Source: Bacteroidales bacterium
Lineage (GTDB): Bacteria; Bacteroidota; Bacteroidia; Bacteroidales; UBA12077
Assembly: GCA_003446015.1 (NCBI GenBank)
Contig: DMBU01000068.1
Coordinates: 27,286 to 91,285 of the forward strand
Direction of reading: 5' to 3'
Length of the DNA: 64,000 bases
Part shown: in pieces, positions 1 to 64,000 of the stretch
How the letters are laid out: each line of letters starts with the position of its first letter
How positions within the stretch are numbered: position 1 is the first letter of the stretch
Made by a program: the position numbers and the translations under genes
The notes under the pieces: generated by a model
Databases searched by the model: none
What the model was told of the DNA's origin: nothing
What the model saw: the letters and a program-made list of their open reading frames with translations, nothing else

Positions 1-1
1 T

Positions 2-1255
2 TTTCTTTTAATTTCGGTGCTTTACTCTTGCACAGAACAATCAGAATTTCAACAAAATTTCGAGGACCAGTCGATGCGGGTAGATTTTGTTTTAATTGGA
101 AACGCGAATAGCGAGGAAATTAAGTTGGACAAAATTTCTAAAGAAATTTATTGGGGAGGATCAAAAACACATTTGATCGATGAGTTAAGTTTTGGTGAAT
201 ATAAATTTGAGATTCTGGATTTAAAATCAGAAGCACTCATTTATTCGCAAGGTTTTTGTACCTTATTTGAGGAGTGGCAAACTACATTAGAAGCAGATTC
301 CGTAACTCGCGAATTTACCCAGTCAATTTTATTCCCTTATCCAAAAAACCCTGTTCTGCTAAAAATATATAGCAGAAGCTGGGAAGGTATTTTTAAAGAA
401 ATATTTACACAAGAGATTTATCCTAAGAAACATACATATAATACTAAGATTGTAAAATTCCCATACTCCAAAATTCTTGATCATGGAGATCCATCAACCA
501 AAGTTGATTTAGTTTTCTTGGCAGAAGGATATACTGTAAATGAAATGGAAAAATTTAAAGATGATGCTCAACAATTTATTGATTATCTGTTTTTGTTTGA
601 ACCCTATAGTTTGAATAAAGAGAAATTTAATATTTGGTTAGTTAATTCCAGTTCTGAGGAATCAGGTACAGATATTCCCGGAGATAGTATTTACAAGAAA
701 ACAGTGTTAAATAGCAATTTTTACACTTTTGGAAGCGAGAGGTACCTGACAACCGAAGATCATTTTGCGGTTAGAGATGTAGCTTCATTAGTACCTTATG
801 ATGCCATTTGTATTCTTGTTAACTCTGAAAAATATGGAGGGGGAGGAATTTATAATCACTATTGTATTTCAAGTGTTGATCATGCATTATCAAACGAGGT
901 TTTTATACATGAATTAGGACATTCATTTGCTGGTTTAGGCGACGAATATTACAATTCATCAACAGCATACAACGATTTTTTCAATTTAGAAATCGAACCC
1001 TGGCAACCCAATCTAACAACACTTGTAAATTTCGATTTAAAATGGAAATCTAAAATAAATTTAGATACTCCGGTTCCAACTCCACGTGAAGAGAGTTATA
1101 CAAACACAATTGGTGTTTATGAAGGGGGTGGATATGTTAACAAGGGAATGTTTAGTCCTTATATGGATTGCAGAATGAAAACCAACGAAGCGGGAGGTTT
1201 TTGTCCTGTTTGTCAGGAAGCAATAATGAGAACGATAAATACAAAATCTGAATAG
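2..1255 (+). CDS. M64-family (IgA-peptidase-like) zinc metallopeptidase, probably 5'-truncated by the window edge
   Basis: Frame stays open back to position 2. HELGHSFAGLGDEYY zinc motif. A hairpin terminator follows. Confidence 0.7.
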   Translation, partial: FLLISVLYSCTEQSEFQQNFEDQSMRVDFVLIGNANSEEIKLDKISKEIYWGGSKTHLIDELSFGEYKFEILDLKSEALIYSQGFCTLFEEWQTTLEADSVTREFTQSILFPYPKNPVLLKIYSRSWEGIFKEIFTQEIYPKKHTYNTKIVKFPYSKILDHGDPSTKVDLVFLAEGYTVNEMEKFKDDAQQFIDYLFLFEPYSLNKEKFNIWLVNSSSEESGTDIPGDSIYKKTVLNSNFYTFGSERYLTTEDHFAVRDVASLVPYDAICILVNSEKYGGGGIYNHYCISSVDHALSNEVFIHELGHSFAGLGDEYYNSSTAYNDFFNLEIEPWQPNLTTLVNFDLKWKSKINLDTPVPTPREESYTNTIGVYEGGGYVNKGMFSPYMDCRMKTNEAGGFCPVCQEAIMRTINTKSE

Positions 1256-1261
1256 CAAAAA

Positions 1262-1292
1262 GCTCCATGCATAAAAACATGGAGCCTTTTTT
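1262..1292. terminator. Bidirectional hairpin terminator between convergent genes
   Basis: GCTCCATG / CATGGAGC stem with an 8-nt loop, followed by a T-run. Confidence 0.7.
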
Positions 1293-1312
1293 AGGTAAAT
1301 CGTTAATAAGCG

Positions 1313-1642
1313 TTATTCTTTTCTTGTGTGTTTTTTGGCTATAAAATAATAGATAACCAAGCTTATTCCACCAAACAAGAAAATCATTGAAAGATAAGCA
1401 ATACCTTCTTCCAGATGAGTGTTTTGGCTTAAAATTTCACCCATTAAAAAGCCAATGGCAATACCGATAAAAAATATACCATATTTTAAACTCGGTGAAA
1501 CATTCGATTCACTATTAAAAATAGCAGCAGTTTGACCTTTTTCTATTAAAGCCAATCTTTCTTTTCTTCTTACATATAAATGAAAAATTCCATATACAAC
1601 TGCGAAGAAAGCTATACCTACTAAAAAATCAAGATCGTTCAT
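1313..1642 (-). CDS. Small integral membrane protein (3 predicted TM segments)
   Basis: ORF 1313..1690. The start at 1642 (MNDLDF...) puts the first hydrophobic helix at the N-terminus. ATGs at 1666 and 1690 are alternative starts. Confidence 0.5.
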   Translation of the reverse strand: MNDLDFLVGIAFFAVVYGIFHLYVRRKERLALIEKGQTAAIFNSESNVSPSLKYGIFFIGIAIGFLMGEILSQNTHLEEGIAYLSMIFLFGGISLVIYYFIAKKHTRKE

Positions 1643-1797
1643 AATTAATTTGTTTAAGTTTAACATCGTTTTATTGCTATGACGCCACATTTTTTAGTTG
1701 GGTTACACTCCATTTCAAAAAAAATTGTAAATTGACATTTAAATCTTACCTGTAACCTAAATTTGTTTTTAAGCGTCATACTGAAAAAAGATAGGGA

Positions 1798-2367
1798 TTG
1801 AAACAAGATAAATTTTACATAGAACGTGTTTTAGGAGGTGATATTAACGCATTTACTTATCTTGTTGATACGCATAAAGGAATGGTTTATACGATTGCAT
1901 TAAGAATGTTGAAAAATTCAGAAGATGCAGAAGAACTGGCACAGGATACTTTTGTAAAAGTCTTTAATTCGTTAAAAGATTTTAAATTTGAATCGAAATT
2001 TTCAACCTGGTTGTATAGAATCACCTATAATGGAGCAATTTCGAAATTAAGAAAGAAACAGATTGAGGTATACGATATTGAAGATAGTGTATTACCGGAA
2101 AGTGAAGTGATTTCTACTTATAATGCTATAAATGAAATAACAAAGAACGAACAAAAACGTTATATCAATGAGGCAATCGAAAATTTGAAGGAAGACGATG
2201 CATTTTTGATAAGCATGTATTATTTAAAAGAAAACTCAATGGATGAAATTTCTGAAATTACAGGCTTAACCCTCACAAATGTAAAAGTAAAATTGCATCG
2301 GGCACGAAAGCGGTTTTACGATGAGCTGAAAATGATTTTAAAAGATGAAGTAAACGCAATACTGTAA
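1798..2367 (+). CDS. ECF-type RNA polymerase sigma-70 family factor
   Basis: Region 2 (AEELAQDTFVKVF...WLYRITYN) and region 4 HTH (SMDEISEITGLTLTNVKVKLHRARK). TTG start taken from the ORF track. Confidence 0.85.
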   Translation: MKQDKFYIERVLGGDINAFTYLVDTHKGMVYTIALRMLKNSEDAEELAQDTFVKVFNSLKDFKFESKFSTWLYRITYNGAISKLRKKQIEVYDIEDSVLPESEVISTYNAINEITKNEQKRYINEAIENLKEDDAFLISMYYLKENSMDEISEITGLTLTNVKVKLHRARKRFYDELKMILKDEVNAIL

Positions 2368-2368
2368 T

Positions 2369-2785
2369 ATGAATAACAATAAACTAAATATCGATGATTT
2401 TACCAAAGATCTGATTCGTAAAGGGGAAGTTCAACAACCTACTTCGGATTTTACTAAAAATGTCATGAGCCGAATATTAAAAGATCCTTCAGTAAACGTT
2501 AGTTTTATAACGAATGACGACAAACGAAGTAATATTTGGCTTATCATCACTATGAGTACGTTAGTTGTTGGATTTTTTATCTATTATATTATAACGCACG
2601 GATTTAGTTTCTCTGAGGTTTCTTCAGATTTTCAAACTCCGGGATTTTTCAAAGTTTTTACTGATATTTTCTTAAAATTTTGGGGCGAAATAACTTTATC
2701 TCCCTATATTTTACTTGCTTTTATTGGAATTCTGGTTCTGGTAGTTATTGATAAAACCATAATAAAATATTTATATTCCATATAA
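2369..2785 (+). CDS. Membrane protein, putative cognate anti-sigma factor
   Basis: Starts 2 nt after the sigma gene stop. Has 2 hydrophobic segments. No recognisable catalytic motif. Confidence 0.45.
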   Translation: MNNNKLNIDDFTKDLIRKGEVQQPTSDFTKNVMSRILKDPSVNVSFITNDDKRSNIWLIITMSTLVVGFFIYYIITHGFSFSEVSSDFQTPGFFKVFTDIFLKFWGEITLSPYILLAFIGILVLVVIDKTIIKYLYSI

Positions 2786-2807
2786 AAAATTTTAACTGCT
2801 TATTTAT

Positions 2808-2836
2808 TAGGTCGTAAAGCTTTGCGACCTTTTTTT
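2808..2836 (+). terminator. Rho-independent terminator
   Basis: AGGTCG...CGACCT stem with an internal AAAGCTTT palindrome, then a T-run. Confidence 0.7.
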
Positions 2837-2870
2837 ATTTTTTAGTTTTGATCTTATTTTTTAGATTTGG

Positions 2871-3467
2871 TTGAAATTAAATCATATATATCCTTTAATT
2901 CAATTGAGATCACTAGATAATAAAACGATAGTTCAAGGAATTCGTAATCAGGATAAAGAAATTCTAAAAAGCATATACTCAATTTATTTCCCAACGATAA
3001 AGAGATTTATCCTTGATGCCAAAGGATCTGAGCAGGATGCAAAAGATGTATTCCAAGAAGGAATTATTATTATTTATCGAAAAATTAAAGAAGGAAACAT
3101 AAACCTTACTTCCTCGTTTAAATCATACATATATAGTGTTTGTCGATTTATTTGGATGAAACAATTATCGAAAGAAAGAGAAAATGCCGAGCAGCTTGAT
3201 GTTTATTTGGAATATGAAGAAATACCTGATGTGAGACTCGATGAGTATGAAAAAAACGAACAATACAAGCTTTATCAAAAGCATTTCTTAAGACTCGAAA
3301 AAGAATGCCAGAAGTTATTGCAATTATTTTTAAAAAATGTACCTTTAAAAGAAATCGCTGATGAATTAGGAATTGGAAGTCAGCAATATATTAAACGTAA
3401 AAAATATAAGTGTAAAGAACAACTTGTGCGGTATATTAAAAGTGATCCGAATTTTAAAGAAGAGTGA
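2871..3467 (+). CDS. Sigma-70 family (ECF-like) RNA polymerase sigma factor
   Basis: Region 2-like (DAKDVFQEGIIIIYRK...YIYSVCRFIW) and region 4-like HTH (PLKEIADELGIGSQQYIKRKKYKCKEQL). Its stop overlaps the next start (ATGA at 3464). Confidence 0.7.
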   Translation: MKLNHIYPLIQLRSLDNKTIVQGIRNQDKEILKSIYSIYFPTIKRFILDAKGSEQDAKDVFQEGIIIIYRKIKEGNINLTSSFKSYIYSVCRFIWMKQLSKERENAEQLDVYLEYEEIPDVRLDEYEKNEQYKLYQKHFLRLEKECQKLLQLFLKNVPLKEIADELGIGSQQYIKRKKYKCKEQLVRYIKSDPNFKEE

Positions 3468-4204
3468 TGGAGAATAAATTCGATTGGATTGAGAAGTATT
3501 TAATGAATGAAATGTCGGTTAGGGAACAAATAGAATTTGAAGAATCTTTAAGAACAAACCCTGATCTGATGAAAGAATTTCTACTTAGAAGGCGCATTAA
3601 CGATGCTATTACTGAGGATGATATTTTAAATTTAAGGCAAAACTTAAATCATATTATAAACCTCGAAACGGAGGAGCCTAACAAGCGACTATATATTTAT
3701 TCGGCTGTTGCAGCTATTCTGGTATTTGTTATCGTGGTATCCGGTATTTTTCTAAATAGGGAAAAGCAAGTTGAGAAAAACAGCCTTTTTGCATCTTATT
3801 ATTCTGCATATCCTGCCATGATGAGTTTTCGGTCTTTAAGCGATCAAAATGATACTACAAAGTTAATGTATGAAGCATTTAATTTTTACGATGAAAATGA
3901 ATATGATTCAGCAGCTGTTTATTTTAAAATGGTTCTGGAAAAAGATGCAACGAATACGATGAGCCAGTTTTATTTGTCGGTCTGCGAAATCGAGAATAAT
4001 AATTTGATCGAGGCTGAAGAATATTTAAGTGATCTTATTCAAAAAAAGAATCATATTTTCTGGGAACAATCAAATTGGTATTTGGCACTCGTTTATTTAA
4101 AACAAAATGAATTAGATAGTGCAGAAAGTATCTTAAATAAAGTAGTTCAAGAGAATATGACACAGAAACCTGATGCAGAAATTATTCTAAAGAAGTTGAA
4201 TTAA
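3464..4204 (+). CDS. Single-pass membrane protein with C-terminal TPR-like domain, putative anti-sigma factor
   Basis: Translationally coupled to the sigma gene. Has an N-terminal ~75-aa soluble segment, one TM (LYIYSAVAAILVFVIVVSGIFL) and TPR-like repeats. Paralog of 7480..8232. Confidence 0.55.
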   Translation: MMENKFDWIEKYLMNEMSVREQIEFEESLRTNPDLMKEFLLRRRINDAITEDDILNLRQNLNHIINLETEEPNKRLYIYSAVAAILVFVIVVSGIFLNREKQVEKNSLFASYYSAYPAMMSFRSLSDQNDTTKLMYEAFNFYDENEYDSAAVYFKMVLEKDATNTMSQFYLSVCEIENNNLIEAEEYLSDLIQKKNHIFWEQSNWYLALVYLKQNELDSAESILNKVVQENMTQKPDAEIILKKLN

Positions 4205-6983
4205 TTTTTCTTCGTTTTAGAAATAGGAACAATATTAAAGCAACAAGAACTAGCGTGATTCCAGAATAAACATAATATTTCGTATCCGATTCAAATAAAG
4301 CACTATTGCTGCCTATTACCACATATCCCGACCAAAAATAGGGATGAGCCCTTAACTGGTCAGCATTTTCGATAAATTCAATTTTCGATAATTGAAGTGA
4401 TTCGGATTTTGTTTTTCCTTTTAACAGATTTTTATAAAAGGACGTCATTAATTTAACACCTGATTTATCTTCAACAGACCAAAGAGTCATAATAATTGAA
4501 GGACATCCCGAATAAATAAACCCTCGGGCAAGACTCATTACTCCCTCGCCACGTTGCATTTTTCCACTACCGCTATTACATGAACTTAACACAGCCATTC
4601 TACTGTTTAATTTCATATTATATAACTCGTAGGTATTTAAAAATCCATCTTCTGTGCTATCTTCCTGTTGTGTAAAAGCCATTTTAGAATACATAGGATT
4701 TTGATCGTCCATAATGGTATGCATAGCTAAATGAAGAATATCATAAAAAGGAGCAACCTTCTTGAAGGTTTTCTCATTAGCTCTGTAATCCAAATACATA
4801 TCTCCATGAAGTAATTCTGAAATTTTTTGTACTTCATCTTTAATACCCTTTAAAGGAAATAATCGCTCTCTATATTCCTGGCGGAATGATGTAAATCCTT
4901 CGGGCATTGACCCAATGTTATTGTAGGTAGGAGCAAATGCTCCTAATTTCTTAGCTGCTGTTTGACTTCTATTATTATTGTTAAACAAAAATGAGGCTGA
5001 ATAAGAATAACTAAAATGATTCTTATACAATAAATATGGCAATCCCTTGTAGTTTATTCTATCAAATGCTATATACTCATTGGTCAAAACTTCAAATGGG
5101 AGATATGCAAGTTTTCCATCAGGAATTATAATCAGATTCTTATTCCTTATTATATTCTCAATAGGTTTTAATAATTGATTGTAAATATAAAAAGATGATT
5201 CCTGATACTGCTTAAACTCCTGATACCCGTGATTTGAAAAATTATTATTCGATAAAGCATTTAATAATTTATCAAGATGATTAATAAAAACCTGATCCAT
5301 AGCCTGTTCAAGGATGTTTGAGTTCTGTTTTCCTATAACAATGGTATATATTTTATTACTAGTAATAAAGTATTCGATAAGTACATCTTTTCGCTTTAGC
5401 TTTTTTTGAACTTCATCTATGCTCAGGTTATGTTGTACTTGTTTTAGGGCATAATAATTTTGAAAATTATGTTCAAGGTAAATGGTTAAATCATCGAACT
5501 CTCTTTTTTTCTCAAAAAGATATTTATTCCAGTATTCTAATTTATTTTGATCGGGATCTTGCTTCTTTTTTTCTTCGTAAATTAATTCCTCGTATGACCA
5601 GATACCCTTTTCGAGCTGTTTTTCTTTGGTGATAAGTGAATCAGGAATACCTCCAATATTTAATGCATGGGTATTTTTGAGCGCTTCTGTTAAAATAGCC
5701 GACTTTCCATCTTCACTATAATTAAAAGCTTTTTCCAGGAATTCGTTGTCATTGGTTAAATGGTATAACTTATAACTAGTTTGTAAAGCACTTGAAAAAG
5801 TTTCAAATTCATTATCAGCTAAAAACAATTTACTTTCCTCACTTAAATAACCTGCGCGAATTTTATGGATTGTTTCTATGGCACGGTCAAAGGTTTGTAA
5901 ACTTAGCCGGTAATTTGCTATATCATTCTGTTCTTCGGCCAGTTTAGATAAAGCATTAGCTTTATTTTTTAAGGCACTTAACAAATGTGTTTTTGATAAA
6001 ACCTGGTTTAAATCAGGATTAGAACTTAAACGAGTATCATTAAATTGGGGAGCTAAAGCAATTAAGGATTTTTGAAAATAAAACAATGCACTATCTAGGT
6101 TTGAGTCTAAGTAAAACTCACCTAAATTATTATAACCGCTTGAAATATTCGGATGAAATTCCCCGAGATTTTGTTTATAAATTTCTAATGATTTTAATAA
6201 GTAATGCTTTGCTTTTATTTTATCATTTTTTTTAAATAAAAGCGATGAATAATTCATGTAGTTCAAAGCTAATCTCAAATTATCTCTCCCAAAATATTTA
6301 GTGGCCAGTTCAAATGCTTCTAAATAATATATTTCCGCTTTGTAATAATTAGAATCTTTTTGATAACATACAGCTAAATTTCCTAAAGTAGTATATTTTG
6401 ATTCTATATTTTTAAGGTTTAAACTAATAGAGTAATAAAGAATTGCTTGGGAATAATCCCCATTTTTTCTATAAATATTACCAAGATTATTGTAAGTTGA
6501 TGCTAATTGATTCTTATAGGTAATAGAATCCTGTTTAAAAATATGAAGAGCTCTTAAATGAAAATCTTTAGCCTTAGCATAATCCTGCTGAATGAAATAA
6601 ATATTTGCTTTGTTCCCATAAATATATGCCAATAAGGACTGGTTATTATTTTTAAGATATATTTCCTCGGATTTATCATAGCATTCAACAGCTTCTTCAT
6701 ATTTTCCTAAAAGTTTATTAATAATACCTAAACTCTGGTATGCATTGGCAAGAAGAGTACTATCAGTTTCTTGAAAACTTTCATAGACAAGAACTGCTTT
6801 TTGAGTATAAAGTAATGCACTGTCTAAAATTCCTGTTTTTCCGAGATTTACCCCTTTTGTATAAAATATTTCTGCATTTTTCAATTGATAAACTCGATTA
6901 ATACTATCCGCAGGTTCACCAAAAGCAAATAGCCTGAGCGTAAAAAACAGAAACAAGTTAAAAATTAAATATTTCAAATGCAT
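4182..6983 (-). CDS. Secreted, C-terminally membrane-anchored TPR-CHAT (caspase-like) domain protein
   Basis: N-terminal signal-like segment (MHLKYLIFNLFLFFTLRLFAFG). Many TPR repeats. CHAT-type His/Cys dyad context (DILHLAMHT ; AVLSSCNSGSG). C-terminal TM followed by KRRK. Confidence 0.8.
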   Translation of the reverse strand: MHLKYLIFNLFLFFTLRLFAFGEPADSINRVYQLKNAEIFYTKGVNLGKTGILDSALLYTQKAVLVYESFQETDSTLLANAYQSLGIINKLLGKYEEAVECYDKSEEIYLKNNNQSLLAYIYGNKANIYFIQQDYAKAKDFHLRALHIFKQDSITYKNQLASTYNNLGNIYRKNGDYSQAILYYSISLNLKNIESKYTTLGNLAVCYQKDSNYYKAEIYYLEAFELATKYFGRDNLRLALNYMNYSSLLFKKNDKIKAKHYLLKSLEIYKQNLGEFHPNISSGYNNLGEFYLDSNLDSALFYFQKSLIALAPQFNDTRLSSNPDLNQVLSKTHLLSALKNKANALSKLAEEQNDIANYRLSLQTFDRAIETIHKIRAGYLSEESKLFLADNEFETFSSALQTSYKLYHLTNDNEFLEKAFNYSEDGKSAILTEALKNTHALNIGGIPDSLITKEKQLEKGIWSYEELIYEEKKKQDPDQNKLEYWNKYLFEKKREFDDLTIYLEHNFQNYYALKQVQHNLSIDEVQKKLKRKDVLIEYFITSNKIYTIVIGKQNSNILEQAMDQVFINHLDKLLNALSNNNFSNHGYQEFKQYQESSFYIYNQLLKPIENIIRNKNLIIIPDGKLAYLPFEVLTNEYIAFDRINYKGLPYLLYKNHFSYSYSASFLFNNNNRSQTAAKKLGAFAPTYNNIGSMPEGFTSFRQEYRERLFPLKGIKDEVQKISELLHGDMYLDYRANEKTFKKVAPFYDILHLAMHTIMDDQNPMYSKMAFTQQEDSTEDGFLNTYELYNMKLNSRMAVLSSCNSGSGKMQRGEGVMSLARGFIYSGCPSIIMTLWSVEDKSGVKLMTSFYKNLLKGKTKSESLQLSKIEFIENADQLRAHPYFWSGYVVIGSNSALFESDTKYYVYSGITLVLVALILFLFLKRRKINSTSLE

Positions 6984-7201
6984 TTTTTTTACTTATTGCT
7001 CAAGTATACTTAAAAATTGCCAAAAAGTTTAAAAAAAAGTCAAAAATAAGTTGCAGTAAATCAACTGATTATGTAAAAATATGAAAAAAAATAAAAAAAA
7101 GTTGAAAATAGGGGGTCACCTTTTTGCAATTTCCGGAATTAATAGGTGAGAAGACATTAAAGATAAAACTAAAGTAAATTAATTATTAAAAAACATAAAC
7201 C

Positions 7202-7360
7202 ATGAAAACATTAAAAAACATTTTCGGAATTGAAGAAACAAAAAAAACAATAAATAATTTTTCAGGTAAACTGGATTTACATGCAATGATTTTGATTAAA
7301 GGTGGTGATGGGGATGATGATGATTTATGGCCACCTACAATTGGATCTGGTACAAACTAA
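7202..7360 (+). CDS. Unannotated 52-aa double-glycine-leader peptide (MKTLKNIFGIEETKKTINNFSGKLDLHAMILIKGG|DGDDDDLWPPTIGSGTN)
   Basis: Hand-translated ATG..TAA ORF. The MK-LKN start and IKGG end resemble the leaders at 12272, 12570 and 12971. A hairpin plus T-run follows. Confidence 0.6.
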   Translation: MKTLKNIFGIEETKKTINNFSGKLDLHAMILIKGGDGDDDDLWPPTIGSGTN

Positions 7361-7401
7361 TCGCTTACCCTTTCGATTCAAATATACGTTCTTAAAGTGT
7401 T

Positions 7402-7435
7402 GGCCAATTCAATTCCCGTTGGGTTGGCCTTTTTG
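7402..7435 (+). terminator. Hairpin plus T-run downstream of the small peptide ORF
   Basis: GGCCAA / TTGGCC stem with a 16-nt loop, then TTTTT. Confidence 0.45.
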
Positions 7436-7479
7436 TCGAAACCATTCTGCCGAAAGGCAGATTAAAAAATAAAATAAAT

Positions 7480-8232
7480 ATGCAAACCAATTTTGAAACA
7501 ATTGAAAAATATATCGATGGCGAGCTGAAAGGAAACGAGTTACTCAAATTTGAGGAATTGCTTTCAATCGATCCCGATATAAAGCGCGATTATAAGTTGA
7601 GTTTGGAACTTAACAACTCCATCATGGAAGATGATGTTATAGCGCTAAGAGAAACAATGAACTACATGTACCAGGATGAAACAATTGTTAAAAGAATTCC
7701 AACGGTATTTACAAAACGAAAGTTTTATTATTATGCTGCGGCATCGGCAGCTTTACTTATTGCAACAGGTGGTTTAATGCAAAGATTATCCGGACCTGAA
7801 ATGAACAATACACGGGTATTCGAAAAGTATTATGCTCCTTATGAAGTTACGGTAACATATCGTTCTGGAAACACCGAGGTGGATCGTTTACTATTAAATG
7901 CACTGGAGCGTTACGAAGAAAAGGATTATGAATATGCCCTGGTACTTTTCGAAGAAGTTTTGGAGTCGCGGCAAAACGATATGGCTGTAAACCTATATTC
8001 AGGTATATCTTACATGGAAGAAGAAAAGTATCAAAAAGCTACAAAATCGTTTAGTAATATTATCTCCGATAAGGATAATTTATTTATTGAGCAAGCTAAC
8101 TGGTACCTGGCGATGTGCTATTTGAAAACTGAAAAAACAGATAAAGCACAAGATGTTTTAAGAGAAATTATTAATGAAGAAAGTTATTATAAAGAACAGG
8201 CAGCCAGGGTTTTAGAGGATATCGGAAATTAG
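7480..8232 (+). CDS. Single-pass membrane TPR protein, paralog of 3464..4204 (anti-sigma-like or LytTR-inhibitor-like)
   Basis: Same architecture and alignable N- and C-terminal blocks (IEKYIDGEL...; NWYLAMCYLK vs NWYLALVYLK). No sigma gene lies next to it. Confidence 0.5.
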   Translation: MQTNFETIEKYIDGELKGNELLKFEELLSIDPDIKRDYKLSLELNNSIMEDDVIALRETMNYMYQDETIVKRIPTVFTKRKFYYYAAASAALLIATGGLMQRLSGPEMNNTRVFEKYYAPYEVTVTYRSGNTEVDRLLLNALERYEEKDYEYALVLFEEVLESRQNDMAVNLYSGISYMEEEKYQKATKSFSNIISDKDNLFIEQANWYLAMCYLKTEKTDKAQDVLREIINEESYYKEQAARVLEDIGN

Positions 8233-8263
8233 TTATAAAATTCATATCAAAATTCATATCAAA

Positions 8264-9022
8264 ATGATGAAAGATAAGGTTAAAACCATAACTGACAATA
8301 CCATGAAAGATAACTGGAAAAAACACAATACTGAGAAAATTAGTTTTTTATCGCATATTTCTCATGGTATCCGAACTCCATTAAACTCCATCATGGGTTT
8401 TTCAAAATTGCTCACGTTAAGAGATCTTGTGGACAAAAAGCAAAAGGAATATGTTCAGGGAATTCTAAACGGAAGCAATTTATTACTTCAGTTTGTTGAT
8501 AATGTGATGGATTTATCTCAATTTGAAGCAAACAATTATTCGTTAAGAATAAAGGACTGCGATATAAATCAGGTAATATGGGAATTTACAGAAGATTTTT
8601 ACAATCAAAAGATTGAAAATAGAGATACCAACATAAATCTTGTGCTAGTGTGGGAAAGTGATGTTAAAGACCTGGTGGTTGAAACAGATGCTCTATTACT
8701 GAAAAAAGCCTTACAAAGAATTGTTAATCTTGTTTCTACAAAATATCCTATTTCAGAGTTTGAGTTAGGCTATCGAATTCTCGAAAATAAATCTTTGTGC
8801 ATTTATGTTCGACCAGCAAAAGAAAAATTAACGGAAGAAGATTTATTAATCGATCAACAGTTTTATTCAATTGATGATTACAATTCATTTGAATATTTTA
8901 ATTATAAAGTTCTTTATAGCGCAGTATTAATGTTAAGAGGCGAACTAACATTAAATTCCGAAAATCAGGAATTTTCTTTTATTATTCCTACGAAATATGA
9001 CATGAACAATATATTAATCTAA
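8264..9022 (+). CDS. HisKA (H-box) protein without sensor, TM or recognisable ATP-binding G-boxes
   Basis: H-box FLSHISHGIRTPLNSIMGF near the N-terminus. The C-terminal half lacks DxGxG/GxGxG motifs. No hydrophobic segment. Confidence 0.6.
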   Translation: MMKDKVKTITDNTMKDNWKKHNTEKISFLSHISHGIRTPLNSIMGFSKLLTLRDLVDKKQKEYVQGILNGSNLLLQFVDNVMDLSQFEANNYSLRIKDCDINQVIWEFTEDFYNQKIENRDTNINLVLVWESDVKDLVVETDALLLKKALQRIVNLVSTKYPISEFELGYRILENKSLCIYVRPAKEKLTEEDLLIDQQFYSIDDYNSFEYFNYKVLYSAVLMLRGELTLNSENQEFSFIIPTKYDMNNILI

Positions 9023-9037
9023 TTAAAATAAATAATT

Positions 9038-9391
9038 ATGAGTACATATAACATATACGTTCCCACCGAAAAAGGTAAAATGAAGATAGATTGTAGTCAG
9101 ATTTTGTATATTGAATCAAGTCTGCAATTTACCAGAATAACATTTGTAAATAATGAGAACCTTGAGCTATTGTTAACGATGAGCGAAACAGAACATTTGC
9201 TTTTTAATCAGGGTTTCTTCCGTTTTAACAATAAGTATCTGGTTAATCTTAAATATGTTGAGGTTGTATTTCCATCCGATGCTTCAAAAGTTGTATTAGA
9301 AAACGGGAAGGAAATATTTGTTAACCACAACAAAAAGGAGGAATTGTTTGAAAGTTTGCGTCAGGTTTATGATCTGCAAGAATTAGCATAG
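9038..9391 (+). CDS. Stand-alone LytTR DNA-binding domain protein (no receiver domain)
   Basis: 117 aa. LytTR-like core FFRFNNKYLVNLKYV. Confidence 0.65.
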   Translation: MSTYNIYVPTEKGKMKIDCSQILYIESSLQFTRITFVNNENLELLLTMSETEHLLFNQGFFRFNNKYLVNLKYVEVVFPSDASKVVLENGKEIFVNHNKKEELFESLRQVYDLQELA

Positions 9392-9490
9392 TGTTTCAAT
9401 TAAGGTTTGATGTTATTAACCCGTGAAATGCCATCTCCGGATCATAAGATTTGGAGATGGTAAATTTATTAACCCGTTAAATGATGATTT

Positions 9491-9826
9491 ATGGAAAATG
9501 TTGCAATTCATATAAACAGGCCCAAAACCAGCGATCTTAAAGAAGTTGTATTTTTAGAATCCATAGGAGGATTTACAAGAAAATATTGCAATAATGGAAG
9601 AGAATTTTTAGTTGAAAATGATTTACATAAACTAGAGGAAAGCCTACCTAAAGAAAAATTCTTTAAAATAAACGATTCGTTTATTATAAATGCCGACTAT
9701 TTAAAACGAATAAAAGTTCGGGCAATAAAAAATGTTTTATTACTAGGAGGAATAGAATTAAACATTGCTCAGGACAGATACTGGGAACTGGTTAAGTTTC
9801 TGAAATTTAAATATAATGTTTGGTAA
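9491..9826 (+). CDS. Stand-alone LytTR DNA-binding domain protein (no receiver domain)
   Basis: 111 aa. FFKINDSFIINADYLKRI. Clear paralog of 9885..10235. Confidence 0.7.
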   Translation: MENVAIHINRPKTSDLKEVVFLESIGGFTRKYCNNGREFLVENDLHKLEESLPKEKFFKINDSFIINADYLKRIKVRAIKNVLLLGGIELNIAQDRYWELVKFLKFKYNVW

Positions 9827-9884
9827 GATGCTTTGAGTTTAGGCTTAAAAATTTTAATCGTAAGATGATTTTTGGTGCTACATT

Positions 9885-10235
9885 ATGACGAAAAAGGCTA
9901 TTCTATTTAATGATAATGATAATTCGTTACTAGTAAAAAAACTTGACGAGATTGTTTATATGGAATCTTTCGGATGCAAGACCAAAACTTGTTTTTGCGA
10001 TGGGAAGGAACTTTTAATTAAAAAATATTTAAGTCAGGTTGAAGAATCTTTACCAAGTGAGAATTTTTTTAAAGTACATAAGTCGTTTATTATTAATATT
10101 AAATATCTCAAAGGGATTAATGTCAATACAAAGAAATCTGTTTTATTGAATGATGGGATCGAAATTAAAATCTCACATAGAAAATATAAAGATTTTATGG
10201 AATTCGTAAAAAATCGTTTTGTTATCTGGCAGTAA
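9885..10235 (+). CDS. Stand-alone LytTR DNA-binding domain protein (no receiver domain)
   Basis: 116 aa. FFKVHKSFIINIKYLKGI. Confidence 0.7.
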   Translation: MTKKAILFNDNDNSLLVKKLDEIVYMESFGCKTKTCFCDGKELLIKKYLSQVEESLPSENFFKVHKSFIINIKYLKGINVNTKKSVLLNDGIEIKISHRKYKDFMEFVKNRFVIWQ

Positions 10236-10255
10236 ATGAAAAGATTATTTATATC

Positions 10256-10295
10256 AAAGACCTAACAAGTTTAAAAATTTGTTAGGTCTTTTTTT
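10256..10295 (+). terminator. Strong rho-independent terminator ending the regulatory gene run
   Basis: Perfect 13-bp stem AAAGACCTAACAA / TTGTTAGGTCTTT with a 10-nt loop and a T-run. Confidence 0.8.
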
Positions 10296-10547
10296 AATCA
10301 AGAATTTATTCTGTTGAAAACTTTAATCAAAAATATTCATACGAAAAATTTAGAAAATGATACGACGATCATAAAAAATCAAACGAAAATTGTTTTTTAA
10401 GCTTTTTTGCAGAATTAACCATTTTGATGGCTTAAGAATTGTTTATAAATTCACTTAAAATCGGGACTGGATTATCAATTTATTAGTTAAAAAATTTACT
10501 CAAAAACTATTTGAGAAATAATTATTTATTTAATTAAGTAAATCAAC

Positions 10548-12164
10548 GTGAAAAATACTTCTATTTTTTTATTAAAAAAGCTTCTTAAAGCCTACACGAT
10601 TAAATTAGATGAAAAGGAGCTGGAATTTCAGCTATTAAGTCATCCTTCGTTTCCAAGTTTGCATTCTTTGACTGGCGTTCTTGACCATTTTAAAATAGAA
10701 AATGTTGCTCTGGAAGTTCCAAATAATTTGGAAACCCTAAGCCAAATGCCTAAAGTTTTTATTGCATATATAAAAAAGGGAAAAAGTGATGATTTGGTAT
10801 TGGCCACAATTGCCGACTCTCAGGTTACACTTATCTATAACGATAAAATTAGAGAAGTTTTATCATTAAATCAATTTTGTGAAATTTGGTCCGGGATTTT
10901 TATAGCCATTGAAAAAGATAATGAAGTAATTTCAAAATCAAAAGTAAGCCTAAAAGGTTTAAGAGCCTTACCTGTATTACTTACATTACTTGCGCTAATT
11001 ACGTTATTTTTTACTTTTAAACCAGGGTTGTTTCAATCAATTCATTTCTTACTTTCGTTTATCGGATTTGGGGTAAGTATAATAATAGTAAAACATGAAT
11101 TAGGACTTTATTCAAGGATTGCAGATAAAGTTTGCTCAGGAAATTACAAGAAAATTAATTGTGATGAGGTACTTAAATCAAAGGCAGCGTCATTCTTAGG
11201 ATTTATTAAATTAAGTGATATTGGAATTGTCTATTTTATTTCAATGATTTTATCATGGATGCTTATTATTATAAGTGGAGCCAGCAATACAACAATAATT
11301 TTAATTACTATACTGGCACTGCCGTTTACACTATATTCTGTTTCATATCAATATTTTATAGTAAAAAAATGGTGTGTGCTATGTTTAAGTATTGTTTTAA
11401 TACTGTGGTTACAAGCATTCTCATTGTATTATAGTGATTTTAAATTTAATCAGGTTATACTTAGCCCAATTAGTTTGAAGTTAATTGTAGTTAGTGTACT
11501 ATTTTCAATTGTTGCCTGGCAATTTATTTTACCTAGACTAAAAAAAGAGCAGGCTTTTGTTAAGCTTAAAATAGAACATTTTAAGTTTAAACGGAACTTT
11601 AGCTTGTTTAAAGCACTGCAATCAGTAATAAATCCAATAAATACAACTATAAATGGTATACAGGAAATTCAATTTGGCAATAACCCAAAATTCCTTCATG
11701 TAATAATAATTACAAACCCATTGTGTGGGTACTGCAGGGAAACTCATGCTTTAGTTGAAAAATTACTGGAAAGAACAGGTGTCGAGTTGCAGGTTACAAT
11801 AAGATTTAATGTAAGTCTAAAAGAAGAATCTATAGATACCTCAATAGCACATAAACTTTTCGAAACATATAATGCAAAAGGGGAGAAAGAGTGTTTAAAC
11901 GCGATGCACGATATTTATGGTAAACTAAACCCAACGGACTGGTTCAAGAAATGGGGAGAACCTTCAAGTCATCAATATATAGAGTCATTAAGTAAGCAGA
12001 AACAGTGGTGTGTTAAATCAAATATAAATTTCACCCCCGAAATTTTAGTAAATGACAAAGCATTTCCAAAGGAATATGAGCGGTTGGATTTACTATATTT
12101 CTTAGACGATATTATTGAAGATGTTAGGGAGGAAACATTGGTTTTAATTAAGGAAGAAGTATAG
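10548..12164 (+). CDS. Fusion protein: degenerate C39-like N-domain, VKOR (vitamin K epoxide reductase) membrane domain and thioredoxin/DsbA-like domain
   Basis: N-terminal ~130 aa resemble a C39 domain but lack the Cys and His. VKOR loop cysteines CSGNYKKINC and membrane CXXC (WCVLC). C-terminal thioredoxin-type CGYC. GTG start taken from the ORF track. Confidence 0.7.
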   Translation: MKNTSIFLLKKLLKAYTIKLDEKELEFQLLSHPSFPSLHSLTGVLDHFKIENVALEVPNNLETLSQMPKVFIAYIKKGKSDDLVLATIADSQVTLIYNDKIREVLSLNQFCEIWSGIFIAIEKDNEVISKSKVSLKGLRALPVLLTLLALITLFFTFKPGLFQSIHFLLSFIGFGVSIIIVKHELGLYSRIADKVCSGNYKKINCDEVLKSKAASFLGFIKLSDIGIVYFISMILSWMLIIISGASNTTIILITILALPFTLYSVSYQYFIVKKWCVLCLSIVLILWLQAFSLYYSDFKFNQVILSPISLKLIVVSVLFSIVAWQFILPRLKKEQAFVKLKIEHFKFKRNFSLFKALQSVINPINTTINGIQEIQFGNNPKFLHVIIITNPLCGYCRETHALVEKLLERTGVELQVTIRFNVSLKEESIDTSIAHKLFETYNAKGEKECLNAMHDIYGKLNPTDWFKKWGEPSSHQYIESLSKQKQWCVKSNINFTPEILVNDKAFPKEYERLDLLYFLDDIIEDVREETLVLIKEEV

Positions 12165-12210
12165 ATTCCGGATAATTATCTAGGAATTACTAAAATATTT
12201 TTTTGAAATG

Positions 12211-12260
12211 AAAAACCGAAACCTTGACGGTTTTAAGTGCTCAAGGTTTATTAACCCAAA
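12211..12260 (+). promoter_or_regulatory. Conserved precursor 5' element, copy 1
   Basis: AAAAACCGAAACCTTGACGGTTTTAAGTGCTCAAGGTTTATTAACCC ends 14 nt before the ATG at 12272. Near-identical copies lie at 12508 and 12912, and a diverged copy at 13420. Confidence 0.6.
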
Positions 12261-12271
12261 ATTTTATTAAT

Positions 12272-12418
12272 ATGAAAAATTTAAAAAATTTAAAAGGAGC
12301 TAAGAAGCTTAGCAAAATGGAGCAAAAAGCGATTAAAGGAGGCTATGCCTGCAGAGAACCCGAAATGTGGTGCCCTCCAGGAAGTTGTTGTGTAAATGGT
12401 CTTTGCAGGCTTTGTTAG
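12272..12418 (+). CDS. GG-leader precursor peptide A1 (MKNLKNLKGAKKLSKMEQKAIKGG|YACREPEMWCPPGSCCVNGLCRLC)
   Basis: In-frame internal start of ORF 12224..12418, chosen by paralog alignment. 24-aa leader ending in GG. 6-Cys core. Confidence 0.8.
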   Translation: MKNLKNLKGAKKLSKMEQKAIKGGYACREPEMWCPPGSCCVNGLCRLC

Positions 12419-12442
12419 CGGTTAATCTCACTATTCATGAAG

Positions 12443-12470
12443 TTACCTGAAATTGTTCAGGTAATTTCTT
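12443..12470 (+). terminator. Hairpin after precursor A1
   Basis: TTACCTGAA-attg-TTCAGGTAA followed by a T-rich tail. The homologous hairpin after A3 differs by pair-preserving (C-G to U.G wobble and U-A to C-G) changes. Confidence 0.55.
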
Positions 12471-12507
12471 AATAATTTTATATGAACATAGTGTGTAATA
12501 TATGTAT

Positions 12508-12560
12508 AAAAACCGAAACCTTGACGGTTTTAAAATGCTCAAGGAATATGAACCTAAAAT
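12508..12560 (+). promoter_or_regulatory. Conserved precursor 5' element, copy 2
   Basis: AAAAACCGAAACCTTGACGGTTTTAAAATGCTCAAGGAATATGAACC upstream of the ATG at 12570. Confidence 0.6.
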
Positions 12561-12569
12561 TTTAATAAA

Positions 12570-12743
12570 ATGAAAGATTTAAAAAATTTAAAGGGTGCTA
12601 AAAAGCTTAGCAAAAATGAACAACGATCTATTAAGGGAGGGATTGACATATGTGATATATACGGACATGATTGTCCTGAAGGTTATGTGTGTCAATGGAG
12701 AAACAGAACTACGGGTTGGTGCATACCTTATATTGAAGATTAG
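12570..12743 (+). CDS. GG-leader precursor peptide A2 (MKDLKNLKGAKKLSKNEQRSIKGG|IDICDIYGHDCPEGYVCQWRNRTTGWCIPYIED)
   Basis: Hand-translated, below the ORF-track size cutoff. Leader nearly identical to A1. 4-Cys core. Confidence 0.8.
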   Translation: MKDLKNLKGAKKLSKNEQRSIKGGIDICDIYGHDCPEGYVCQWRNRTTGWCIPYIED

Positions 12744-12750
12744 TTGTCAA

Positions 12751-12791
12751 AGTAAACTATAGAATACCCGACAGATTTTCTATCATTTACT
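12751..12791 (+). terminator. Interrupted hairpin after precursor A2
   Basis: AGTAAA..ATAGAA / TTCTAT..TTTACT. No clear T-run. Confidence 0.3.
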
Positions 12792-12911
12792 CATTATGAG
12801 CATTGAAAAGTTTTGTTTTTGAAAAATTTGAATCTGCTTAACAGAACGGGTCTTATAATGAATAATTTTAACAAAGTTTCATGACAAGCGAATTTACTTT
12901 AGAGTTGCTAT

Positions 12912-12960
12912 AAAAACCGAAACCTTGACGGTTTTAAAATGCTCAAGGTTTATTAACTTA
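12912..12960 (+). promoter_or_regulatory. Conserved precursor 5' element, copy 3
   Basis: AAAAACCGAAACCTTGACGGTTTTAAAATGCTCAAGGTTTATTAACTT upstream of the ATG at 12971. Confidence 0.6.
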
Positions 12961-12970
12961 AAAGTTTTAA

Positions 12971-13141
12971 ATGATGAAAGATTTAAAAAATTTAAAAGGC
13001 GCTAAGGTACTTAGCAAAAATGAGCAAAAAGTAATAAAAGGTGGATATGAGAAATGTGGGTTACATCCTGATCTAGGAACACTATGCCATGTAGGTTTTT
13101 GTTGTGTAGGCAGCGCTTGTTTGCCTTGTATGGAACCGTAG
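12971..13141 (+). CDS. GG-leader precursor peptide A3 (MMKDLKNLKGAKVLSKNEQKVIKGG|YEKCGLHPDLGTLCHVGFCCVGSACLPCMEP)
   Basis: Hand-translated. Leader homologous to A1 and A2. 6-Cys core with the same C-C-CC-C-C order as A1. The start could be the second ATG at 12974. Confidence 0.8.
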   Translation: MMKDLKNLKGAKVLSKNEQKVIKGGYEKCGLHPDLGTLCHVGFCCVGSACLPCMEP

Positions 13142-13168
13142 CTAAAACTTTTTTTGGCTCTTATGAGG

Positions 13169-13189
13169 TTATCCGAATTTTTCGGGTAA
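13169..13189 (+). terminator. Hairpin after precursor A3
   Basis: TTATCCGAA-ttt-TTCGGGTAA at the same relative position as the A1 hairpin. Confidence 0.45.
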
Positions 13190-13419
13190 TCTCTTATCTA
13201 GTCTTTTAGAAAAACAAAAGTTTCGTTGAATTCTATGAAACTTTATGAAAATTAAAGTTTTATATATTATTATTCAGCTGTTACCTGCAAAAGATATATT
13301 TGCCAAATGATAGCTGGATTTTTGACTTAATGATTATCGATAGTATTAAAATACTGGAGGTAGTTATGTTGACACTAAGTGATTAGCGAAAGTTTTATAA
13401 AATAATTGCGAGCAATGAA

Positions 13420-13468
13420 TAAACCGAAACCTTGAAGGTATTAGGTGTTCAGGAATTATTAACCCAAA
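13420..13468 (+). promoter_or_regulatory. Conserved precursor 5' element, diverged copy 4
   Basis: AAACCGAAACCTTGAAGGTATTAGGTGTTCAGGAATTATTAACCC upstream of the ATG at 13479. Confidence 0.5.
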
Positions 13469-13478
13469 TTTTTTAAAA

Positions 13479-13640
13479 ATGAAAAACAAAAAAAGATCAG
13501 ACTATTCATTATTATTTGATAATGAAAAAGCAATGTCTAAAGATGAACTGAATTTAACTAAAGGAGGTAGTGCATGTAATAATTTTCCAGTATTTGCAGG
13601 ACCCGTTTTCATGGGTTGGGCATATATTGGTCTCGGTTAA
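13479..13640 (+). CDS. GG-leader precursor peptide B1 (MKNKKRSDYSLLFDNEKAMSKDELNLTKGG|SACNNFPVFAGPVFMGWAYIGLG)
   Basis: Hand-translated. 30-aa leader of a second class ending in KGG. Hydrophobic core with 1 Cys. Confidence 0.7.
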   Translation: MKNKKRSDYSLLFDNEKAMSKDELNLTKGGSACNNFPVFAGPVFMGWAYIGLG

Positions 13641-13682
13641 CAACAATAAAAAATAATTAAACATTATCTAAATAAAAATAAA

Positions 13683-13856
13683 ATGAAAAAAGATAACAAA
13701 AACAGTTTTGAGTTAATCTTTGAGCAAAAAGATTTAATGAATAAAAATCAGATGAATGTTTTAAAGGGTGGAGCCCCATCTGGTTGTGTGGATATAAATA
13801 TTGGTTTCATTGCTTGTACAAATTTATGTATTGGTAAAGCACAGTATCCAGAATAA
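13683..13856 (+). CDS. GG-leader precursor peptide B2 (MKKDNKNSFELIFEQKDLMNKNQMNVLKGG|APSGCVDINIGFIACTNLCIGKAQYPE)
   Basis: Hand-translated. Leader alignable to B1 (S-(D/F)-(Y/E)-(S/L)-(L/I)-(L/I)-F...KGG). 3-Cys core. Lies 42 nt after B1. Confidence 0.7.
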   Translation: MKKDNKNSFELIFEQKDLMNKNQMNVLKGGAPSGCVDINIGFIACTNLCIGKAQYPE

Positions 13857-13892
13857 TTAAGGATAGAAGAATAATAGGTCCTTTTCGTTACA

Positions 13893-13923
13893 AAGAAAGT
13901 TACAAAAATGTTGTAACTTTCTT
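13893..13923 (+). terminator. Strong hairpin terminator after the precursor array
   Basis: Perfect 13-bp stem AAGAAAGTTACAA / TTGTAACTTTCTT with a 5-nt loop. Confidence 0.7.
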
Positions 13924-14145
13924 ATTTAAATGAGTAATATCATGAGTAGCTTGCAATTATAAATTATCAAATTACCTGAATATTTATACTAAAGAATAAA
14001 GTAGGATTGTTAAATTAAATTTAGCATCATAAAACACTCATATCAGTATTAGCACCTAGTTAATAAATTCTAATGATTAAATGCTTGTAGTAGAAATAGT
14101 TAAATAAATAATAAAGTAATATAGAAGAATTTAGAAAAATCTAAA

Positions 14146-15498
14146 ATGAATAATTATATGAATGAATACAAGAACTCCTCCCTTTTTTTTAATCCACATG
14201 GGGATATTATTAAAAATCAAGAAAAGAATCAGGTTGCATTAATAAATCCATTACTAAATACTTGGATTAAGATTAGTTGTAATGCATATGAAATGATTGA
14301 AAAGCTTACAAGTTCAAGTATAAATGGGTTAATTGAAAAGCAAGAAATAGATGAAGATTCTAAAGATGATTTTGTAAAATTGGTTAATTATTTAATCAGT
14401 AATAAATATCTATTGACAAAGTTTGAATATGATGTATTTAAAAATGTAAATATCTTAGAAGGCTATCAGGAAATGGTAAAATCAGTATTGCCAGAAATGT
14501 CTAAAAGACTATATTTAAGCCTTACTTCATCTTGTAATCTAAAATGTATTCATTGCTATAACACTGTAAAAAAGCCTAGTGAATATTTGGGTGAAGAAGA
14601 TCAAATTATTTATGATATTTTAGAAAAATTGAAGGATAATTATTTTTATGAGATTATCCTTACTGGAGGAGAACCATTTCTTAGAAAAGATATTTTTGAA
14701 ATCATAGAACAAACGATTGAAATTAGTAAAGAAGTTACAATAAATACAAATAGTTTATTATTAAATAAACAAAAAATAGAAAGATTAAAGAAGTATAAAA
14801 ATCTTACAATAGCTGTAAGTTTGGATGGTTTAACAAAAGCAACGCATGAAAACATTCGAGGTGTAAATACATTCGAGAAAACATTAGCAAATATTAATGC
14901 ACTAATTAAAAATGGGATTAAAACACATATTATTGCAACAGTTACAAAAAAGAGTTATAAAGAATTAGTAGGATTTGATGATTTTATTAAAGAATTAAGA
15001 ACTACTGGTAATTTAAGTTTTTTTACTCCTGTAGGAAAGGGCAAGGAATCGATTGATAATCTGATTATGGATAATAACGAACTTCAAGAATATTCAAATT
15101 TATTATTTGAAAAGCATAAAGATAAATTTGCAGATCAATTTGAAAAAGATAAAAATCATTCAATTCCAATTAAATTTAATTGTTCTGCTGGAATTGGTAT
15201 TTTAGGAATTGAACATACGGGAAGAGTTGTGCCATGTCATTTATTTCTCGGGAAAGATATTTCTCTTGGAAATATTTTGAGCGAATCGTTAGTAGACATG
15301 CAATTAAAGTGGTTAAAAAATGGAATTTTATCGGTTGATAGTAATTCTGAATGCAAAGATTGCTCAATAAGACATTTTTGTGGTAATGGTTGTTTAGCAA
15401 ATACTTATTACAATAATGGAACATTTAATGGAAAGGACCCTAATTGCCTCATCCATAAAATAGGAATACAGAGTAAAATATGGTATTGTGAAAATTAA
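14146..15498 (+). CDS. Radical SAM/SPASM-domain peptide maturase with N-terminal RRE-like extension
   Basis: CNLKCIHC (CX3CX2C). Cys-rich C-terminal SPASM-type region (CSAG...PCH ; CKDCSIRHFCGNGC...NC). About 120 aa precede the rSAM core. Confidence 0.8.
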   Translation: MNNYMNEYKNSSLFFNPHGDIIKNQEKNQVALINPLLNTWIKISCNAYEMIEKLTSSSINGLIEKQEIDEDSKDDFVKLVNYLISNKYLLTKFEYDVFKNVNILEGYQEMVKSVLPEMSKRLYLSLTSSCNLKCIHCYNTVKKPSEYLGEEDQIIYDILEKLKDNYFYEIILTGGEPFLRKDIFEIIEQTIEISKEVTINTNSLLLNKQKIERLKKYKNLTIAVSLDGLTKATHENIRGVNTFEKTLANINALIKNGIKTHIIATVTKKSYKELVGFDDFIKELRTTGNLSFFTPVGKGKESIDNLIMDNNELQEYSNLLFEKHKDKFADQFEKDKNHSIPIKFNCSAGIGILGIEHTGRVVPCHLFLGKDISLGNILSESLVDMQLKWLKNGILSVDSNSECKDCSIRHFCGNGCLANTYYNNGTFNGKDPNCLIHKIGIQSKIWYCEN

Positions 15499-15523
15499 TC
15501 TTTGTTTAATTAATTTAAAAATA

Positions 15524-16171
15524 ATGGATTTAAAGTTTTTTAAGAAGAACCTGATTGACTACTTATTTCTACCATTTTTAATTATTTCATTTTATTTGTA
15601 TTTAAATGAAAACAGACAAGGACTATTTGGGTATTATGTGATAATATTTGCTGTTTTAGTAGTCCTTAAATTCTCAAAGGAAGGATTTATAAATCTTTGT
15701 AGTTTATCTCTGGGTCAGGAACATAAAAAGATTTCTTTTGTTTCTTTTATGCTTTTAATCGTATCTTCAATTATTACATCTAATATTATATCATTTATCA
15801 TTCAAAGCAAATTTTTAAACGAGCATTATACAACAAAAAATTATTTTGATTATAATTTTTTGTATGTGTTTTTTATTTTTAATACTGTTCGCATATTTGG
15901 TGAAGAACTAATATTTCGAGGCTTTCTATTAATTGAGGATATTAGGATGAATAAAAGCGTATTTTGGTGGTTAAATCTCTTACAGGCTATTATGTTTAGT
16001 TTGATACATAGTTTTTTTGTGGAAGAACTGTCAAGTAAACTTGTTTTTACAAGCTACGTATTTTTATTCTCAATTTTTGCGGGTTGGATAAATAAGAAAT
16101 ATAATAGTTTACTCCCCAGTTGGATAATTCATTGGGCTAATGGGATTCTGAACTTTCTATATGTATTTTAG
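15524..16171 (+). CDS. CPBP-family intramembrane glutamic endopeptidase (CAAX protease / bacteriocin self-immunity type)
   Basis: EELIFRGF, FSLIH and IIHWANG motifs in a polytopic membrane protein. The alternative GTG start at 15488 overlaps the rSAM gene. Confidence 0.75.
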   Translation: MDLKFFKKNLIDYLFLPFLIISFYLYLNENRQGLFGYYVIIFAVLVVLKFSKEGFINLCSLSLGQEHKKISFVSFMLLIVSSIITSNIISFIIQSKFLNEHYTTKNYFDYNFLYVFFIFNTVRIFGEELIFRGFLLIEDIRMNKSVFWWLNLLQAIMFSLIHSFFVEELSSKLVFTSYVFLFSIFAGWINKKYNSLLPSWIIHWANGILNFLYVF

Positions 16172-16301
16172 CATAATTTTATTTAGAATTAACACATTTA
16201 AAAAATAGCTAATATTAGATATTGGTCGGATAATAAATATAATATTTCCTCAATTAATTTTAAATCCCTATTTTAGGAAGTTATTAAATCAATCATAAAA
16301 A

Positions 16302-18518
16302 ATGTCTTTCCCAAATTATAAACAACTCGATGCCATGGATTGCGGTCCAACCTGTTTAAGGATGATTGCAAAGCACTATGGCAAATCTTATTCATTACAA
16401 AACCTTCGTGATAAGAGCTACATTACCCGAGAGGGTGTTTCAATGCTTGGCATCAGTGATGCTGCTGAAGCAATTGGTTTTCGTAGTATGGGTGTTCGTA
16501 TTACGTTCGATCAACTCGTGAACGAAGCTCCACTGCCATGTGTGGCACATTGGAATCAAAATCATTTTGTTGTTGTATACAAGATTAAGAAAATCTCCCC
16601 AAACCCGTTTCGAAAAGGTGGAGTATTTGTTTATGTTTCTGACCCTGCTCGAGGGTTAATAAAATTTACTAAGGAAGAATTTGAAAATGCTTGGGCAAAT
16701 ACAAAAGAAGACGGAGAGGAAAAGGGCCTTTGCCTTTTACTTGAACCAACACCAGATTTTTACAAGGCCGATGACGAGAAGTTGAATAAATCCGGATTTA
16801 AGTTTTTGTTTTCTTATTTACGACCATATAAAAAGATTATAGTTCAATTATTCCTTGGACTGTTGTTAGGGAGTTTACTACAACTTATTTTTCCATTTTT
16901 AACACAGAGTATTGTCGATAAGGGTATTAATAATCAAAATCTCGATTTTGTTACATTAATCATCATAGCTCAATTAGTTTTAATATTTTCAAGAACTATA
17001 GTAGAATTCATTCGTAGTTGGATATTGTTGCACCTTGGAACAAGAATAAACATTTCTTTAATTTCTGATTTTTTAATCAAGTTAATGAAACTGCCGGTTT
17101 CATTTTTCGATACTAAAATGATTGGTGATATCATTCAGCGTATTGGCGATCATAAAAGAATAGAAAGCTTTTTAACTTCATCTACCTTAAATATTTTATT
17201 CTCCTTTATAAATCTTATCATCTTTGGTATTGTATTATTGTATTATAGTATAAACATTTTCTTAATATTTCTTGCAGGAAGTTTTCTCTATACTGCATGG
17301 GTTTACCTATTCATGAAAAAGCGACGCGATCTGGATAATCGTCGGTTTGCCCAAATGTCAAGTAATCAAAGCAATGTAATTCAGTTAATAACCGGAATGC
17401 AGGAAATTAAGCTGAATAATTGCGAAAAACAAAAGCGCTGGGAGTGGGAGAATATTCAGGCCCGATTATTTAAAGTGAATATGGCAAGTTTATCCTTAAG
17501 TCAGTATCAGCAGGCTGGAGGAGTTCTAATCAACGAAGTAAAAAATGTAGCTATAACTTTTATTGCTGCAAAATCAGTAATCGATGGCAATATGACATTG
17601 GGTATGATGTTGGCGGTTCAATATATTATTGGTCAGTTAAACAGCCCAATCAATCAAATGATTACTTTTTTACAATCAACACAGGATGCAAAAATAAGTT
17701 TGGAACGACTGGGTGAAATTCATCAAAAGGAAAATGAAGAATCTGATGAAGAACCAAAAATTGATATCTTACCTGAACATAGGGAGTTAAATCTTAATAA
17801 CATATTTTTTCAGTATGAAGGTCCTCACTCACCTTTTGTATTAGATGATGTAAATTTGAATATCCCCGAAAAGAAAATAACAGCCATTGTAGGGACCAGC
17901 GGAAGCGGAAAAACAACATTAATTAAGTTATTGTTAGGGTTTTATAATCCAACCAAAGGAAAAATAAATCTGGGCGATCTGTATTTGAATAATGTAAGTA
18001 ATAGAATGTGGCGCGATAAATGTGGAGTTGTAATGCAGGATGGATTTATATTTTCTGATTCAATTGCAAATAACATCTCGGTTATGGATGAATTTCCTGA
18101 CAGAGAAAGACTTTTACATGCTGTTAAAGTGGCCAATATTCAGGAATTTATTGAGTCATTGCCTTTAGGATACAATACTAAAATAGGACAAAATGGAGTA
18201 GGCTTGAGTCAGGGTCAAAAGCAGCGTATTTTAATAGCACGTGCCGTGTATAAAAATCCTGAGTTTATATTTCTTGATGAAGCTACCAATGCACTTGATG
18301 CCAACAATGAGAGGACCATCATGGAAAACCTTGATCAGTTTTTTAAAGGAAAAACAGTAGTTATTGTTGCACATCGATTAAGTACTGTTAAAAATGCCGA
18401 TCAGATTGTAGTATTGGAAAAAGGGAAAATTGTAGAATTAGGTACACATACTGAATTAGCTAAAAAGAAGGGAGTGTATTATGAGTTGGTTAAGAATCAG
18501 TTGGAGTTGGGTTCTTAA
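16302..18518 (+). CDS. Peptidase C39 domain-containing bacteriocin/peptide-cleavage-export ABC transporter
   Basis: N-terminal C39 with catalytic Cys (MDCGPTCLRM) and His (HWNQNHFVVV). 6-TM domain. Walker A GTSGSGKTT, signature LSQGQKQR, Walker B IFLDEAT. Confidence 0.9.
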   Translation: MSFPNYKQLDAMDCGPTCLRMIAKHYGKSYSLQNLRDKSYITREGVSMLGISDAAEAIGFRSMGVRITFDQLVNEAPLPCVAHWNQNHFVVVYKIKKISPNPFRKGGVFVYVSDPARGLIKFTKEEFENAWANTKEDGEEKGLCLLLEPTPDFYKADDEKLNKSGFKFLFSYLRPYKKIIVQLFLGLLLGSLLQLIFPFLTQSIVDKGINNQNLDFVTLIIIAQLVLIFSRTIVEFIRSWILLHLGTRINISLISDFLIKLMKLPVSFFDTKMIGDIIQRIGDHKRIESFLTSSTLNILFSFINLIIFGIVLLYYSINIFLIFLAGSFLYTAWVYLFMKKRRDLDNRRFAQMSSNQSNVIQLITGMQEIKLNNCEKQKRWEWENIQARLFKVNMASLSLSQYQQAGGVLINEVKNVAITFIAAKSVIDGNMTLGMMLAVQYIIGQLNSPINQMITFLQSTQDAKISLERLGEIHQKENEESDEEPKIDILPEHRELNLNNIFFQYEGPHSPFVLDDVNLNIPEKKITAIVGTSGSGKTTLIKLLLGFYNPTKGKINLGDLYLNNVSNRMWRDKCGVVMQDGFIFSDSIANNISVMDEFPDRERLLHAVKVANIQEFIESLPLGYNTKIGQNGVGLSQGQKQRILIARAVYKNPEFIFLDEATNALDANNERTIMENLDQFFKGKTVVIVAHRLSTVKNADQIVVLEKGKIVELGTHTELAKKKGVYYELVKNQLELGS

Positions 18519-18530
18519 TGGAAAAGTTTG

Positions 18531-18558
18531 CAGTTTGCAGTTTGCAGTCGGCAGTTTA
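18531..18558. repeat. Tandem heptamers CAGTTTG x2, CAGTCGG, CAGTTTA
   Basis: Read directly. About 6/7 complementary to the downstream CCAACTG units. Confidence 0.85.
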
Positions 18559-18609
18559 TACTAAATTTTAAATGATCGAATCAATAATATTAAAATTATT
18601 TACAGCATT

Positions 18610-18984
18610 ATGGGTGATTTCAGAGATTTAAAGGTTTATAAATTATCATATAAACTAGCAATGGAGATTTTTCATATAACTAAAAAATTTCCAAAAGAAG
18701 AAAGGTATTCCTTAACCGATCAGATTAGAAGGTCTTCACGTTCTGTAACTACAAACATCTCTGAATCATATCGGAAAAGAAGATATCCAAAACATTTTAT
18801 AAGTAAATTAAGTGATTCTGATGCTGAATTGGCTGAAACTCTTACTTGGTTAGACTTTTCGAAAGATTGTGAATACATTAATTATGAAGAACATACGTAT
18901 TTTATAAATGAGTATGAAGAGGTTGGAAAGATGTTAGGAAGTATGATAAATAAGCCAGAAAGATTTATAATAACAAATGGTTAA
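18610..18984 (+). CDS. Four-helix-bundle protein (23S rRNA intervening-sequence protein family)
   Basis: FRDLKVYKLSYKLAMEIFHITKKFPKEERYSLTDQIRRSSRSVTTNISE and the length are typical of this family. Confidence 0.8.
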   Translation: MGDFRDLKVYKLSYKLAMEIFHITKKFPKEERYSLTDQIRRSSRSVTTNISESYRKRRYPKHFISKLSDSDAELAETLTWLDFSKDCEYINYEEHTYFINEYEEVGKMLGSMINKPERFIITNG

Positions 18985-18987
18985 CAA

Positions 18988-19036
18988 CCAACTGCCAACT
19001 GCCAACTGCCAACTGCCAACTGCCAACTGTAAACTG
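18988..19036. repeat. Tandem heptamers CCAACTG x6 plus one degenerate unit (TAAACTG)
   Basis: Read directly. Translates as the artefactual QLPTANCQLPTANC at the 5' end of ORF 18977..20365. Confidence 0.9.
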
Positions 19037-19042
19037 AGCATT

Positions 19043-20365
19043 ATGAAAGAAAAACAAGAGTTCGAAAAAATAGAATTACGAAGCAACGAAGTACAAGAGA
19101 TCCTCACACGTCCTCCAAAATGGATTGTACGATGGGGAATAACAATGATCTTTGTGGTTATTATTGTTATTTTAACTGGTAGTTGGTTTTTTCAATACCC
19201 AGATATTGTTTCGGCTCAAATCGTTTTAACAACGGAGAACCCACCGGCTCCTGTTTTAGCAAAAACATCAGGGAAAATTCAAAAGCTACTTGTCTCAAAT
19301 GATGATGTAGTTGCTAAATATCAAGATTTAGGTGTTATCGAAAACCCTGGAAGTTTTGAATCAATTGTTAATCTATTAAAACAATTGGAATATTTTAAAG
19401 CAAATTTTAAACCAGGAGAGATTTTTAGTTTATCAAATCAATCTTATATTCTTGGTGATATCCAGTCAAGTTATGCCAGTTTTTATGCAAATGTTGAAGA
19501 GTACAACAAGTCGATCAAATTAAATTATCATAGACAAAAGCTGGATTTATATAAAAAGGAGCTAAAAAAATATGATAATTATTTAGCTAATATTATAACT
19601 CAAAACACAATTCTCCAGGAAGAACTTAATTTAACAAAGAAGCAGTATAACAGAGATTCTGTTTTATTTTCCAAAAATTTATTATCGGAATCTGATTTTG
19701 ACAAATCGAAGTCAGCTTTACTTTCTAAATTTTATAATTACGAGCAAAATAATGTAACTATTTCAAATGTTGAAATTCAGATTGAAAGTTTAAATCAAAG
19801 CATTCTCGAACTTGAGTTACAGCAAGAAAAACAAATTTCTGATCAAACTTCGCTTATTTGGGAATCGTACGAGAATCTCTTAGCAGCAATTAATTCATGG
19901 AAACACAACTATGTTTTAATTGCCCCAACTGATGGAATAGTAGGTTTTAATAAATTTTGGAATGAAAACCAATCGGTTAAAGCCGGGGAAACTGTAATGA
20001 CAATTATTCCAAGAGATGAGGGGAAATTAATAGGGAAAGTACAGTTAACCTTTCAAGGTGCGGGTAAAGTTAAAGAAGGTCAGAAGGTAAATATACAGTT
20101 TTCAAATTATCCATATATGGAATTTGGAATGGTTAGAGGTATCGTGAAATCTATTTCTCTTGCTCCCGATAATAATTATTATACTGCTGAAATTCAATTA
20201 CCCAATGGCTTAAAGACCTTTTACGGGATTGATCTGAATTTTAAACAAGAGATGCAAGGTACGGCCGAAATTATTACTGAAGATATGCGCTTATTGGAAA
20301 GAATCGTGAGGCCCCTCCAATTTATTTTAAATAAAAATACTAAGTTTGGGGATCACAACAATTAA
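19043..20365 (+). CDS. HlyD-family membrane fusion/secretion protein (partner of the C39-ABC exporter)
   Basis: Start moved to MKEKQEF, downstream of the repeat array. N-terminal TM, long coiled-coil region and a C-terminal beta-barrel-like region. Confidence 0.8.
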   Translation: MKEKQEFEKIELRSNEVQEILTRPPKWIVRWGITMIFVVIIVILTGSWFFQYPDIVSAQIVLTTENPPAPVLAKTSGKIQKLLVSNDDVVAKYQDLGVIENPGSFESIVNLLKQLEYFKANFKPGEIFSLSNQSYILGDIQSSYASFYANVEEYNKSIKLNYHRQKLDLYKKELKKYDNYLANIITQNTILQEELNLTKKQYNRDSVLFSKNLLSESDFDKSKSALLSKFYNYEQNNVTISNVEIQIESLNQSILELELQQEKQISDQTSLIWESYENLLAAINSWKHNYVLIAPTDGIVGFNKFWNENQSVKAGETVMTIIPRDEGKLIGKVQLTFQGAGKVKEGQKVNIQFSNYPYMEFGMVRGIVKSISLAPDNNYYTAEIQLPNGLKTFYGIDLNFKQEMQGTAEIITEDMRLLERIVRPLQFILNKNTKFGDHNN

Positions 20366-20370
20366 TAGCT

Positions 20371-21096
20371 ATGTTAAAACACCCGTATAGTATTTTTAGT
20401 TTCACAGTAAAATCATATCATTCAGATCAAAATGGCAAATTAACCTTGCCGGCATTTTTTCACTTTTTGCAGGAATGCGCCTGGGATAATGCCAGACTAA
20501 ATGATTTTGGTTATGAATATCTATTGAAGGAAAATGCATTCTGGGTCTTGTCACGTGTACTGGTTCAAATAGATAAATACCCTGAGTGGAAAGATGAAAT
20601 TGAAATTAAAACCTGGCCAAAAGGTACCGATGGTTTTTTTGCACTTCGTGATTTTGAAATTTATTTAAAGGGAGAAATTATAGGCAGAGCTTCTAGTTCA
20701 TGGTTAATTCTCGATTTTGATACCAGGCGTCCGCGAAAACTTGAGAATTTTAACTTTATCCACGAAAATTTTATTCACGAAGGGGCCATTGATCGAAAAC
20801 TTGAAAAAATCGTATTCAAAGGCGAGTTGAACAAACTGGAAAGGAGAAAAGTGTATCAGAGTGATTTAGATGTAAATAAACATGTGAATAATGCAACCTA
20901 TGTTCGATGGATTATGGATTCTTACTTTTCTGATAGTAATCGTGAGCCGGTTTTTGAATTTGAGATTAATTTTATTTCAGAACTGTCTTTAAATGATGAA
21001 TTTACAATACATAATCTTGATTTCAATCAAGGAAATTATTTTGTTCTTAAAAATCTAAGCGATAAAGAGGTTTGCAGGGCCAGTATTAGATCATAA
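20371..21096 (+). CDS. Acyl-ACP thioesterase family protein
   Basis: Double hot-dog layout. N-terminal block (SYHSDQNGKLTLPAFFHFLQECAWDNA) and DVNKHVNN motif. Lies 5 nt after the HlyD stop. Confidence 0.75.
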   Translation: MLKHPYSIFSFTVKSYHSDQNGKLTLPAFFHFLQECAWDNARLNDFGYEYLLKENAFWVLSRVLVQIDKYPEWKDEIEIKTWPKGTDGFFALRDFEIYLKGEIIGRASSSWLILDFDTRRPRKLENFNFIHENFIHEGAIDRKLEKIVFKGELNKLERRKVYQSDLDVNKHVNNATYVRWIMDSYFSDSNREPVFEFEINFISELSLNDEFTIHNLDFNQGNYFVLKNLSDKEVCRASIRS

Positions 21097-21132
21097 AAAA
21101 ATCCGAGAGATTAGCCCGGATTCTTTTGTCAT

Positions 21133-21513
21133 TTAAAATGGTAAATCATCAGATTCATTTTCAGGAGGTAAATCGTCCAGAGATGGAGGAGGAGAATTAC
21201 TGAAATCATTTGAATTTTGATTTTGAACCTTTTCAATTTTCCATGCATCCAGATTTGTAAAATAGCTTACTTTACCATCACGTTCCCATTTATTTCCGCG
21301 AATATTGAAGCTTACTTTTACTTCATCGTTAAACTCGATATTATCCATCAAATTGCATTTGTCCTGAGTGAGTTGAAATTTAATGTGATCCGTAAATTCC
21401 ATTCCCCCGTTTGATTCCGTTCTTTCAACAACAAACTCACGTTTTTTAAAACGATCATTCACCTGAATCGTATTATATTTTTCAATTATTTTTCCTGTGA
21501 TTTCGAAACTCAT
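21133..21513 (-). CDS. DUF3127-like OB-fold protein with acidic C-terminal tip
   Basis: MSFEITGKIIEKY...KKREFVVE N-terminus. The C-terminus ends in ESDDLPF. Confidence 0.6.
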   Translation of the reverse strand: MSFEITGKIIEKYNTIQVNDRFKKREFVVERTESNGGMEFTDHIKFQLTQDKCNLMDNIEFNDEVKVSFNIRGNKWERDGKVSYFTNLDAWKIEKVQNQNSNDFSNSPPPSLDDLPPENESDDLPF

Positions 21514-21521
21514 GGCAGATT

Positions 21522-21959
21522 TTATTCTTCGTTTATGATAATTTTCTCAATAACATCACCTTGTCGGATAGTATCAATTATTTCTACTCCTTCGTAGACT
21601 TTACCAAAAACAGTATGATTACGATCCAGATGTTGGGTATTTTCACGGCTATGACAAATAAAGAATTGAGATCCCCCGGTATTTCTTCCTGCATGTGCCA
21701 TTGAAAGAACACCTCTGTCGTGATACTGATTATCACCATCTAATTCGCAATTAATTGAATATCCGGGTCCGCCCATTCCTGTACCATCGGGACACCCTCC
21801 CTGAATTACAAAGTTTGGAATAACTCTGTGAAAAGTTAATCCATCGTAAAATCCCTCTTTTGATAATTTTATAAAATTTTCAACAGTACCTGGAGCATCC
21901 TTTTCAAAGAACTTTACCTTCATGGTACCCTTTTCTGTTATTATTTCAGCTGTTTTCAT
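21522..21959 (-). CDS. Cyclophilin-type peptidyl-prolyl cis-trans isomerase
   Basis: [13 protein letters not shown] ... GGSQFFI motifs. Confidence 0.9.
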
Positions 21960-22025
21960 ATTGTATTGAGATAAAAAAACAAGCGTTTTATTTCACACGC
22001 TTGTTTTTATATTTAATAATGTCTT

Positions 22026-22742
22026 TTAATTTGTTTTTTTTGCTGGAGCTTCGGGAGCTTTTACTTCAAGAAGTTCAACTTCAAAAATTAAAGCCATATT
22101 AACTTCTATTTTACCACCTGGACGAACTCTTTGTCCATAACCTAATTCGGTAGGAATATAAAATTTGTATTTTGCACCTTCTTTCATTAATTGAATACCC
22201 TCGGTCCAGCCTGGAATAACTCTGTTTAAAGCAAATTCAGCAGGTTTTTCTTTTCCGATTGAACTATCAAATTCAGTACCATCAATAAGTGTTCCTCTAT
22301 AATTACACACAACAATATCAGTATCACTTGGAGATTTTCCTGTACCTTCTGTTATGATTTCGTATTGTAAACCGCTTTCAGTTGTAATTATGCCTTCTTT
22401 TTTCTTATTTTCTTCCAAAAATGCACGTCCTTCTTCAAGATTTTTGTTAGCCTTAGCATCCCTTAATTCAGTAAAATATTTTTGTAAAAAAGGTTTAATT
22501 TCTTCTTCTTTAATTTTCAGGTCTTTTTCTTCGTAAGCATCTATAACACCTTTAAGAAAAACATCATAATTTACTTCTTCCAATGAAGCACCTTTAATGC
22601 TTTTCCCAATGTCAGTTCCAATAGCATAACTAACTGAATCTAAGTCATTAGTTAATTTTGCATCACCTTTCATTGTCTGACCACATGATGAAAAAATAAT
22701 TGAGGCACCAATAGTCATGAGTAATAAGTTTTTAATTTTCAT
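22026..22742 (-). CDS. FKBP-type peptidyl-prolyl isomerase lipoprotein (FkpA/Mip-like)
   Basis: Start at MKIKNLLLMTIGASIIFSSC (lipobox). C-terminal FKBP domain (YRGTLIDGTEFDSS...GWTEG). Confidence 0.85.
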   Translation of the reverse strand: MKIKNLLLMTIGASIIFSSCGQTMKGDAKLTNDLDSVSYAIGTDIGKSIKGASLEEVNYDVFLKGVIDAYEEKDLKIKEEEIKPFLQKYFTELRDAKANKNLEEGRAFLEENKKKEGIITTESGLQYEIITEGTGKSPSDTDIVVCNYRGTLIDGTEFDSSIGKEKPAEFALNRVIPGWTEGIQLMKEGAKYKFYIPTELGYGQRVRPGGKIEVNMALIFEVELLEVKAPEAPAKKTN

Positions 22743-22835
22743 AATATTAATTTTTGAGTTTACTTTAATTTTTATATGAAGTGCAAAGTTGCTGAATTTA
22801 TTTGTAAAAGGCAAAAAGTATTATTTTAAAAAAAG

Positions 22836-23492
22836 TTAAATCTTTTCAGCTCTAAGAATATGTCTCTTTCCGGTTGGTCCTTTTAATCTTGTTACTTTAA
22901 AACCCGCTTTTCGTAAATTAATTTTCACACTACCTTTGCTGCTATAGGTAGTCAATAATCCTTCGTTATTTAACGATTCATAGATTTTGATAAAGTTTTC
23001 GGGTTCCCACATTTCTGGTTGTTTATCTGGGGCAAATGCATCAAAATAAATTAAATCATATTTTTCCTGAAATTCATAGTGAATAAAATCTGAGTTTATC
23101 TTTTGTAGAGTGAAATTATCAGAGATCTTTACTTTTTTATTCCATTTACAAGTTTGGATCTTTTTGCAAACTGATTTTTGATCAACAGTTAAAAAATCCA
23201 TATAGTTTAAATGATTAATAATTTCTAATTCAACCGGGTATAATTCAATTGCAGTATATTCAACCGTCAGGGGCCTTTTTAAACTTTCAGCACAAGTTAA
23301 GATAGCATTTAATCCGGTACCAAAACCAACCTCAAAAACCTTAATTGAATTTAATCGGCTATGGTTTAACCCGGCTTCAATATAAACACAATTAGACTCT
23401 TCTATTGCGCCAAATGTTGAGTGATAGTGTTCGTTAAATCTACTCGAATAAAGAGTATTAGAGCCATCATTGGTTGTTTTAATATTTATCAT
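22836..23492 (-). CDS. tRNA 5-methylaminomethyl-2-thiouridine methyltransferase (MnmD / MnmC methyltransferase-domain type)
   Basis: EVGFGTGLN SAM motif and FDAFAPDKQPEMW motif. Confidence 0.75.
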   Translation of the reverse strand: MINIKTTNDGSNTLYSSRFNEHYHSTFGAIEESNCVYIEAGLNHSRLNSIKVFEVGFGTGLNAILTCAESLKRPLTVEYTAIELYPVELEIINHLNYMDFLTVDQKSVCKKIQTCKWNKKVKISDNFTLQKINSDFIHYEFQEKYDLIYFDAFAPDKQPEMWEPENFIKIYESLNNEGLLTTYSSKGSVKINLRKAGFKVTRLKGPTGKRHILRAEKI

Positions 23493-23731
23493 CGAATAAA
23501 TTTAAATGTTGGAAGTAATTGCGCAACGATTTTTACTCAACAAGGTTTCATGAAATTATAATTTAGAATCGTTCGAAATAACTATGATCTTATTGATTAT
23601 CAATAATTCATTAATCAACAATAACGCATGTCGGGTTTGTAAAACATGTCTAAATATTAACATATGTTTGAAGTTTCATGTAAAATGATTTAATTTAGGG
23701 CAACTCTATTTATTAACTAAATCTATTAATT

Positions 23732-24931
23732 ATGAAGATTAGAAATTTTTTATCTATTGCTGCAATAGGTATGTTATTGTTTACAGCATGTAATAAAGAA
23801 GAAACTCCAAATTTAGTTTCAAACGAAGATGAAAATTTAGTAAGCCTTGATCCTCAAAGCGGAGAAGTAATTGAGGGACAATATGTGGTAGTATTAAACG
23901 AAAATTCTGCTAAAATTGCAACAGAGGGTAACTATGAAGAGCAGGTTGAACAAATGAAATCATTTGCAAAATCGTTATTCCGTGAAAAAAGTGCTGGTGA
24001 TGTTGAAATTGACAAAGCTTATGTAAAAGCCTTAAAAGGGTTTAGTGTAAAAATGACTGAAGAGGTTGCTGTTGAAATTGAAAATGATTCAAGGGTTAAG
24101 TACATTTTACCTGACAGATTATATGTAATGGCGAAACCTGTAAAACCAACTCCTGATCCAGATCCAACAGGACAAGAAGTTCCTTATGGAATAGCAAGAG
24201 TTGGTTATGGAAGTGGTGTTGGTAAAACTGCATGGATAATTGATACAGGAATTGATTTAGATCATCCTGATTTAAATGTTGACCAAACAAGAGGTAGAAA
24301 TTTTATAAGTACATCAAAAACACCAGATGATGATAATGGTCATGGTTCACATTGTGCTGGAACTGTTGCTGCAATTGACAACAGTATTGGAGTAGTTGGA
24401 GTTGCTGCAGGTGCTACAGTAGTTCCTATTAAAGTGCTTGACCGAAGAGGTAGTGGAGCATATTCAGTAATTATTGCTGGAATAGACTATGTAGCTAATG
24501 TTGCAGCTGCTGGTGATGCTGCTAATATGAGCCTTGGTGGTGGTGCATATCAGGCAATTGATGATGCTGTTTATGCTGCATCTCAAAAAGGGATTAATTT
24601 TTCATTAGCTGCTGGTAACGAAAGTGACGATGCAAATAATCATTCTCCTGCAAGAGTTAACGGACCACATATCTGGACAATTTCAGCTATGGATATTAAT
24701 GACAACTGGGCATATTTCTCAAATTATGGCAATCCTCCAGTTGATTATTGCGAACCTGGTTATAATGTTTACTCAACTTATAAAGGTGGTGGATATACTA
24801 CAATGAGTGGAACTTCTATGGCAGCTCCTCACATGTGTGGAATTTTACTAATGACAAATGGAAATCCAAGAACAGATGGTTATGTTAAAGGAGATCCTGA
24901 CGGAAATGCTGATCCTATTGGAACTATATAA
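23732..24931 (+). CDS. S8 (subtilisin) family serine peptidase lipoprotein with I9-like propeptide
   Basis: Lipobox LLFTAC. Catalytic triad contexts IIDTGID, HGSHCAGT and SGTSMAAPH. Confidence 0.9.
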   Translation: MKIRNFLSIAAIGMLLFTACNKEETPNLVSNEDENLVSLDPQSGEVIEGQYVVVLNENSAKIATEGNYEEQVEQMKSFAKSLFREKSAGDVEIDKAYVKALKGFSVKMTEEVAVEIENDSRVKYILPDRLYVMAKPVKPTPDPDPTGQEVPYGIARVGYGSGVGKTAWIIDTGIDLDHPDLNVDQTRGRNFISTSKTPDDDNGHGSHCAGTVAAIDNSIGVVGVAAGATVVPIKVLDRRGSGAYSVIIAGIDYVANVAAAGDAANMSLGGGAYQAIDDAVYAASQKGINFSLAAGNESDDANNHSPARVNGPHIWTISAMDINDNWAYFSNYGNPPVDYCEPGYNVYSTYKGGGYTTMSGTSMAAPHMCGILLMTNGNPRTDGYVKGDPDGNADPIGTI

Positions 24932-24952
24932 GATTTTTAATATGTAATTCTT

Positions 24953-24979
24953 AAAGACCGCATTTTATGCGGTCTTTTT
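24953..24979. terminator. Bidirectional hairpin terminator (overlaps the 3' end of the minus-strand CDS)
   Basis: AAAGACCGCA / TGCGGTCTTT stem with a 5-nt loop. Confidence 0.7.
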
Positions 24980-25891
24980 GTTTAGAAGAGATTCTATTGC
25001 AAATGATGCTTTACTGTATTTAAAAACAAACTTTTCCTTTAACAATTTAGTTGGTACAACTTTCTGATCAGCAAAAAATAATTCATTAGCCATTTCCCTT
25101 AGTGCTAGTTTTAAAATAAATTTCGGAATGATTAACCAAACTGGTCTTCTGAGTTTTCTGCCAATTAATTTGTTAAGTTCTATGGATGTAATTGGATTAG
25201 GTGAAACCAGATTATAAATTCCCGAGGACTCTTTATTATTCATTAAAAACTCTATTGCACGAATTTCATCATGAATATGAATCCATGATAGGAAGTTGTC
25301 TCCTTTTCCAAAATTGCTGCCCATAAAGTATTTTATAGGTGCAATTAATTTAGGAAACATTCCTCCATTTTTCCCTAAAACAACACCGGTTCTGATTACA
25401 ATTCTTTTTACGCCAAATTCTGAGACCATTTCGGTTGATTTTTCCCATTTATCAGAAACCTGAGCTAGAAATCCACTGCCTTTCAGTGAGTTTTCAGTGC
25501 AAATGTCTTTTGTTTGGGATCCATAGAATCCTATTGCTGATGCTTGTATTAATAATTTTGGTTTAATCTCCGATTGCGAAATTGAAAGAGTTAATAAATT
25601 GCCAATATGAACACGGCTTTTAATAATATTTTCTTTGTGTTTTTTTGTCCATATTTTTGATGCAATATTTTCTCCTGCAAGATTTATGATAACTTCAACG
25701 TTGGTAATATTCCTTGATAAAGTATATGGATTTTGAAAATCCCATTCAATTATTTGAATATTCTTAGAGAAAATTTCTTCTGCTTTCTTTTTATTTCTTG
25801 AAATAACGGCAATTTCGTGTTTTTTATCAAATAAATAATTTGTTAATTCTTTGCCAATAAAACCTGTCGCTCCAAAAATCAATATTCTCAT
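24965..25891 (-). CDS. TIGR01777/YfcH-type NAD-dependent epimerase family protein
   Basis: GATGFIGKEL Rossmann motif. Length and C-terminal DUF1731-like region. Confidence 0.75.
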   Translation of the reverse strand: MRILIFGATGFIGKELTNYLFDKKHEIAVISRNKKKAEEIFSKNIQIIEWDFQNPYTLSRNITNVEVIINLAGENIASKIWTKKHKENIIKSRVHIGNLLTLSISQSEIKPKLLIQASAIGFYGSQTKDICTENSLKGSGFLAQVSDKWEKSTEMVSEFGVKRIVIRTGVVLGKNGGMFPKLIAPIKYFMGSNFGKGDNFLSWIHIHDEIRAIEFLMNNKESSGIYNLVSPNPITSIELNKLIGRKLRRPVWLIIPKFILKLALREMANELFFADQKVVPTKLLKEKFVFKYSKASFAIESLLNKKTA

Positions 25892-27186
25892 ATTCTTTTT
25901 ATTTTTTTGTAAAAGTTAAGTGCTCTTTCTCTTGCAAATTTATGTTCTATAATCGGTTTCGGATATTTGGGTGTTTCAAATTCAGGAACCCATTTCTTAA
26001 TGTAGTTGTAATCGGGATCAAATTTTTGTGTTTGTAGCTCAGGATTAAAAATTCTGAAGTATGGAACAGCATCACAACCGGTACTTGCAGCCCATTGCCA
26101 GCCACCATTATTTGATGCTAATTCGTAATCTAAGAGTTTCTGTGCAAAGTATGCTTCACCCCAGTGCCAATCAATTAACAAATGCTTGGTTAGGAAACTA
26201 GCCGTAATCATTCTTAGCCTGTTATGCATAAATCCTGTTGTATTTAACTCTCGCATACCAGCATCTACAATAGGGTATCCTGTTTGTCCATTACACCATG
26301 CCTGAAAATCAGACTCATTATTAATCCACTCAAGATAATCGTACTCTTTTTTGAATGAACTTTCTACTACATATGGAGATTGATATAAAATCATCATATA
26401 AAATTCCCTCCAAATCAGTTCATTTAAGAAAACCTCATTCAAATCCTGAGCTTTATGTACTAATTGTCTAATGCTAATTGTTCCAAATCTTAAATGAATA
26501 CTAAGTTTTGAGGTGGCGTTAAGTGAAGGGATCTCTCTGTTCTGATCATAGTTTTTGATCACAGAAGAATTAACCGTTCTGTCGGGGAACTTAAACAGAA
26601 GCTCGTTAAATCCTATCTCATTTAAATGTATTGGTGCAGCAGGTTTTGTTTTATATAAACTTTCAACTAATTTTTCTGATTCGTATTTAGGGATTCCTGT
26701 ATTGCTAATTTTTTCTTTCCATATTCTGGAATAAGGTGTGTAAATCGTATAAGGTTTTTGATCTTTTTTAAGAATTTCTGATTTCTCAAAAATTAACTGA
26801 TCTTTATATGACTGAACGTTAATGTTTTGTGATTTTAAATAGTCTGCTATAATGTTGTCTCTATTTATTGCATAAGGTTCATAATCGTGATTAAAATAAA
26901 CAGATTGGATATTGAATTTAGAAACTAACATCTTAAAAGCACTTAAAGGATTATTATAAGTGACATAAAGCGTACTTCCATAAGTTTCGAGTTTTTCTTT
27001 TAATGATCTTAATTCAGATTGTATGAAATTAATTCTGAGATCATTTTTATTTTGAAGTTTGGTTAGTATGTCGGAGTCAAATATAAATACGGGCAATACA
27101 TTCCTGTTTTGGAGAGCTTTAAATAATCCATGATTATCAAACAACCTTAAATCTCGTCTAAACCAAAATATTGTTATCTTCTCCAT
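25888..27186 (-). CDS. Deoxyribodipyrimidine photolyase / cryptochrome family protein
   Basis: N-terminal WFRRDLRLFDN. FAD-binding C-terminus (GWQWAASTG...YFRIFNP). Confidence 0.9.
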   Translation of the reverse strand: MEKITIFWFRRDLRLFDNHGLFKALQNRNVLPVFIFDSDILTKLQNKNDLRINFIQSELRSLKEKLETYGSTLYVTYNNPLSAFKMLVSKFNIQSVYFNHDYEPYAINRDNIIADYLKSQNINVQSYKDQLIFEKSEILKKDQKPYTIYTPYSRIWKEKISNTGIPKYESEKLVESLYKTKPAAPIHLNEIGFNELLFKFPDRTVNSSVIKNYDQNREIPSLNATSKLSIHLRFGTISIRQLVHKAQDLNEVFLNELIWREFYMMILYQSPYVVESSFKKEYDYLEWINNESDFQAWCNGQTGYPIVDAGMRELNTTGFMHNRLRMITASFLTKHLLIDWHWGEAYFAQKLLDYELASNNGGWQWAASTGCDAVPYFRIFNPELQTQKFDPDYNYIKKWVPEFETPKYPKPIIEHKFARERALNFYKKIKRI

Positions 27187-27446
27187 TTCAGATGATAGAT
27201 TTAAGTATTGGTTAAATGAAAATTCTTCGAATTTGTATCCGCAAAATAGAACTTAAAGTTTGTATAGATATATTCTTAAACATTAATTATAAGTCATTTC
27301 ATTCTTGTTTTTTTAACAAAAGTCAACTTTATTTGTTCAGGAAATAAGCTTATATTTTACACAAGGTATAAAAAAAGTTGGCAATAGTGAACTATTAAGT
27401 GTAAACGTTGTTTTAACTTTTAAAATCAACAGATATTTAAAATTTT

Positions 27447-28328
27447 ATGGCAAGCTATTCAATAAAAGAGTTAGAGAATTTATCTGGTATTAAGGCCCAT
27501 ACCATTCGTATATGGGAAAAGCGTTATGGTGTTATTAAACCTGCTCGTACTGATACAAATATTCGTTTTTACTGCGACAGTGAATTAAAACGACTGTTGA
27601 ATATTGCAATTCTAAACCGATATGGTATGCGCATTTCGGATATCTCAAAATTATCAGATATTGAGCTGTCGGAAAAAGTAATTAATGCTTCGTCTGATTC
27701 ATCAAATGCAGAAAGCAATATTGAAAATTTAATTATTGCTATGGTTGAAATGGATGAATATAAATTTGATCGAATTCTGTCGCGTTTTATTATGCATGTT
27801 GGATTTGAGAATACAGTTATTAAGGTGATTTACCCTTTTTTCGAGAAAATTGGATTGCTTTGGCAAACCGGCTCAATAAATCCTGCTCATGAACATTTTG
27901 TATCGAATTTATTCCGACAAAAATTGATGGTAGCAATTGATAATATAGTTATCCCTGAAAATAAGGCTGTTAAAAAATTCATTTTATTTTTACCTGAAGG
28001 AGAATACCATGAACTCGCATTATTGTTTTATAACTATTTGATTAAAAAGGCAGGTAAGTTAGTTTATTATTTAGGAAGTTCTGTTCCCTTTGATGATGTT
28101 GTAGAAACAAGTAAAATGATTAATCCCGATTTCTTATTTACCTCTTTAACATCTTCTTTAAATAAGGACGAAATATATGGATATATAAACAATCTTTCCA
28201 AAACATTCACTTTTCAAAAAATATTTGTAACAGGAATGCAGATTAAAGAAAATTTTACTGACTTGCCTTCAAATGTCCTTAAAGTATCTTCCCCATTGGG
28301 ATTTGTGGAAACATTAAAAGATTATTAA
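27447..28328 (+). CDS. MerR-family regulator with CarH/LitR-like B12-binding module
   Basis: MerR HTH (YSIKELENLSGIKAHTIRIWEKRYG). W-x9-EH motif (WQTGSINPAHEH). E-x-H motif (EYHELA) in a Rossmann-like C-terminal half. Confidence 0.7.
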   Translation: MASYSIKELENLSGIKAHTIRIWEKRYGVIKPARTDTNIRFYCDSELKRLLNIAILNRYGMRISDISKLSDIELSEKVINASSDSSNAESNIENLIIAMVEMDEYKFDRILSRFIMHVGFENTVIKVIYPFFEKIGLLWQTGSINPAHEHFVSNLFRQKLMVAIDNIVIPENKAVKKFILFLPEGEYHELALLFYNYLIKKAGKLVYYLGSSVPFDDVVETSKMINPDFLFTSLTSSLNKDEIYGYINNLSKTFTFQKIFVTGMQIKENFTDLPSNVLKVSSPLGFVETLKDY

Positions 28329-28356
28329 TTCTCTGGAATTATTCTAAATAACTTAT

Positions 28357-28386
28357 CCTGCCTGACTTTGAGCGGGATTTTTTGTT
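28357..28386 (+). terminator. Rho-independent terminator
   Basis: ATCCTGC / GCGGGAT stem followed by TTTTTTG. Confidence 0.55.
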
Positions 28387-28614
28387 TAATTAAGTGTTAA
28401 AATTTTAACACAAAGCTTAAACAAAAAAATGCATGTCAAATGTAATTTAGAAATAATTAGTAAAAAGGTAGTGTAATGCTTAAATAGTGGTTGGTGTAGC
28501 GTTATCTCTTATTTATAATAAGCTCTGAAATAGGGCTGTAGAGCAGCTTTGCATTTGCTTTTTGACTATTTTGTGTTGTATATTTGTTTAAGAATTATTA
28601 AAAAACATACAACT

Positions 28615-29118
28615 ATGACAGCAATTGAATTTAATCATCAACTAATAGGTTTAGAGACTAAACTTTCTAGATTCGCGATGAGTTTAACGTCAAATAAAGT
28701 TGAAGCTCAGGATCTTTTACAAGAAACTTATTTAAAAGCATTATCACACAGAGATAAATTTATCGGATATTCGAATTTAAAGGCATGGGCCTTTACAATA
28801 ATGAAAAATACATTCATCAACAATTATCGTAAGCAACAAAAAGAGAATACCCACAACGACACAACGCAAAATTTATATTTTTTAAATTTGTCGCGTGAGC
28901 TTTCTCCGGCCAGACCTGATAATGAATATACAACATCTGAAATTTTGAGAGAAATTGAGAATCTATCAGATGAGTTTAAGAAGCCATTTACCATGTTTCT
29001 TTCGGGTTATAAGTACAAAGAAATTGCAGATGAATTAGATCTGAAAATTGGTACTGTGAAAAGTAGAATATTTTTTACCCGAAAAAGATTAATGGAAAAA
29101 CTTAAAGATTTCCAATAA
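28615..29118 (+). CDS. ECF-type RNA polymerase sigma factor
   Basis: Start at MTAIEFNHQL. Region 2 (AQDLLQETYLKAL...AWAFTIMKNTFIN) and region 4 HTH (YKEIADELDLKIGTVKSRIFFTRKRL). Confidence 0.85.
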   Translation: MTAIEFNHQLIGLETKLSRFAMSLTSNKVEAQDLLQETYLKALSHRDKFIGYSNLKAWAFTIMKNTFINNYRKQQKENTHNDTTQNLYFLNLSRELSPARPDNEYTTSEILREIENLSDEFKKPFTMFLSGYKYKEIADELDLKIGTVKSRIFFTRKRLMEKLKDFQ

Positions 29119-29187
29119 TTGGAAAAAGCTTGTTAAACAAAAACAATAGAAATCTAAATTTTATATATTCAAAGAACTTTTTGGAAC

Positions 29188-29646
29188 TTAAAAAGAACCA
29201 AAAAGTTCTTTTATTTTTGTCTCTCTGAAGTCAAAAATCTCTTGTACTCGTTTTCGTATAAAGATTTTATGCAGTATTTGACCAATAAATCCCAAAGGAA
29301 CATCATAAAATAATATATCTCTCATTTCTGTTCCATTGTTTATTTTTTTAAAATGATGTTCGTGATGCCATATCTTATAAGGACCCTGAATTTGATTATC
29401 GATAAAATATCTGTGTTCTTTAATTTGAGTTATTTCAGTAGCCCATTTAACAGTAAAATTAAATAAAGGACTAAGCCTATAGGTAATAATCATTCCAGGG
29501 TACATTTCTCCAGCATCAGATCTTGATAATATGTTAAAATTCATGTATTGTGGTGTAATCTTACCTAAGTTATCAGGCTGTGAGAAGAAATCCCAGGCTT
29601 CAATTAATGATATAGGAATGTTTTGTGTTATTTTGAGTTGATACAT
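29188..29646 (-). CDS. SRPBCC (polyketide cyclase/START-like) family protein
   Basis: Size and N-terminal pattern (IPISLIEAWDFFSQPDNL) are typical of this fold family. Confidence 0.6.
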   Translation of the reverse strand: MYQLKITQNIPISLIEAWDFFSQPDNLGKITPQYMNFNILSRSDAGEMYPGMIITYRLSPLFNFTVKWATEITQIKEHRYFIDNQIQGPYKIWHHEHHFKKINNGTEMRDILFYDVPLGFIGQILHKIFIRKRVQEIFDFRETKIKELFGSF

Positions 29647-29893
29647 TTAGTTTTAATTGAATAGAACTCTAACAATAAAATGTGCAATTTGTTTGCACAG
29701 ATCCCTGAAGGGTGCCAGCCGTCATGCAGGGGAGCAAATTGATTTTATTCACACCCTTTAGTCCCGAAAGTTTTCGGGAGGGGCAAATGAAGAAAATCAT
29801 TAACAACAATTATGAATAAAAGAGGACACTCGTTAAGAAAATCTATAAAATGAATAATTTCCTTATAAAATAAATATTGAGCTTAAAACAAAT

Positions 29894-30139
29894 TTATTCT
29901 GAATCAAATGATTTTAAAAATTCATCTAAAAGTACTTTTGCACGTTCAAAATGTTCATTTGTTACATAAAGACTTGCTTCAGCTTCCGGATATCCTCCTC
30001 CAAATCCAGCAGTTAAACCAGATCGCATTTCGTTTTTTACTAAGCATCCGATTTGGTTATCATTTAAAATTTCTTTTAATATATTCGCATTAATTTCTGA
30101 TCCGGTAAATAGGAGTATAAGATCTTCGTGATTGGTCAT
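29894..30139 (-). CDS. DUF2007-like small protein (putative signal-transducing, PII-like fold)
   Basis: 81 aa. The pattern LILLFTGSEINANILKEILNDNQIGCLV...LYV is typical of the family. Confidence 0.55.
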   Translation of the reverse strand: MTNHEDLILLFTGSEINANILKEILNDNQIGCLVKNEMRSGLTAGFGGGYPEAEASLYVTNEHFERAKVLLDEFLKSFDSE

Positions 30140-30227
30140 TTTTTTGAGTTTTGGTTAATGGATTAACAGATGAAAAGATATTAATTAAAAATTACAATAA
30201 ATAGTAACACTCTTCATTTTTTTACTT

Positions 30228-30920
30228 TTAATCGATATTTGGTATGTTAAATAATTTATTCGTATCTAAATTGATGGCGGTTAAACTACCGAGGCCTGGA
30301 TGCTGAGTATAAACACATCCTGAATCAATATTAATTACATTAACCTGATTAGATGTAAGGTTTGATCTAATCTGATCAAAGGGAACAGGAGTGTGGCCAT
30401 GTATTATTTTTCTCCCTTTCGAAACATTGTAATCATAATTTTCCTCTCGGGTCCATAACATACTTTCAAGATCGCTAAAGGGATTATTTGCCTTAAAATT
30501 TAAACCGGCATGAACAATTATATAATCGTCTAATTCAATAAAATACGGTAATGAACTTAGGTATTTATAATAATGATTTGGAATTAGCTCTTTAACTTTT
30601 AAATTTAAATCAGCCTGAGGGTTAAAGCTGCTGATGGTTGATTTAGCTCCATTTAATTGCCATTTTGTATCATTTAATTTTAAATTTTTTTGATATGCCT
30701 CTTTAAGCATATCTTCATGGTTTCCGCATACACATTCAATTGTAAAACCTTGTTGTCTTAAATCAAAAATGAGATCGATGACAGCTTTTGAGTTTGGTCC
30801 CCGATCAATTATATCACCAACTATATAAATATCAGGATGTTTTGATTCAAGAAATAATTGTAGAATAAGTTCTTTAAACGTTTTATAACAACCATGTATG
30901 TCGCCTATACAATATCTCAT
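30228..30920 (-). CDS. Metallophosphoesterase (ApaH / Ser-Thr phosphatase-like)
   Basis: GDIHGC, GDIIDRGP, GNHE and GH motifs. Confidence 0.85.
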   Translation of the reverse strand: MRYCIGDIHGCYKTFKELILQLFLESKHPDIYIVGDIIDRGPNSKAVIDLIFDLRQQGFTIECVCGNHEDMLKEAYQKNLKLNDTKWQLNGAKSTISSFNPQADLNLKVKELIPNHYYKYLSSLPYFIELDDYIIVHAGLNFKANNPFSDLESMLWTREENYDYNVSKGRKIIHGHTPVPFDQIRSNLTSNQVNVINIDSGCVYTQHPGLGSLTAINLDTNKLFNIPNID

Positions 30921-31130
30921 GCAGAGAAATTACATATAAAGTAACTATTAGTCAAGTTTTTCATTAATTATTAAATAAGATTAAGTTTTTTTACTGTGAA
31001 TATATTTTAATTCGGAGTTGAAAAGAACAAAATTAAAAAAGGGTTAGAATATCGAATGCTTGTATAAACGAAAAAAGCAATACGCTTATAGCGATATTGC
31101 TTTTTATTATTATCGAAATAGATTAAATTA

Positions 31131-32762
31131 TTAACAATATAAATACCTTTTGATTTTCTGTGTTGCTGTTTTTTCAAAAGGAGTTATTTGTGGAATTACA
31201 GCATAAATTCTTGAAAACTTATTCACTCTTGAGTTAACATGTTCTTGCAATTCAATCATTAATTCTTCAGTTTTTTTCTTTGCAAAAGCTACGGCTTCAT
31301 CTTTTAGATGATGAAATTGTTTTTCAAGTTCTTCATAGTTAAAATGCACCAATGCAACCAGCTTCCCTTTTTGTTCAACTACTATTGATTCCAAAACATA
31401 TTTGAAATTGTTAATAACAGATTCAATTTCTTCAGGATAAATATTTTCTCCACTTGAACCAACAATCATGTTTTTAATTCTACCTTTAAGAAAAAGATAA
31501 TTATCCTTATCAAAATATCCACGGTCGCCTGTTTTTAGCCAACCATCCGGAGTTAAAACCTCTTTTGTTAATTCAGGTTCTTTATAATAACCTTTCATAA
31601 TATTATCACCTTTTGCCCAAACTTCACCCTCGCCTGTTACTGGATCCGGATTGTTTATTTTCACTTCAATACCTTGCATTATTGGTCCTGTCCCCCTGAA
31701 TTTTACAACTTGTGGGTTTGCCCCTGAAAGCAATGGAGCTGATTCAGTTAATCCATAACCAATTGCATAAGGAAATTTAGCTTCGCGCAAGAATTTTTCA
31801 ACTGTTGGATCTAATGCAGCACCACCAATTCCGAAGAATACAAGTTCTCCCCCGAAAGTTTCTTTTAATTTATTTCCAGCTAACTTATTCAGCGTTTTCC
31901 GAATAGGTGAGATTTTATATAATAATGATAAAATTTTACTTTTTGTAAATTTTGGTAAAACCTGATTTCTGTATATCTTTTCAATAACCATAGGAACACT
32001 TAGAATATGAGTTGGTTTTACCTTTTTCATTGCAGGTACTAATGCACTTGGAGTTGGTGGCTTTTCCAGATAATAAACCGCTGCTCCTTGTAAAATCGGT
32101 AAAACTAGCCCAAGAGTATTTTCATAGGTGTGTGATAATGGTAATATGGATAAGAAACGATGGTGTGATTGTACATTTTCAATTGAAAGCACCTGAATGG
32201 CATCAAAAACAATATTTTTATGGGTTAACATAACCCCTTTTGATTTTCCGGTTGTTCCTGATGTGTAAATAATTGAGGCAAGATCAGATTCCTCAACATT
32301 AACTTCATTTATATAATCTGAATTTACCGATTTTGGTTTTCCTCTTCTAATCTCAAAATCATCCGAATAAATAATAGTTTTGAGTAAATTGTCGGGGAGA
32401 TTTTCAATTTTAGGATACATTAATTTAGAAACAAAAATGCATTTTGCCTCAGAATGTTCAAGTATGTTTTTGATTTCATTTTCATGAAAATCAGGAAGTA
32501 ATGGAACTGCAATAGCACCAAGAGATGTGATTGCAAAAAAAGCAATTCCCCAGTTGGGCATATTCCTACTTAGAATGGCAACTTTGTCTTCTTTTTTTAC
32601 TCCTTGACTAACAAGCAGTTTTTTAATTTTCTCGATCTCAGAATTAAGTTCCGTATAAGTAAGCGACTCTTCATTTACATAAGACAATGCAGTATTATTA
32701 GCATAAAGTTCTACACTGTTCTTAAGTAATGACGGTAAAGTTTGATTTTTAAGTTTATTCAT
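31131..32762 (-). CDS. Long-chain fatty acid-CoA ligase (AMP-dependent synthetase)
   Basis: AMP-binding motif IIYTSGTTGKSKGV. GYGLTE. C-terminal TGD...K. Confidence 0.85.
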   Translation of the reverse strand: MNKLKNQTLPSLLKNSVELYANNTALSYVNEESLTYTELNSEIEKIKKLLVSQGVKKEDKVAILSRNMPNWGIAFFAITSLGAIAVPLLPDFHENEIKNILEHSEAKCIFVSKLMYPKIENLPDNLLKTIIYSDDFEIRRGKPKSVNSDYINEVNVEESDLASIIYTSGTTGKSKGVMLTHKNIVFDAIQVLSIENVQSHHRFLSILPLSHTYENTLGLVLPILQGAAVYYLEKPPTPSALVPAMKKVKPTHILSVPMVIEKIYRNQVLPKFTKSKILSLLYKISPIRKTLNKLAGNKLKETFGGELVFFGIGGAALDPTVEKFLREAKFPYAIGYGLTESAPLLSGANPQVVKFRGTGPIMQGIEVKINNPDPVTGEGEVWAKGDNIMKGYYKEPELTKEVLTPDGWLKTGDRGYFDKDNYLFLKGRIKNMIVGSSGENIYPEEIESVINNFKYVLESIVVEQKGKLVALVHFNYEELEKQFHHLKDEAVAFAKKKTEELMIELQEHVNSRVNKFSRIYAVIPQITPFEKTATQKIKRYLYC

Positions 32763-32979
32763 AATTCCTGAATATGAATTAAATTAAATAGCAATTAAAG
32801 TGAATATTATATTCACATATTTAGATGGTTTACTTTTGTCAAAAGTAATATTAAATTTGAAAAGACGAAATTATATCCCTACAAGTTATAAACAAGTGAA
32901 GTTAGAATTTGTTCTTTAAAAAAGAAAAAAAAAGCCAACTGAAAAGAACAATTGACCTTTGTTTTTTAAAATGATTGAA

Positions 32980-33579
32980 TTAGAAATTAAGATTTACTCC
33001 AATTCTTATTGAAGAATAGTTTAATTCGAAAGATTCATATTCATCGTCAGTAGCTTTAGCTAGATCGTAAGCGAAAATTATTTGAGGATTAAATCTGTCA
33101 TTATTAAGACTTAATCCGGTCTGGAAACGTGGATTTAACGAACTTCCTGAAAACTCTTCAAAGCTCATACTGTTGTACAGAAGACCTGCTCCAATTATTA
33201 CACTGCTCTTTCTTTCACTGGAAATAGGAATTAAAAAATTAGCCATCATCCCTCCAGAGAATTTATTAAATGCATAACTTTCATCTGCTCCACTAATGAT
33301 TTTAGGAGCATAAGAGTATTCAACCAAAGGTTGTACTTCAATAAGATTATAAAATCTGAAACTTCCACCAATGCCAAAGTTAAAACTCATTACAATATCG
33401 GTAGTCCCAAATGTAATTGAATAACTACTTAAATCATCAGAAATGTAATTGTTAACATCTTCAGGATTCATAAGGTATCCAAAACTGATAGATGGGAAGA
33501 ATTTGAATTTAAATACATCTTGAGCTGAAACATTTAAGGAAATTCCAAATGCAAGGATTAATACTATTAGTTTTCTCAT
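32980..33579 (-). CDS. Outer-membrane beta-barrel (porin-family) protein
   Basis: Start at MRKLIVLILAFGISLNVSAQ. Alternating beta-strand pattern. C-terminal aromatic residue (NLNF). Confidence 0.6.
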   Translation of the reverse strand: MRKLIVLILAFGISLNVSAQDVFKFKFFPSISFGYLMNPEDVNNYISDDLSSYSITFGTTDIVMSFNFGIGGSFRFYNLIEVQPLVEYSYAPKIISGADESYAFNKFSGGMMANFLIPISSERKSSVIIGAGLLYNSMSFEEFSGSSLNPRFQTGLSLNNDRFNPQIIFAYDLAKATDDEYESFELNYSSIRIGVNLNF

Positions 33580-33732
33580 AATTAATAAATTTTGATAACA
33601 GATTAACAAGATTTATAAATAAAATAAAATAAAAATAAGCATTTATGCAAGTAATTGGCTGAAAAAGAGTCGAATAAACTTAAGAAAGGGCTTGTGTTTT
33701 TACTTAATTTTGGAAATCGTAGTAAAAGAAAA

Positions 33733-33768
33733 AACAGCTATTATCCTTAAATAACGCTGTTTTTGTGA
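33733..33768 (-). terminator. Terminator downstream of tmRNA
   Basis: AACAGC / GCTGTT stem flanked by A/T runs. Confidence 0.5.
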
Positions 33769-33787
33769 ATTTCATTAATTGTTTTCG

Positions 33788-34180
33788 TGGAGCTGGCGGG
33801 AATCGAACCCGCGTCCGAATAAGAAACCCAAATGCGTTCTACATGCTTATCTCTTTATTGGTTTTCGTGAGTGGACTGGCAAAAAGCAGCCGAACCAAAC
33901 CTTAGCTTCTTAATTTCGCTTAGTTATCGAAGCATTAACTAAACTAGTTTAACTTTTACGATGCCTCTATATCAAGTGCCGTTAAACAGGGCCCTTTGAG
34001 AGACAGCTTGTTCCGACACCTGGTGTCGGAATTAAGTTAATTCACTGAGTGAGATTAAGCAGCAAGCGCGTAATTATTTTCGCCGTTTATGTTTTTGAGC
34101 CTTGAGATTTACGAGCCAAAACACAAAGCTCGACATGCTTACATTCCAATTTACCTTACCGTCAAAACCAAGACAGCCCC
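33788..34180 (-). ncRNA. ssrA: tmRNA (SsrA), tag reading frame GENNYALAA*
   Basis: On the minus strand, the 5' end GGGGCTGTCTTGGTTTTGACGG pairs with the tRNA-like 3' end GGTTCGATTCCCGCCAGCTCCA. Internal ORF GGC GAA AAT AAT TAC GCG CTT GCT GCT TAA. Confidence 0.9.
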
Positions 34181-34192
34181 AAATCAGAGTTG

Positions 34193-34200
34193 CAAAGTTA
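34193..34200 (-). promoter_or_regulatory. Bacteroidota-type -7 box (TAACTTTG) upstream of tmRNA
   Basis: Matches the TAnnTTTG consensus 12 nt upstream of the mature 5' end. No clear -33 TTTG seen. Confidence 0.35.
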
Positions 34201-34286
34201 CAATAATCTTCCGTCGAATATTATTTTTTCTGTTAAAAAAAATTAATTTTAGGCTCTCTTAAATCAAATACAAAAAATATTTTTAT

Positions 34287-35507
34287 ATGAGTCCAAAACT
34301 AAAAGTTGGTGTTTTACGCGAAACCAAAAATCCACCTGATAAAAGAGTACCGGTTACTCCATCCCAGGTAGTAAAATTAGCAGAACGCTTTCCTAATGTG
34401 GAAGTTTGTGTTCAACCTAGTGATATTAGATGTTACACCGATGAAGAGTATAGTTATCTCGATTTAAATATGAAAGAAGATTTAAGCGATTGTGATATTT
34501 TGTTGGGTGTTAAAGAAGTTGATCCTAAAACATTGATTGCAAATAAAACATACATGTTTTTCGCGCATGTTGCTAAAAAACAACCTTATAACCGTGGTTT
34601 ATTGCAAGAGATAATAAAGAAAAAAATCCGATTAGTCGATTATGAATATTTAACCGATTACAATGAGCAAAGAATAGTAGCTTTCGGTCGTTGGGCAGGA
34701 ATAGTTGGAGCTTATAATGGATTGCGAGCTCGTGGTATACGTACCGATCAGTTCGATTTAAAACCGGCACATCAATGTAAAGATATGGATGAGATGTATG
34801 CAGGTCTAAAAAAGATTCAGTTAAAAAAGAAAAAGATATTGGTGACCGGTGGTGGTCGTGTTGCAATGGGAGCCATGGAAACCTTAAGTCAGTTAAATAT
34901 TCGTGAGGTCACACCTGATGAGTTTTTGAATCAGGAATTCGACGAGCCGATATTATGTCGTATCGACCCTGAACATTATGTTGAACATAAGGGAGGAATG
35001 CAGTTTGATTTACATCATTTCTTTAAACATCCTGAAGAATACAAGTCAACATTTAAAAGATACACGAAGGTTACAGATATTTTCATTGCATGTCATTTCT
35101 GGGATCCTAAATCACCCAAATTTATTACAAAAGAAGATTATCTGGAACCTGATTTTAAAATTACTGTAATTGCTGATGTGAGTTGCGATGTTGACGGACC
35201 AATTGCTTCAACGGTTAAAGCATCAACTATAGCAGAACCATTCTTTGGATATAATCCTGCAACAGGAAAAGCAGAACCTCCATTTATCAGTCCAAAAAAT
35301 ATTACAGTCATGTCAGTTGATAATCTCCCAGGTGAGTTACCTCGTAATGCATCATCCGATTTTGGTGCAAATTTATTGGATAAAGTTTACCCTTCGTTAT
35401 TTGGAAATGATGACACAGGAATGATTGAACGAGCTACAATTGCTAAAGATGGAAAATTAACCGAACGATATGCTTACTTACAGAATTATTTGGATGAAAA
35501 AGAATAA
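34287..35507 (+). CDS. Saccharopine/alanine dehydrogenase-like NAD(P) oxidoreductase
   Basis: N-terminal KVGVLRETKNPPDKRVPVTP block and an internal GGGRVAMGA Rossmann motif. Confidence 0.6.
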   Translation: MSPKLKVGVLRETKNPPDKRVPVTPSQVVKLAERFPNVEVCVQPSDIRCYTDEEYSYLDLNMKEDLSDCDILLGVKEVDPKTLIANKTYMFFAHVAKKQPYNRGLLQEIIKKKIRLVDYEYLTDYNEQRIVAFGRWAGIVGAYNGLRARGIRTDQFDLKPAHQCKDMDEMYAGLKKIQLKKKKILVTGGGRVAMGAMETLSQLNIREVTPDEFLNQEFDEPILCRIDPEHYVEHKGGMQFDLHHFFKHPEEYKSTFKRYTKVTDIFIACHFWDPKSPKFITKEDYLEPDFKITVIADVSCDVDGPIASTVKASTIAEPFFGYNPATGKAEPPFISPKNITVMSVDNLPGELPRNASSDFGANLLDKVYPSLFGNDDTGMIERATIAKDGKLTERYAYLQNYLDEKE

Positions 35508-35533
35508 TTATAAAGCCAATTAAAAGATTGGCT

Positions 35534-36241
35534 TTATAATTTAGAATTCAATATTTCAAGAGTAGGAATTTTATAGCTTCTGCCTATAGGAATTTTTTTA
35601 TTATTAATCTCAACATAAGATGCTGTAAAAGCTTTTACGTTATTTCTGTTTATAATGAATGATTTATGAGTTCTAATAAAAATTTCTTTATTTAATTGTT
35701 CAAAAAATTTAATTAAACTCATCTTTGTAACAATATTTTCGCTTGGTGTAATAATTTTTATATATTCTCGCATCCCCTCAATATATAATATCTCAGAGGG
35801 TTTTATTCGATAGGTTTTGTTACTATCTTTTATTAAGATGTCATTTTTACTATCATATTGAGGTTTCTCTTTGTAATTTGATATCATATTAGAATCGAGA
35901 TATTTGTTAATGGCTTTAAAAAATCGATCTAAAGTAATTGGTTTGAGTATAAAATCTATGACATCTAAATCAAAACCATCAATAGCGAATTCTTTATATG
36001 CTGATGTTATAATAACTTTTGGTTTTTTTGTTAATGATTTAAGAAAGTCAATTCCATTAATTTCTGGCATTTGAATATCCAAAAATAGTAAATCAATTTG
36101 ATTGTTTTGTATTGCAAATGATGCTTCAATTGCATTTTCACATTCTGCCACTATTTCAAATTGTTTGAAATGACTAAGATGATTTTTAATTAGCTTTCTT
36201 GCCAAAGGCTCGTCATCAATAATTACGCACTTTACCTTCAT
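35534..36241 (-). CDS. LytR/AlgR-family response regulator (receiver + LytTR)
   Basis: Receiver domain (VIIDDEP...LFLDIQMP) plus C-terminal LytTR (FIRTHKSFIINRNNV). Confidence 0.9.
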   Translation of the reverse strand: MKVKCVIIDDEPLARKLIKNHLSHFKQFEIVAECENAIEASFAIQNNQIDLLFLDIQMPEINGIDFLKSLTKKPKVIITSAYKEFAIDGFDLDVIDFILKPITLDRFFKAINKYLDSNMISNYKEKPQYDSKNDILIKDSNKTYRIKPSEILYIEGMREYIKIITPSENIVTKMSLIKFFEQLNKEIFIRTHKSFIINRNNVKAFTASYVEINNKKIPIGRSYKIPTLEILNSKL

Positions 36242-37289
36242 TATCTAATATTTTATGATGCAGTGAAACTTCAAAAGAATCTTTAAGATCATTAATGGCC
36301 AACTTATAATTTTCTTTTCCAAGTAAAAGATCAAGTCTTTTAACAGCATTTTTTAAACCAATACCATTAGAATATTTTAGAGGATCAGGTTGTAAAGTTT
36401 TGTTTTTCCCATTTTTAATATTGAAAATAACTTCGTCTTTTGTAATTTCTAATTTTAATTTAAGCCACTTGTTTTTTGTTAATTTACTTGTCCCATGTTT
36501 AAAAGCATTTTCAACAAAAGTAAAATACAAAAGTGGAATAACATAAATAATTTCATGGTGTTCAGGGAACGAAATTTCTATATCCAAATTCGAATAACGA
36601 AGTTTCTCTAATTCAATATAGTTATTAATTATCCTGATTTCTTTATTTAAGGATGTGAACTTATCTTTACATTCATAAATTGAGTATCTAAGTAATTCAG
36701 ATAACTTTTCTATTGAGTCAGAAACTTGTTTGTTATTTGCTTCGATAGATAAAGTATAAATATTATTTAAGGTATTAAATAAAAAATGAGGATGAATTTG
36801 GCTTTTTAACATGTTTAATTCAGCTTCGGCTACTTTTGTTTTTAACTTTTCTTTTTCAAAATAACCTTCAATATAGTTTTTTAAATACTTTAATGATATA
36901 AAAATAAATACCTGAGATTGAGTCATTACAATTACTCTATACATATGATTTAGTCTTAGATAATATGTTTCATATGTTGGAATGTAATTAGGTGAAAATA
37001 ATGGAAGGAAAACAAATCTGTTAATTAGAACATCACTATATGCTAAACTAATAATTACAATAATATATGAAACAAAAAAGAAAAAATATTTTTTCTTTTT
37101 TATTAAAAGTACAGGAATTAAATAATAAACAATAAAATACAGCCCTACAATAAAAACTGGTAATACACAAAGAGTTGAAAGTAAGTTATCAATGTAATGT
37201 TTAGAAAAAGCATTAAGAAACCAAACTGGATAAAGAAAAAGAAGTGCCAGCCAGAAAGACACATGATTAATTATTCGCTTATAATTCAT
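36216..37289 (-). CDS. LytS-type sensor histidine kinase (His_kinase family)
   Basis: Polytopic N-terminus. H-box QIHPHFLFNTLNNI. C-terminal ATPase (NGIGLKN). Confidence 0.85.
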   Translation of the reverse strand: MNYKRIINHVSFWLALLFLYPVWFLNAFSKHYIDNLLSTLCVLPVFIVGLYFIVYYLIPVLLIKKKKYFFFFVSYIIVIISLAYSDVLINRFVFLPLFSPNYIPTYETYYLRLNHMYRVIVMTQSQVFIFISLKYLKNYIEGYFEKEKLKTKVAEAELNMLKSQIHPHFLFNTLNNIYTLSIEANNKQVSDSIEKLSELLRYSIYECKDKFTSLNKEIRIINNYIELEKLRYSNLDIEISFPEHHEIIYVIPLLYFTFVENAFKHGTSKLTKNKWLKLKLEITKDEVIFNIKNGKNKTLQPDPLKYSNGIGLKNAVKRLDLLLGKENYKLAINDLKDSFEVSLHHKILDNEGKVRNY

Positions 37290-37723
37290 ATATAAGATTT
37301 GTAACTACAAAGATATGTAATATACGGCTTTTTTCAAGTATGAGTTAATGTAATGCGGCTAGAATCCTACAAGACACATTATAAAGTCAACAAATAACCT
37401 TTTAAAAATAACAAACAGCAAAAAATGAATGTTTTTATTAAAATCATTCGCTTAAAAGCTTCCAAACTAAGTGAATAAATGCAATTTAATGTAAAAATAA
37501 TGTAGTTGTTATTACAAATTCCTTCGATAATTGAATTTCTTTTTTTCTGTTATTTACTAGCGATACTTTAGCTAAAACTTCTTTAAAGGTTTGTATGTCG
37601 AGCAATAGGGTAAGATTTTAGGTTCATAAATAGTTTAAATATTCATCAAAGACTCATTACTCATAGACATACTGCCTTTATTTTAGTTTTAACCTTAAAA
37701 TTAATAACTTAAAAATTTAATCT

Positions 37724-40700
37724 ATGAAAAAATTAACAATTCTTCTTGCATTCTTGTCGTTACTGGCCTTTCAGGCTGCGGCACAAATGCAAATTACAGG
37801 TACAGTTAAAGGTGCAGAAGATGGAATGCCAATTCCTGGAGTATCAATTGTTGCCAAGGATAATATGACAATTGGAACTGTGACAGATAATGAAGGAAAG
37901 TATTCCTTAACAGTAACAAGTAGCACTGAAGTAATTATTTTTAGTTTCGTTGGTATGAAAACCCAGGAAGTACCAATACAAGGAAGATCAGTTATTGACA
38001 TAACTATGGAAGAAGAAAGCTTGCAGTTGGCAGAGATTGTAGTAACTGGAGTTGGAGCAGCAACTGATAAAAGACGCATTGGTATTGCCGTAGAGTCAGT
38101 GAATTCTGATGAACTAGCCGAAACATCTATTGCTTCAATTGATAACGCAATTGCTGGTAAAATTCCAGGAGCATTGGTTCAATCTGTAACCGGACAACCT
38201 GGTCAACAGCAAAGTATAACCTTGCGAGGTATAAATTCTTTGACATCAAAAAACCCAATGATTTTGATTGATGGTGTTGAAATTAATACAGATAACAACC
38301 AAAATGGGTCAACAAGTAACTTTTCTAGTCGTTTTGCTGATATTGATTTATCAAACGTTGATAAAATAGAGGTTGTACAGGGTGCTGCTGCAGCTACTAT
38401 TTATGGTGCTCAGGGAGCAAATGGTGTAATCCAGATCTTTACCAAAAAAGGTGCTGCTGGAAAAACCAAGATTTCTTTGAGTTCTAATATGAGTGTTGAT
38501 CAAATGCTTCTTAACGATTTTAAACTTGCAGATCATCATTATTTTGAGACCAATGCACAAGGATATATTATGTCAAGTGCTACTGATCAACTAAGCCGAG
38601 ATCCAACTACCGGAATTTGGACAACTCCATTAGGAAGTATTGATGGTACAACAAAAGTTGATAAACCTTATATGGAAGAAACTTTTGATAACCTAGATGC
38701 AGCATTTAAAGATCATGCAGTGACACAACATTATAATGTAACTGCATCAGGAGGAAAGGATAAATTTACTTTTCTAGCATCAGCGTCAAACTTAAATCAA
38801 CAAAGTATCATAAATGGTGAATTGAAAAAGACAAACTTAAATTTAAATTTAGGATTTGATTTAACTGAAAAAATCACTTTGAACTTAAGATCAGGTTTAA
38901 TTTTAGGTAATAATACCACTGGAGGTATAACTGGTATTGATAATAGATACAGTCCATTGTCTAATGCTATTAATACTCCTCAATACATTGATATTACATC
39001 AAGAGATTCATATGGTAATTATGTTGCAAATCCAAACGGTGCAGGAAACGAAATTCAGCCATTATTTGCTTTTGAATATCAAGACTATTATTCTGACTTG
39101 GTAAGGGTAATGGAAAATTTTAGTCTTGATTACGACATTAATAAATATTTGAAAGCTGATATTAAATATGGTTACGATTCATATACAAACAAATTTCAAA
39201 ATATAATCAGAAACCAGGAAGATTTATTATCAAATGGTTTGGTTGAAGCATCAGGACAATATACAGAAACATTTTATGAAGGTAAAACCCAGAATTTAAT
39301 TGCATCAGGATATTTAAATGTCGATTTTGCTAAAGATCTTGGAATGACAATACCTTTAAAATCTGCTACAATGGTAAAATGGGACTGGCGTCAACAAGAT
39401 TATTCTAGAACCATAATTACTGGAACTGGATTACCCGCTTATGAATATTATACTATTGAAAGTGCATCTTCTGTAAGTTTAGATACTTATGAAGATATCT
39501 TTAGAACATACGGTTTCTTGCTTAACGAGAAATTAGATTATGGCGAATTGTTAGGAGTTTCATTTGGTGCCCGAATTGACTGGTCATCTGCATTTGGTGA
39601 AGGATCAGATCCATTTATATTCCCAAGGGGTGACTTCTATATGAGATTATCGGAGCTAGGTATAATGAAACAAGTGAAGAAGCTTATACCTGAATGGAAA
39701 ATAAGAGCAGCTTATGGTCAGGCAGGTATTCAGCCAGGTCCTTTCGATCGTATAGTTACTTTAGAAACCACTCAAATTGGAACTGGACTTGTTGCATTAA
39801 GTTCGCAAAGTGCCTTAACAAACCCAAAATTAGCTGTTCAGGTTTCTAAAGAAATGGAATTTGGAACCGATATCGTATTTACTCCAAGTACTAACTTCTT
39901 TAATTACTTTAAATTAAGTGCAACTTATTGGGATAGAACAAGTGAAGATGTAATTTGGGATATTGATGTTGCTGCATCATCAGGTGCTTTAACATTAAAA
40001 GATAATGCATTTACATTAGCTTCTAATGGTTTCCAGTTTGGTCTTGATGTAAATGTTTATCAGGGTAAAGATTTCTCCTATTCAACTACTGTAAATTTTA
40101 ATAATGCAAGAACAGTTATTGATAAAATTTCAAATGGTTTAGATATTGCTGTAGGTAATAATTTTGTTTTGAAAGAAGGATATGCATTAGGAACTTTCTT
40201 TGGAACCAAACCGCTTACAAGTATAGATCAGCTTGATTCTGAAGGTAACCGTATTATTGATCCTGCTGATGAAGCTAATTACTCTATTTCCAGCACAGGA
40301 TATGTTGTTGATAACGCTTCAAAGGCGGTAGTTTTTGATGGTGAACAACAAGTAATTGGAGATCCAACTCCTGATTTTAACTTGTCATGGATAAATAATT
40401 TCAAAGTAGGGAAATTTTTAAATTTTGGATTTCAGATTGACTGGATAAAGGGAGGAGATATCTATAATCAAACAAAACAGTGGCAATATAGAGATATGAT
40501 TCACGATGATGTTGACAATCCTGTAACCATTAACGGAGAAACTGGAGCTTGGGCGAACTATTATCAAAGTTTATATTCTACAAACGATCCTAATGGAGCT
40601 TTTGTTGAAGATGGATCATATATTAGGTTAAGAGATGTAAGTGTTACTATTAAACTTCAAGAAGTTCTTAAACTAAAATTCTTAGACGCGATTGATCTTA

Positions 40701-40858
40701 CCCTTTCTGGAAGGAATTTATTAACAATTACTAATTATTCTGGGATGGATCCTGAAGCAGCTTCAGTAAGTAATGCGGATACATATACAAGAGGTCTTGA
40801 TCAATATGCATTTCCAAACTTCAAATCGTTTAATGCTGCATTAAAAATTAATTTTTAA
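37724..40858 (+). CDS. SusC/RagA-family TonB-dependent outer membrane receptor
   Basis: Signal peptide, carboxypeptidase-regulatory-like N-domain (ITGTVKGAEDGMPIPGVSIV), plug, large barrel and a C-terminal F. Confidence 0.9.
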   Translation: MKKLTILLAFLSLLAFQAAAQMQITGTVKGAEDGMPIPGVSIVAKDNMTIGTVTDNEGKYSLTVTSSTEVIIFSFVGMKTQEVPIQGRSVIDITMEEESLQLAEIVVTGVGAATDKRRIGIAVESVNSDELAETSIASIDNAIAGKIPGALVQSVTGQPGQQQSITLRGINSLTSKNPMILIDGVEINTDNNQNGSTSNFSSRFADIDLSNVDKIEVVQGAAAATIYGAQGANGVIQIFTKKGAAGKTKISLSSNMSVDQMLLNDFKLADHHYFETNAQGYIMSSATDQLSRDPTTGIWTTPLGSIDGTTKVDKPYMEETFDNLDAAFKDHAVTQHYNVTASGGKDKFTFLASASNLNQQSIINGELKKTNLNLNLGFDLTEKITLNLRSGLILGNNTTGGITGIDNRYSPLSNAINTPQYIDITSRDSYGNYVANPNGAGNEIQPLFAFEYQDYYSDLVRVMENFSLDYDINKYLKADIKYGYDSYTNKFQNIIRNQEDLLSNGLVEASGQYTETFYEGKTQNLIASGYLNVDFAKDLGMTIPLKSATMVKWDWRQQDYSRTIITGTGLPAYEYYTIESASSVSLDTYEDIFRTYGFLLNEKLDYGELLGVSFGARIDWSSAFGEGSDPFIFPRGDFYMRLSELGIMKQVKKLIPEWKIRAAYGQAGIQPGPFDRIVTLETTQIGTGLVALSSQSALTNPKLAVQVSKEMEFGTDIVFTPSTNFFNYFKLSATYWDRTSEDVIWDIDVAASSGALTLKDNAFTLASNGFQFGLDVNVYQGKDFSYSTTVNFNNARTVIDKISNGLDIAVGNNFVLKEGYALGTFFGTKPLTSIDQLDSEGNRIIDPADEANYSISSTGYVVDNASKAVVFDGEQQVIGDPTPDFNLSWINNFKVGKFLNFGFQIDWIKGGDIYNQTKQWQYRDMIHDDVDNPVTINGETGAWANYYQSLYSTNDPNGAFVEDGSYIRLRDVSVTIKLQEVLKLKFLDAIDLTLSGRNLLTITNYSGMDPEAASVSNADTYTRGLDQYAFPNFKSFNAALKINF

Positions 40859-40877
40859 TATCTTAAAATAACATACT

Positions 40878-42446
40878 ATGAAAAAGATAATATATTTAAT
40901 ACTATTTGTTATTTCTCAGGTATTCTTCTTTGCATGTAAAGATGGAATGGACTTAGAAGTAATTAACAAGAATGAACCTACTTTAATTACTCTTGAAACT
41001 GAAAATGGAGTAATGGGTGCTGCTTTAGGAATTCATTGGCCATCTGACTATTGGAGATTTTGGTGGACAGTGCAAGGCTTTCATGAAATTATGGGCGATA
41101 ATACTTATGTAGCGTGGGGTAATTATTCATGGCGTTGGGCTCAACAAAATACTTGGATTGACCTTGATGATGGAACAAGAGTTGCAGGAGGATCACAAGA
41201 AGAAGAGCTAACTAGTAGAAATACTAGGGGACAACAGTGGGATAATCCATTTCGTCCAGAATGGCAAGTTATGTATTATATGAATAATCAGGCAAATATG
41301 ATACTTGATAAGCTTGAAACTACTGAATTTTCAGGCGATGCTGAAACTAAAAGAAGCACACTTAAAGCTTGGTGTTTATGGAATAAAGCTTTTGCTTATT
41401 CTAGGATTGGATCAATTTATAAATATGGTTTAATTGCTAATGAATATGGAGTTCTTAGCGATAATTATGTTGATCACGATGGTATGATTGTAGAAGCAAA
41501 TAGATTATTTGATGAAGCAATTGTAATTCTTCAAGGATTGACCGATGGAGGTGCATATACATCAACACTTGGTAATTGCGTGCCATCTTATTGGCATGAT
41601 GGAGGACTTCCTTCACCTCAAGAGTGGATAAGGTCCATTAATTCCTATAAGGCAAGAAATTTACTCGTGAATACTAGGGTAGCTGATATGACTCCTGCAG
41701 ATTGGAATACAGTTCAAACTTTAGCAGATGCTGGAATTCAAGAAGGTGACGCATATTTTTATGTTTCAGATGATCCTGATTTATTAGCGGGATCTACAAT
41801 GGCTGCTGAATTTGAATATGGATGGATGTTTGTAAGTGAAAGAATGGTACAGGATTTTAAACCTGGTGATGATCGATTTACAAGGAACTTTGTACAAACT
41901 GTAGCTGAGATTAATGTACGAAGCAGGGGAATTCAATTTGGTAGTGAGTGGGCCTTAGTTTCTGATGGTGATTATTCTACCTTAGAATTTGGATTAATCA
42001 AATATGCAGTTGGAGTTAGTTATGAAGAAAATGAATTGATGCTTGCCGAAGCTAAAATTAATAGTGGTGATATTGATGGTGGACTTGCTCATATTGACGC
42101 TGTAAGACAATATCAAAATGCTCAGTTAGCTGATGTCGCAAATACAGGTTTAACACTTGCTCAAGCAAAAGAAGAGCTAAGAAGAGAAAGAAGAATAGGC
42201 TTATATACAAGAGGTTTGGCATTTTATGATGCCAGACGTTGGGGAGTAATTGACGATGTATCTGCTGGCGGTGGAAGAACTGGATGTTGGGTATGGGCTG
42301 ATGATGGTACAAAAAATACAAATGCTACATTTAATTATAATTATATGTCGTACTGGGATGTGCCAGCTAATGAAACTGATTTTAATCCTATAACTGGGGT
42401 TGTAGCTTCGGATATTACAAGTTCAAAGGATTCAAATATTAAGTAA
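40878..42446 (+). CDS. SusD/RagB-family nutrient-binding outer membrane lipoprotein
   Basis: Lipobox FFFAC. Lies immediately after SusC. TPR-like helical composition and RRERRIGLYTRGLAFYDARRW block. Confidence 0.85.
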   Translation: MKKIIYLILFVISQVFFFACKDGMDLEVINKNEPTLITLETENGVMGAALGIHWPSDYWRFWWTVQGFHEIMGDNTYVAWGNYSWRWAQQNTWIDLDDGTRVAGGSQEEELTSRNTRGQQWDNPFRPEWQVMYYMNNQANMILDKLETTEFSGDAETKRSTLKAWCLWNKAFAYSRIGSIYKYGLIANEYGVLSDNYVDHDGMIVEANRLFDEAIVILQGLTDGGAYTSTLGNCVPSYWHDGGLPSPQEWIRSINSYKARNLLVNTRVADMTPADWNTVQTLADAGIQEGDAYFYVSDDPDLLAGSTMAAEFEYGWMFVSERMVQDFKPGDDRFTRNFVQTVAEINVRSRGIQFGSEWALVSDGDYSTLEFGLIKYAVGVSYEENELMLAEAKINSGDIDGGLAHIDAVRQYQNAQLADVANTGLTLAQAKEELRRERRIGLYTRGLAFYDARRWGVIDDVSAGGGRTGCWVWADDGTKNTNATFNYNYMSYWDVPANETDFNPITGVVASDITSSKDSNIK

Positions 42447-42470
42447 ATAAAACTAAAAAATAAAAATGAA

Positions 42471-42504
42471 ATAAGCTGTCTGATTTTAGGCAGCTTATTT
42501 TTTA
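42471..42504. terminator. Bidirectional terminator between susD-like and rpe
   Basis: ATAAGCTGTC / GGCAGCTTAT stem followed by a T-run. Confidence 0.7.
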
Positions 42505-42512
42505 TCAAGAAA

Positions 42513-43169
42513 TTATTTGGAAATATTTTTTAATTTTTGAATTGTATTGATTTGATTATCAGAACTGAAAATATAATTGCCAACAACCAATACATCACAT
42601 CCTGCATCAATCAGAATTTTAGCATTTGAATTATCAACTCCGCCATCAATCTCAATTAATGAATTAGAATTTTTTTCAAGGATAAGTTTTTTTAATTCTT
42701 TGATTTTTTCAATTGAGTTTGGAATAAACTTTTGACCTCCAAAGCCCGGATTAACAGACATAATCAATACCAGGTCAACATCGGCAATTATATCTTTTAA
42801 AAGGTGAACAGGTGTATGTGGATTTAAACTTACTCCGGCTTTCATCCCTTTCGATTTAATATTCTGAACGGTACGATGCAAATGATTACATGCTTCAAAA
42901 TGCACAGTTAAAATATCAGCACCGGCTTTATAAAAGTCTTCAATATATCTGTCTGGATCAACAATCATTAAATGAACATCTAATGGTTTTTTAGCATGTT
43001 TTTTAATGTATTTAATTACCGGAAATCCAAAGGAAATGTTTGGAACAAACACTCCATCCATAATATCCAGATGAAACCAATCAGCTTCACTTTTGTTAAT
43101 CATCTCAATATCGCGCTGAAGATTTCCAAAATCTGCTGATAATAAAGAAGGTGAAATTAAATGTGCCAT
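42513..43169 (-). CDS. rpe: Ribulose-phosphate 3-epimerase
   Basis: HLDIMDG, MSVNPGFGGQKF and DGGV motifs. Confidence 0.95.
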   Translation of the reverse strand: MAHLISPSLLSADFGNLQRDIEMINKSEADWFHLDIMDGVFVPNISFGFPVIKYIKKHAKKPLDVHLMIVDPDRYIEDFYKAGADILTVHFEACNHLHRTVQNIKSKGMKAGVSLNPHTPVHLLKDIIADVDLVLIMSVNPGFGGQKFIPNSIEKIKELKKLILEKNSNSLIEIDGGVDNSNAKILIDAGCDVLVVGNYIFSSDNQINTIQKLKNISK

Positions 43170-43236
43170 TCTTATTGCTTGTTATTTAAACTGTAAAAAT
43201 AAATAAAAAAAGGAAACCGAGAGGCTTCCTTTAAAA

Positions 43237-44100
43237 TTATCCTAGATAGGTTTTTAATATTTTGCTGCGTGTTGTATGTTTTAATCTTTTTATTGCCTTT
43301 TCCTTTATTTGCCTTACTCTTTCGCGAGTTAAATTAAATTCTTCCCCAATTTCTTCAAGGGTGTAGGGATGTTTTCCGTTTAATCCAAAATATAAGCGAA
43401 TAATATTTGCTTCTCGTTCAGTTAAAGAAGATAGGGCTCTTTCAATTTCTTTTCTTAACGAATCGTTTAGTAAAGTTCCATCCGGACTGGGATTATCTTT
43501 GCTAAGAAGAACCTCGTACATATCACCATCTTCACCATCAGTAAGTGGTGCATCCATTGACACGTGGCGACCGGCACTTCTCATGGCCTCTTTAATATCA
43601 TTGGGGGCAAGTTCAATAGCATTGGAAATCTCTTCAACAGAGGGTTCTCGTTCAAACTTTTGCTCTAAATCCGATAAAGCTTTATTAATTTTATTTATCG
43701 ATCCAATTTTGTTTAAGGGTAAACGAACAATCCTGGCTTGTTCTGCAAGAGCCTGAAGAATAGATTGTCTGATCCACCATACCGCATACGAAATAAATTT
43801 AAAACCACGTGTTTCATCAAATCGTTTTGCTGCTTTTATTAATCCGAGATTTCCTTCATTAATAAGATCAGGTAAGCTTAATCCTTGATTTTGATATTGT
43901 TTTGAAACAGATACTACAAATCTTAAGTTCGCTTTTATTAGTCTTTCAAGTGCTTGATTGTCACCATTGCGAACCTTTCGGGCCAATTCAACTTCCTCTT
44001 CAGCCGATAAAAGATCAACTTTCCCTATTTCGTGAAGATACTTATCTAACGAGGCAGTTTCTCGATTAGTAACCTGCTTAATGATTTTTAACTGTCTCAT
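43237..44100 (-). CDS. rpoD: Primary RNA polymerase sigma factor (short Bacteroidota RpoD)
   Basis: Regions 2-4 are conserved ([41 protein letters not shown]). Confidence 0.9.
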
Positions 44101-44421
44101 TTTGGGGCCCCTGGACTGTTAGCTTAATTAATACGGTGTTTTCCTTATGATTGTTTCAATTGAGTTCAAATATGTAAATAAAAATCTTTACAATAAAATT
44201 TTTTATTACTAATTTTAAGTAATTATTGTGATTTATCAGATTTTTTTAAAAAAAACACGAACTTTTTTTGGTAATTCTAAGTAAATCTGTAATATTGCAT
44301 TGATTTTCCATAAAGGATAAATAATTCTCCTGCAGTAAAAATCAATCAGTTTACTTACTTATCAATGAAATATATTCAATAAATATTATTATATCATTTA
44401 ATTTCCTATATACATAAAACA

Positions 44422-46020
44422 ATGTACGACATTCTTGAATTGAATAAGAAGCTAGTTTCTGATTTAAGAGAAATAGCTAAAGAATTGCAAATTAAAAAAG
44501 TTGAGTCATTAAAAAAACAGGATTTGATCTACAAAATCCTTGACCAACAAGCAATAAATGCTACAACTGAAGTAAAAACAGAAAAAAAACCTATCATTCG
44601 AAAACGTATTCTGGATAAAACAAAACATTCGTTGAATTCTTCGCCAAAGACAGAATCTAAATCTCCCCATGATAGATTTGAAAGAGAAGAAAAAAGGGTG
44701 ATTCCTAAACCAATGAATGAAATTAAAGAAGAAAAAGCTGAAACTCACATTGAAGCTAGCACTGATGAGTTTAATACTAACCATGAGCAGAAAAATTCTT
44801 CTGAAAGAAGCGATACGTTTAAAAAGAAAACTCTCCACCGACCCGACAAAGAAAATTTTCATAAAAGACCACATGAAAAGCGAAATGATAAATCGTATGA
44901 GTTTGATGGGATAATTACAAATTCGGGAGTTTTAGAAATAATGCCCGATGGTTATGGATTTTTAAGATCTTCGGAATACAATTATTTAAATTCACCTGAT
45001 GATATTTATGTATCTCAATCGCAAATTAAATTGTTTGGTTTAAAAACCGGAGATACTGTTGAAGGCACAATTCGTCCTCCAAAAGAAGGAGAAAAATATT
45101 TCCCTTTAATTAAAGTTGAAAAAATAAATGGACGAAGTCCTGATTATATCCGCGATAGAGTTCCTTTCGACTATCTAACGCCATTGTTTCCGGAAGAAAA
45201 GTTTACTTTAAACAATAATCAGAATGATAAACTATCAACGCGTATTATTGATATGTTTACTCCCATCGGTAAAGGACAACGTGGATTAATTGTTGCTCAG
45301 CCAAAAACAGGTAAAACTGTATTACTAAAAGATATAGCTAATGCTATTGCTGCAAATCATCCGGAAGTATTCATGATCGTTCTTTTAATTGACGAAAGGC
45401 CTGAAGAAGTTACCGATATGGCACGAAGTGTAAATGCAGAAGTGATTTCATCAACATTTGATGAACCAGCTGAAAGACACGTTCGTGTTGCAAATATAGT
45501 TCTTGAAAAAGCAAAGAGATTGGTTGAGTGTGGCCATGATGTAGTTATTTTATTAGATTCAATAACCCGTTTAGCAAGAGCTTATAATACAGTTTCTCCA
45601 GCCTCTGGTAAAGTATTGTCAGGTGGTGTTGATGCAAATGCATTGCACAAGCCAAAACGTTTCTTTGGTGCTGCTCGAAATATTGAAGAAGGTGGTTCTT
45701 TAACTATAATTTCTACTGCATTAACCGAAACCGGTTCAAAAATGGACGAAGTTATTTTCGAAGAATTTAAAGGTACAGGAAATATGGAGCTTCAGCTTGA
45801 TCGTAAACTTTCCAATAAGCGAATTTACCCTGCTGTTGATATTACTGCTTCGAGTACACGTCGTGAAGATTTATTAATTGAACAAGGGATGTTACATAAG
45901 ATATGGATTTTACGTAACTATTTAACAGATATGAATTCAGTTGAAGCTATGGAATTTTTACGTGATCGATTAGTAAAAACAAAAACAAACGAAGAGTTCA
46001 TTATTTCGATGAATGACTAA
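44422..46020 (+). CDS. rho: Transcription termination factor Rho with lysine/glutamate-rich N-terminal insertion
   Basis: Rho N-terminal domain, CSD-like RNA-binding domain, Walker A AQPKTGKT and a conserved C-terminus. About 110 aa of low-complexity insertion. Confidence 0.95.
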
Positions 46021-46043
46021 ATGTTTCACAACACATATTATTC

Positions 46044-46071
46044 AAAATGCGGATTTGTATCCGCATTTTTT
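46044..46071 (+). terminator. Rho-independent terminator after rho
   Basis: AAAATGCGGAT / ATCCGCATTTT stem with a 4-nt loop. Confidence 0.75.
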
Positions 46072-46236
46072 ATTTGTGTATTAGAGAGATAAGAAGTTAT
46101 TTGAAATTAAAATGAATAAGTCCTTCAGTAGTGGATTTTACATAATAAGAATATCATAAATAAGATTTTTGTTATATTTTTGTAGTTCCAAAAAATAAGT
46201 TAATTATCTTTTAATAAATAAATTAAGGAGTTAGAA

Positions 46237-49200
46237 ATGTCAAAAAACAAGAAATTTATAACTTGCGACGGTAACTATGCAGCAGCACATGTGGCTTATA
46301 TGTTTAGTGAAGTGGCAGCAATTTATCCGATTACTCCTTCTTCAACTATGGCAGAATATGTTGATGAATGGGCCTCTTTCGGACGTAAAAATATCTTTGG
46401 AGATCAGGTTAAGGTAGTTGAAATGCAGTCGGAGGGTGGTGCAGCAGGTGCTGTTCACGGTTCATTGCAAGCGGGTGCATTAACTACAACTTTTACAGCT
46501 TCACAGGGTTTATTATTAATGATTCCTAATATGTATAAAATTTCTGGTGAATTATTGCCAGGCGTTTTTCACGTAAGTGCACGAAGTTTAGCTGCTCAGG
46601 CTCTTTCAATTTTCGGTGATCATAGTGATGTTATGAGTACAAGACACACTGGTTTTGCCATGTTAGCAACTGGTAGTGTTCAGGAAATTATGGACATTGC
46701 AGGTATTGCTCATCTTGCATCAATAAAATCAAGAATTCCGTTTTTGCATTTCTTTGATGGTTTCAGAACTTCTCATGAAATTCAAAAAGTTGAATATTTT
46801 GAAAATGAGGACCTGGCTAAGTTACTTGATTATGAAGCATTACAGAAATTCAGAGATGGAGCACTAAATCCAGAGCATCCTGTTACTCGTGGTACAGCGC
46901 AGAATCCGGATATTTATTTCCAATCACGTGAAGCTGCAAATATATTCTACGATCCAATTCCTGATTTAGTTGAATCATATATGCAGGAAATTACAAAATT
47001 AACTGGTCGTGAATATCATCCATTTACATATTATGGACCTGAAGATGCTGAAAATATTATCGTAGCAATGGGTTCAATTACTTCAACTATTAAAGAAGTA
47101 ATTGATTACAAATTAGCTAAAGGTGAAAAAGTTGGTTTAATCTCAGTTCATCTATATCGACCATTTTCTGAGAAATATTTCATGAAAGTTCTTCCAAAAT
47201 CAGTTAAACGTATTTCTGTTTTAGATAGAACGAAAGAACCAGGAGCTAACGGAGAACCATTATATCTTGATATTAGAGAATTATTCTATGGAAAAGAGAA
47301 AGCGCCAATGGTTATTGGAGGCCGATATGGATTAAGCTCAAAAGATACAACTCCTTCTCACATTATTTCAGTATATGATAATTTAGCTATGGCTGAACCT
47401 AAAAATCATTTTACTGTAGGTATTGTTGATGATGTTAAATTCTTATCCTTACCAATATTACCTGAAATCAGCGTTGTACCAAAAGGTACTTTCGAAGGTA
47501 AATTTTATGGTTTAGGTTCTGACGGAACAGTTGGAGCAAATAAAAACTCAATTAAAATTATTGGTGACTCAACAGATAAATATGCACAAGCTTATTTTGC
47601 ATACGATTCTAAAAAATCAGGTGGTATTACAGTTTCTCACCTCCGTTTTGGGGATAAAGAAATTCGTTCGCCTTATTTAGTTGGAACACCTGATTTCGTT
47701 GCATGCCACGTTCCTTCATATTTAGATAAATATGATATGTTAAGAGGTATTAAAAAAGGTGGTACTTTCTTACTAAATAGTATTTGGGATGCTGAAGAAA
47801 CCAAAAATCATTTCCCTGATGAAATGAAAAAAGTTTTAGCTGAAAAAGAAATCAAATGTTACATAATAAACGCAACTAAGATTGCTGATGACATTGGTTT
47901 GGGTAATAGAACAAATACAATATTACAATCTGCATTCTTTAAAATATCAAATGTAATTCCTTACGAGCAAGCAGTTGATCAAATGAAGAAAGCTATCGTT
48001 AAGTCTTACGGCAGAAAAGGAGAAGATGTTGTTAAAATGAATAAAGCTGCTGTTGATCGTGGTGGTGATGTTGAGGAAATCAAAATCCCCGTTGAATGGA
48101 AAAATATTGAAATAAAAGCAAAAAAAGACGATAGAAATATTCCTGATTTTATTAAGAATGTTGTTGAACCTATCAATGCTCAAAAGGGGGATGATCTTCC
48201 TGTAAGTGCATTTGTTGGAAGAGAAGATGGTACTTTCCCGGCAGGAACTACGGCTTATGAAAAACGTGGTATTGCTGTTACGGTGCCAGAATGGATTCCT
48301 GAAAATTGTATTCAGTGTAATCAGTGTGCATATGTTTGTCCTCACGCAGTAATTCGTCCTTTCTTATTAACAGAAGAAGAAGTGGCAAATGCTCCTAAAG
48401 GTACTGAGGTTATTACAGGAACAGGTGGTACAAAAGAATATAAGTTCAGAATGCAGGTAAGTCCACTGGATTGTACAGGTTGTGGAAACTGCGAAGATGT
48501 TTGTCCTGCTAAAACAAAAGCGTTGGTAATGAAACCTTTGGAAACTCAATTGGTTGAAAACGAACGTTGGGATTATATGCATAATAAGGTTGGTTATAAA
48601 GACACTGTTTTACAAAAAGATAAGAGTGTTAAAAATAGCCAGTTTGCTCAACCTTTATTTGAGTTTAGCGGTGCTTGCGCTGGTTGTGGAGAAACTCCTT
48701 ATATTAAAACAATCACACAATTATTTGGAGATCGAATGATGGTTGCAAATGCAACAGGATGTTCTTCAATTTACGGTGGTTCTGCTCCAGCTACTCCTTA
48801 TTGTGAAAATAAGGATGGTAAAGGTCCTGCCTGGGCAAACTCATTATTTGAAGACAATGCTGAATATGGATTAGGTATGCATGTTGGTGTTGAAAAACTT
48901 AGATCAAGAATAGCAGAAAAAATGAATGCATCAATGAATGATGTATCTGCTAATACTCAAACTGCATTTAAAGAGTGGATTGAAAACATGTTTAAGGCAG
49001 AAGAATCGAGAGTAGCATCTGAAAAAGTTATTGAAGCATGTAAAAAAGAAAAGAACCCAATTGCAAAAGATATATTAGCTCTTGAGCAGTATCTAATTAA
49101 AAAATCTACCTGGATATTTGGGGGTGATGGTTGGGCTTACGATATTGGATATGGTGGATTAGATCATGTTCTGGCATCTGGTGAAGATGTAAACGTTCTT

Positions 49201-49752
49201 GTGTTAGATACGGAAGTTTATTCAAATACAGGAGGTCAGGCATCTAAATCAACTCCAATTGGTGCTGTTGCTAAATTTGCCGCTGCAGGTATGCGAACAC
49301 GTAAAAAAGATTTGGGTATGATGGCCATGTCGTACGGATATGTTTACGTTGCACAGGTTGCAATGGGAGCAAGCCAAAATCAGTATTTTAAAGCTATTAA
49401 AGAAGCTGAAGCTTATCCGGGACCATCATTGATCATTGCTTATGCGCCTTGTATTAATCACGGATTAAGATTAGGAATGGGTAAAACTCAATTGGAATCT
49501 AAATTAGCTGTTGAGGCTGGATACTGGCATAATTACCGATTCAATCCTTTATTAGAGGCTGAAGGTAAAAATCCATTTGAACTAGATTCGAAAGAACCAG
49601 AATGGGATAAATTTCAGGATTTCCTAAAGAGCGAAGTACGCTACACTTCATTGAAGAAATCGTTCCCAGCTGAAGCTGATGTATTATTTAGGCAAGCTGA
49701 AAATGATGCTAAATGGAGATATAATAACTATAAAAAATTAGCTTCAAACTAG
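46237..49752 (+). CDS. nifJ: Pyruvate:ferredoxin (flavodoxin) oxidoreductase
   Basis: 1171 aa single-chain PFOR. Two ferredoxin CxxCxxCxxxCP motifs. TPP motif GGDGWAYDIGYGGLDH. Confidence 0.95.
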   Translation: MSKNKKFITCDGNYAAAHVAYMFSEVAAIYPITPSSTMAEYVDEWASFGRKNIFGDQVKVVEMQSEGGAAGAVHGSLQAGALTTTFTASQGLLLMIPNMYKISGELLPGVFHVSARSLAAQALSIFGDHSDVMSTRHTGFAMLATGSVQEIMDIAGIAHLASIKSRIPFLHFFDGFRTSHEIQKVEYFENEDLAKLLDYEALQKFRDGALNPEHPVTRGTAQNPDIYFQSREAANIFYDPIPDLVESYMQEITKLTGREYHPFTYYGPEDAENIIVAMGSITSTIKEVIDYKLAKGEKVGLISVHLYRPFSEKYFMKVLPKSVKRISVLDRTKEPGANGEPLYLDIRELFYGKEKAPMVIGGRYGLSSKDTTPSHIISVYDNLAMAEPKNHFTVGIVDDVKFLSLPILPEISVVPKGTFEGKFYGLGSDGTVGANKNSIKIIGDSTDKYAQAYFAYDSKKSGGITVSHLRFGDKEIRSPYLVGTPDFVACHVPSYLDKYDMLRGIKKGGTFLLNSIWDAEETKNHFPDEMKKVLAEKEIKCYIINATKIADDIGLGNRTNTILQSAFFKISNVIPYEQAVDQMKKAIVKSYGRKGEDVVKMNKAAVDRGGDVEEIKIPVEWKNIEIKAKKDDRNIPDFIKNVVEPINAQKGDDLPVSAFVGREDGTFPAGTTAYEKRGIAVTVPEWIPENCIQCNQCAYVCPHAVIRPFLLTEEEVANAPKGTEVITGTGGTKEYKFRMQVSPLDCTGCGNCEDVCPAKTKALVMKPLETQLVENERWDYMHNKVGYKDTVLQKDKSVKNSQFAQPLFEFSGACAGCGETPYIKTITQLFGDRMMVANATGCSSIYGGSAPATPYCENKDGKGPAWANSLFEDNAEYGLGMHVGVEKLRSRIAEKMNASMNDVSANTQTAFKEWIENMFKAEESRVASEKVIEACKKEKNPIAKDILALEQYLIKKSTWIFGGDGWAYDIGYGGLDHVLASGEDVNVLVLDTEVYSNTGGQASKSTPIGAVAKFAAAGMRTRKKDLGMMAMSYGYVYVAQVAMGASQNQYFKAIKEAEAYPGPSLIIAYAPCINHGLRLGMGKTQLESKLAVEAGYWHNYRFNPLLEAEGKNPFELDSKEPEWDKFQDFLKSEVRYTSLKKSFPAEADVLFRQAENDAKWRYNNYKKLASN

Positions 49753-49772
49753 AACTTTAGTAATAATAAATA

Positions 49773-49805
49773 AAGAAAAGCAGGACTTATAGTTCTGCTT
49801 TTCTT
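49773..49805 (+). terminator. Rho-independent terminator after the PFOR gene
   Basis: 13-bp stem AAGAAAAGCAGGA / TTCTGCTTTTCTT including one G.U pair. Confidence 0.75.
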
Positions 49806-49859
49806 ATTTAAAATCAATTTATATTATAACTTGTTTTTTAATGTTTAGATTAAGTAATA

Positions 49860-50534
49860 TTAATTATTTATAATATCTTTTAATATGACTTTTTTAGAAT
49901 TTGTTGTTATTTCTAGAATATTTTTATTCTTAGAATTTAATGTTACGGGAATAATCTCAGTATCATCTTTAAGTATTAATACATTTAAATAGTTTGTTTG
50001 TATCACAAACGGATTTGCTGTTAATGCCCAGTATTCATCATTAATATTAAATTTAAAAAGAACACTTATATTTTCTCTTTCAGTAGAAAATATATCGCTG
50101 CTTTCATTTATGGATAGATCTCCATGGTGGTGTTGGTCCAATATATAATTATTTGAGTCATAAAATGAACTTACATATATTAGGTTAAAAGACGAGTTGT
50201 TTTTGACTTGATAAGCAGTTGATTGTTTAATAAAAATCTGTTTAGTAAACTCATCATGTCCTACATCATTTTTAGCAATTAATTTGACATTATAATTCCC
50301 ACCAATTTTAAATAAATGAGAAGGGTTTTCTTCCGTTGATGTTTGTCCATCGTCAAAGTCCCATAAAAGTTCATCTGCATGTATAGATAAATCTATAAAC
50401 GAAATAGTGCAAGGTGAAGTAAGTTCTCTATCAGGGCATGAAAATTCTGCTGTAGGAGATGGAGAAGGTTCTTCATCTGAACAAAAGGTAAATACAAAAA
50501 GGGAAATCATAAATAAAAGGTAATTTTTTCTCAT
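49860..50534 (-). CDS. PKD-domain lipoprotein
   Basis: Lipobox FTFC. PKD-like block (WDFDDGQTSTEENPSHLFKIGGNYNVKL). Confidence 0.6.
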   Translation of the reverse strand: MRKNYLLFMISLFVFTFCSDEEPSPSPTAEFSCPDRELTSPCTISFIDLSIHADELLWDFDDGQTSTEENPSHLFKIGGNYNVKLIAKNDVGHDEFTKQIFIKQSTAYQVKNNSSFNLIYVSSFYDSNNYILDQHHHGDLSINESSDIFSTERENISVLFKFNINDEYWALTANPFVIQTNYLNVLILKDDTEIIPVTLNSKNKNILEITTNSKKVILKDIINN

Positions 50535-50738
50535 TTTTTTAATTTTTTAGGTTTTAGAAATAAATATGAATTTATATTTATTTTTTGAAATCCCAAATTA
50601 CATTTAAATTTAAATTAGCTTCTGTTTATTTTTTATTTAATAAAACCGGTAAAATATTAAACAAGATTTGAACTAAAATTTAAAATACTTGTTATAAATA
50701 TTAAAGAAATAAACGTTAAACTAAAACCCCCGAATTGT

Positions 50739-51755
50739 ATGGCAGATTTAAGTACCACCTATATGGGATTAAAATTGAAGAATCCTATTATTGCCGGTTC
50801 ATCAAATTTAGCTTTAGACATTAGAAATGTTAAAGCTATGGAAGAAGCTGGTATTGGAGCAATTGTTTATAAATCTTTATTCGAAGAACAGGTTAATTTT
50901 GAATCAGCCGACTTAGATGAAGATTTGCAGGCATATAATGACAGGCATGCTGAAATGACCAAGATTTATCCTGAAATGAAACATGCAGGTCCGAAAGATT
51001 TTTTATTACAACTTAAAAAAATTAAGGAAAATACTTCAGTTCCTTTAATTGCCAGTATTAATGCTATTTATGAAGAGACATGGGTTGAGTATGCAAAGTT
51101 AATAGAAGAAACAGGGGTGGATGCTTTAGAAATTAATTTGTATAAAACACCTAAACATTTCGAAGATACAGGTGAAAGTCTTGAAAAAAGAAAATTAGAA
51201 ATTATAAAAGCTGTGAGAAAGGCGGTTAAGATACCTGTTGCAGTTAAATTAAGCCCCTTTTATAGTGGACTTCTTAATTTTATCTCCGAAGTTGATAAGA
51301 CAGGAATTAATGGTTTGGTGCTGTTTAATAAATTGTTTGAACCAGAAATCGATATTAATGAAGAAAAACCATTGTTCCCTTTTAACTTAAGTAATAAAGG
51401 AGATCATAGATTGCCACTGCGGTACGCAGGATTGTTGCATGGAAATGTAAAAGCTGATATTTGTAGCTCATCTGGAATCTTTGATGGGGATGATGTTATT
51501 AAGATGTTGTTAGCTGGTGCCGATACCGTTCAGGTTGTGAGTACACTGTATAAAAATAAAATTGGCCATATTACAACTATTGTAAATCGATTAGAGGAAT
51601 GGATGGATAATAAAGGCTATAAAACAATCAATGATTTTAAAGGGAAATTATCACGAAAAAAATGTAATGATCCATATGTTTATTTAAGAGCGCAATATGT
51701 TGATATTTTACTTAATAGTTCGGACAAATTGCTAAAGAAATTTCCTGTAATATAA
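50739..51755 (+). CDS. Dihydroorotate dehydrogenase-like (PyrD/PreA family) flavoprotein
   Basis: TIM-barrel DHOD-family blocks (LKNPIIAGSS, PLIASIN, PVAVKLSP). Confidence 0.7.
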   Translation: MADLSTTYMGLKLKNPIIAGSSNLALDIRNVKAMEEAGIGAIVYKSLFEEQVNFESADLDEDLQAYNDRHAEMTKIYPEMKHAGPKDFLLQLKKIKENTSVPLIASINAIYEETWVEYAKLIEETGVDALEINLYKTPKHFEDTGESLEKRKLEIIKAVRKAVKIPVAVKLSPFYSGLLNFISEVDKTGINGLVLFNKLFEPEIDINEEKPLFPFNLSNKGDHRLPLRYAGLLHGNVKADICSSSGIFDGDDVIKMLLAGADTVQVVSTLYKNKIGHITTIVNRLEEWMDNKGYKTINDFKGKLSRKKCNDPYVYLRAQYVDILLNSSDKLLKKFPVI

Positions 51756-51796
51756 TACGTAAAAGATGTTGTCCTAAAATGAACGTTTTTGCTACG

Positions 51797-51868
51797 AAGG
51801 CTCAAAGACACGAAATTTTACAAAGTGTTAATTTGCTGTAAACATTGCTTTGTGATTCTTTGAGCCTT
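51797..51868. terminator. Long imperfect hairpin between convergent genes
   Basis: Perfect outer 12-bp arms AAGGCTCAAAGA / TCTTTGAGCCTT with partly paired inner segments. Confidence 0.5.
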
Positions 51869-51930
51869 TGTCCCGATTATTATTGGGATAGTGGCTAATT
51901 TTCATTAAATCTTCTTGGATACTACCTTTT

Positions 51931-52401
51931 TTATTTAAGAACCTCTCGTTTTAGGTAAGGCGTATAATCTTTAACTATTTGCTGATATTTTTCATTAAAT
52001 AGTTTTGATGATATAATGAAATCGGCAGAAGAACGGTTGCTAGCCATTGGTATATTGTATAAAACAGCAATACGTAATAAGGCTTTTACATCAACATCAT
52101 GAGGTTGAGGTTCCATTGGATCCCATAGAAAAATTAGTAAATCTATTTCTTCGGTTGCAATTAAGGCACCCAATTGTTGATCACCTCCTAAAGGTCCTGA
52201 TTTTAATTTTTTAATCTTTTTATTGGGTTTATTATCTTCTCTTAGTTTTTTATTTAATAATTTCTCAATTAAGGTACCTGTTGTTCCTGTGCAAGTTAAT
52301 TCATGTTTTACAAGAGTTTCCCAGTTCCATTCTACCCAGTCCAAAAGATCTTTTTTCCTATTATCATGAGCTACAAGTGCTATTCGTTTTCTTTTCTCCA
52401 T
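51931..52401 (-). CDS. mgsA: Methylglyoxal synthase
   Basis: VAHDNRKKDL, TGTTG and GPLGGDQQ motifs. Confidence 0.9.
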   Translation of the reverse strand: MEKRKRIALVAHDNRKKDLLDWVEWNWETLVKHELTCTGTTGTLIEKLLNKKLREDNKPNKKIKKLKSGPLGGDQQLGALIATEEIDLLIFLWDPMEPQPHDVDVKALLRIAVLYNIPMASNRSSADFIISSKLFNEKYQQIVKDYTPYLKREVLK

Positions 52402-52427
52402 TTTAAAACTAATTTAAGATTTACATT

Positions 52428-54176
52428 TTACTTTAATCTGACAATAACATCGCCTTTAGAAACCATATCTCCATGTTGGAAAAATATTTCATCAACTTCA
52501 CCATCGTAATCCGATACTATTTCATCATAAGTATAATTATTTTCAATGTAGCAGATGCGTTGTCCTTTTTTTACAATATTACCCAATTCTACCGCTTGTT
52601 CTTCAATAAAATAGTTTAAGTTATAAAAAATTCTTCCCATATAAGGTGATGCAATGTCTTTTTTAGAAGGGTCGGCTTTAACATGTCCTGTGCCAATGGG
52701 TTTATTGATTTCTTCACGAATTTTTTGAAGTTCTTCGTTAAATCGTTGCTTTGCAATCCCCGATTTAAAATCCTGATATTGTCGTTCATGCATCGCGAAT
52801 TCAAACAGTTCTTCATCATCCTGGCCTGTGTCCCAACCATTTTCTACCATTTCATTTCTGAATTTATCGAGCTCGTTGGGATAGTTATCTTGAGGTATTC
52901 CTGTGTAAAACTCTTTTCCCTGGCTCTTTGCTATTTCAATAATTTGAGGATCCAGATTCCCGGGTAATTTACCTGCCTTTCCAATGATCATATCCCAGGC
53001 ATTATTATCAATGATAGAGAATTTCTCTTTTCCCTGAATCTCTTGCATTACATTAAGCAAAGCTATGTTCTTAACATATTGGCTAAAAGGCGTAACCAGG
53101 GGTGGATTCCCTAGTTTTGGCCAAATATCAATGACCTCATCAAATAATTTTACTAAAAGATCATCTTCCGTTAACTTTTCTTTTCCACTGGCTTCCAAAG
53201 TCTGATTTAAACCCTGTTGAACACCCTTTAAATCAGCCATCATACTTCCCATCATCCCACCTGGCAATCCTGGCTGTACAAGCAAAGATGACATATAACG
53301 ATTTTTTGGATTTATAAAATAGCCTAAAAAATCATCTATGAATTCCTGATTTAATGCTCGGGCCTTCATATATGCTTTCATATTTATCTCAGGCACCTTA
53401 AATCCGGCATCTTTAAGCATTGCCTGTATAGTAATAACATCAGGATGAACCATTCCCCAAGATAAAGGCTCCATGGCTACGTCAACATATTCGGCACCAG
53501 CTTTTGCCACCTCCAGTATTGATGCAACAGAAAATCCCGGACCTGAATGTCCATGATATTGAACTAAAATATGAGGATATTTATCTTTGATGTTGCTAAC
53601 AAGTTTTCCTAAAGTTACCGGACGGCCAATACCAGCCATATCTTTTAAACATATCTCATCAGTTCCATATTCTACGGCTTTATCAACAACTCCCATGAAA
53701 TACTTAATAGTATGTATTTCAGAATGAGTGATACTTAATGTTGCCTGCGAAATCATTCCTGCTTCTTTGGCATATTTTATGGAAAGTTCAAGGTTACGGT
53801 GATCGTTTAATCCGCAAAACGAACGCGCAATATCAACGCCCTGAGCTTTTTTAACTTTATACATTAACTTCCTGATATCAGCAGGAACCGGGTACATTCT
53901 GATTCCATTCAAAGCCCTTTCAAGCATGTGAGTCTGAATTCCCGCTTCATTAAACGGCTTGGTCCATTCTCTGACAGCTTTATTAGGGTTTTCTCCATAC
54001 AATAAATTTACTTGCTCGAAGGCTCCACCATTGGTTTCAATTCTCGAGAAACAACCCATATCAATAATTACAGGAGCTATTTTTTTTAGCTGATCAACAC
54101 GAGGTACATATTTCCCTGATGATTGCCACATATCCCGATATACTAAACTAAATTTGATTTCTTTGCTCATATACAA
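52428..54176 (-). CDS. Pyruvate/oxaloacetate carboxyltransferase (oxaloacetate decarboxylase alpha / PycB-like) with C-terminal biotinyl-like domain
   Basis: HMGL-like TIM barrel (HGHSGPG region). The C-terminal ~70 aa align to a biotin-carrier fold but lack the A-M-K-M lysine. Confidence 0.75.
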   Translation of the reverse strand: MYMSKEIKFSLVYRDMWQSSGKYVPRVDQLKKIAPVIIDMGCFSRIETNGGAFEQVNLLYGENPNKAVREWTKPFNEAGIQTHMLERALNGIRMYPVPADIRKLMYKVKKAQGVDIARSFCGLNDHRNLELSIKYAKEAGMISQATLSITHSEIHTIKYFMGVVDKAVEYGTDEICLKDMAGIGRPVTLGKLVSNIKDKYPHILVQYHGHSGPGFSVASILEVAKAGAEYVDVAMEPLSWGMVHPDVITIQAMLKDAGFKVPEINMKAYMKARALNQEFIDDFLGYFINPKNRYMSSLLVQPGLPGGMMGSMMADLKGVQQGLNQTLEASGKEKLTEDDLLVKLFDEVIDIWPKLGNPPLVTPFSQYVKNIALLNVMQEIQGKEKFSIIDNNAWDMIIGKAGKLPGNLDPQIIEIAKSQGKEFYTGIPQDNYPNELDKFRNEMVENGWDTGQDDEELFEFAMHERQYQDFKSGIAKQRFNEELQKIREEINKPIGTGHVKADPSKKDIASPYMGRIFYNLNYFIEEQAVELGNIVKKGQRICYIENNYTYDEIVSDYDGEVDEIFFQHGDMVSKGDVIVRLK

Positions 54177-54498
54177 ATTTGCAATTCGTTAAAAAAATGT
54201 ATTCTATTAAAATAGAAATGAATGTTTATTAAATATCTAAGAGAATATATTGCTTATCAAATTTAACGAAAAATACCATGCTGCTATATGTTTTAAAACT
54301 TAAGTAATACAAGCAGTTTGTTAATGTTTTGAAAATCATTTGAAAATATCTTAAATGTTATAAATCATAATTTAAATTATACAAGGTATAAAAAATTGAA
54401 AACATGATAACAGAATTACATGCATGTATTTTAAAGTTGATTGGTTTTAATTAGATAATAATATTTTAACTTTGTGCTTTAAAATTAAATTTAATACC

Positions 54499-54918
54499 AT
54501 GGGAAGAGTCCTGGCAATTGATTATGGTAGAAAAAGGGTTGGCATAGCTGTAACAGATCCTTTACAAATTATAGCAAATTCTTTAACTACAGTTCATTCC
54601 AAGGATATATGGACTTTCCTGGCTGAGTATCTTGGAAAGGAAGATGTAGAATGTATAGTTGTAGGATACCCAAAACAAATGAACAATCAGGCTTCCGAAG
54701 CTGTTAGATTCATTAATCCGTTTTTGAAAAAATTAACAAAAACTTATCCTGATATGGAAGTGAAAATTGTTGATGAAAGATTTACATCAAAAATGGCACA
54801 TCAAACAATGATAGATGCTGGTTTAAGAAAAAAAGCAAGACAAAATAAAGCTCTTGTTGATACAATAAGTGCAACAATTATTTTACAATCATATTTAGAA
54901 CAAAAATCAAAATATTAA
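54499..54918 (+). CDS. ruvX: Holliday junction resolvase-like RuvX (YqgF)
   Basis: Start at MGRVLAIDYGRKRVGIAV. Size is typical. Confidence 0.85.
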   Translation: MGRVLAIDYGRKRVGIAVTDPLQIIANSLTTVHSKDIWTFLAEYLGKEDVECIVVGYPKQMNNQASEAVRFINPFLKKLTKTYPDMEVKIVDERFTSKMAHQTMIDAGLRKKARQNKALVDTISATIILQSYLEQKSKY

Positions 54919-54919
54919 A

Positions 54920-55474
54920 ATGATTTATCCAATAGTAGTTTACGGTTCGCCGGTTTTAAGAAAAGTTGCCCAGGAAATAGATAAAGATTATCCTTTACTA
55001 AAAGATTTTATTGATGACATGTGGGAAACAATGTATGTTTCCGACGGATTAGGCCTGGCTGCTCCTCAGGTTGGGAAATCAATACGTTTATTTGTTATTG
55101 ATGGTGCTCCGCTTGAAGAGGATGATCCTAATTTAAAAGATTTTAAAAAAGTATTTATAAATGCCAAAATAATAGAAAAATCGAGCGAGGAAATTACAAT
55201 CAACGAAGGTTGTTTAAGTATTCCACTTTTAAGAGAGGAAGTAATCCGACCTGAAAAAGTGAGATTAGAGTATTATGATGAGAATTTCAATTTTCATGAT
55301 GAATGGTTCGAAGGAATGGCGGCTCGGGTAATTCAACATGAATATGATCATACGGAAGGTATTATGTTTACGGATAAAGTTGCACCCTTAAAAAAGCGAT
55401 TACTTAAAGGAAAGCTTCTTGCTATTTCAAAAGGCAAATTTAAGGTCGATTATAAAACTAAATTACCCAGGTAA
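54920..55474 (+). CDS. def: Peptide deformylase
   Basis: GLAAPQ, EGCLS and QHEYDH motifs. Confidence 0.95.
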   Translation: MIYPIVVYGSPVLRKVAQEIDKDYPLLKDFIDDMWETMYVSDGLGLAAPQVGKSIRLFVIDGAPLEEDDPNLKDFKKVFINAKIIEKSSEEITINEGCLSIPLLREEVIRPEKVRLEYYDENFNFHDEWFEGMAARVIQHEYDHTEGIMFTDKVAPLKKRLLKGKLLAISKGKFKVDYKTKLPR

Positions 55475-55494
55475 TACGATCAAAACATTTTATC

Positions 55495-55526
55495 AGCCTC
55501 ATAGGAATTCTATGGGGCTTTTCTTT
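55495..55526 (+). terminator. Rho-independent terminator after def
   Basis: AGCCTCATAG / CTATGGGGCT stem followed by a T-rich tail. Confidence 0.6.
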
Positions 55527-55645
55527 TAAACTTTTCAAGAATTTACAAGTCTAAAATTTGCAATATTGAACACTCTTTGTACTTAAATGTTTGTAAATTT
55601 ATATACTTAGCGGATCAAAATGATACTAACCAAATTCAAATAAAG

Positions 55646-58600
55646 ATGAATATTATTATGCGCAATCGTTTCAATTTACAAGCAAAGCTTGTACAAATTT
55701 TTTTAGTTGTTTTTTTACTTTCTTCAACTAATATTTATGCAAAAAAGGAGGAACCCAAGAAAGAAGAAGATCCTATTAATTCAGGAATTTTAAGTGGCTT
55801 GAAATTCAGAAGTCTTGGTCCTGCATACGCATCAGGACGTATTGCAGATTTTGCGGTAGATCCTAACAATCCTACAGAATTTTATGTGGCGGTTGCCTCA
55901 GGTAACATTTGGAAGACAGTTAATAATGGTATCACATTTAAACCTGTTTTTGATGCTTATGGATCATATTCAATTGGTAGTTTGTCCATGGATCCAAAAA
56001 ATAAAAATGTTGTATGGGCTGGTACAGGAGAAAATAATCATCAACGTGCTTTGGGTTATGGAGATGGAATTTATAAATCTGTTGATGGAGGTGAATCATG
56101 GGAAAATAAGGGACTCAAAGATTCAAGACATATCGGAATGATTGCAATTGACCCAACTAACTCCGATGTTGTATATGTTGCTGCTGAGGGATCTGCCTGG
56201 GGCCCGGGGGGTGAAAGAGGCTTATATAAAACTACCGATGGTGGAAAAACTTGGAATAAAGTTTTAAATATAAGTGAGAATACTGGTGTAAATAATGTTC
56301 TTTTAGATCCAAGAAACTCAGATATTATTTATGTTACAACAGAACAACGTCGTCGACATGTGCACACAAAAATTGGAGGAGGTCCTGAGTCTGGCGTTCA
56401 AAAATCAACGGATGGTGGTAAATCGTGGAAAGTTATTGAGTCAGGACTTCCGGAAGTTGATAAAGGTGGTATGGGAATTGCAATTTCTCCAGTCAATCCT
56501 GATTATTTGTATTTAATAGTTGAGGCCGCTGAAGACCATAGTGGCTTTTATCGATCAACCAATAGAGGCGAATCCTGGGAGAAAATGAGTGATCATGCTT
56601 CAAGTGGACAATATTATAACGAAATTTATTGCGATCCTGTCGATGTTAATAAAGTTTTTTCAGTTGAAACAGTTTCTAAGGTAACCTATGATGGTGGAAA
56701 AACATGGAAAAATTTAGGTATAGATGAGCGTCATGTTGATGATCATGCACTTTGGATTGATCCGAATAATACAAAACATTGGATGATTGGTGGTGATGGT
56801 GGAATATATATTACCTATGATGATGGAGCTAATTACCGTCATGTTTCGAACTTACCAGTAACACAATTTTATCGGGTAGGTGTAGATTATGATTTCCCGT
56901 TCTACAATATCACCGGGGGTACTCAGGATAACAATAGTTGTGTTGGACCTTCGCGAACAACCAGTAAAGATGGTATTGCAAGCGAAGATTGGACTACAAC
57001 TGTTGGTGGAGATGGATTTTGGGCTCAGATTGACCCTGAAGATCCAAATATTGTTTACAATGAGTCGCAATATGGTAACGTCTCACGATACGACAAAAAA
57101 AGTGGTGAAGAACTTTATATCAGACCCGAACCCGGTAAAGGTGAATTAACATATAAATGGAACTGGAATGCTCCTTTTATAATAAGCCCTCATAAACACA
57201 CACGTCTTTATATGGCTGCCAATTTTATTTTTAAAAGTGACGATCGTGGTGAAACCTGGGAGGTTATAAGTGAAGATTTAACGGCCAATATTGATAGAAA
57301 TACCTGGCCTGTAATGGGTAAATACTGGAGTGCTGATGCTGTTCAAAAGGATGTTTCAACTTCATTATACGGTATGGTAATTTCTCTTGTTGAATCACCG
57401 GTAAAGGAAGGTCTGATCTATGCAGGTACTGATGATGGTGTTATATCTGTTACTGAAGATGGAGGTAATAACTGGAGAAAAATAGTGACATTCCCTGGTA
57501 TTCCTGCCAACACATATGTAAGCGATATATTCGCTTCACGATACGATGAAAATATTGTTTATGCTTCTTTTGACAATCGCAAACGAGATGATTTTAAACC
57601 TTATCTATTAATAAGTAAGGATAAAGGAAAAAGCTGGAGTCAAATAACAACAGGCTTCCCTGAGAATGGTACAATACATACCATCGAACAGGATCATATA
57701 GAGAAAGATCTTTTATTTGCAGGAACTGAATTTGGTGCATTCTTCTCATACAATGGAGGGCAGAAGTGGGTTCAGCTAAAAGCAGGATTGCCAACAATTG
57801 CAGTCAGAGATATGGTAATTCAGACAAGAGAAAACGATTTGGTTTTGGCAACATTTGGTAGAGGCTTTTATGTTTTAGATGATTATACTCCATTACGAGA
57901 AGTTAAAAATCCGTTAGTTGAAAAAAATGCTCATCTGTTTCCTATTAAAGATGCCTTATTGTATGTTCAAACAAGTAAAAAATATGGGCAGGGAGCAACT
58001 TATTTCACTTCACCAAATCCGGAATTTGGCGCAACTTTCACATATTATCTAAAAGAACTTCCAAAAACTGATAGGGTAAAACGACAAGAAAAGGAAAAGG
58101 ATTTGTTTAAAGATGGAAAACCAATTCCGCAACCAACATGGAGAGAATTAGAATTAGAAGCTAAGGAAACTAATCCTTATTTAATTTTTACAATTAAAGA
58201 TGAAGATGGTTATGTTATTAAAAAAATCAATAAACAAGCTTCAAAAGGAATAAATAGAATTAACTGGGATTTAGAGTATTCAGGTACTTTCCCAACAAAT
58301 TTGACAAATGATAAATTTGACCCTACAGGAAAGAATAATGGTTTATGGCTTGTATTACCAGGAAAATATTTGGTTTCAGTTTCTATGTACGAAAAGGGAG
58401 AGGTTAAAGAATTAATAGCTGATCAAGCGTTTAATGTCATTCCGCTTAATAATACAACACTTCCGGCAACTGACCGCAAAGCGATGGTTCAGTTCCAACG
58501 AAATGTATCAGAATTGATCAGAGTTATGGCTGGAGCAGTAGATTTTAACGAAGAATTAATTGAGAAAGTTAATTATTTGAAACAGGCAATAGTTATAACT

Positions 58601-58948
58601 CCGGGGGCGAATCATGAATTATTAAAAGAGGCGGAGAAAATTGAAAAAGAACTGGATGAAATTCTATTCAGATTTAATGGGATTAAACCTAAAGCGAGTG
58701 ATGAAGAAATTCCTCCTCAGCAGGTACCATTAACTAACAGGTTGCAGTATATACTATGGGGACAATCAGGTTCTACATCGAATATTACAGCTACAAGCAA
58801 AATGGCGTATGAAATTATTCAGGAAGAACTTCCTGCAATAATCGAAAGACTTAAGGTGCTTGCAACAGTTGATATAAAAAATCTGGAAAATAAAATTGAA
58901 AATGTAAAAGCTCCATGGACACCTGGAAGAATTCCGGTAATTAAATAA
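55646..58948 (+). CDS. Secreted sortilin/VPS10-like BNR (Asp-box) repeat protein
   Basis: Signal peptide after MNIIMRNRF. Many S/T-x-D-x-G-x-T/S-W repeats (SVDGGESW, TTDGGKTW, STDGGKSW, ...). Confidence 0.8.
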   Translation: MNIIMRNRFNLQAKLVQIFLVVFLLSSTNIYAKKEEPKKEEDPINSGILSGLKFRSLGPAYASGRIADFAVDPNNPTEFYVAVASGNIWKTVNNGITFKPVFDAYGSYSIGSLSMDPKNKNVVWAGTGENNHQRALGYGDGIYKSVDGGESWENKGLKDSRHIGMIAIDPTNSDVVYVAAEGSAWGPGGERGLYKTTDGGKTWNKVLNISENTGVNNVLLDPRNSDIIYVTTEQRRRHVHTKIGGGPESGVQKSTDGGKSWKVIESGLPEVDKGGMGIAISPVNPDYLYLIVEAAEDHSGFYRSTNRGESWEKMSDHASSGQYYNEIYCDPVDVNKVFSVETVSKVTYDGGKTWKNLGIDERHVDDHALWIDPNNTKHWMIGGDGGIYITYDDGANYRHVSNLPVTQFYRVGVDYDFPFYNITGGTQDNNSCVGPSRTTSKDGIASEDWTTTVGGDGFWAQIDPEDPNIVYNESQYGNVSRYDKKSGEELYIRPEPGKGELTYKWNWNAPFIISPHKHTRLYMAANFIFKSDDRGETWEVISEDLTANIDRNTWPVMGKYWSADAVQKDVSTSLYGMVISLVESPVKEGLIYAGTDDGVISVTEDGGNNWRKIVTFPGIPANTYVSDIFASRYDENIVYASFDNRKRDDFKPYLLISKDKGKSWSQITTGFPENGTIHTIEQDHIEKDLLFAGTEFGAFFSYNGGQKWVQLKAGLPTIAVRDMVIQTRENDLVLATFGRGFYVLDDYTPLREVKNPLVEKNAHLFPIKDALLYVQTSKKYGQGATYFTSPNPEFGATFTYYLKELPKTDRVKRQEKEKDLFKDGKPIPQPTWRELELEAKETNPYLIFTIKDEDGYVIKKINKQASKGINRINWDLEYSGTFPTNLTNDKFDPTGKNNGLWLVLPGKYLVSVSMYEKGEVKELIADQAFNVIPLNNTTLPATDRKAMVQFQRNVSELIRVMAGAVDFNEELIEKVNYLKQAIVITPGANHELLKEAEKIEKELDEILFRFNGIKPKASDEEIPPQQVPLTNRLQYILWGQSGSTSNITATSKMAYEIIQEELPAIIERLKVLATVDIKNLENKIENVKAPWTPGRIPVIK

Positions 58949-59145
58949 ATGAACAATTTTAATTCATAAAATGTTAGAACCAGGGACTAATTATTCCTGG
59001 TTTTTTTTTATATTTGATTAACGTCATAATTTCGGTGATAAAGGTCCTAAATTATTTTTTTAAAGAAGAAACTATGCTATCATCAGAGCGTATATTTGCA
59101 TAGATAATTGTAACAGATAAAAATAATTTTATTAAATTTAAGGAG

Positions 59146-59268
59146 ATGAAAAAAATTAAATTGATATTAGTGGCATTTGCCTTGGTTTTATTGTGCGGAG
59201 CTTGCCATATGAATGATAAATGCCCTGCATATGCTGATAATTCTGTTGTTGAAGAGAATAATGTATAG
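59146..59268 (+). CDS. 40-aa putative lipoprotein (MKKIKLILVAFALVLLCGACHMNDKCPAYADNSVVEENNV)
   Basis: Hand-translated. Signal plus lipobox-like Cys. Shares the motif D-K/K-D-CPAY with the next small ORF. Confidence 0.45.
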   Translation: MKKIKLILVAFALVLLCGACHMNDKCPAYADNSVVEENNV

Positions 59269-59357
59269 ATTTCTTTTTGTTATTATTTTTTTTTAGATTT
59301 GGTCACCTGATTTATTTTAAATAAATGTAAATAAGTTTTAATTATAACTAAACTATT

Positions 59358-59483
59358 ATGAAGAAGATTATTGTAGCCGCTTTATTTTCACTCTTTGTTC
59401 TTGCAATGTTAAGTTCTTGCAAAAGTAAGGATTGTCCTGCTTATGGGCAAACTGAGGTTGAGCAAGCAGAGATTAACGGATAA
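59358..59483 (+). CDS. 41-aa putative lipoprotein (MKKIIVAALFSLFVLAMLSSCKSKDCPAYGQTEVEQAEING)
   Basis: Hand-translated. Lipobox LSSC. Paralog of 59146..59268. Confidence 0.5.
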   Translation: MKKIIVAALFSLFVLAMLSSCKSKDCPAYGQTEVEQAEING

Positions 59484-59583
59484 TAAAGATTATTATTTGT
59501 AAATAATTACAGGAATATTGAGTTAAAACTCATAATCTGTCTCAAAATTGTTACTTTTACTCTTGAGACAGTTTTTTTATTTT

Positions 59584-60393
59584 ATGAACCTAAAATTTCC
59601 CCTTTTAGTAATCATTATTTTAATTCTTTCCATTAATGCATATTGTCAGGATATTCCAGAGGATATGCCAAAAATTTTTTATCGAAACGAAAAGACTTTA
59701 GGTCTGCAAATAAATACAAATGGTTGGGGCTTAGGATATCGCTTCGGAGATCGAATTAATTATTTCGAAAAAAGAAATTACGAAATTGATTTATCATTAA
59801 TTAAGCACTCTAAGGAAATTAAATCTTCATCGTTTTTTTTAACTAATGAATCCTTTGTTTTTGGAAAGCTGAATTATGTCTTCGATTTACGTGCCGGATA
59901 TGGAAAGCAGAATGAAATGTTTAGTAAAAGAGACCCGGGGAGTGTCGCTATTCGTTATTTTTATTCAATCGGACCTTCGGTAGCATTATTAAAACCAATT
60001 TATTATGAAATCTTATATCCCGTTAACGATAGCACTTATGGTATACGAAAAGAAAAGTTTAACCCTGATATCCACACTTCTGGTGATATAAGTGGGAAAT
60101 CATCTTTTTTTGATGGAATTGATGAGATTAAATTGGTGCCTGGTGCTTATTTAAAAGCAGGCATAAACTTTGAGTTCAGCCAAACAGAGACAATAATTCA
60201 CGCTCTGGAAGCAGGTGTCATGATTCAGGCCTATTTAAACAGTCTGGAAATTATGGCAGTAGATGACAATCAGCAATTTTATTTTACCTTGTTTGTAAGT
60301 TATCGTTTTGGGAAAATTGTAAATGCACAAGAAATATCAGAATCTTATTTGAAGAAACGAAAGAAAAAATTAAGAATATTTAACTGGTTATAA
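59584..60393 (+). CDS. Hypothetical secreted protein, probable outer-membrane beta-barrel
   Basis: Start at MNLKFPLLVIIILILSINAYCQ. Alternating strand-like composition. No catalytic motif. Confidence 0.45.
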   Translation: MNLKFPLLVIIILILSINAYCQDIPEDMPKIFYRNEKTLGLQINTNGWGLGYRFGDRINYFEKRNYEIDLSLIKHSKEIKSSSFFLTNESFVFGKLNYVFDLRAGYGKQNEMFSKRDPGSVAIRYFYSIGPSVALLKPIYYEILYPVNDSTYGIRKEKFNPDIHTSGDISGKSSFFDGIDEIKLVPGAYLKAGINFEFSQTETIIHALEAGVMIQAYLNSLEIMAVDDNQQFYFTLFVSYRFGKIVNAQEISESYLKKRKKKLRIFNWL

Positions 60394-60505
60394 TTCCGTA
60401 TTTGAATCATTTTTCAGTAATTATTTAGATTAATTCTTTCTAATTTCTTGATGAAATCCTTTTAAATCTATAATTTTGATCTCATAAATTAATTCTCACC
60501 TTTAA

Positions 60506-61522
<1,017 letters not shown>

Positions 61523-61535
61523 TTTACTATAATTT

Positions 61536-61572
61536 AAAAAAGCCTGACAGGATTATTCTGTCAGGCTTTTTT
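61536..61572. terminator. Bidirectional terminator after gap
   Basis: AGCCTGACAG / CTGTCAGGCT stem flanked by A- and T-runs. Confidence 0.8.
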
Positions 61573-61591
61573 ATGTACACATATTTTCTGA

Positions 61592-61969
61592 TTAATAAAT
61601 CTCAATTAATTTAAATGGAATATCAATGATGTTTTGATAATGTTTGCCTAATTCCAAAACAGCTTCATCATCCTCTTCGTAATACCAGTTTATTTTACAA
61701 CTATGCCCTTTTGTTTTATATTCCTGAAATAGCTGAAAAAATTCTAAAATAAATTTTGAAGACCCACTGTTAATATATTCAAGTTGAACATTTACCAGAG
61801 TTTCACTTTGTGGACTCTTAAAATATTTATGAACCCAATCAAATAATTTAGTGAAAAATTCTTCAGGATTTTCTGGAATCGATCGACCAATTATTTTAAG
61901 AATTCCAGATTGGGCATCGAAATTAATATATGGGGTTTTAACCGTTTTTTCAATAACCAGTTCATTCAT
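61592..61969 (-). CDS. DUF1987 (SiaC-like) domain protein
   Basis: TPYINFDAQSGILKIIGRSIPENPEEFF N-terminal block is typical of the family. Confidence 0.65.
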   Translation of the reverse strand: MNELVIEKTVKTPYINFDAQSGILKIIGRSIPENPEEFFTKLFDWVHKYFKSPQSETLVNVQLEYINSGSSKFILEFFQLFQEYKTKGHSCKINWYYEEDDEAVLELGKHYQNIIDIPFKLIEIY

Positions 61970-61981
61970 AATATTAATTTA

Positions 61982-63220
61982 TTATTCGTAACGTAATGAA
62001 ATTATTGGATCAAGTTTCGAAGCTTTAATTGCCGGAAACAATCCTGATATTAAGCCGACTAAAAGACAAAGAATTACTCCACTTAATATCCAAAACCATG
62101 GAATAATAAATATCCCACCAGTTACTAAAGATACAACATTTCCGATTAATATTCCTAAAATTATTCCAAAAAAACCTCCAAGTTGCCCAATGAGAACCGA
62201 CTCGTAAAGAAATTGTCGTCTTATGGTTGAGGCCTTTGCACCAATAGCTTTTCGAATACCTATTTCTCTGGTTCGTTCTGTAACGGAAACGAGCATGATA
62301 TTCATTAATCCTATAGCTGCGCCAAATAAGGTTATGATACCTATAATTGTTGCAGCAATGGTTACGTATCTTATATTTTTTATTAATAAGTTGGATAAGC
62401 TGTCGCTTGTTTCAATTGAAAAGTTATTTTTATTAAAGCTTTTTAGTTTACGAATTACTCTAAAAATCCCTTCGGCCTCATTTACTGCAGCTTTCAATAA
62501 CTTAGAATCGTTGGGCAAAACGGATATTCTAAAATTCATATTCGGTCTGGAAAAATACTGACGGACACTAGTTATGGGTAAAACGCATAATTTATCACCG
62601 GCCGAACCAAAACTTGATCCCTTTTCCTTTAAAACACCAATAATCTTATATTTGCCATTTCCTATACTAATTATTTTATCCAAAGGATCTTCATCTTTAG
62701 CAAAGATATCTTTAACTAAGCCGGAACCAATAATTACAACATGCGCATTTGATATAATATCGTTAACTGAGAAATTACGCCCCTGGTTAATTTCATAACC
62801 TGAGGTTAATAAATAATTTTCATCAGATCCAACAACCGAAATGTTAGGATTCGTTTTTTCCGATTTGTATTTTACGGTAGCAATATCAGAAGCTGAGGTA
62901 GAAATTGAAACTAATGCAGGAAAATCAAACTCTTCTTTAAATTTCATTGCTTCTCTATATTCAATACTTGTGAATCGTTCAACTCTTCCACCAACTTGTA
63001 GTCTGCTATCCCTGTTTACTATGGAAAAAGTATTGGCACCCATACTCCTAAACTGATTATTTATAGAACCTTTTATGGAATCAATGGCTGTTAATATTCC
63101 AACAAGAGCCATAATGCCAAAAGCAATGATAAATACAGTTAGTACAGATCTTAATAAATTCGATCGGATTGAACTAAAAGCAATTCTTAAATTTTCTTTA
63201 AACAGATTTTTCTTGAACAT
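61982..63220 (-). CDS. ABC transporter permease, MacB/FtsX family
   Basis: N-terminal TM, large periplasmic MacB-PCD-like domain, and a C-terminal FtsX 3-TM block with REIGIRKAIGA. Confidence 0.85.
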   Translation of the reverse strand: MFKKNLFKENLRIAFSSIRSNLLRSVLTVFIIAFGIMALVGILTAIDSIKGSINNQFRSMGANTFSIVNRDSRLQVGGRVERFTSIEYREAMKFKEEFDFPALVSISTSASDIATVKYKSEKTNPNISVVGSDENYLLTSGYEINQGRNFSVNDIISNAHVVIIGSGLVKDIFAKDEDPLDKIISIGNGKYKIIGVLKEKGSSFGSAGDKLCVLPITSVRQYFSRPNMNFRISVLPNDSKLLKAAVNEAEGIFRVIRKLKSFNKNNFSIETSDSLSNLLIKNIRYVTIAATIIGIITLFGAAIGLMNIMLVSVTERTREIGIRKAIGAKASTIRRQFLYESVLIGQLGGFFGIILGILIGNVVSLVTGGIFIIPWFWILSGVILCLLVGLISGLFPAIKASKLDPIISLRYE

Positions 63221-63443
63221 AATAATTACTTCTTAAGCCAAAAATAATACAACTTGACAACAATTTGTCAAACAGGAAATAATTTTTTAAATAAGTTAAA
63301 GATTGAAGTTGATAAATGAAATTCGTATTTTTACTTCTACTCTGTTATGTAATGTAAATTGATCTCTTACTAAAGAGCCTTAAAAATGCGTTTTGCGACT
63401 TACCATATAACGTTCAAAAATATATATTTAAAAAACCATTATT

Positions 63444-63977
63444 ATGTTTGAGCCAAAGACGAATTATGCGAAAATTGCATTTGATGCTATCTTGTTTTTT
63501 GTATCAACAGATCAAATAAATAAAATAAGTAATGAAAAGATTCCGGCCGATCTGAAACTCAACAGAGCTTGTCTGGTTTTAGTTTATGATTTAAACGATA
63601 ACTTGTTAAGAACGTATGGAGGGGTAAATCCTAAAAATGATTTTTTATATGATGAGATTATTGAAAATGCTATTGGTGCTGCTAAAAAAGGGAAGACTGG
63701 TGAATCTATAAAAAGCAATCAACTAAATCAAATAAAAGTTTTTGTTGAGGTATTTTCAGTACCACATAAAGCAGAAGATTTAAGTGAATTAAAACCTCAA
63801 AAACATGGATTACTTATACAAAATGCTTCTGGTGAAATAAAGTTTATAATGCCAAACCTAAAGGGTATAAATACAATTGATCAGCAAATTGAACAATTAA
63901 AAAAAGAAGCAGGTATTACTGAAAAAGATAATTCAAAGCTTGACCTGTGGGTTTTTAAAACTACACGATACGATTAA
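63444..63977 (+). CDS. AMMECR1-like domain protein (divergent)
   Basis: Weak resemblance in layout (ACLVLVY...LLRTYGG in place of the usual LRGCIG block). Confidence 0.35.
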   Translation: MFEPKTNYAKIAFDAILFFVSTDQINKISNEKIPADLKLNRACLVLVYDLNDNLLRTYGGVNPKNDFLYDEIIENAIGAAKKGKTGESIKSNQLNQIKVFVEVFSVPHKAEDLSELKPQKHGLLIQNASGEIKFIMPNLKGINTIDQQIEQLKKEAGITEKDNSKLDLWVFKTTRYD

Positions 63978-64000
63978 ACGTATGCTTAAAAGTATTAAAA

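Follow-up and report, generated by a model that had tools for sequence, protein, structure and literature searches.

A large, hypervariable family of double-glycine-leader cysteine peptides in Bacteroidota, encoded with a VKOR-thioredoxin fusion and probably secreted in disulfide-locked form

Bacteroidetocins, which have been proposed as the class IIf bacteriocins of Bacteroidales (PMC6671954, PMC8546649), are the closest characterised system to the peptides described here. Bacteroidetocin loci encode a cysteine-containing peptide with a double-glycine (GG) leader, a thiol oxidoreductase that is required for activity and a peptidase-containing ABC transporter (PCAT), and Bacteroides are without general disulfide machinery (PMC6671954). 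The same three elements, a GG-leader cysteine peptide, a thiol oxidoreductase and a PCAT, are found together in the locus analysed here, where transmembrane and oxidoreductase functions are fused in one protein. A search of the open literature returned no description of this peptide family, of any bacterial knottin or of a C39-like/VKOR/thioredoxin fusion associated with peptides, and papers elsewhere are possible.

The locus lies in the window, the whole 64,000-nucleotide stretch of a Bacteroidales contig (DMBU01000068.1) that was analysed, and contains three short genes whose products are referred to below as class A:

12272..12418, + strand: A1 precursor gene (48 aa, a 24-aa double-glycine leader plus a 24-aa six-cysteine core)
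12570..12743, + strand: A2 precursor gene (57 aa, an A1-type leader plus a 33-aa four-cysteine core)
12971..13141, + strand: A3 precursor gene (56 aa, a leader plus a 31-aa six-cysteine core; alternative second-ATG start at 12974)
12214..12231 (+ strand), 12511-12528, 12915-12932 and 13422-13439: four copies of a conserved upstream box

The reading frames and translations of A1, A2 and A3 are exactly those given in a preliminary description of this DNA, and the translations confirm the framework it reported, C-x6/9-C-x4-CC-x4-C-x2-C in A1 and A3 alongside four cysteines in A2. The A1 leader, MKNLKNLKGAKKLSKMEQKAIKGG, is followed by the core YACREPEMWCPPGSCCVNGLCRLC (C-x6-C-x4-CC-x4-C-x2-C, loops of 6, 4, 0, 4 and 2 residues); the other two leaders end in IKGG and precede IDICDIYGHDCPEGYVCQWRNRTTGWCIPYIED in A2 (C-x6-C-x5-C-x9-C, loops of 6, 5 and 9) and YEKCGLHPDLGTLCHVGFCCVGSACLPCMEP in A3 (C-x9-C-x4-CC-x4-C-x2-C, loops of 9, 4, 0, 4 and 2). 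All three leaders fit the canonical pattern LSxxE(L)xxIxGG (LSKMEQKAIKGG and variants), and most of the differences between copies are synonymous (6 against 4 non-synonymous changes in one pairwise comparison, 4 versus 4 and 8 versus 3 in the others). Pfam and NCBIfam scans of the A1-A3 precursors returned nothing beyond weak leader matches, to NCBIfam leader_Chryseo and Pfam Bacteroid_pep, that fall below the cut-offs. The identification of this system with PF14406 was rejected, since that family comprises ATP-grasp/SPASM-linked precursors.

Each copy of the conserved box listed above is placed about 45 nt ahead of the ATG of a peptide gene; the box is matched 4 times as against 0.01 expected and is also kept ahead of class-A genes in two related loci (L001 and L005). 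An Rfam search with the box matched no family, and it may be regarded as a candidate promoter or operator.

Profile searches among 1.84 billion proteins retrieved 1,964 cluster representatives of the peptides at E <= 0.001 (clusters at 50% identity), and a word-indexed search gave 848 matches, so that by sequence A1-A3 belong to a very large, hypervariable Bacteroidota family of ~1,960 clusters at 50% identity. The picture of hypervariable cores behind a conserved leader that the preliminary description drew from three genes is thereby borne out, whereas its remark that the cores are otherwise unrelated was slightly overstated, as they have a scaffold motif, C..C-x2-G-x1-2-(C)C-x4-C, in common. 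Cysteine number is even in 520 of the 545 cysteine-containing cores and odd in 25, and a census by leader HMM alone gave a similar division (307 even versus 17 odd). The cores are mostly anionic, with a median net charge of -2; they are also rich in Gly, Pro, Asp and Asn.

Conservation at closer range points the same way. A1 has nine close homologues elsewhere (P0001-P0009), orthologue-like copies of A2 are present in L001 and L009, and in a sister genome (L088, oxidase 97% identical) A3 and the core of A2 are 100% identical, while the A1 copy carries 4 substitutions, all within core loops 4-5, and retains every cysteine. The preliminary description had named cysteine positions that vary among homologues as the finding that would count against its proposal; because the C-C-CC-C-C framework is conserved in the homologues, with all six cysteine columns invariant in an alignment of 37 such cores from many genera, that objection falls away. 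The possibility that A1-A3 are chance or non-coding open reading frames is ruled out by these homologues, the invariant cysteine columns, the family size and the sister-genome conservation, and comparative evidence places all three as real genes, conserved far beyond chance.

The genes that surround class A suggest how such peptides could be made and exported:

7202-7360: non-cysteine GG peptide, upstream of class A
8264-9022, + strand: HisKA protein (Pfam)
9038-9391, 9491-9826 and 9885-10235, + strand: three LytTR DNA-binding proteins (Pfam)
10548..12164, + strand: C39-like/VKOR/thioredoxin fusion (538 aa; N-terminal C39-like domain without the catalytic cysteine, VKOR membrane domain, C-terminal thioredoxin-like CxxC)
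13479-13640 and 13683-13856, + strand: class-B GG peptides, directly ahead of the radical SAM gene
14146-15498, + strand: radical SAM/SPASM enzyme
15488-16171, + strand: CPBP protease (CPBP/Abi-like), with a possible immunity or processing role
16302..18518, + strand: PCAT with an intact C39 domain and its DCG catalytic motif
18977..20365, + strand: HlyD-family periplasmic adaptor of the exporter

The fusion protein matches Pfam VKOR (3e-16), Peptidase_C39 (7.9e-7) and Thioredoxin_4 (0.002), its C39-like domain has NTS where the exporter has DCG, and its only invariant cysteines are C196, C205, C276, C279, C393, C396 and C488. A relative is encoded in 398 species genomes. When 80 loci with the VKOR fusion, each from a different species, were analysed, 69 contained one or more peptides that match the leader (a median of 3 and as many as 17); 331 of the 332 such peptides are on the same strand as the fusion and 295 lie downstream of it, and a PCAT is present in 55/80 and an HlyD protein in 48/80. 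Because of its domain content, its tight linkage to the peptide genes and the cysteine parity of their products, we infer that the fusion is dedicated to forming disulfides in the class-A cores.

The remainder of the cassette has the features of double-glycine-leader/PCAT systems, in that GG leaders occur in a locus with HlyD and a transporter that carries the C39 active motif. The PCAT (Peptidase_C39 at 1.1e-31, ABC_membrane and ABC_tran in Pfam; TIGR01193 at E 9.4e-131) would cleave the leader after GG and export the core. The HisKA and LytTR genes are syntenic in L001, L005 and L088, and their products are probably regulators of the cassette. Together, the PCAT, the HlyD protein, the HisKA/LytTR regulators and the dedicated thiol oxidase support the diversifying toxin or bacteriocin cassette that had been proposed as the setting of these genes.

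The radical SAM/SPASM maturase, 1 kb downstream of class A and on the same strand, raises the question of whether class-A cysteines are instead its substrates, so that the products would be thioether-bridged peptides (sactipeptides or ranthipeptides) rather than disulfide peptides, especially as GG-leader peptides of Bacteroidota are known radical SAM targets (TIGR04149; PMC8939145). This enzyme has its own class-B peptides directly ahead of it, which match TIGR04149 weakly, and no homologue of the 14146-15498 protein was found in any of the 80 VKOR-fusion loci with cysteine peptides. In close relatives, the oxidase and class A are kept while the next module is swapped: lanthipeptide genes take its place in L088, which is from the same species, another radical SAM gene is found there in L005, and the module is absent from L001, which like L009 carries class-A peptides without the radical SAM gene. 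An even number of cysteines also fits their pairing with one another, not cysteine-to-C-alpha links. The thioether reading was rejected on this co-occurrence (0/80) and module swapping and is considered very improbable, and the module at 13479..16171 is, as judged from comparative genomics, a separate neighbour that class A does not need. Because cysteine counts are almost always even, radical SAM homologues are absent from the 80 loci and the downstream module is exchanged between close relatives, the data point to class-A products as all-disulfide peptides.

Comparison of cores with different cysteine numbers suggests how their bridges are arranged. The common scaffold has four cysteines in the pattern C-x5/6-C-x2-G-x2-C-x4-C, the commonest four-cysteine spacing is (5,5,4) (22/141 four-cysteine cores), and A1 has a spacing of 6,5,4 when it is counted over cysteines I, II, IV and V. 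An hhalign comparison of the six-cysteine and four-cysteine profiles (probability 89%, E 2.4e-6) aligns the second cysteine of the CC pair to Cys3, and the two profiles are homologous; the six-cysteine form can be read from this alignment as the four-cysteine scaffold with two additions, the cysteine that opens the CC pair and another that is C-terminal. The vicinal CC and the sixth cysteine go together, both when present (112:0) and when absent (122:5), a statistic that ignores phylogeny and partly follows from parity, and the pair has been lost or gained together in at least 3 separate close lineages. This covariation supports a bond between CysIII and CysVI. In the structural modules DPY, with the spacing Cx5Cx5Cx4C, and CREMP, bonds 1-3 and 2-4 hold an N-terminal loop over a small hairpin (PMC12723725), and analogy with these modules and with the squash-inhibitor (EETI) core suggests bonds I-IV and II-V in class A. 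Since the cores resemble this four-cysteine scaffold and the two extra cysteines are gained and lost together, the likeliest connectivity of the six-cysteine cores is 1-4, 2-5, 3-6.

Taken together, bonds III-VI, I-IV and II-V give the connectivity pattern of inhibitor cystine knot (ICK) peptides, and A1 and A3 each have six cysteines in the C-C-CC-C-C order within about 25-40 residues, as ICK peptides do. It is therefore relevant to ask whether A1, A3 and other C-C-CC-C-C members are true bacterial knottins, with the III-VI bridge threaded through the I-IV/II-V ring. These members have exactly the framework and size of ICK framework VI/VII peptides, the III-VI covariation is as a knot would require, and 10 of the 37 locus-derived family members, together with many Flavobacteriaceae members, are inside the classical loop ranges. 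The classical knottin consensus is CX3-7CX3-6CX0-5CX1-4CX4-13C, and A1 and A3 are outside it, as their last loop of 2 residues is shorter than the minimum of 4 and loop 1 of A3 is too long. The preliminary description had already called this x2 loop atypical, and most relatives indeed have 6-14 residues there (for example, KKQCDNHYQCGSGYCCNTAGWCQLFGDQGNTGYLCDGSII).

Comparisons with solved structures are similarly divided. The best match of the six-cysteine profile in the PDB is DPY (E 0.012), followed by ICK toxins of spiders and scorpions and a plant knottin, and the four-cysteine profile matches CREMP (9PGB; E 4.7e-4, summed over 4 tandem modules), DPY (E 0.1), potato-CPI knottins and squash inhibitors (E 0.025-0.06), with its four cysteines on CII, CIII, CV and CVI of EETI. 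No match to a solved knottin in the PDB is significant (E 0.025-1.6), and the matches to solved folds appear to be largely driven by cysteine spacing. Pfam scans of 37 six-cysteine and 40 four-cysteine cores gave only matches below the gathering score (Squash 2/40, CarbpepA_inh 6/40, toxin families one each), scattered over the eukaryotic cysteine-rich modules DUF7107, Dickkopf_N, EB, WAP, Lustrin, CarbpepA_inh and Squash, and these are a hint, not evidence of membership. A resemblance to hevein or chitin-binding domains (for example, CGSGYCCNTAGWC in Tenacibaculum members) was dropped because there was no Chitin_bind_1 match at E <= 1.

AlphaFold2 models of the cores, both of moderate confidence, have three strands in A1 (pLDDT 69.3), which would suit a knottin sheet, and a beta-hairpin of residues 18-21 and 24-27 plus a one-residue bridge in A3 (pLDDT 70.5). 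The predicted hairpin of A1 and A3 is at loop 4, not at loop 5 as a knottin would have it. A Foldseek search of the PDB returned no matches for the A3 model and two non-significant ones for A1 (the Dkk4 N-terminal domain and the scorpion peptide LaIT1, both E 4.7), and such a test calls for chains longer than ~30 residues. Alignment to EETI-II sets the extra bridge, between the residue before CV and the C-terminal tail, where no ICK bridge sits, and that bridge would probably face the other side of the strand. In addition, I-IV, II-V, III-VI connectivity also occurs in unknotted CS-alpha/beta defensins. What stands of the earlier term 'knottin-like' is thus the cysteine order, the size and the covariation of III with VI, whereas the profile scores and, for A1 and A3, the loop lengths do not bear it out. 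A threaded knot is possible but unlikely, and for the x2 variants A1 and A3 we lean towards a third bridge that is a simple staple across the hairpin's other face. The further proposal that A1/A3-type members are the first bacterial cystine-knot mini-proteins, which arose independently of eukaryotic knottins when a CC/C-terminal bridge was added to a two-disulfide beta-hairpin and which are made by a substrate-recruiting VKOR/thioredoxin foldase and a PCAT, is for now a doubtful one.

The explanation that is favoured for the locus as a whole, with a probability of roughly 0.6, is that A1-A3 give rise to small peptides that are secreted, locked by disulfides and most likely active in antagonism. 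In this model, the 24-residue double-glycine leader would direct the precursor to the PCAT and its HlyD partner; the PCAT, as is known for its family, would cut after GG and export the core. It may be conjectured that the catalytically dead C39-like domain of the oxidase either binds the leader or attaches to the exporter. The VKOR and thioredoxin-like domains, acting on the outer face of the inner membrane, would oxidise every core cysteine to a disulfide. The predicted base fold is a beta-hairpin mini-domain with four cysteines and two disulfides (1-3 and 2-4), of which A2 would be an example, and in A1 and A3 a third bridge from the first cysteine of the CC pair to the C-terminal cysteine would complete the I-IV, II-V, III-VI pattern. 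Such peptides most likely serve in antagonism between bacteria; they would be bacteriocin-like and directed at a receptor rather than lytic to membranes, and may be under quorum-type HisKA/LytTR control.

It is also conceivable that the exported disulfide-rich peptides are not toxins and instead serve as extracellular signals, as inhibitors of proteases or other enzymes, or as surface or metal-binding factors. Their anionic, Gly/Pro/Asp/Asn-rich composition and a weak resemblance to protease-inhibitor knottins (squash inhibitors and potato CPI) and to WAP and Dickkopf modules would suit such roles, and HisKA/LytTR regulators are typical of peptide signalling as well. No clear immunity gene was identified in the locus, where the sole candidate, the CPBP/Abi-like protein at 15488-16171, is part of the variable module. 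Against a signalling role, the separate non-cysteine GG peptide at 7202-7360 is a better pheromone candidate than the class-A peptides. Moreover, multiple hypervariable cores behind one leader and the turnover of cassettes are typical of antagonism loci, and bacteroidetocins, the only characterised analogue, are toxic (PMC6671954), which leaves a non-toxin function distinctly unlikely. The anionic charge of the cores nonetheless sits against antagonism, as typical bacteriocins are cationic and bacteroidetocins somewhat basic.

If the disulfide-locked peptide model holds, Bacteroidota carry thousands of diversified, gene-encoded mini-proteins of 24-45 residues, made with a compact and portable production kit of leader, dedicated oxidase and exporter, and marine and gut or sediment members of this phylum would hold a large and so far unexplored stock of candidate narrow-spectrum antibacterials. 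The model would offer a bacterial route to knottin-like scaffolds, which drug designers value because they are stable and which at present come from chemical synthesis or from oxidative folding of the eukaryotic type. It would also provide a test case for the origin of cystine-stabilised folds, in which two- and three-disulfide forms interconvert within close lineages, and the C39/VKOR/thioredoxin fusion would be an unusual oxidative-folding enzyme that recruits its substrate via a secretion leader. Should the knottin reading prove true, the family, with its ~2,000 natural variants of the scaffold, would be the equivalent in prokaryotes of the hypervariable toxin system of the conotoxin type.

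Among known systems, ICK knottins (conotoxin framework VI/VII, spider toxins and squash trypsin inhibitors) have the C-C-CC-C-C order and similar size of A1 and A3, the I-IV, II-V, III-VI pattern that is likely here and the small beta-sheets that are predicted here, and conotoxin superfamilies likewise combine hypervariable loops with a conserved targeting region. Class A differs from ICK knottins in being bacterial and in the probable use of a VKOR/thioredoxin fusion in place of ER protein disulfide isomerases, and A1 and A3 differ in a last loop of 2 residues and in an extra bridge that was apparently added elsewhere on a common two-disulfide core. DPY of Drosophila Dumpy (1OIG) has the spacing Cx5Cx5Cx4C, which is the commonest bacterial four-cysteine spacing, and AlphaFold2 sets the hairpin of A1 and A3 at the place expected from it. 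DPY and CREMP (9PGB) are the best sequence matches among solved structures (CREMP, E 4.7e-4 over four modules in tandem; DPY, E 0.012 and 0.1); these modules are found as tandem repeats within giant structural proteins of eukaryotes, whereas class-A products would be free secreted peptides, and the similarity is borderline and may reflect convergence.

Bacterial VKOR-thioredoxin fusions are said, in work by Dutton et al. in 2008 and Li et al. in 2010, to substitute for DsbB/DsbA. Like them, the class-A oxidase has a VKOR loop cysteine pair and CxxC followed by a thioredoxin-like CxxC, all of these cysteines being invariant here; unlike the housekeeping fusions, it has an extra N-terminal inactive C39-like domain and is genetically coupled to its presumed substrates and their exporter. 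Bacteroidetocins come closest in overall plan, as they too are products of Bacteroidota with a double-glycine leader, cysteine pairs that are thought to be disulfide-bonded, their own thiol oxidoreductase and a PCAT. Bacteroidetocins are 42 aa long, somewhat basic and class-IIa-like, with four cysteines and a 15-aa leader (PMC6671954), and they target BamA; class A is set apart from them, in a comparison made by description, by cores of 24-33 aa that are mostly neutral or anionic and hypervariable and by a leader of 24 aa. Bacteroidetocin loci have separate five-transmembrane and oxidoreductase genes and usually one peptide, whereas class-A loci have a single fusion oxidase and peptide arrays of up to 17.

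Three short ORFs on the plus strand within 12272-13141 encode the class-A precursors, Cys-rich peptides made with double-glycine (GG) leaders (loops are residue counts between successive Cys of the core, the part after GG):

12272-12418, plus strand, A1 precursor ORF, leader-core MKNLKNLKGAKKLSKMEQKAIKGG-YACREPEMWCPPGSCCVNGLCRLC, Cys loops 6,4,0,4,2
12570-12743, plus strand, A2 precursor ORF, leader-core MKDLKNLKGAKKLSKNEQRSIKGG-IDICDIYGHDCPEGYVCQWRNRTTGWCIPYIED, four Cys, loops 6,5,9
12971-13141, plus strand, A3 precursor ORF, leader-core MMKDLKNLKGAKVLSKNEQKVIKGG-YEKCGLHPDLGTLCHVGFCCVGSACLPCMEP, Cys loops 9,4,0,4,2

Translation of these ORFs reproduced exactly the Cys spacings in the preliminary description, and the leaders match LSxxE(L)xxIxGG, the canonical double-glycine leader pattern. 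Many codon differences among the three leader copies are synonymous, so the leaders are under purifying selection at the protein level. In addition, nine close homologues of A1 occur in metagenomes, and a sister genome of the same species (L088), whose oxidase is 97% identical to that of the window, contains an unchanged A3, an unchanged A2 core and an A1 with four substitutions that are confined to core loops 4-5 and leave all Cys in place. The existence of A1 homologues, and the retention of A3, the A2 core and every A1 Cys in L088, show that A1, A2 and A3 are genuine genes.

A ~35-nt box, AAACCGAAACCTTGACGGTTTTAA(A/G)TGCTCAAGG, lies ~45 nt 5' of the ATG of A1, A2, A3 and the first class-B peptide (class B being further GG peptides 3' of class A), with 4 copies observed versus 0.01 expected:

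12214-12231, plus strand, box copy
12511-12528, plus strand, box copy
12915-12932, plus strand, box copy
13422-13439, plus strand, box copy

The box includes an inverted repeat, CCTTGA-N13-TCAAGG, is kept 5' of class-A genes in other species (L001 and L005), and found no family match in an Rfam search; it may be a promoter or operator on which the LytTR or ECF-sigma regulators encoded nearby act.

The gene directly 5' of class A encodes a fused oxidase whose relatives are found in 398 species genomes and >340 protein clusters, with hosts that include Bacteroidales MAGs, Marinifilaceae, Labilibaculum and many Flavobacteriaceae (including Tenacibaculum, Aquimarina, Lacinutrix and Lutibacter):

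10548-12164, oxidase, 538 aa, with N-terminal Peptidase_C39-like, VKOR and C-terminal thioredoxin-like domains

When 27 homologues were aligned, invariant Cys were limited to C196 and C205 (the VKOR loop pair), C276xxC279 (the VKOR active site), C393xxC396 (the thioredoxin motif) and C488. The same alignment contains no conserved Cys in the C39-like part, and NTS lies opposite the catalytic DCG of the neighbouring exporter's true C39 domain, so by sequence the C39-like domain is almost certainly not a protease.

When an HMM built from the class-A leaders only was run on every small ORF of 80 oxidase loci, at least one matching peptide was found in 69 of them (median 3, maximum 17), with 331 of 332 peptides on the same strand as the oxidase gene and 295 of 332 downstream of it. 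A full-precursor profile matched 848 proteins in a word-indexed database and, by exhaustive search, 1,964 cluster representatives at E <= 0.001; existing public names of family members are 'hypothetical', 'Bacteriocin', 'Bacteriocin-type signal sequence' and 'WAP-type four-disulfide core'.

Downstream of class A, the gene order is: a pair of class-B GG peptides, an enzyme of the radical SAM/SPASM type (rSAM), a CPBP protease, a peptidase-containing ABC exporter (PCAT), a 23S_rRNA_IVP/bAvd-like protein and an HlyD periplasmic adaptor. Close relatives retain the oxidase and the class-A array, and the module that follows varies, being absent from this position in L001 and L009:

13479-16171, plus strand, window: class-B GG peptides, rSAM/SPASM and CPBP
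11209-20195, L088 (same-species contig): lanthipeptide genes (LanC/LanB) plus two more class-A peptides
10823-13896, L005: an rSAM different from that of the window

The 80 oxidase loci contain no homologue of the window's rSAM; a PCAT lies within 8 kb in 55/80 and HlyD in 48/80. Because the module is exchanged while oxidase and class A stay constant, and the rSAM homologue is absent from these loci, the class-A peptides are assigned to the oxidase and exporter, not to the rSAM.

The 23S_rRNA_IVP/bAvd-like gene occupies an equivalent position in L001 and L005, and a tmRNA gene lies further downstream (Rfam RF00023, 166 bits). Genes 5' of the oxidase encode a HisKA protein, three LytTR DNA-binding proteins, TPR proteins, a CHAT protease and ECF-type sigma factors; in L001, L005 and L088, synteny with the peptide locus extends to the sigma factors, TPR proteins and CHAT/TPR protein of 1798-6983. 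Just 5' of the TPR, HisKA and LytTR genes is a GG-leader peptide gene, kept in these same three loci, whose product is a candidate secreted pheromone steering the cassette:

1798-2367, ECF-type sigma factor
2871-3467, second sigma-like protein
4182-6983, minus strand, CHAT/TPR protein, 933 aa
7202-7360, plus strand, GG-leader peptide without Cys, core DGDDDDLWPPTIGSGTN
18610-18984, plus strand, gene between those for PCAT and HlyD, encoding a 23S_rRNA_IVP/bAvd-like four-helix protein of 124 aa (Pfam E 2.4e-34)
33785-34180, minus strand, tmRNA

The leader-only census yielded 307 unique cores with 2, 4, 6 or 8 Cys versus 17 with an odd number, and among all 546 unique cores the Cys number is even in 520, odd in 25 and zero in 1. 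Given this parity, a dedicated VKOR/thioredoxin enzyme and no other Cys-modifying enzyme, full oxidation of the Cys to disulfides is the best reading. There is precedent in bacteroidetocin loci, which encode a four-Cys GG-leader peptide, a PCAT, a 5-TM protein and a thiol oxidoreductase on which activity depends; the authors of that work also describe the general disulfide machinery as missing in Bacteroides (PMC6671954).

Among 325 cores in an unbiased census, the commonest frameworks were C-C-C-C (141), C-C-C-C-C-C (44) and C-C-CC-C-C (37). The last, proposed earlier as a framework shared by class-A cores, was borne out, since its six Cys align without exception across the 37 family cores (typical loops 5-6, 4-5, 0, 3-9, 2-14). 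A last loop as short as that of A1 and A3 (x2-x3) is in the minority and occurs in a few Bacteroidales MAGs, and most Flavobacteriaceae members have a last loop of 7-14. Close A1 homologues include a six-Cys form (YACREPEMWCPPGSHCCGNLCRPDWWTC, loops 6,5,0,3,6) and four-Cys forms (YACREPEMWCPPGSICVDGLCRPV and YACREPEMWCPPRTVCIGGLCRPDWW) that lack exactly two Cys, the one that opens the CC pair and the final one. Across the data set, the vicinal CC and the sixth Cys occur together (112:0) or are both missing (122:5), a statistic that ignores kinship and partly follows from parity; at least three distinct groups of close relatives (both A1 sub-clades and the KPINCYSNPICPP clade) show this change of two Cys at once. 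This covariation points to a putative CysIII-CysVI bond. Alignment of the four-Cys and six-Cys profiles by hhalign (probability 89%, E 2.4e-6), in which the second C of CC equals Cys3 of the four-Cys form, shows that both groups share one common scaffold. The leader family also contains a recurrent C-CC-C-C-C framework (16 unique cores of the GFGSCYQDGWKCCQTTSRGIVFCDAGKCGTYGCFWY type), forms with eight Cys and forms of the CC-CC-C-C-CC type, in loci that include L030, L043, L046-L050, L063, L082 and L087; these are possibly distinct folds from the same oxidase.

Against solved structures, the four-Cys profile matched CREMP (9PGB; E 4.7e-4, the sum of four modules) and, more weakly, the squash trypsin inhibitors EETI-II/MCoTI (E 0.025-0.06), DPY (1OIG; E 0.1) and potato carboxypeptidase inhibitor (E 0.26). 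The six-Cys profile matched DPY (E 0.012), then spider and scorpion inhibitor cystine knot (ICK) toxins and a plant knottin (E 0.17-1.6); in member-by-member Pfam searches with six-Cys and four-Cys cores, every match fell below the gathering score. These matches are mutually consistent, but they are leads and not proof because they are weak and largely driven by Cys spacing. In CREMP and DPY modules, a small beta-hairpin with an N-terminal loop over it is held by Cys1-3 and Cys2-4 bonds, and the DPY spacing, Cx5Cx5Cx4C (PMC12723725), is the commonest four-Cys spacing among the bacterial cores. HMMER alignment to EETI-II places the four bacterial Cys on CII, CIII, CV and CVI, which form both bridges of the knottin hairpin core. 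This two-bridge core is known as the 'disulfide-directed beta-hairpin'. AlphaFold2 models from family alignments contain a hairpin around loop 4 in A3 (pLDDT 70.5) and three short strands in A1 (pLDDT 69.3), and Foldseek searches with them were uninformative at such small size. Together, the III-VI covariation, the solved-structure comparisons and structure prediction make I-IV, II-V, III-VI the likeliest predicted connectivity of A1 and A3, the same pattern as in ICK peptides.

Knottin membership requires a threaded disulfide, and caution is warranted on three grounds. A1 and A3 do not fit the classical knottin loop ranges (last loop of 2 and, in A3, loop 1 of 9), and I-IV, II-V, III-VI connectivity is also known in unknotted folds. 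The alignment with EETI places the additional bacterial Cys one residue before CV, and therefore on the strand face opposite to that of ICK CysIV, with its presumed partner in the C-terminal tail, so the third bridge may be a staple on the hairpin's other side. A true knot is unlikely in this peptide family, and is more plausible in the long-loop relatives than in the x2 variants.

Interbacterial antagonism of the bacteroidetocin kind would be consistent with several features: hypervariable cores arrayed behind a single leader, cassettes that turn over between close relatives, a PCAT/HlyD exporter, HisKA/LytTR regulators and a conserved box 5' of each peptide gene. Most cores carry negative net charge (384/546; median -2) and no immunity gene is evident, so the peptides may be toxins that target a receptor, or may instead act without toxicity as signals or inhibitors. 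A search of the open literature found no description of a class-A-type peptide family, the fused oxidase or bacterial knottins, and databases hold only generic names for family members. The present system works like a known kind, the Bacteroidota GG-leader peptides with a dedicated thiol oxidase, but differs from it in scaffold, scale of diversification and oxidase architecture.
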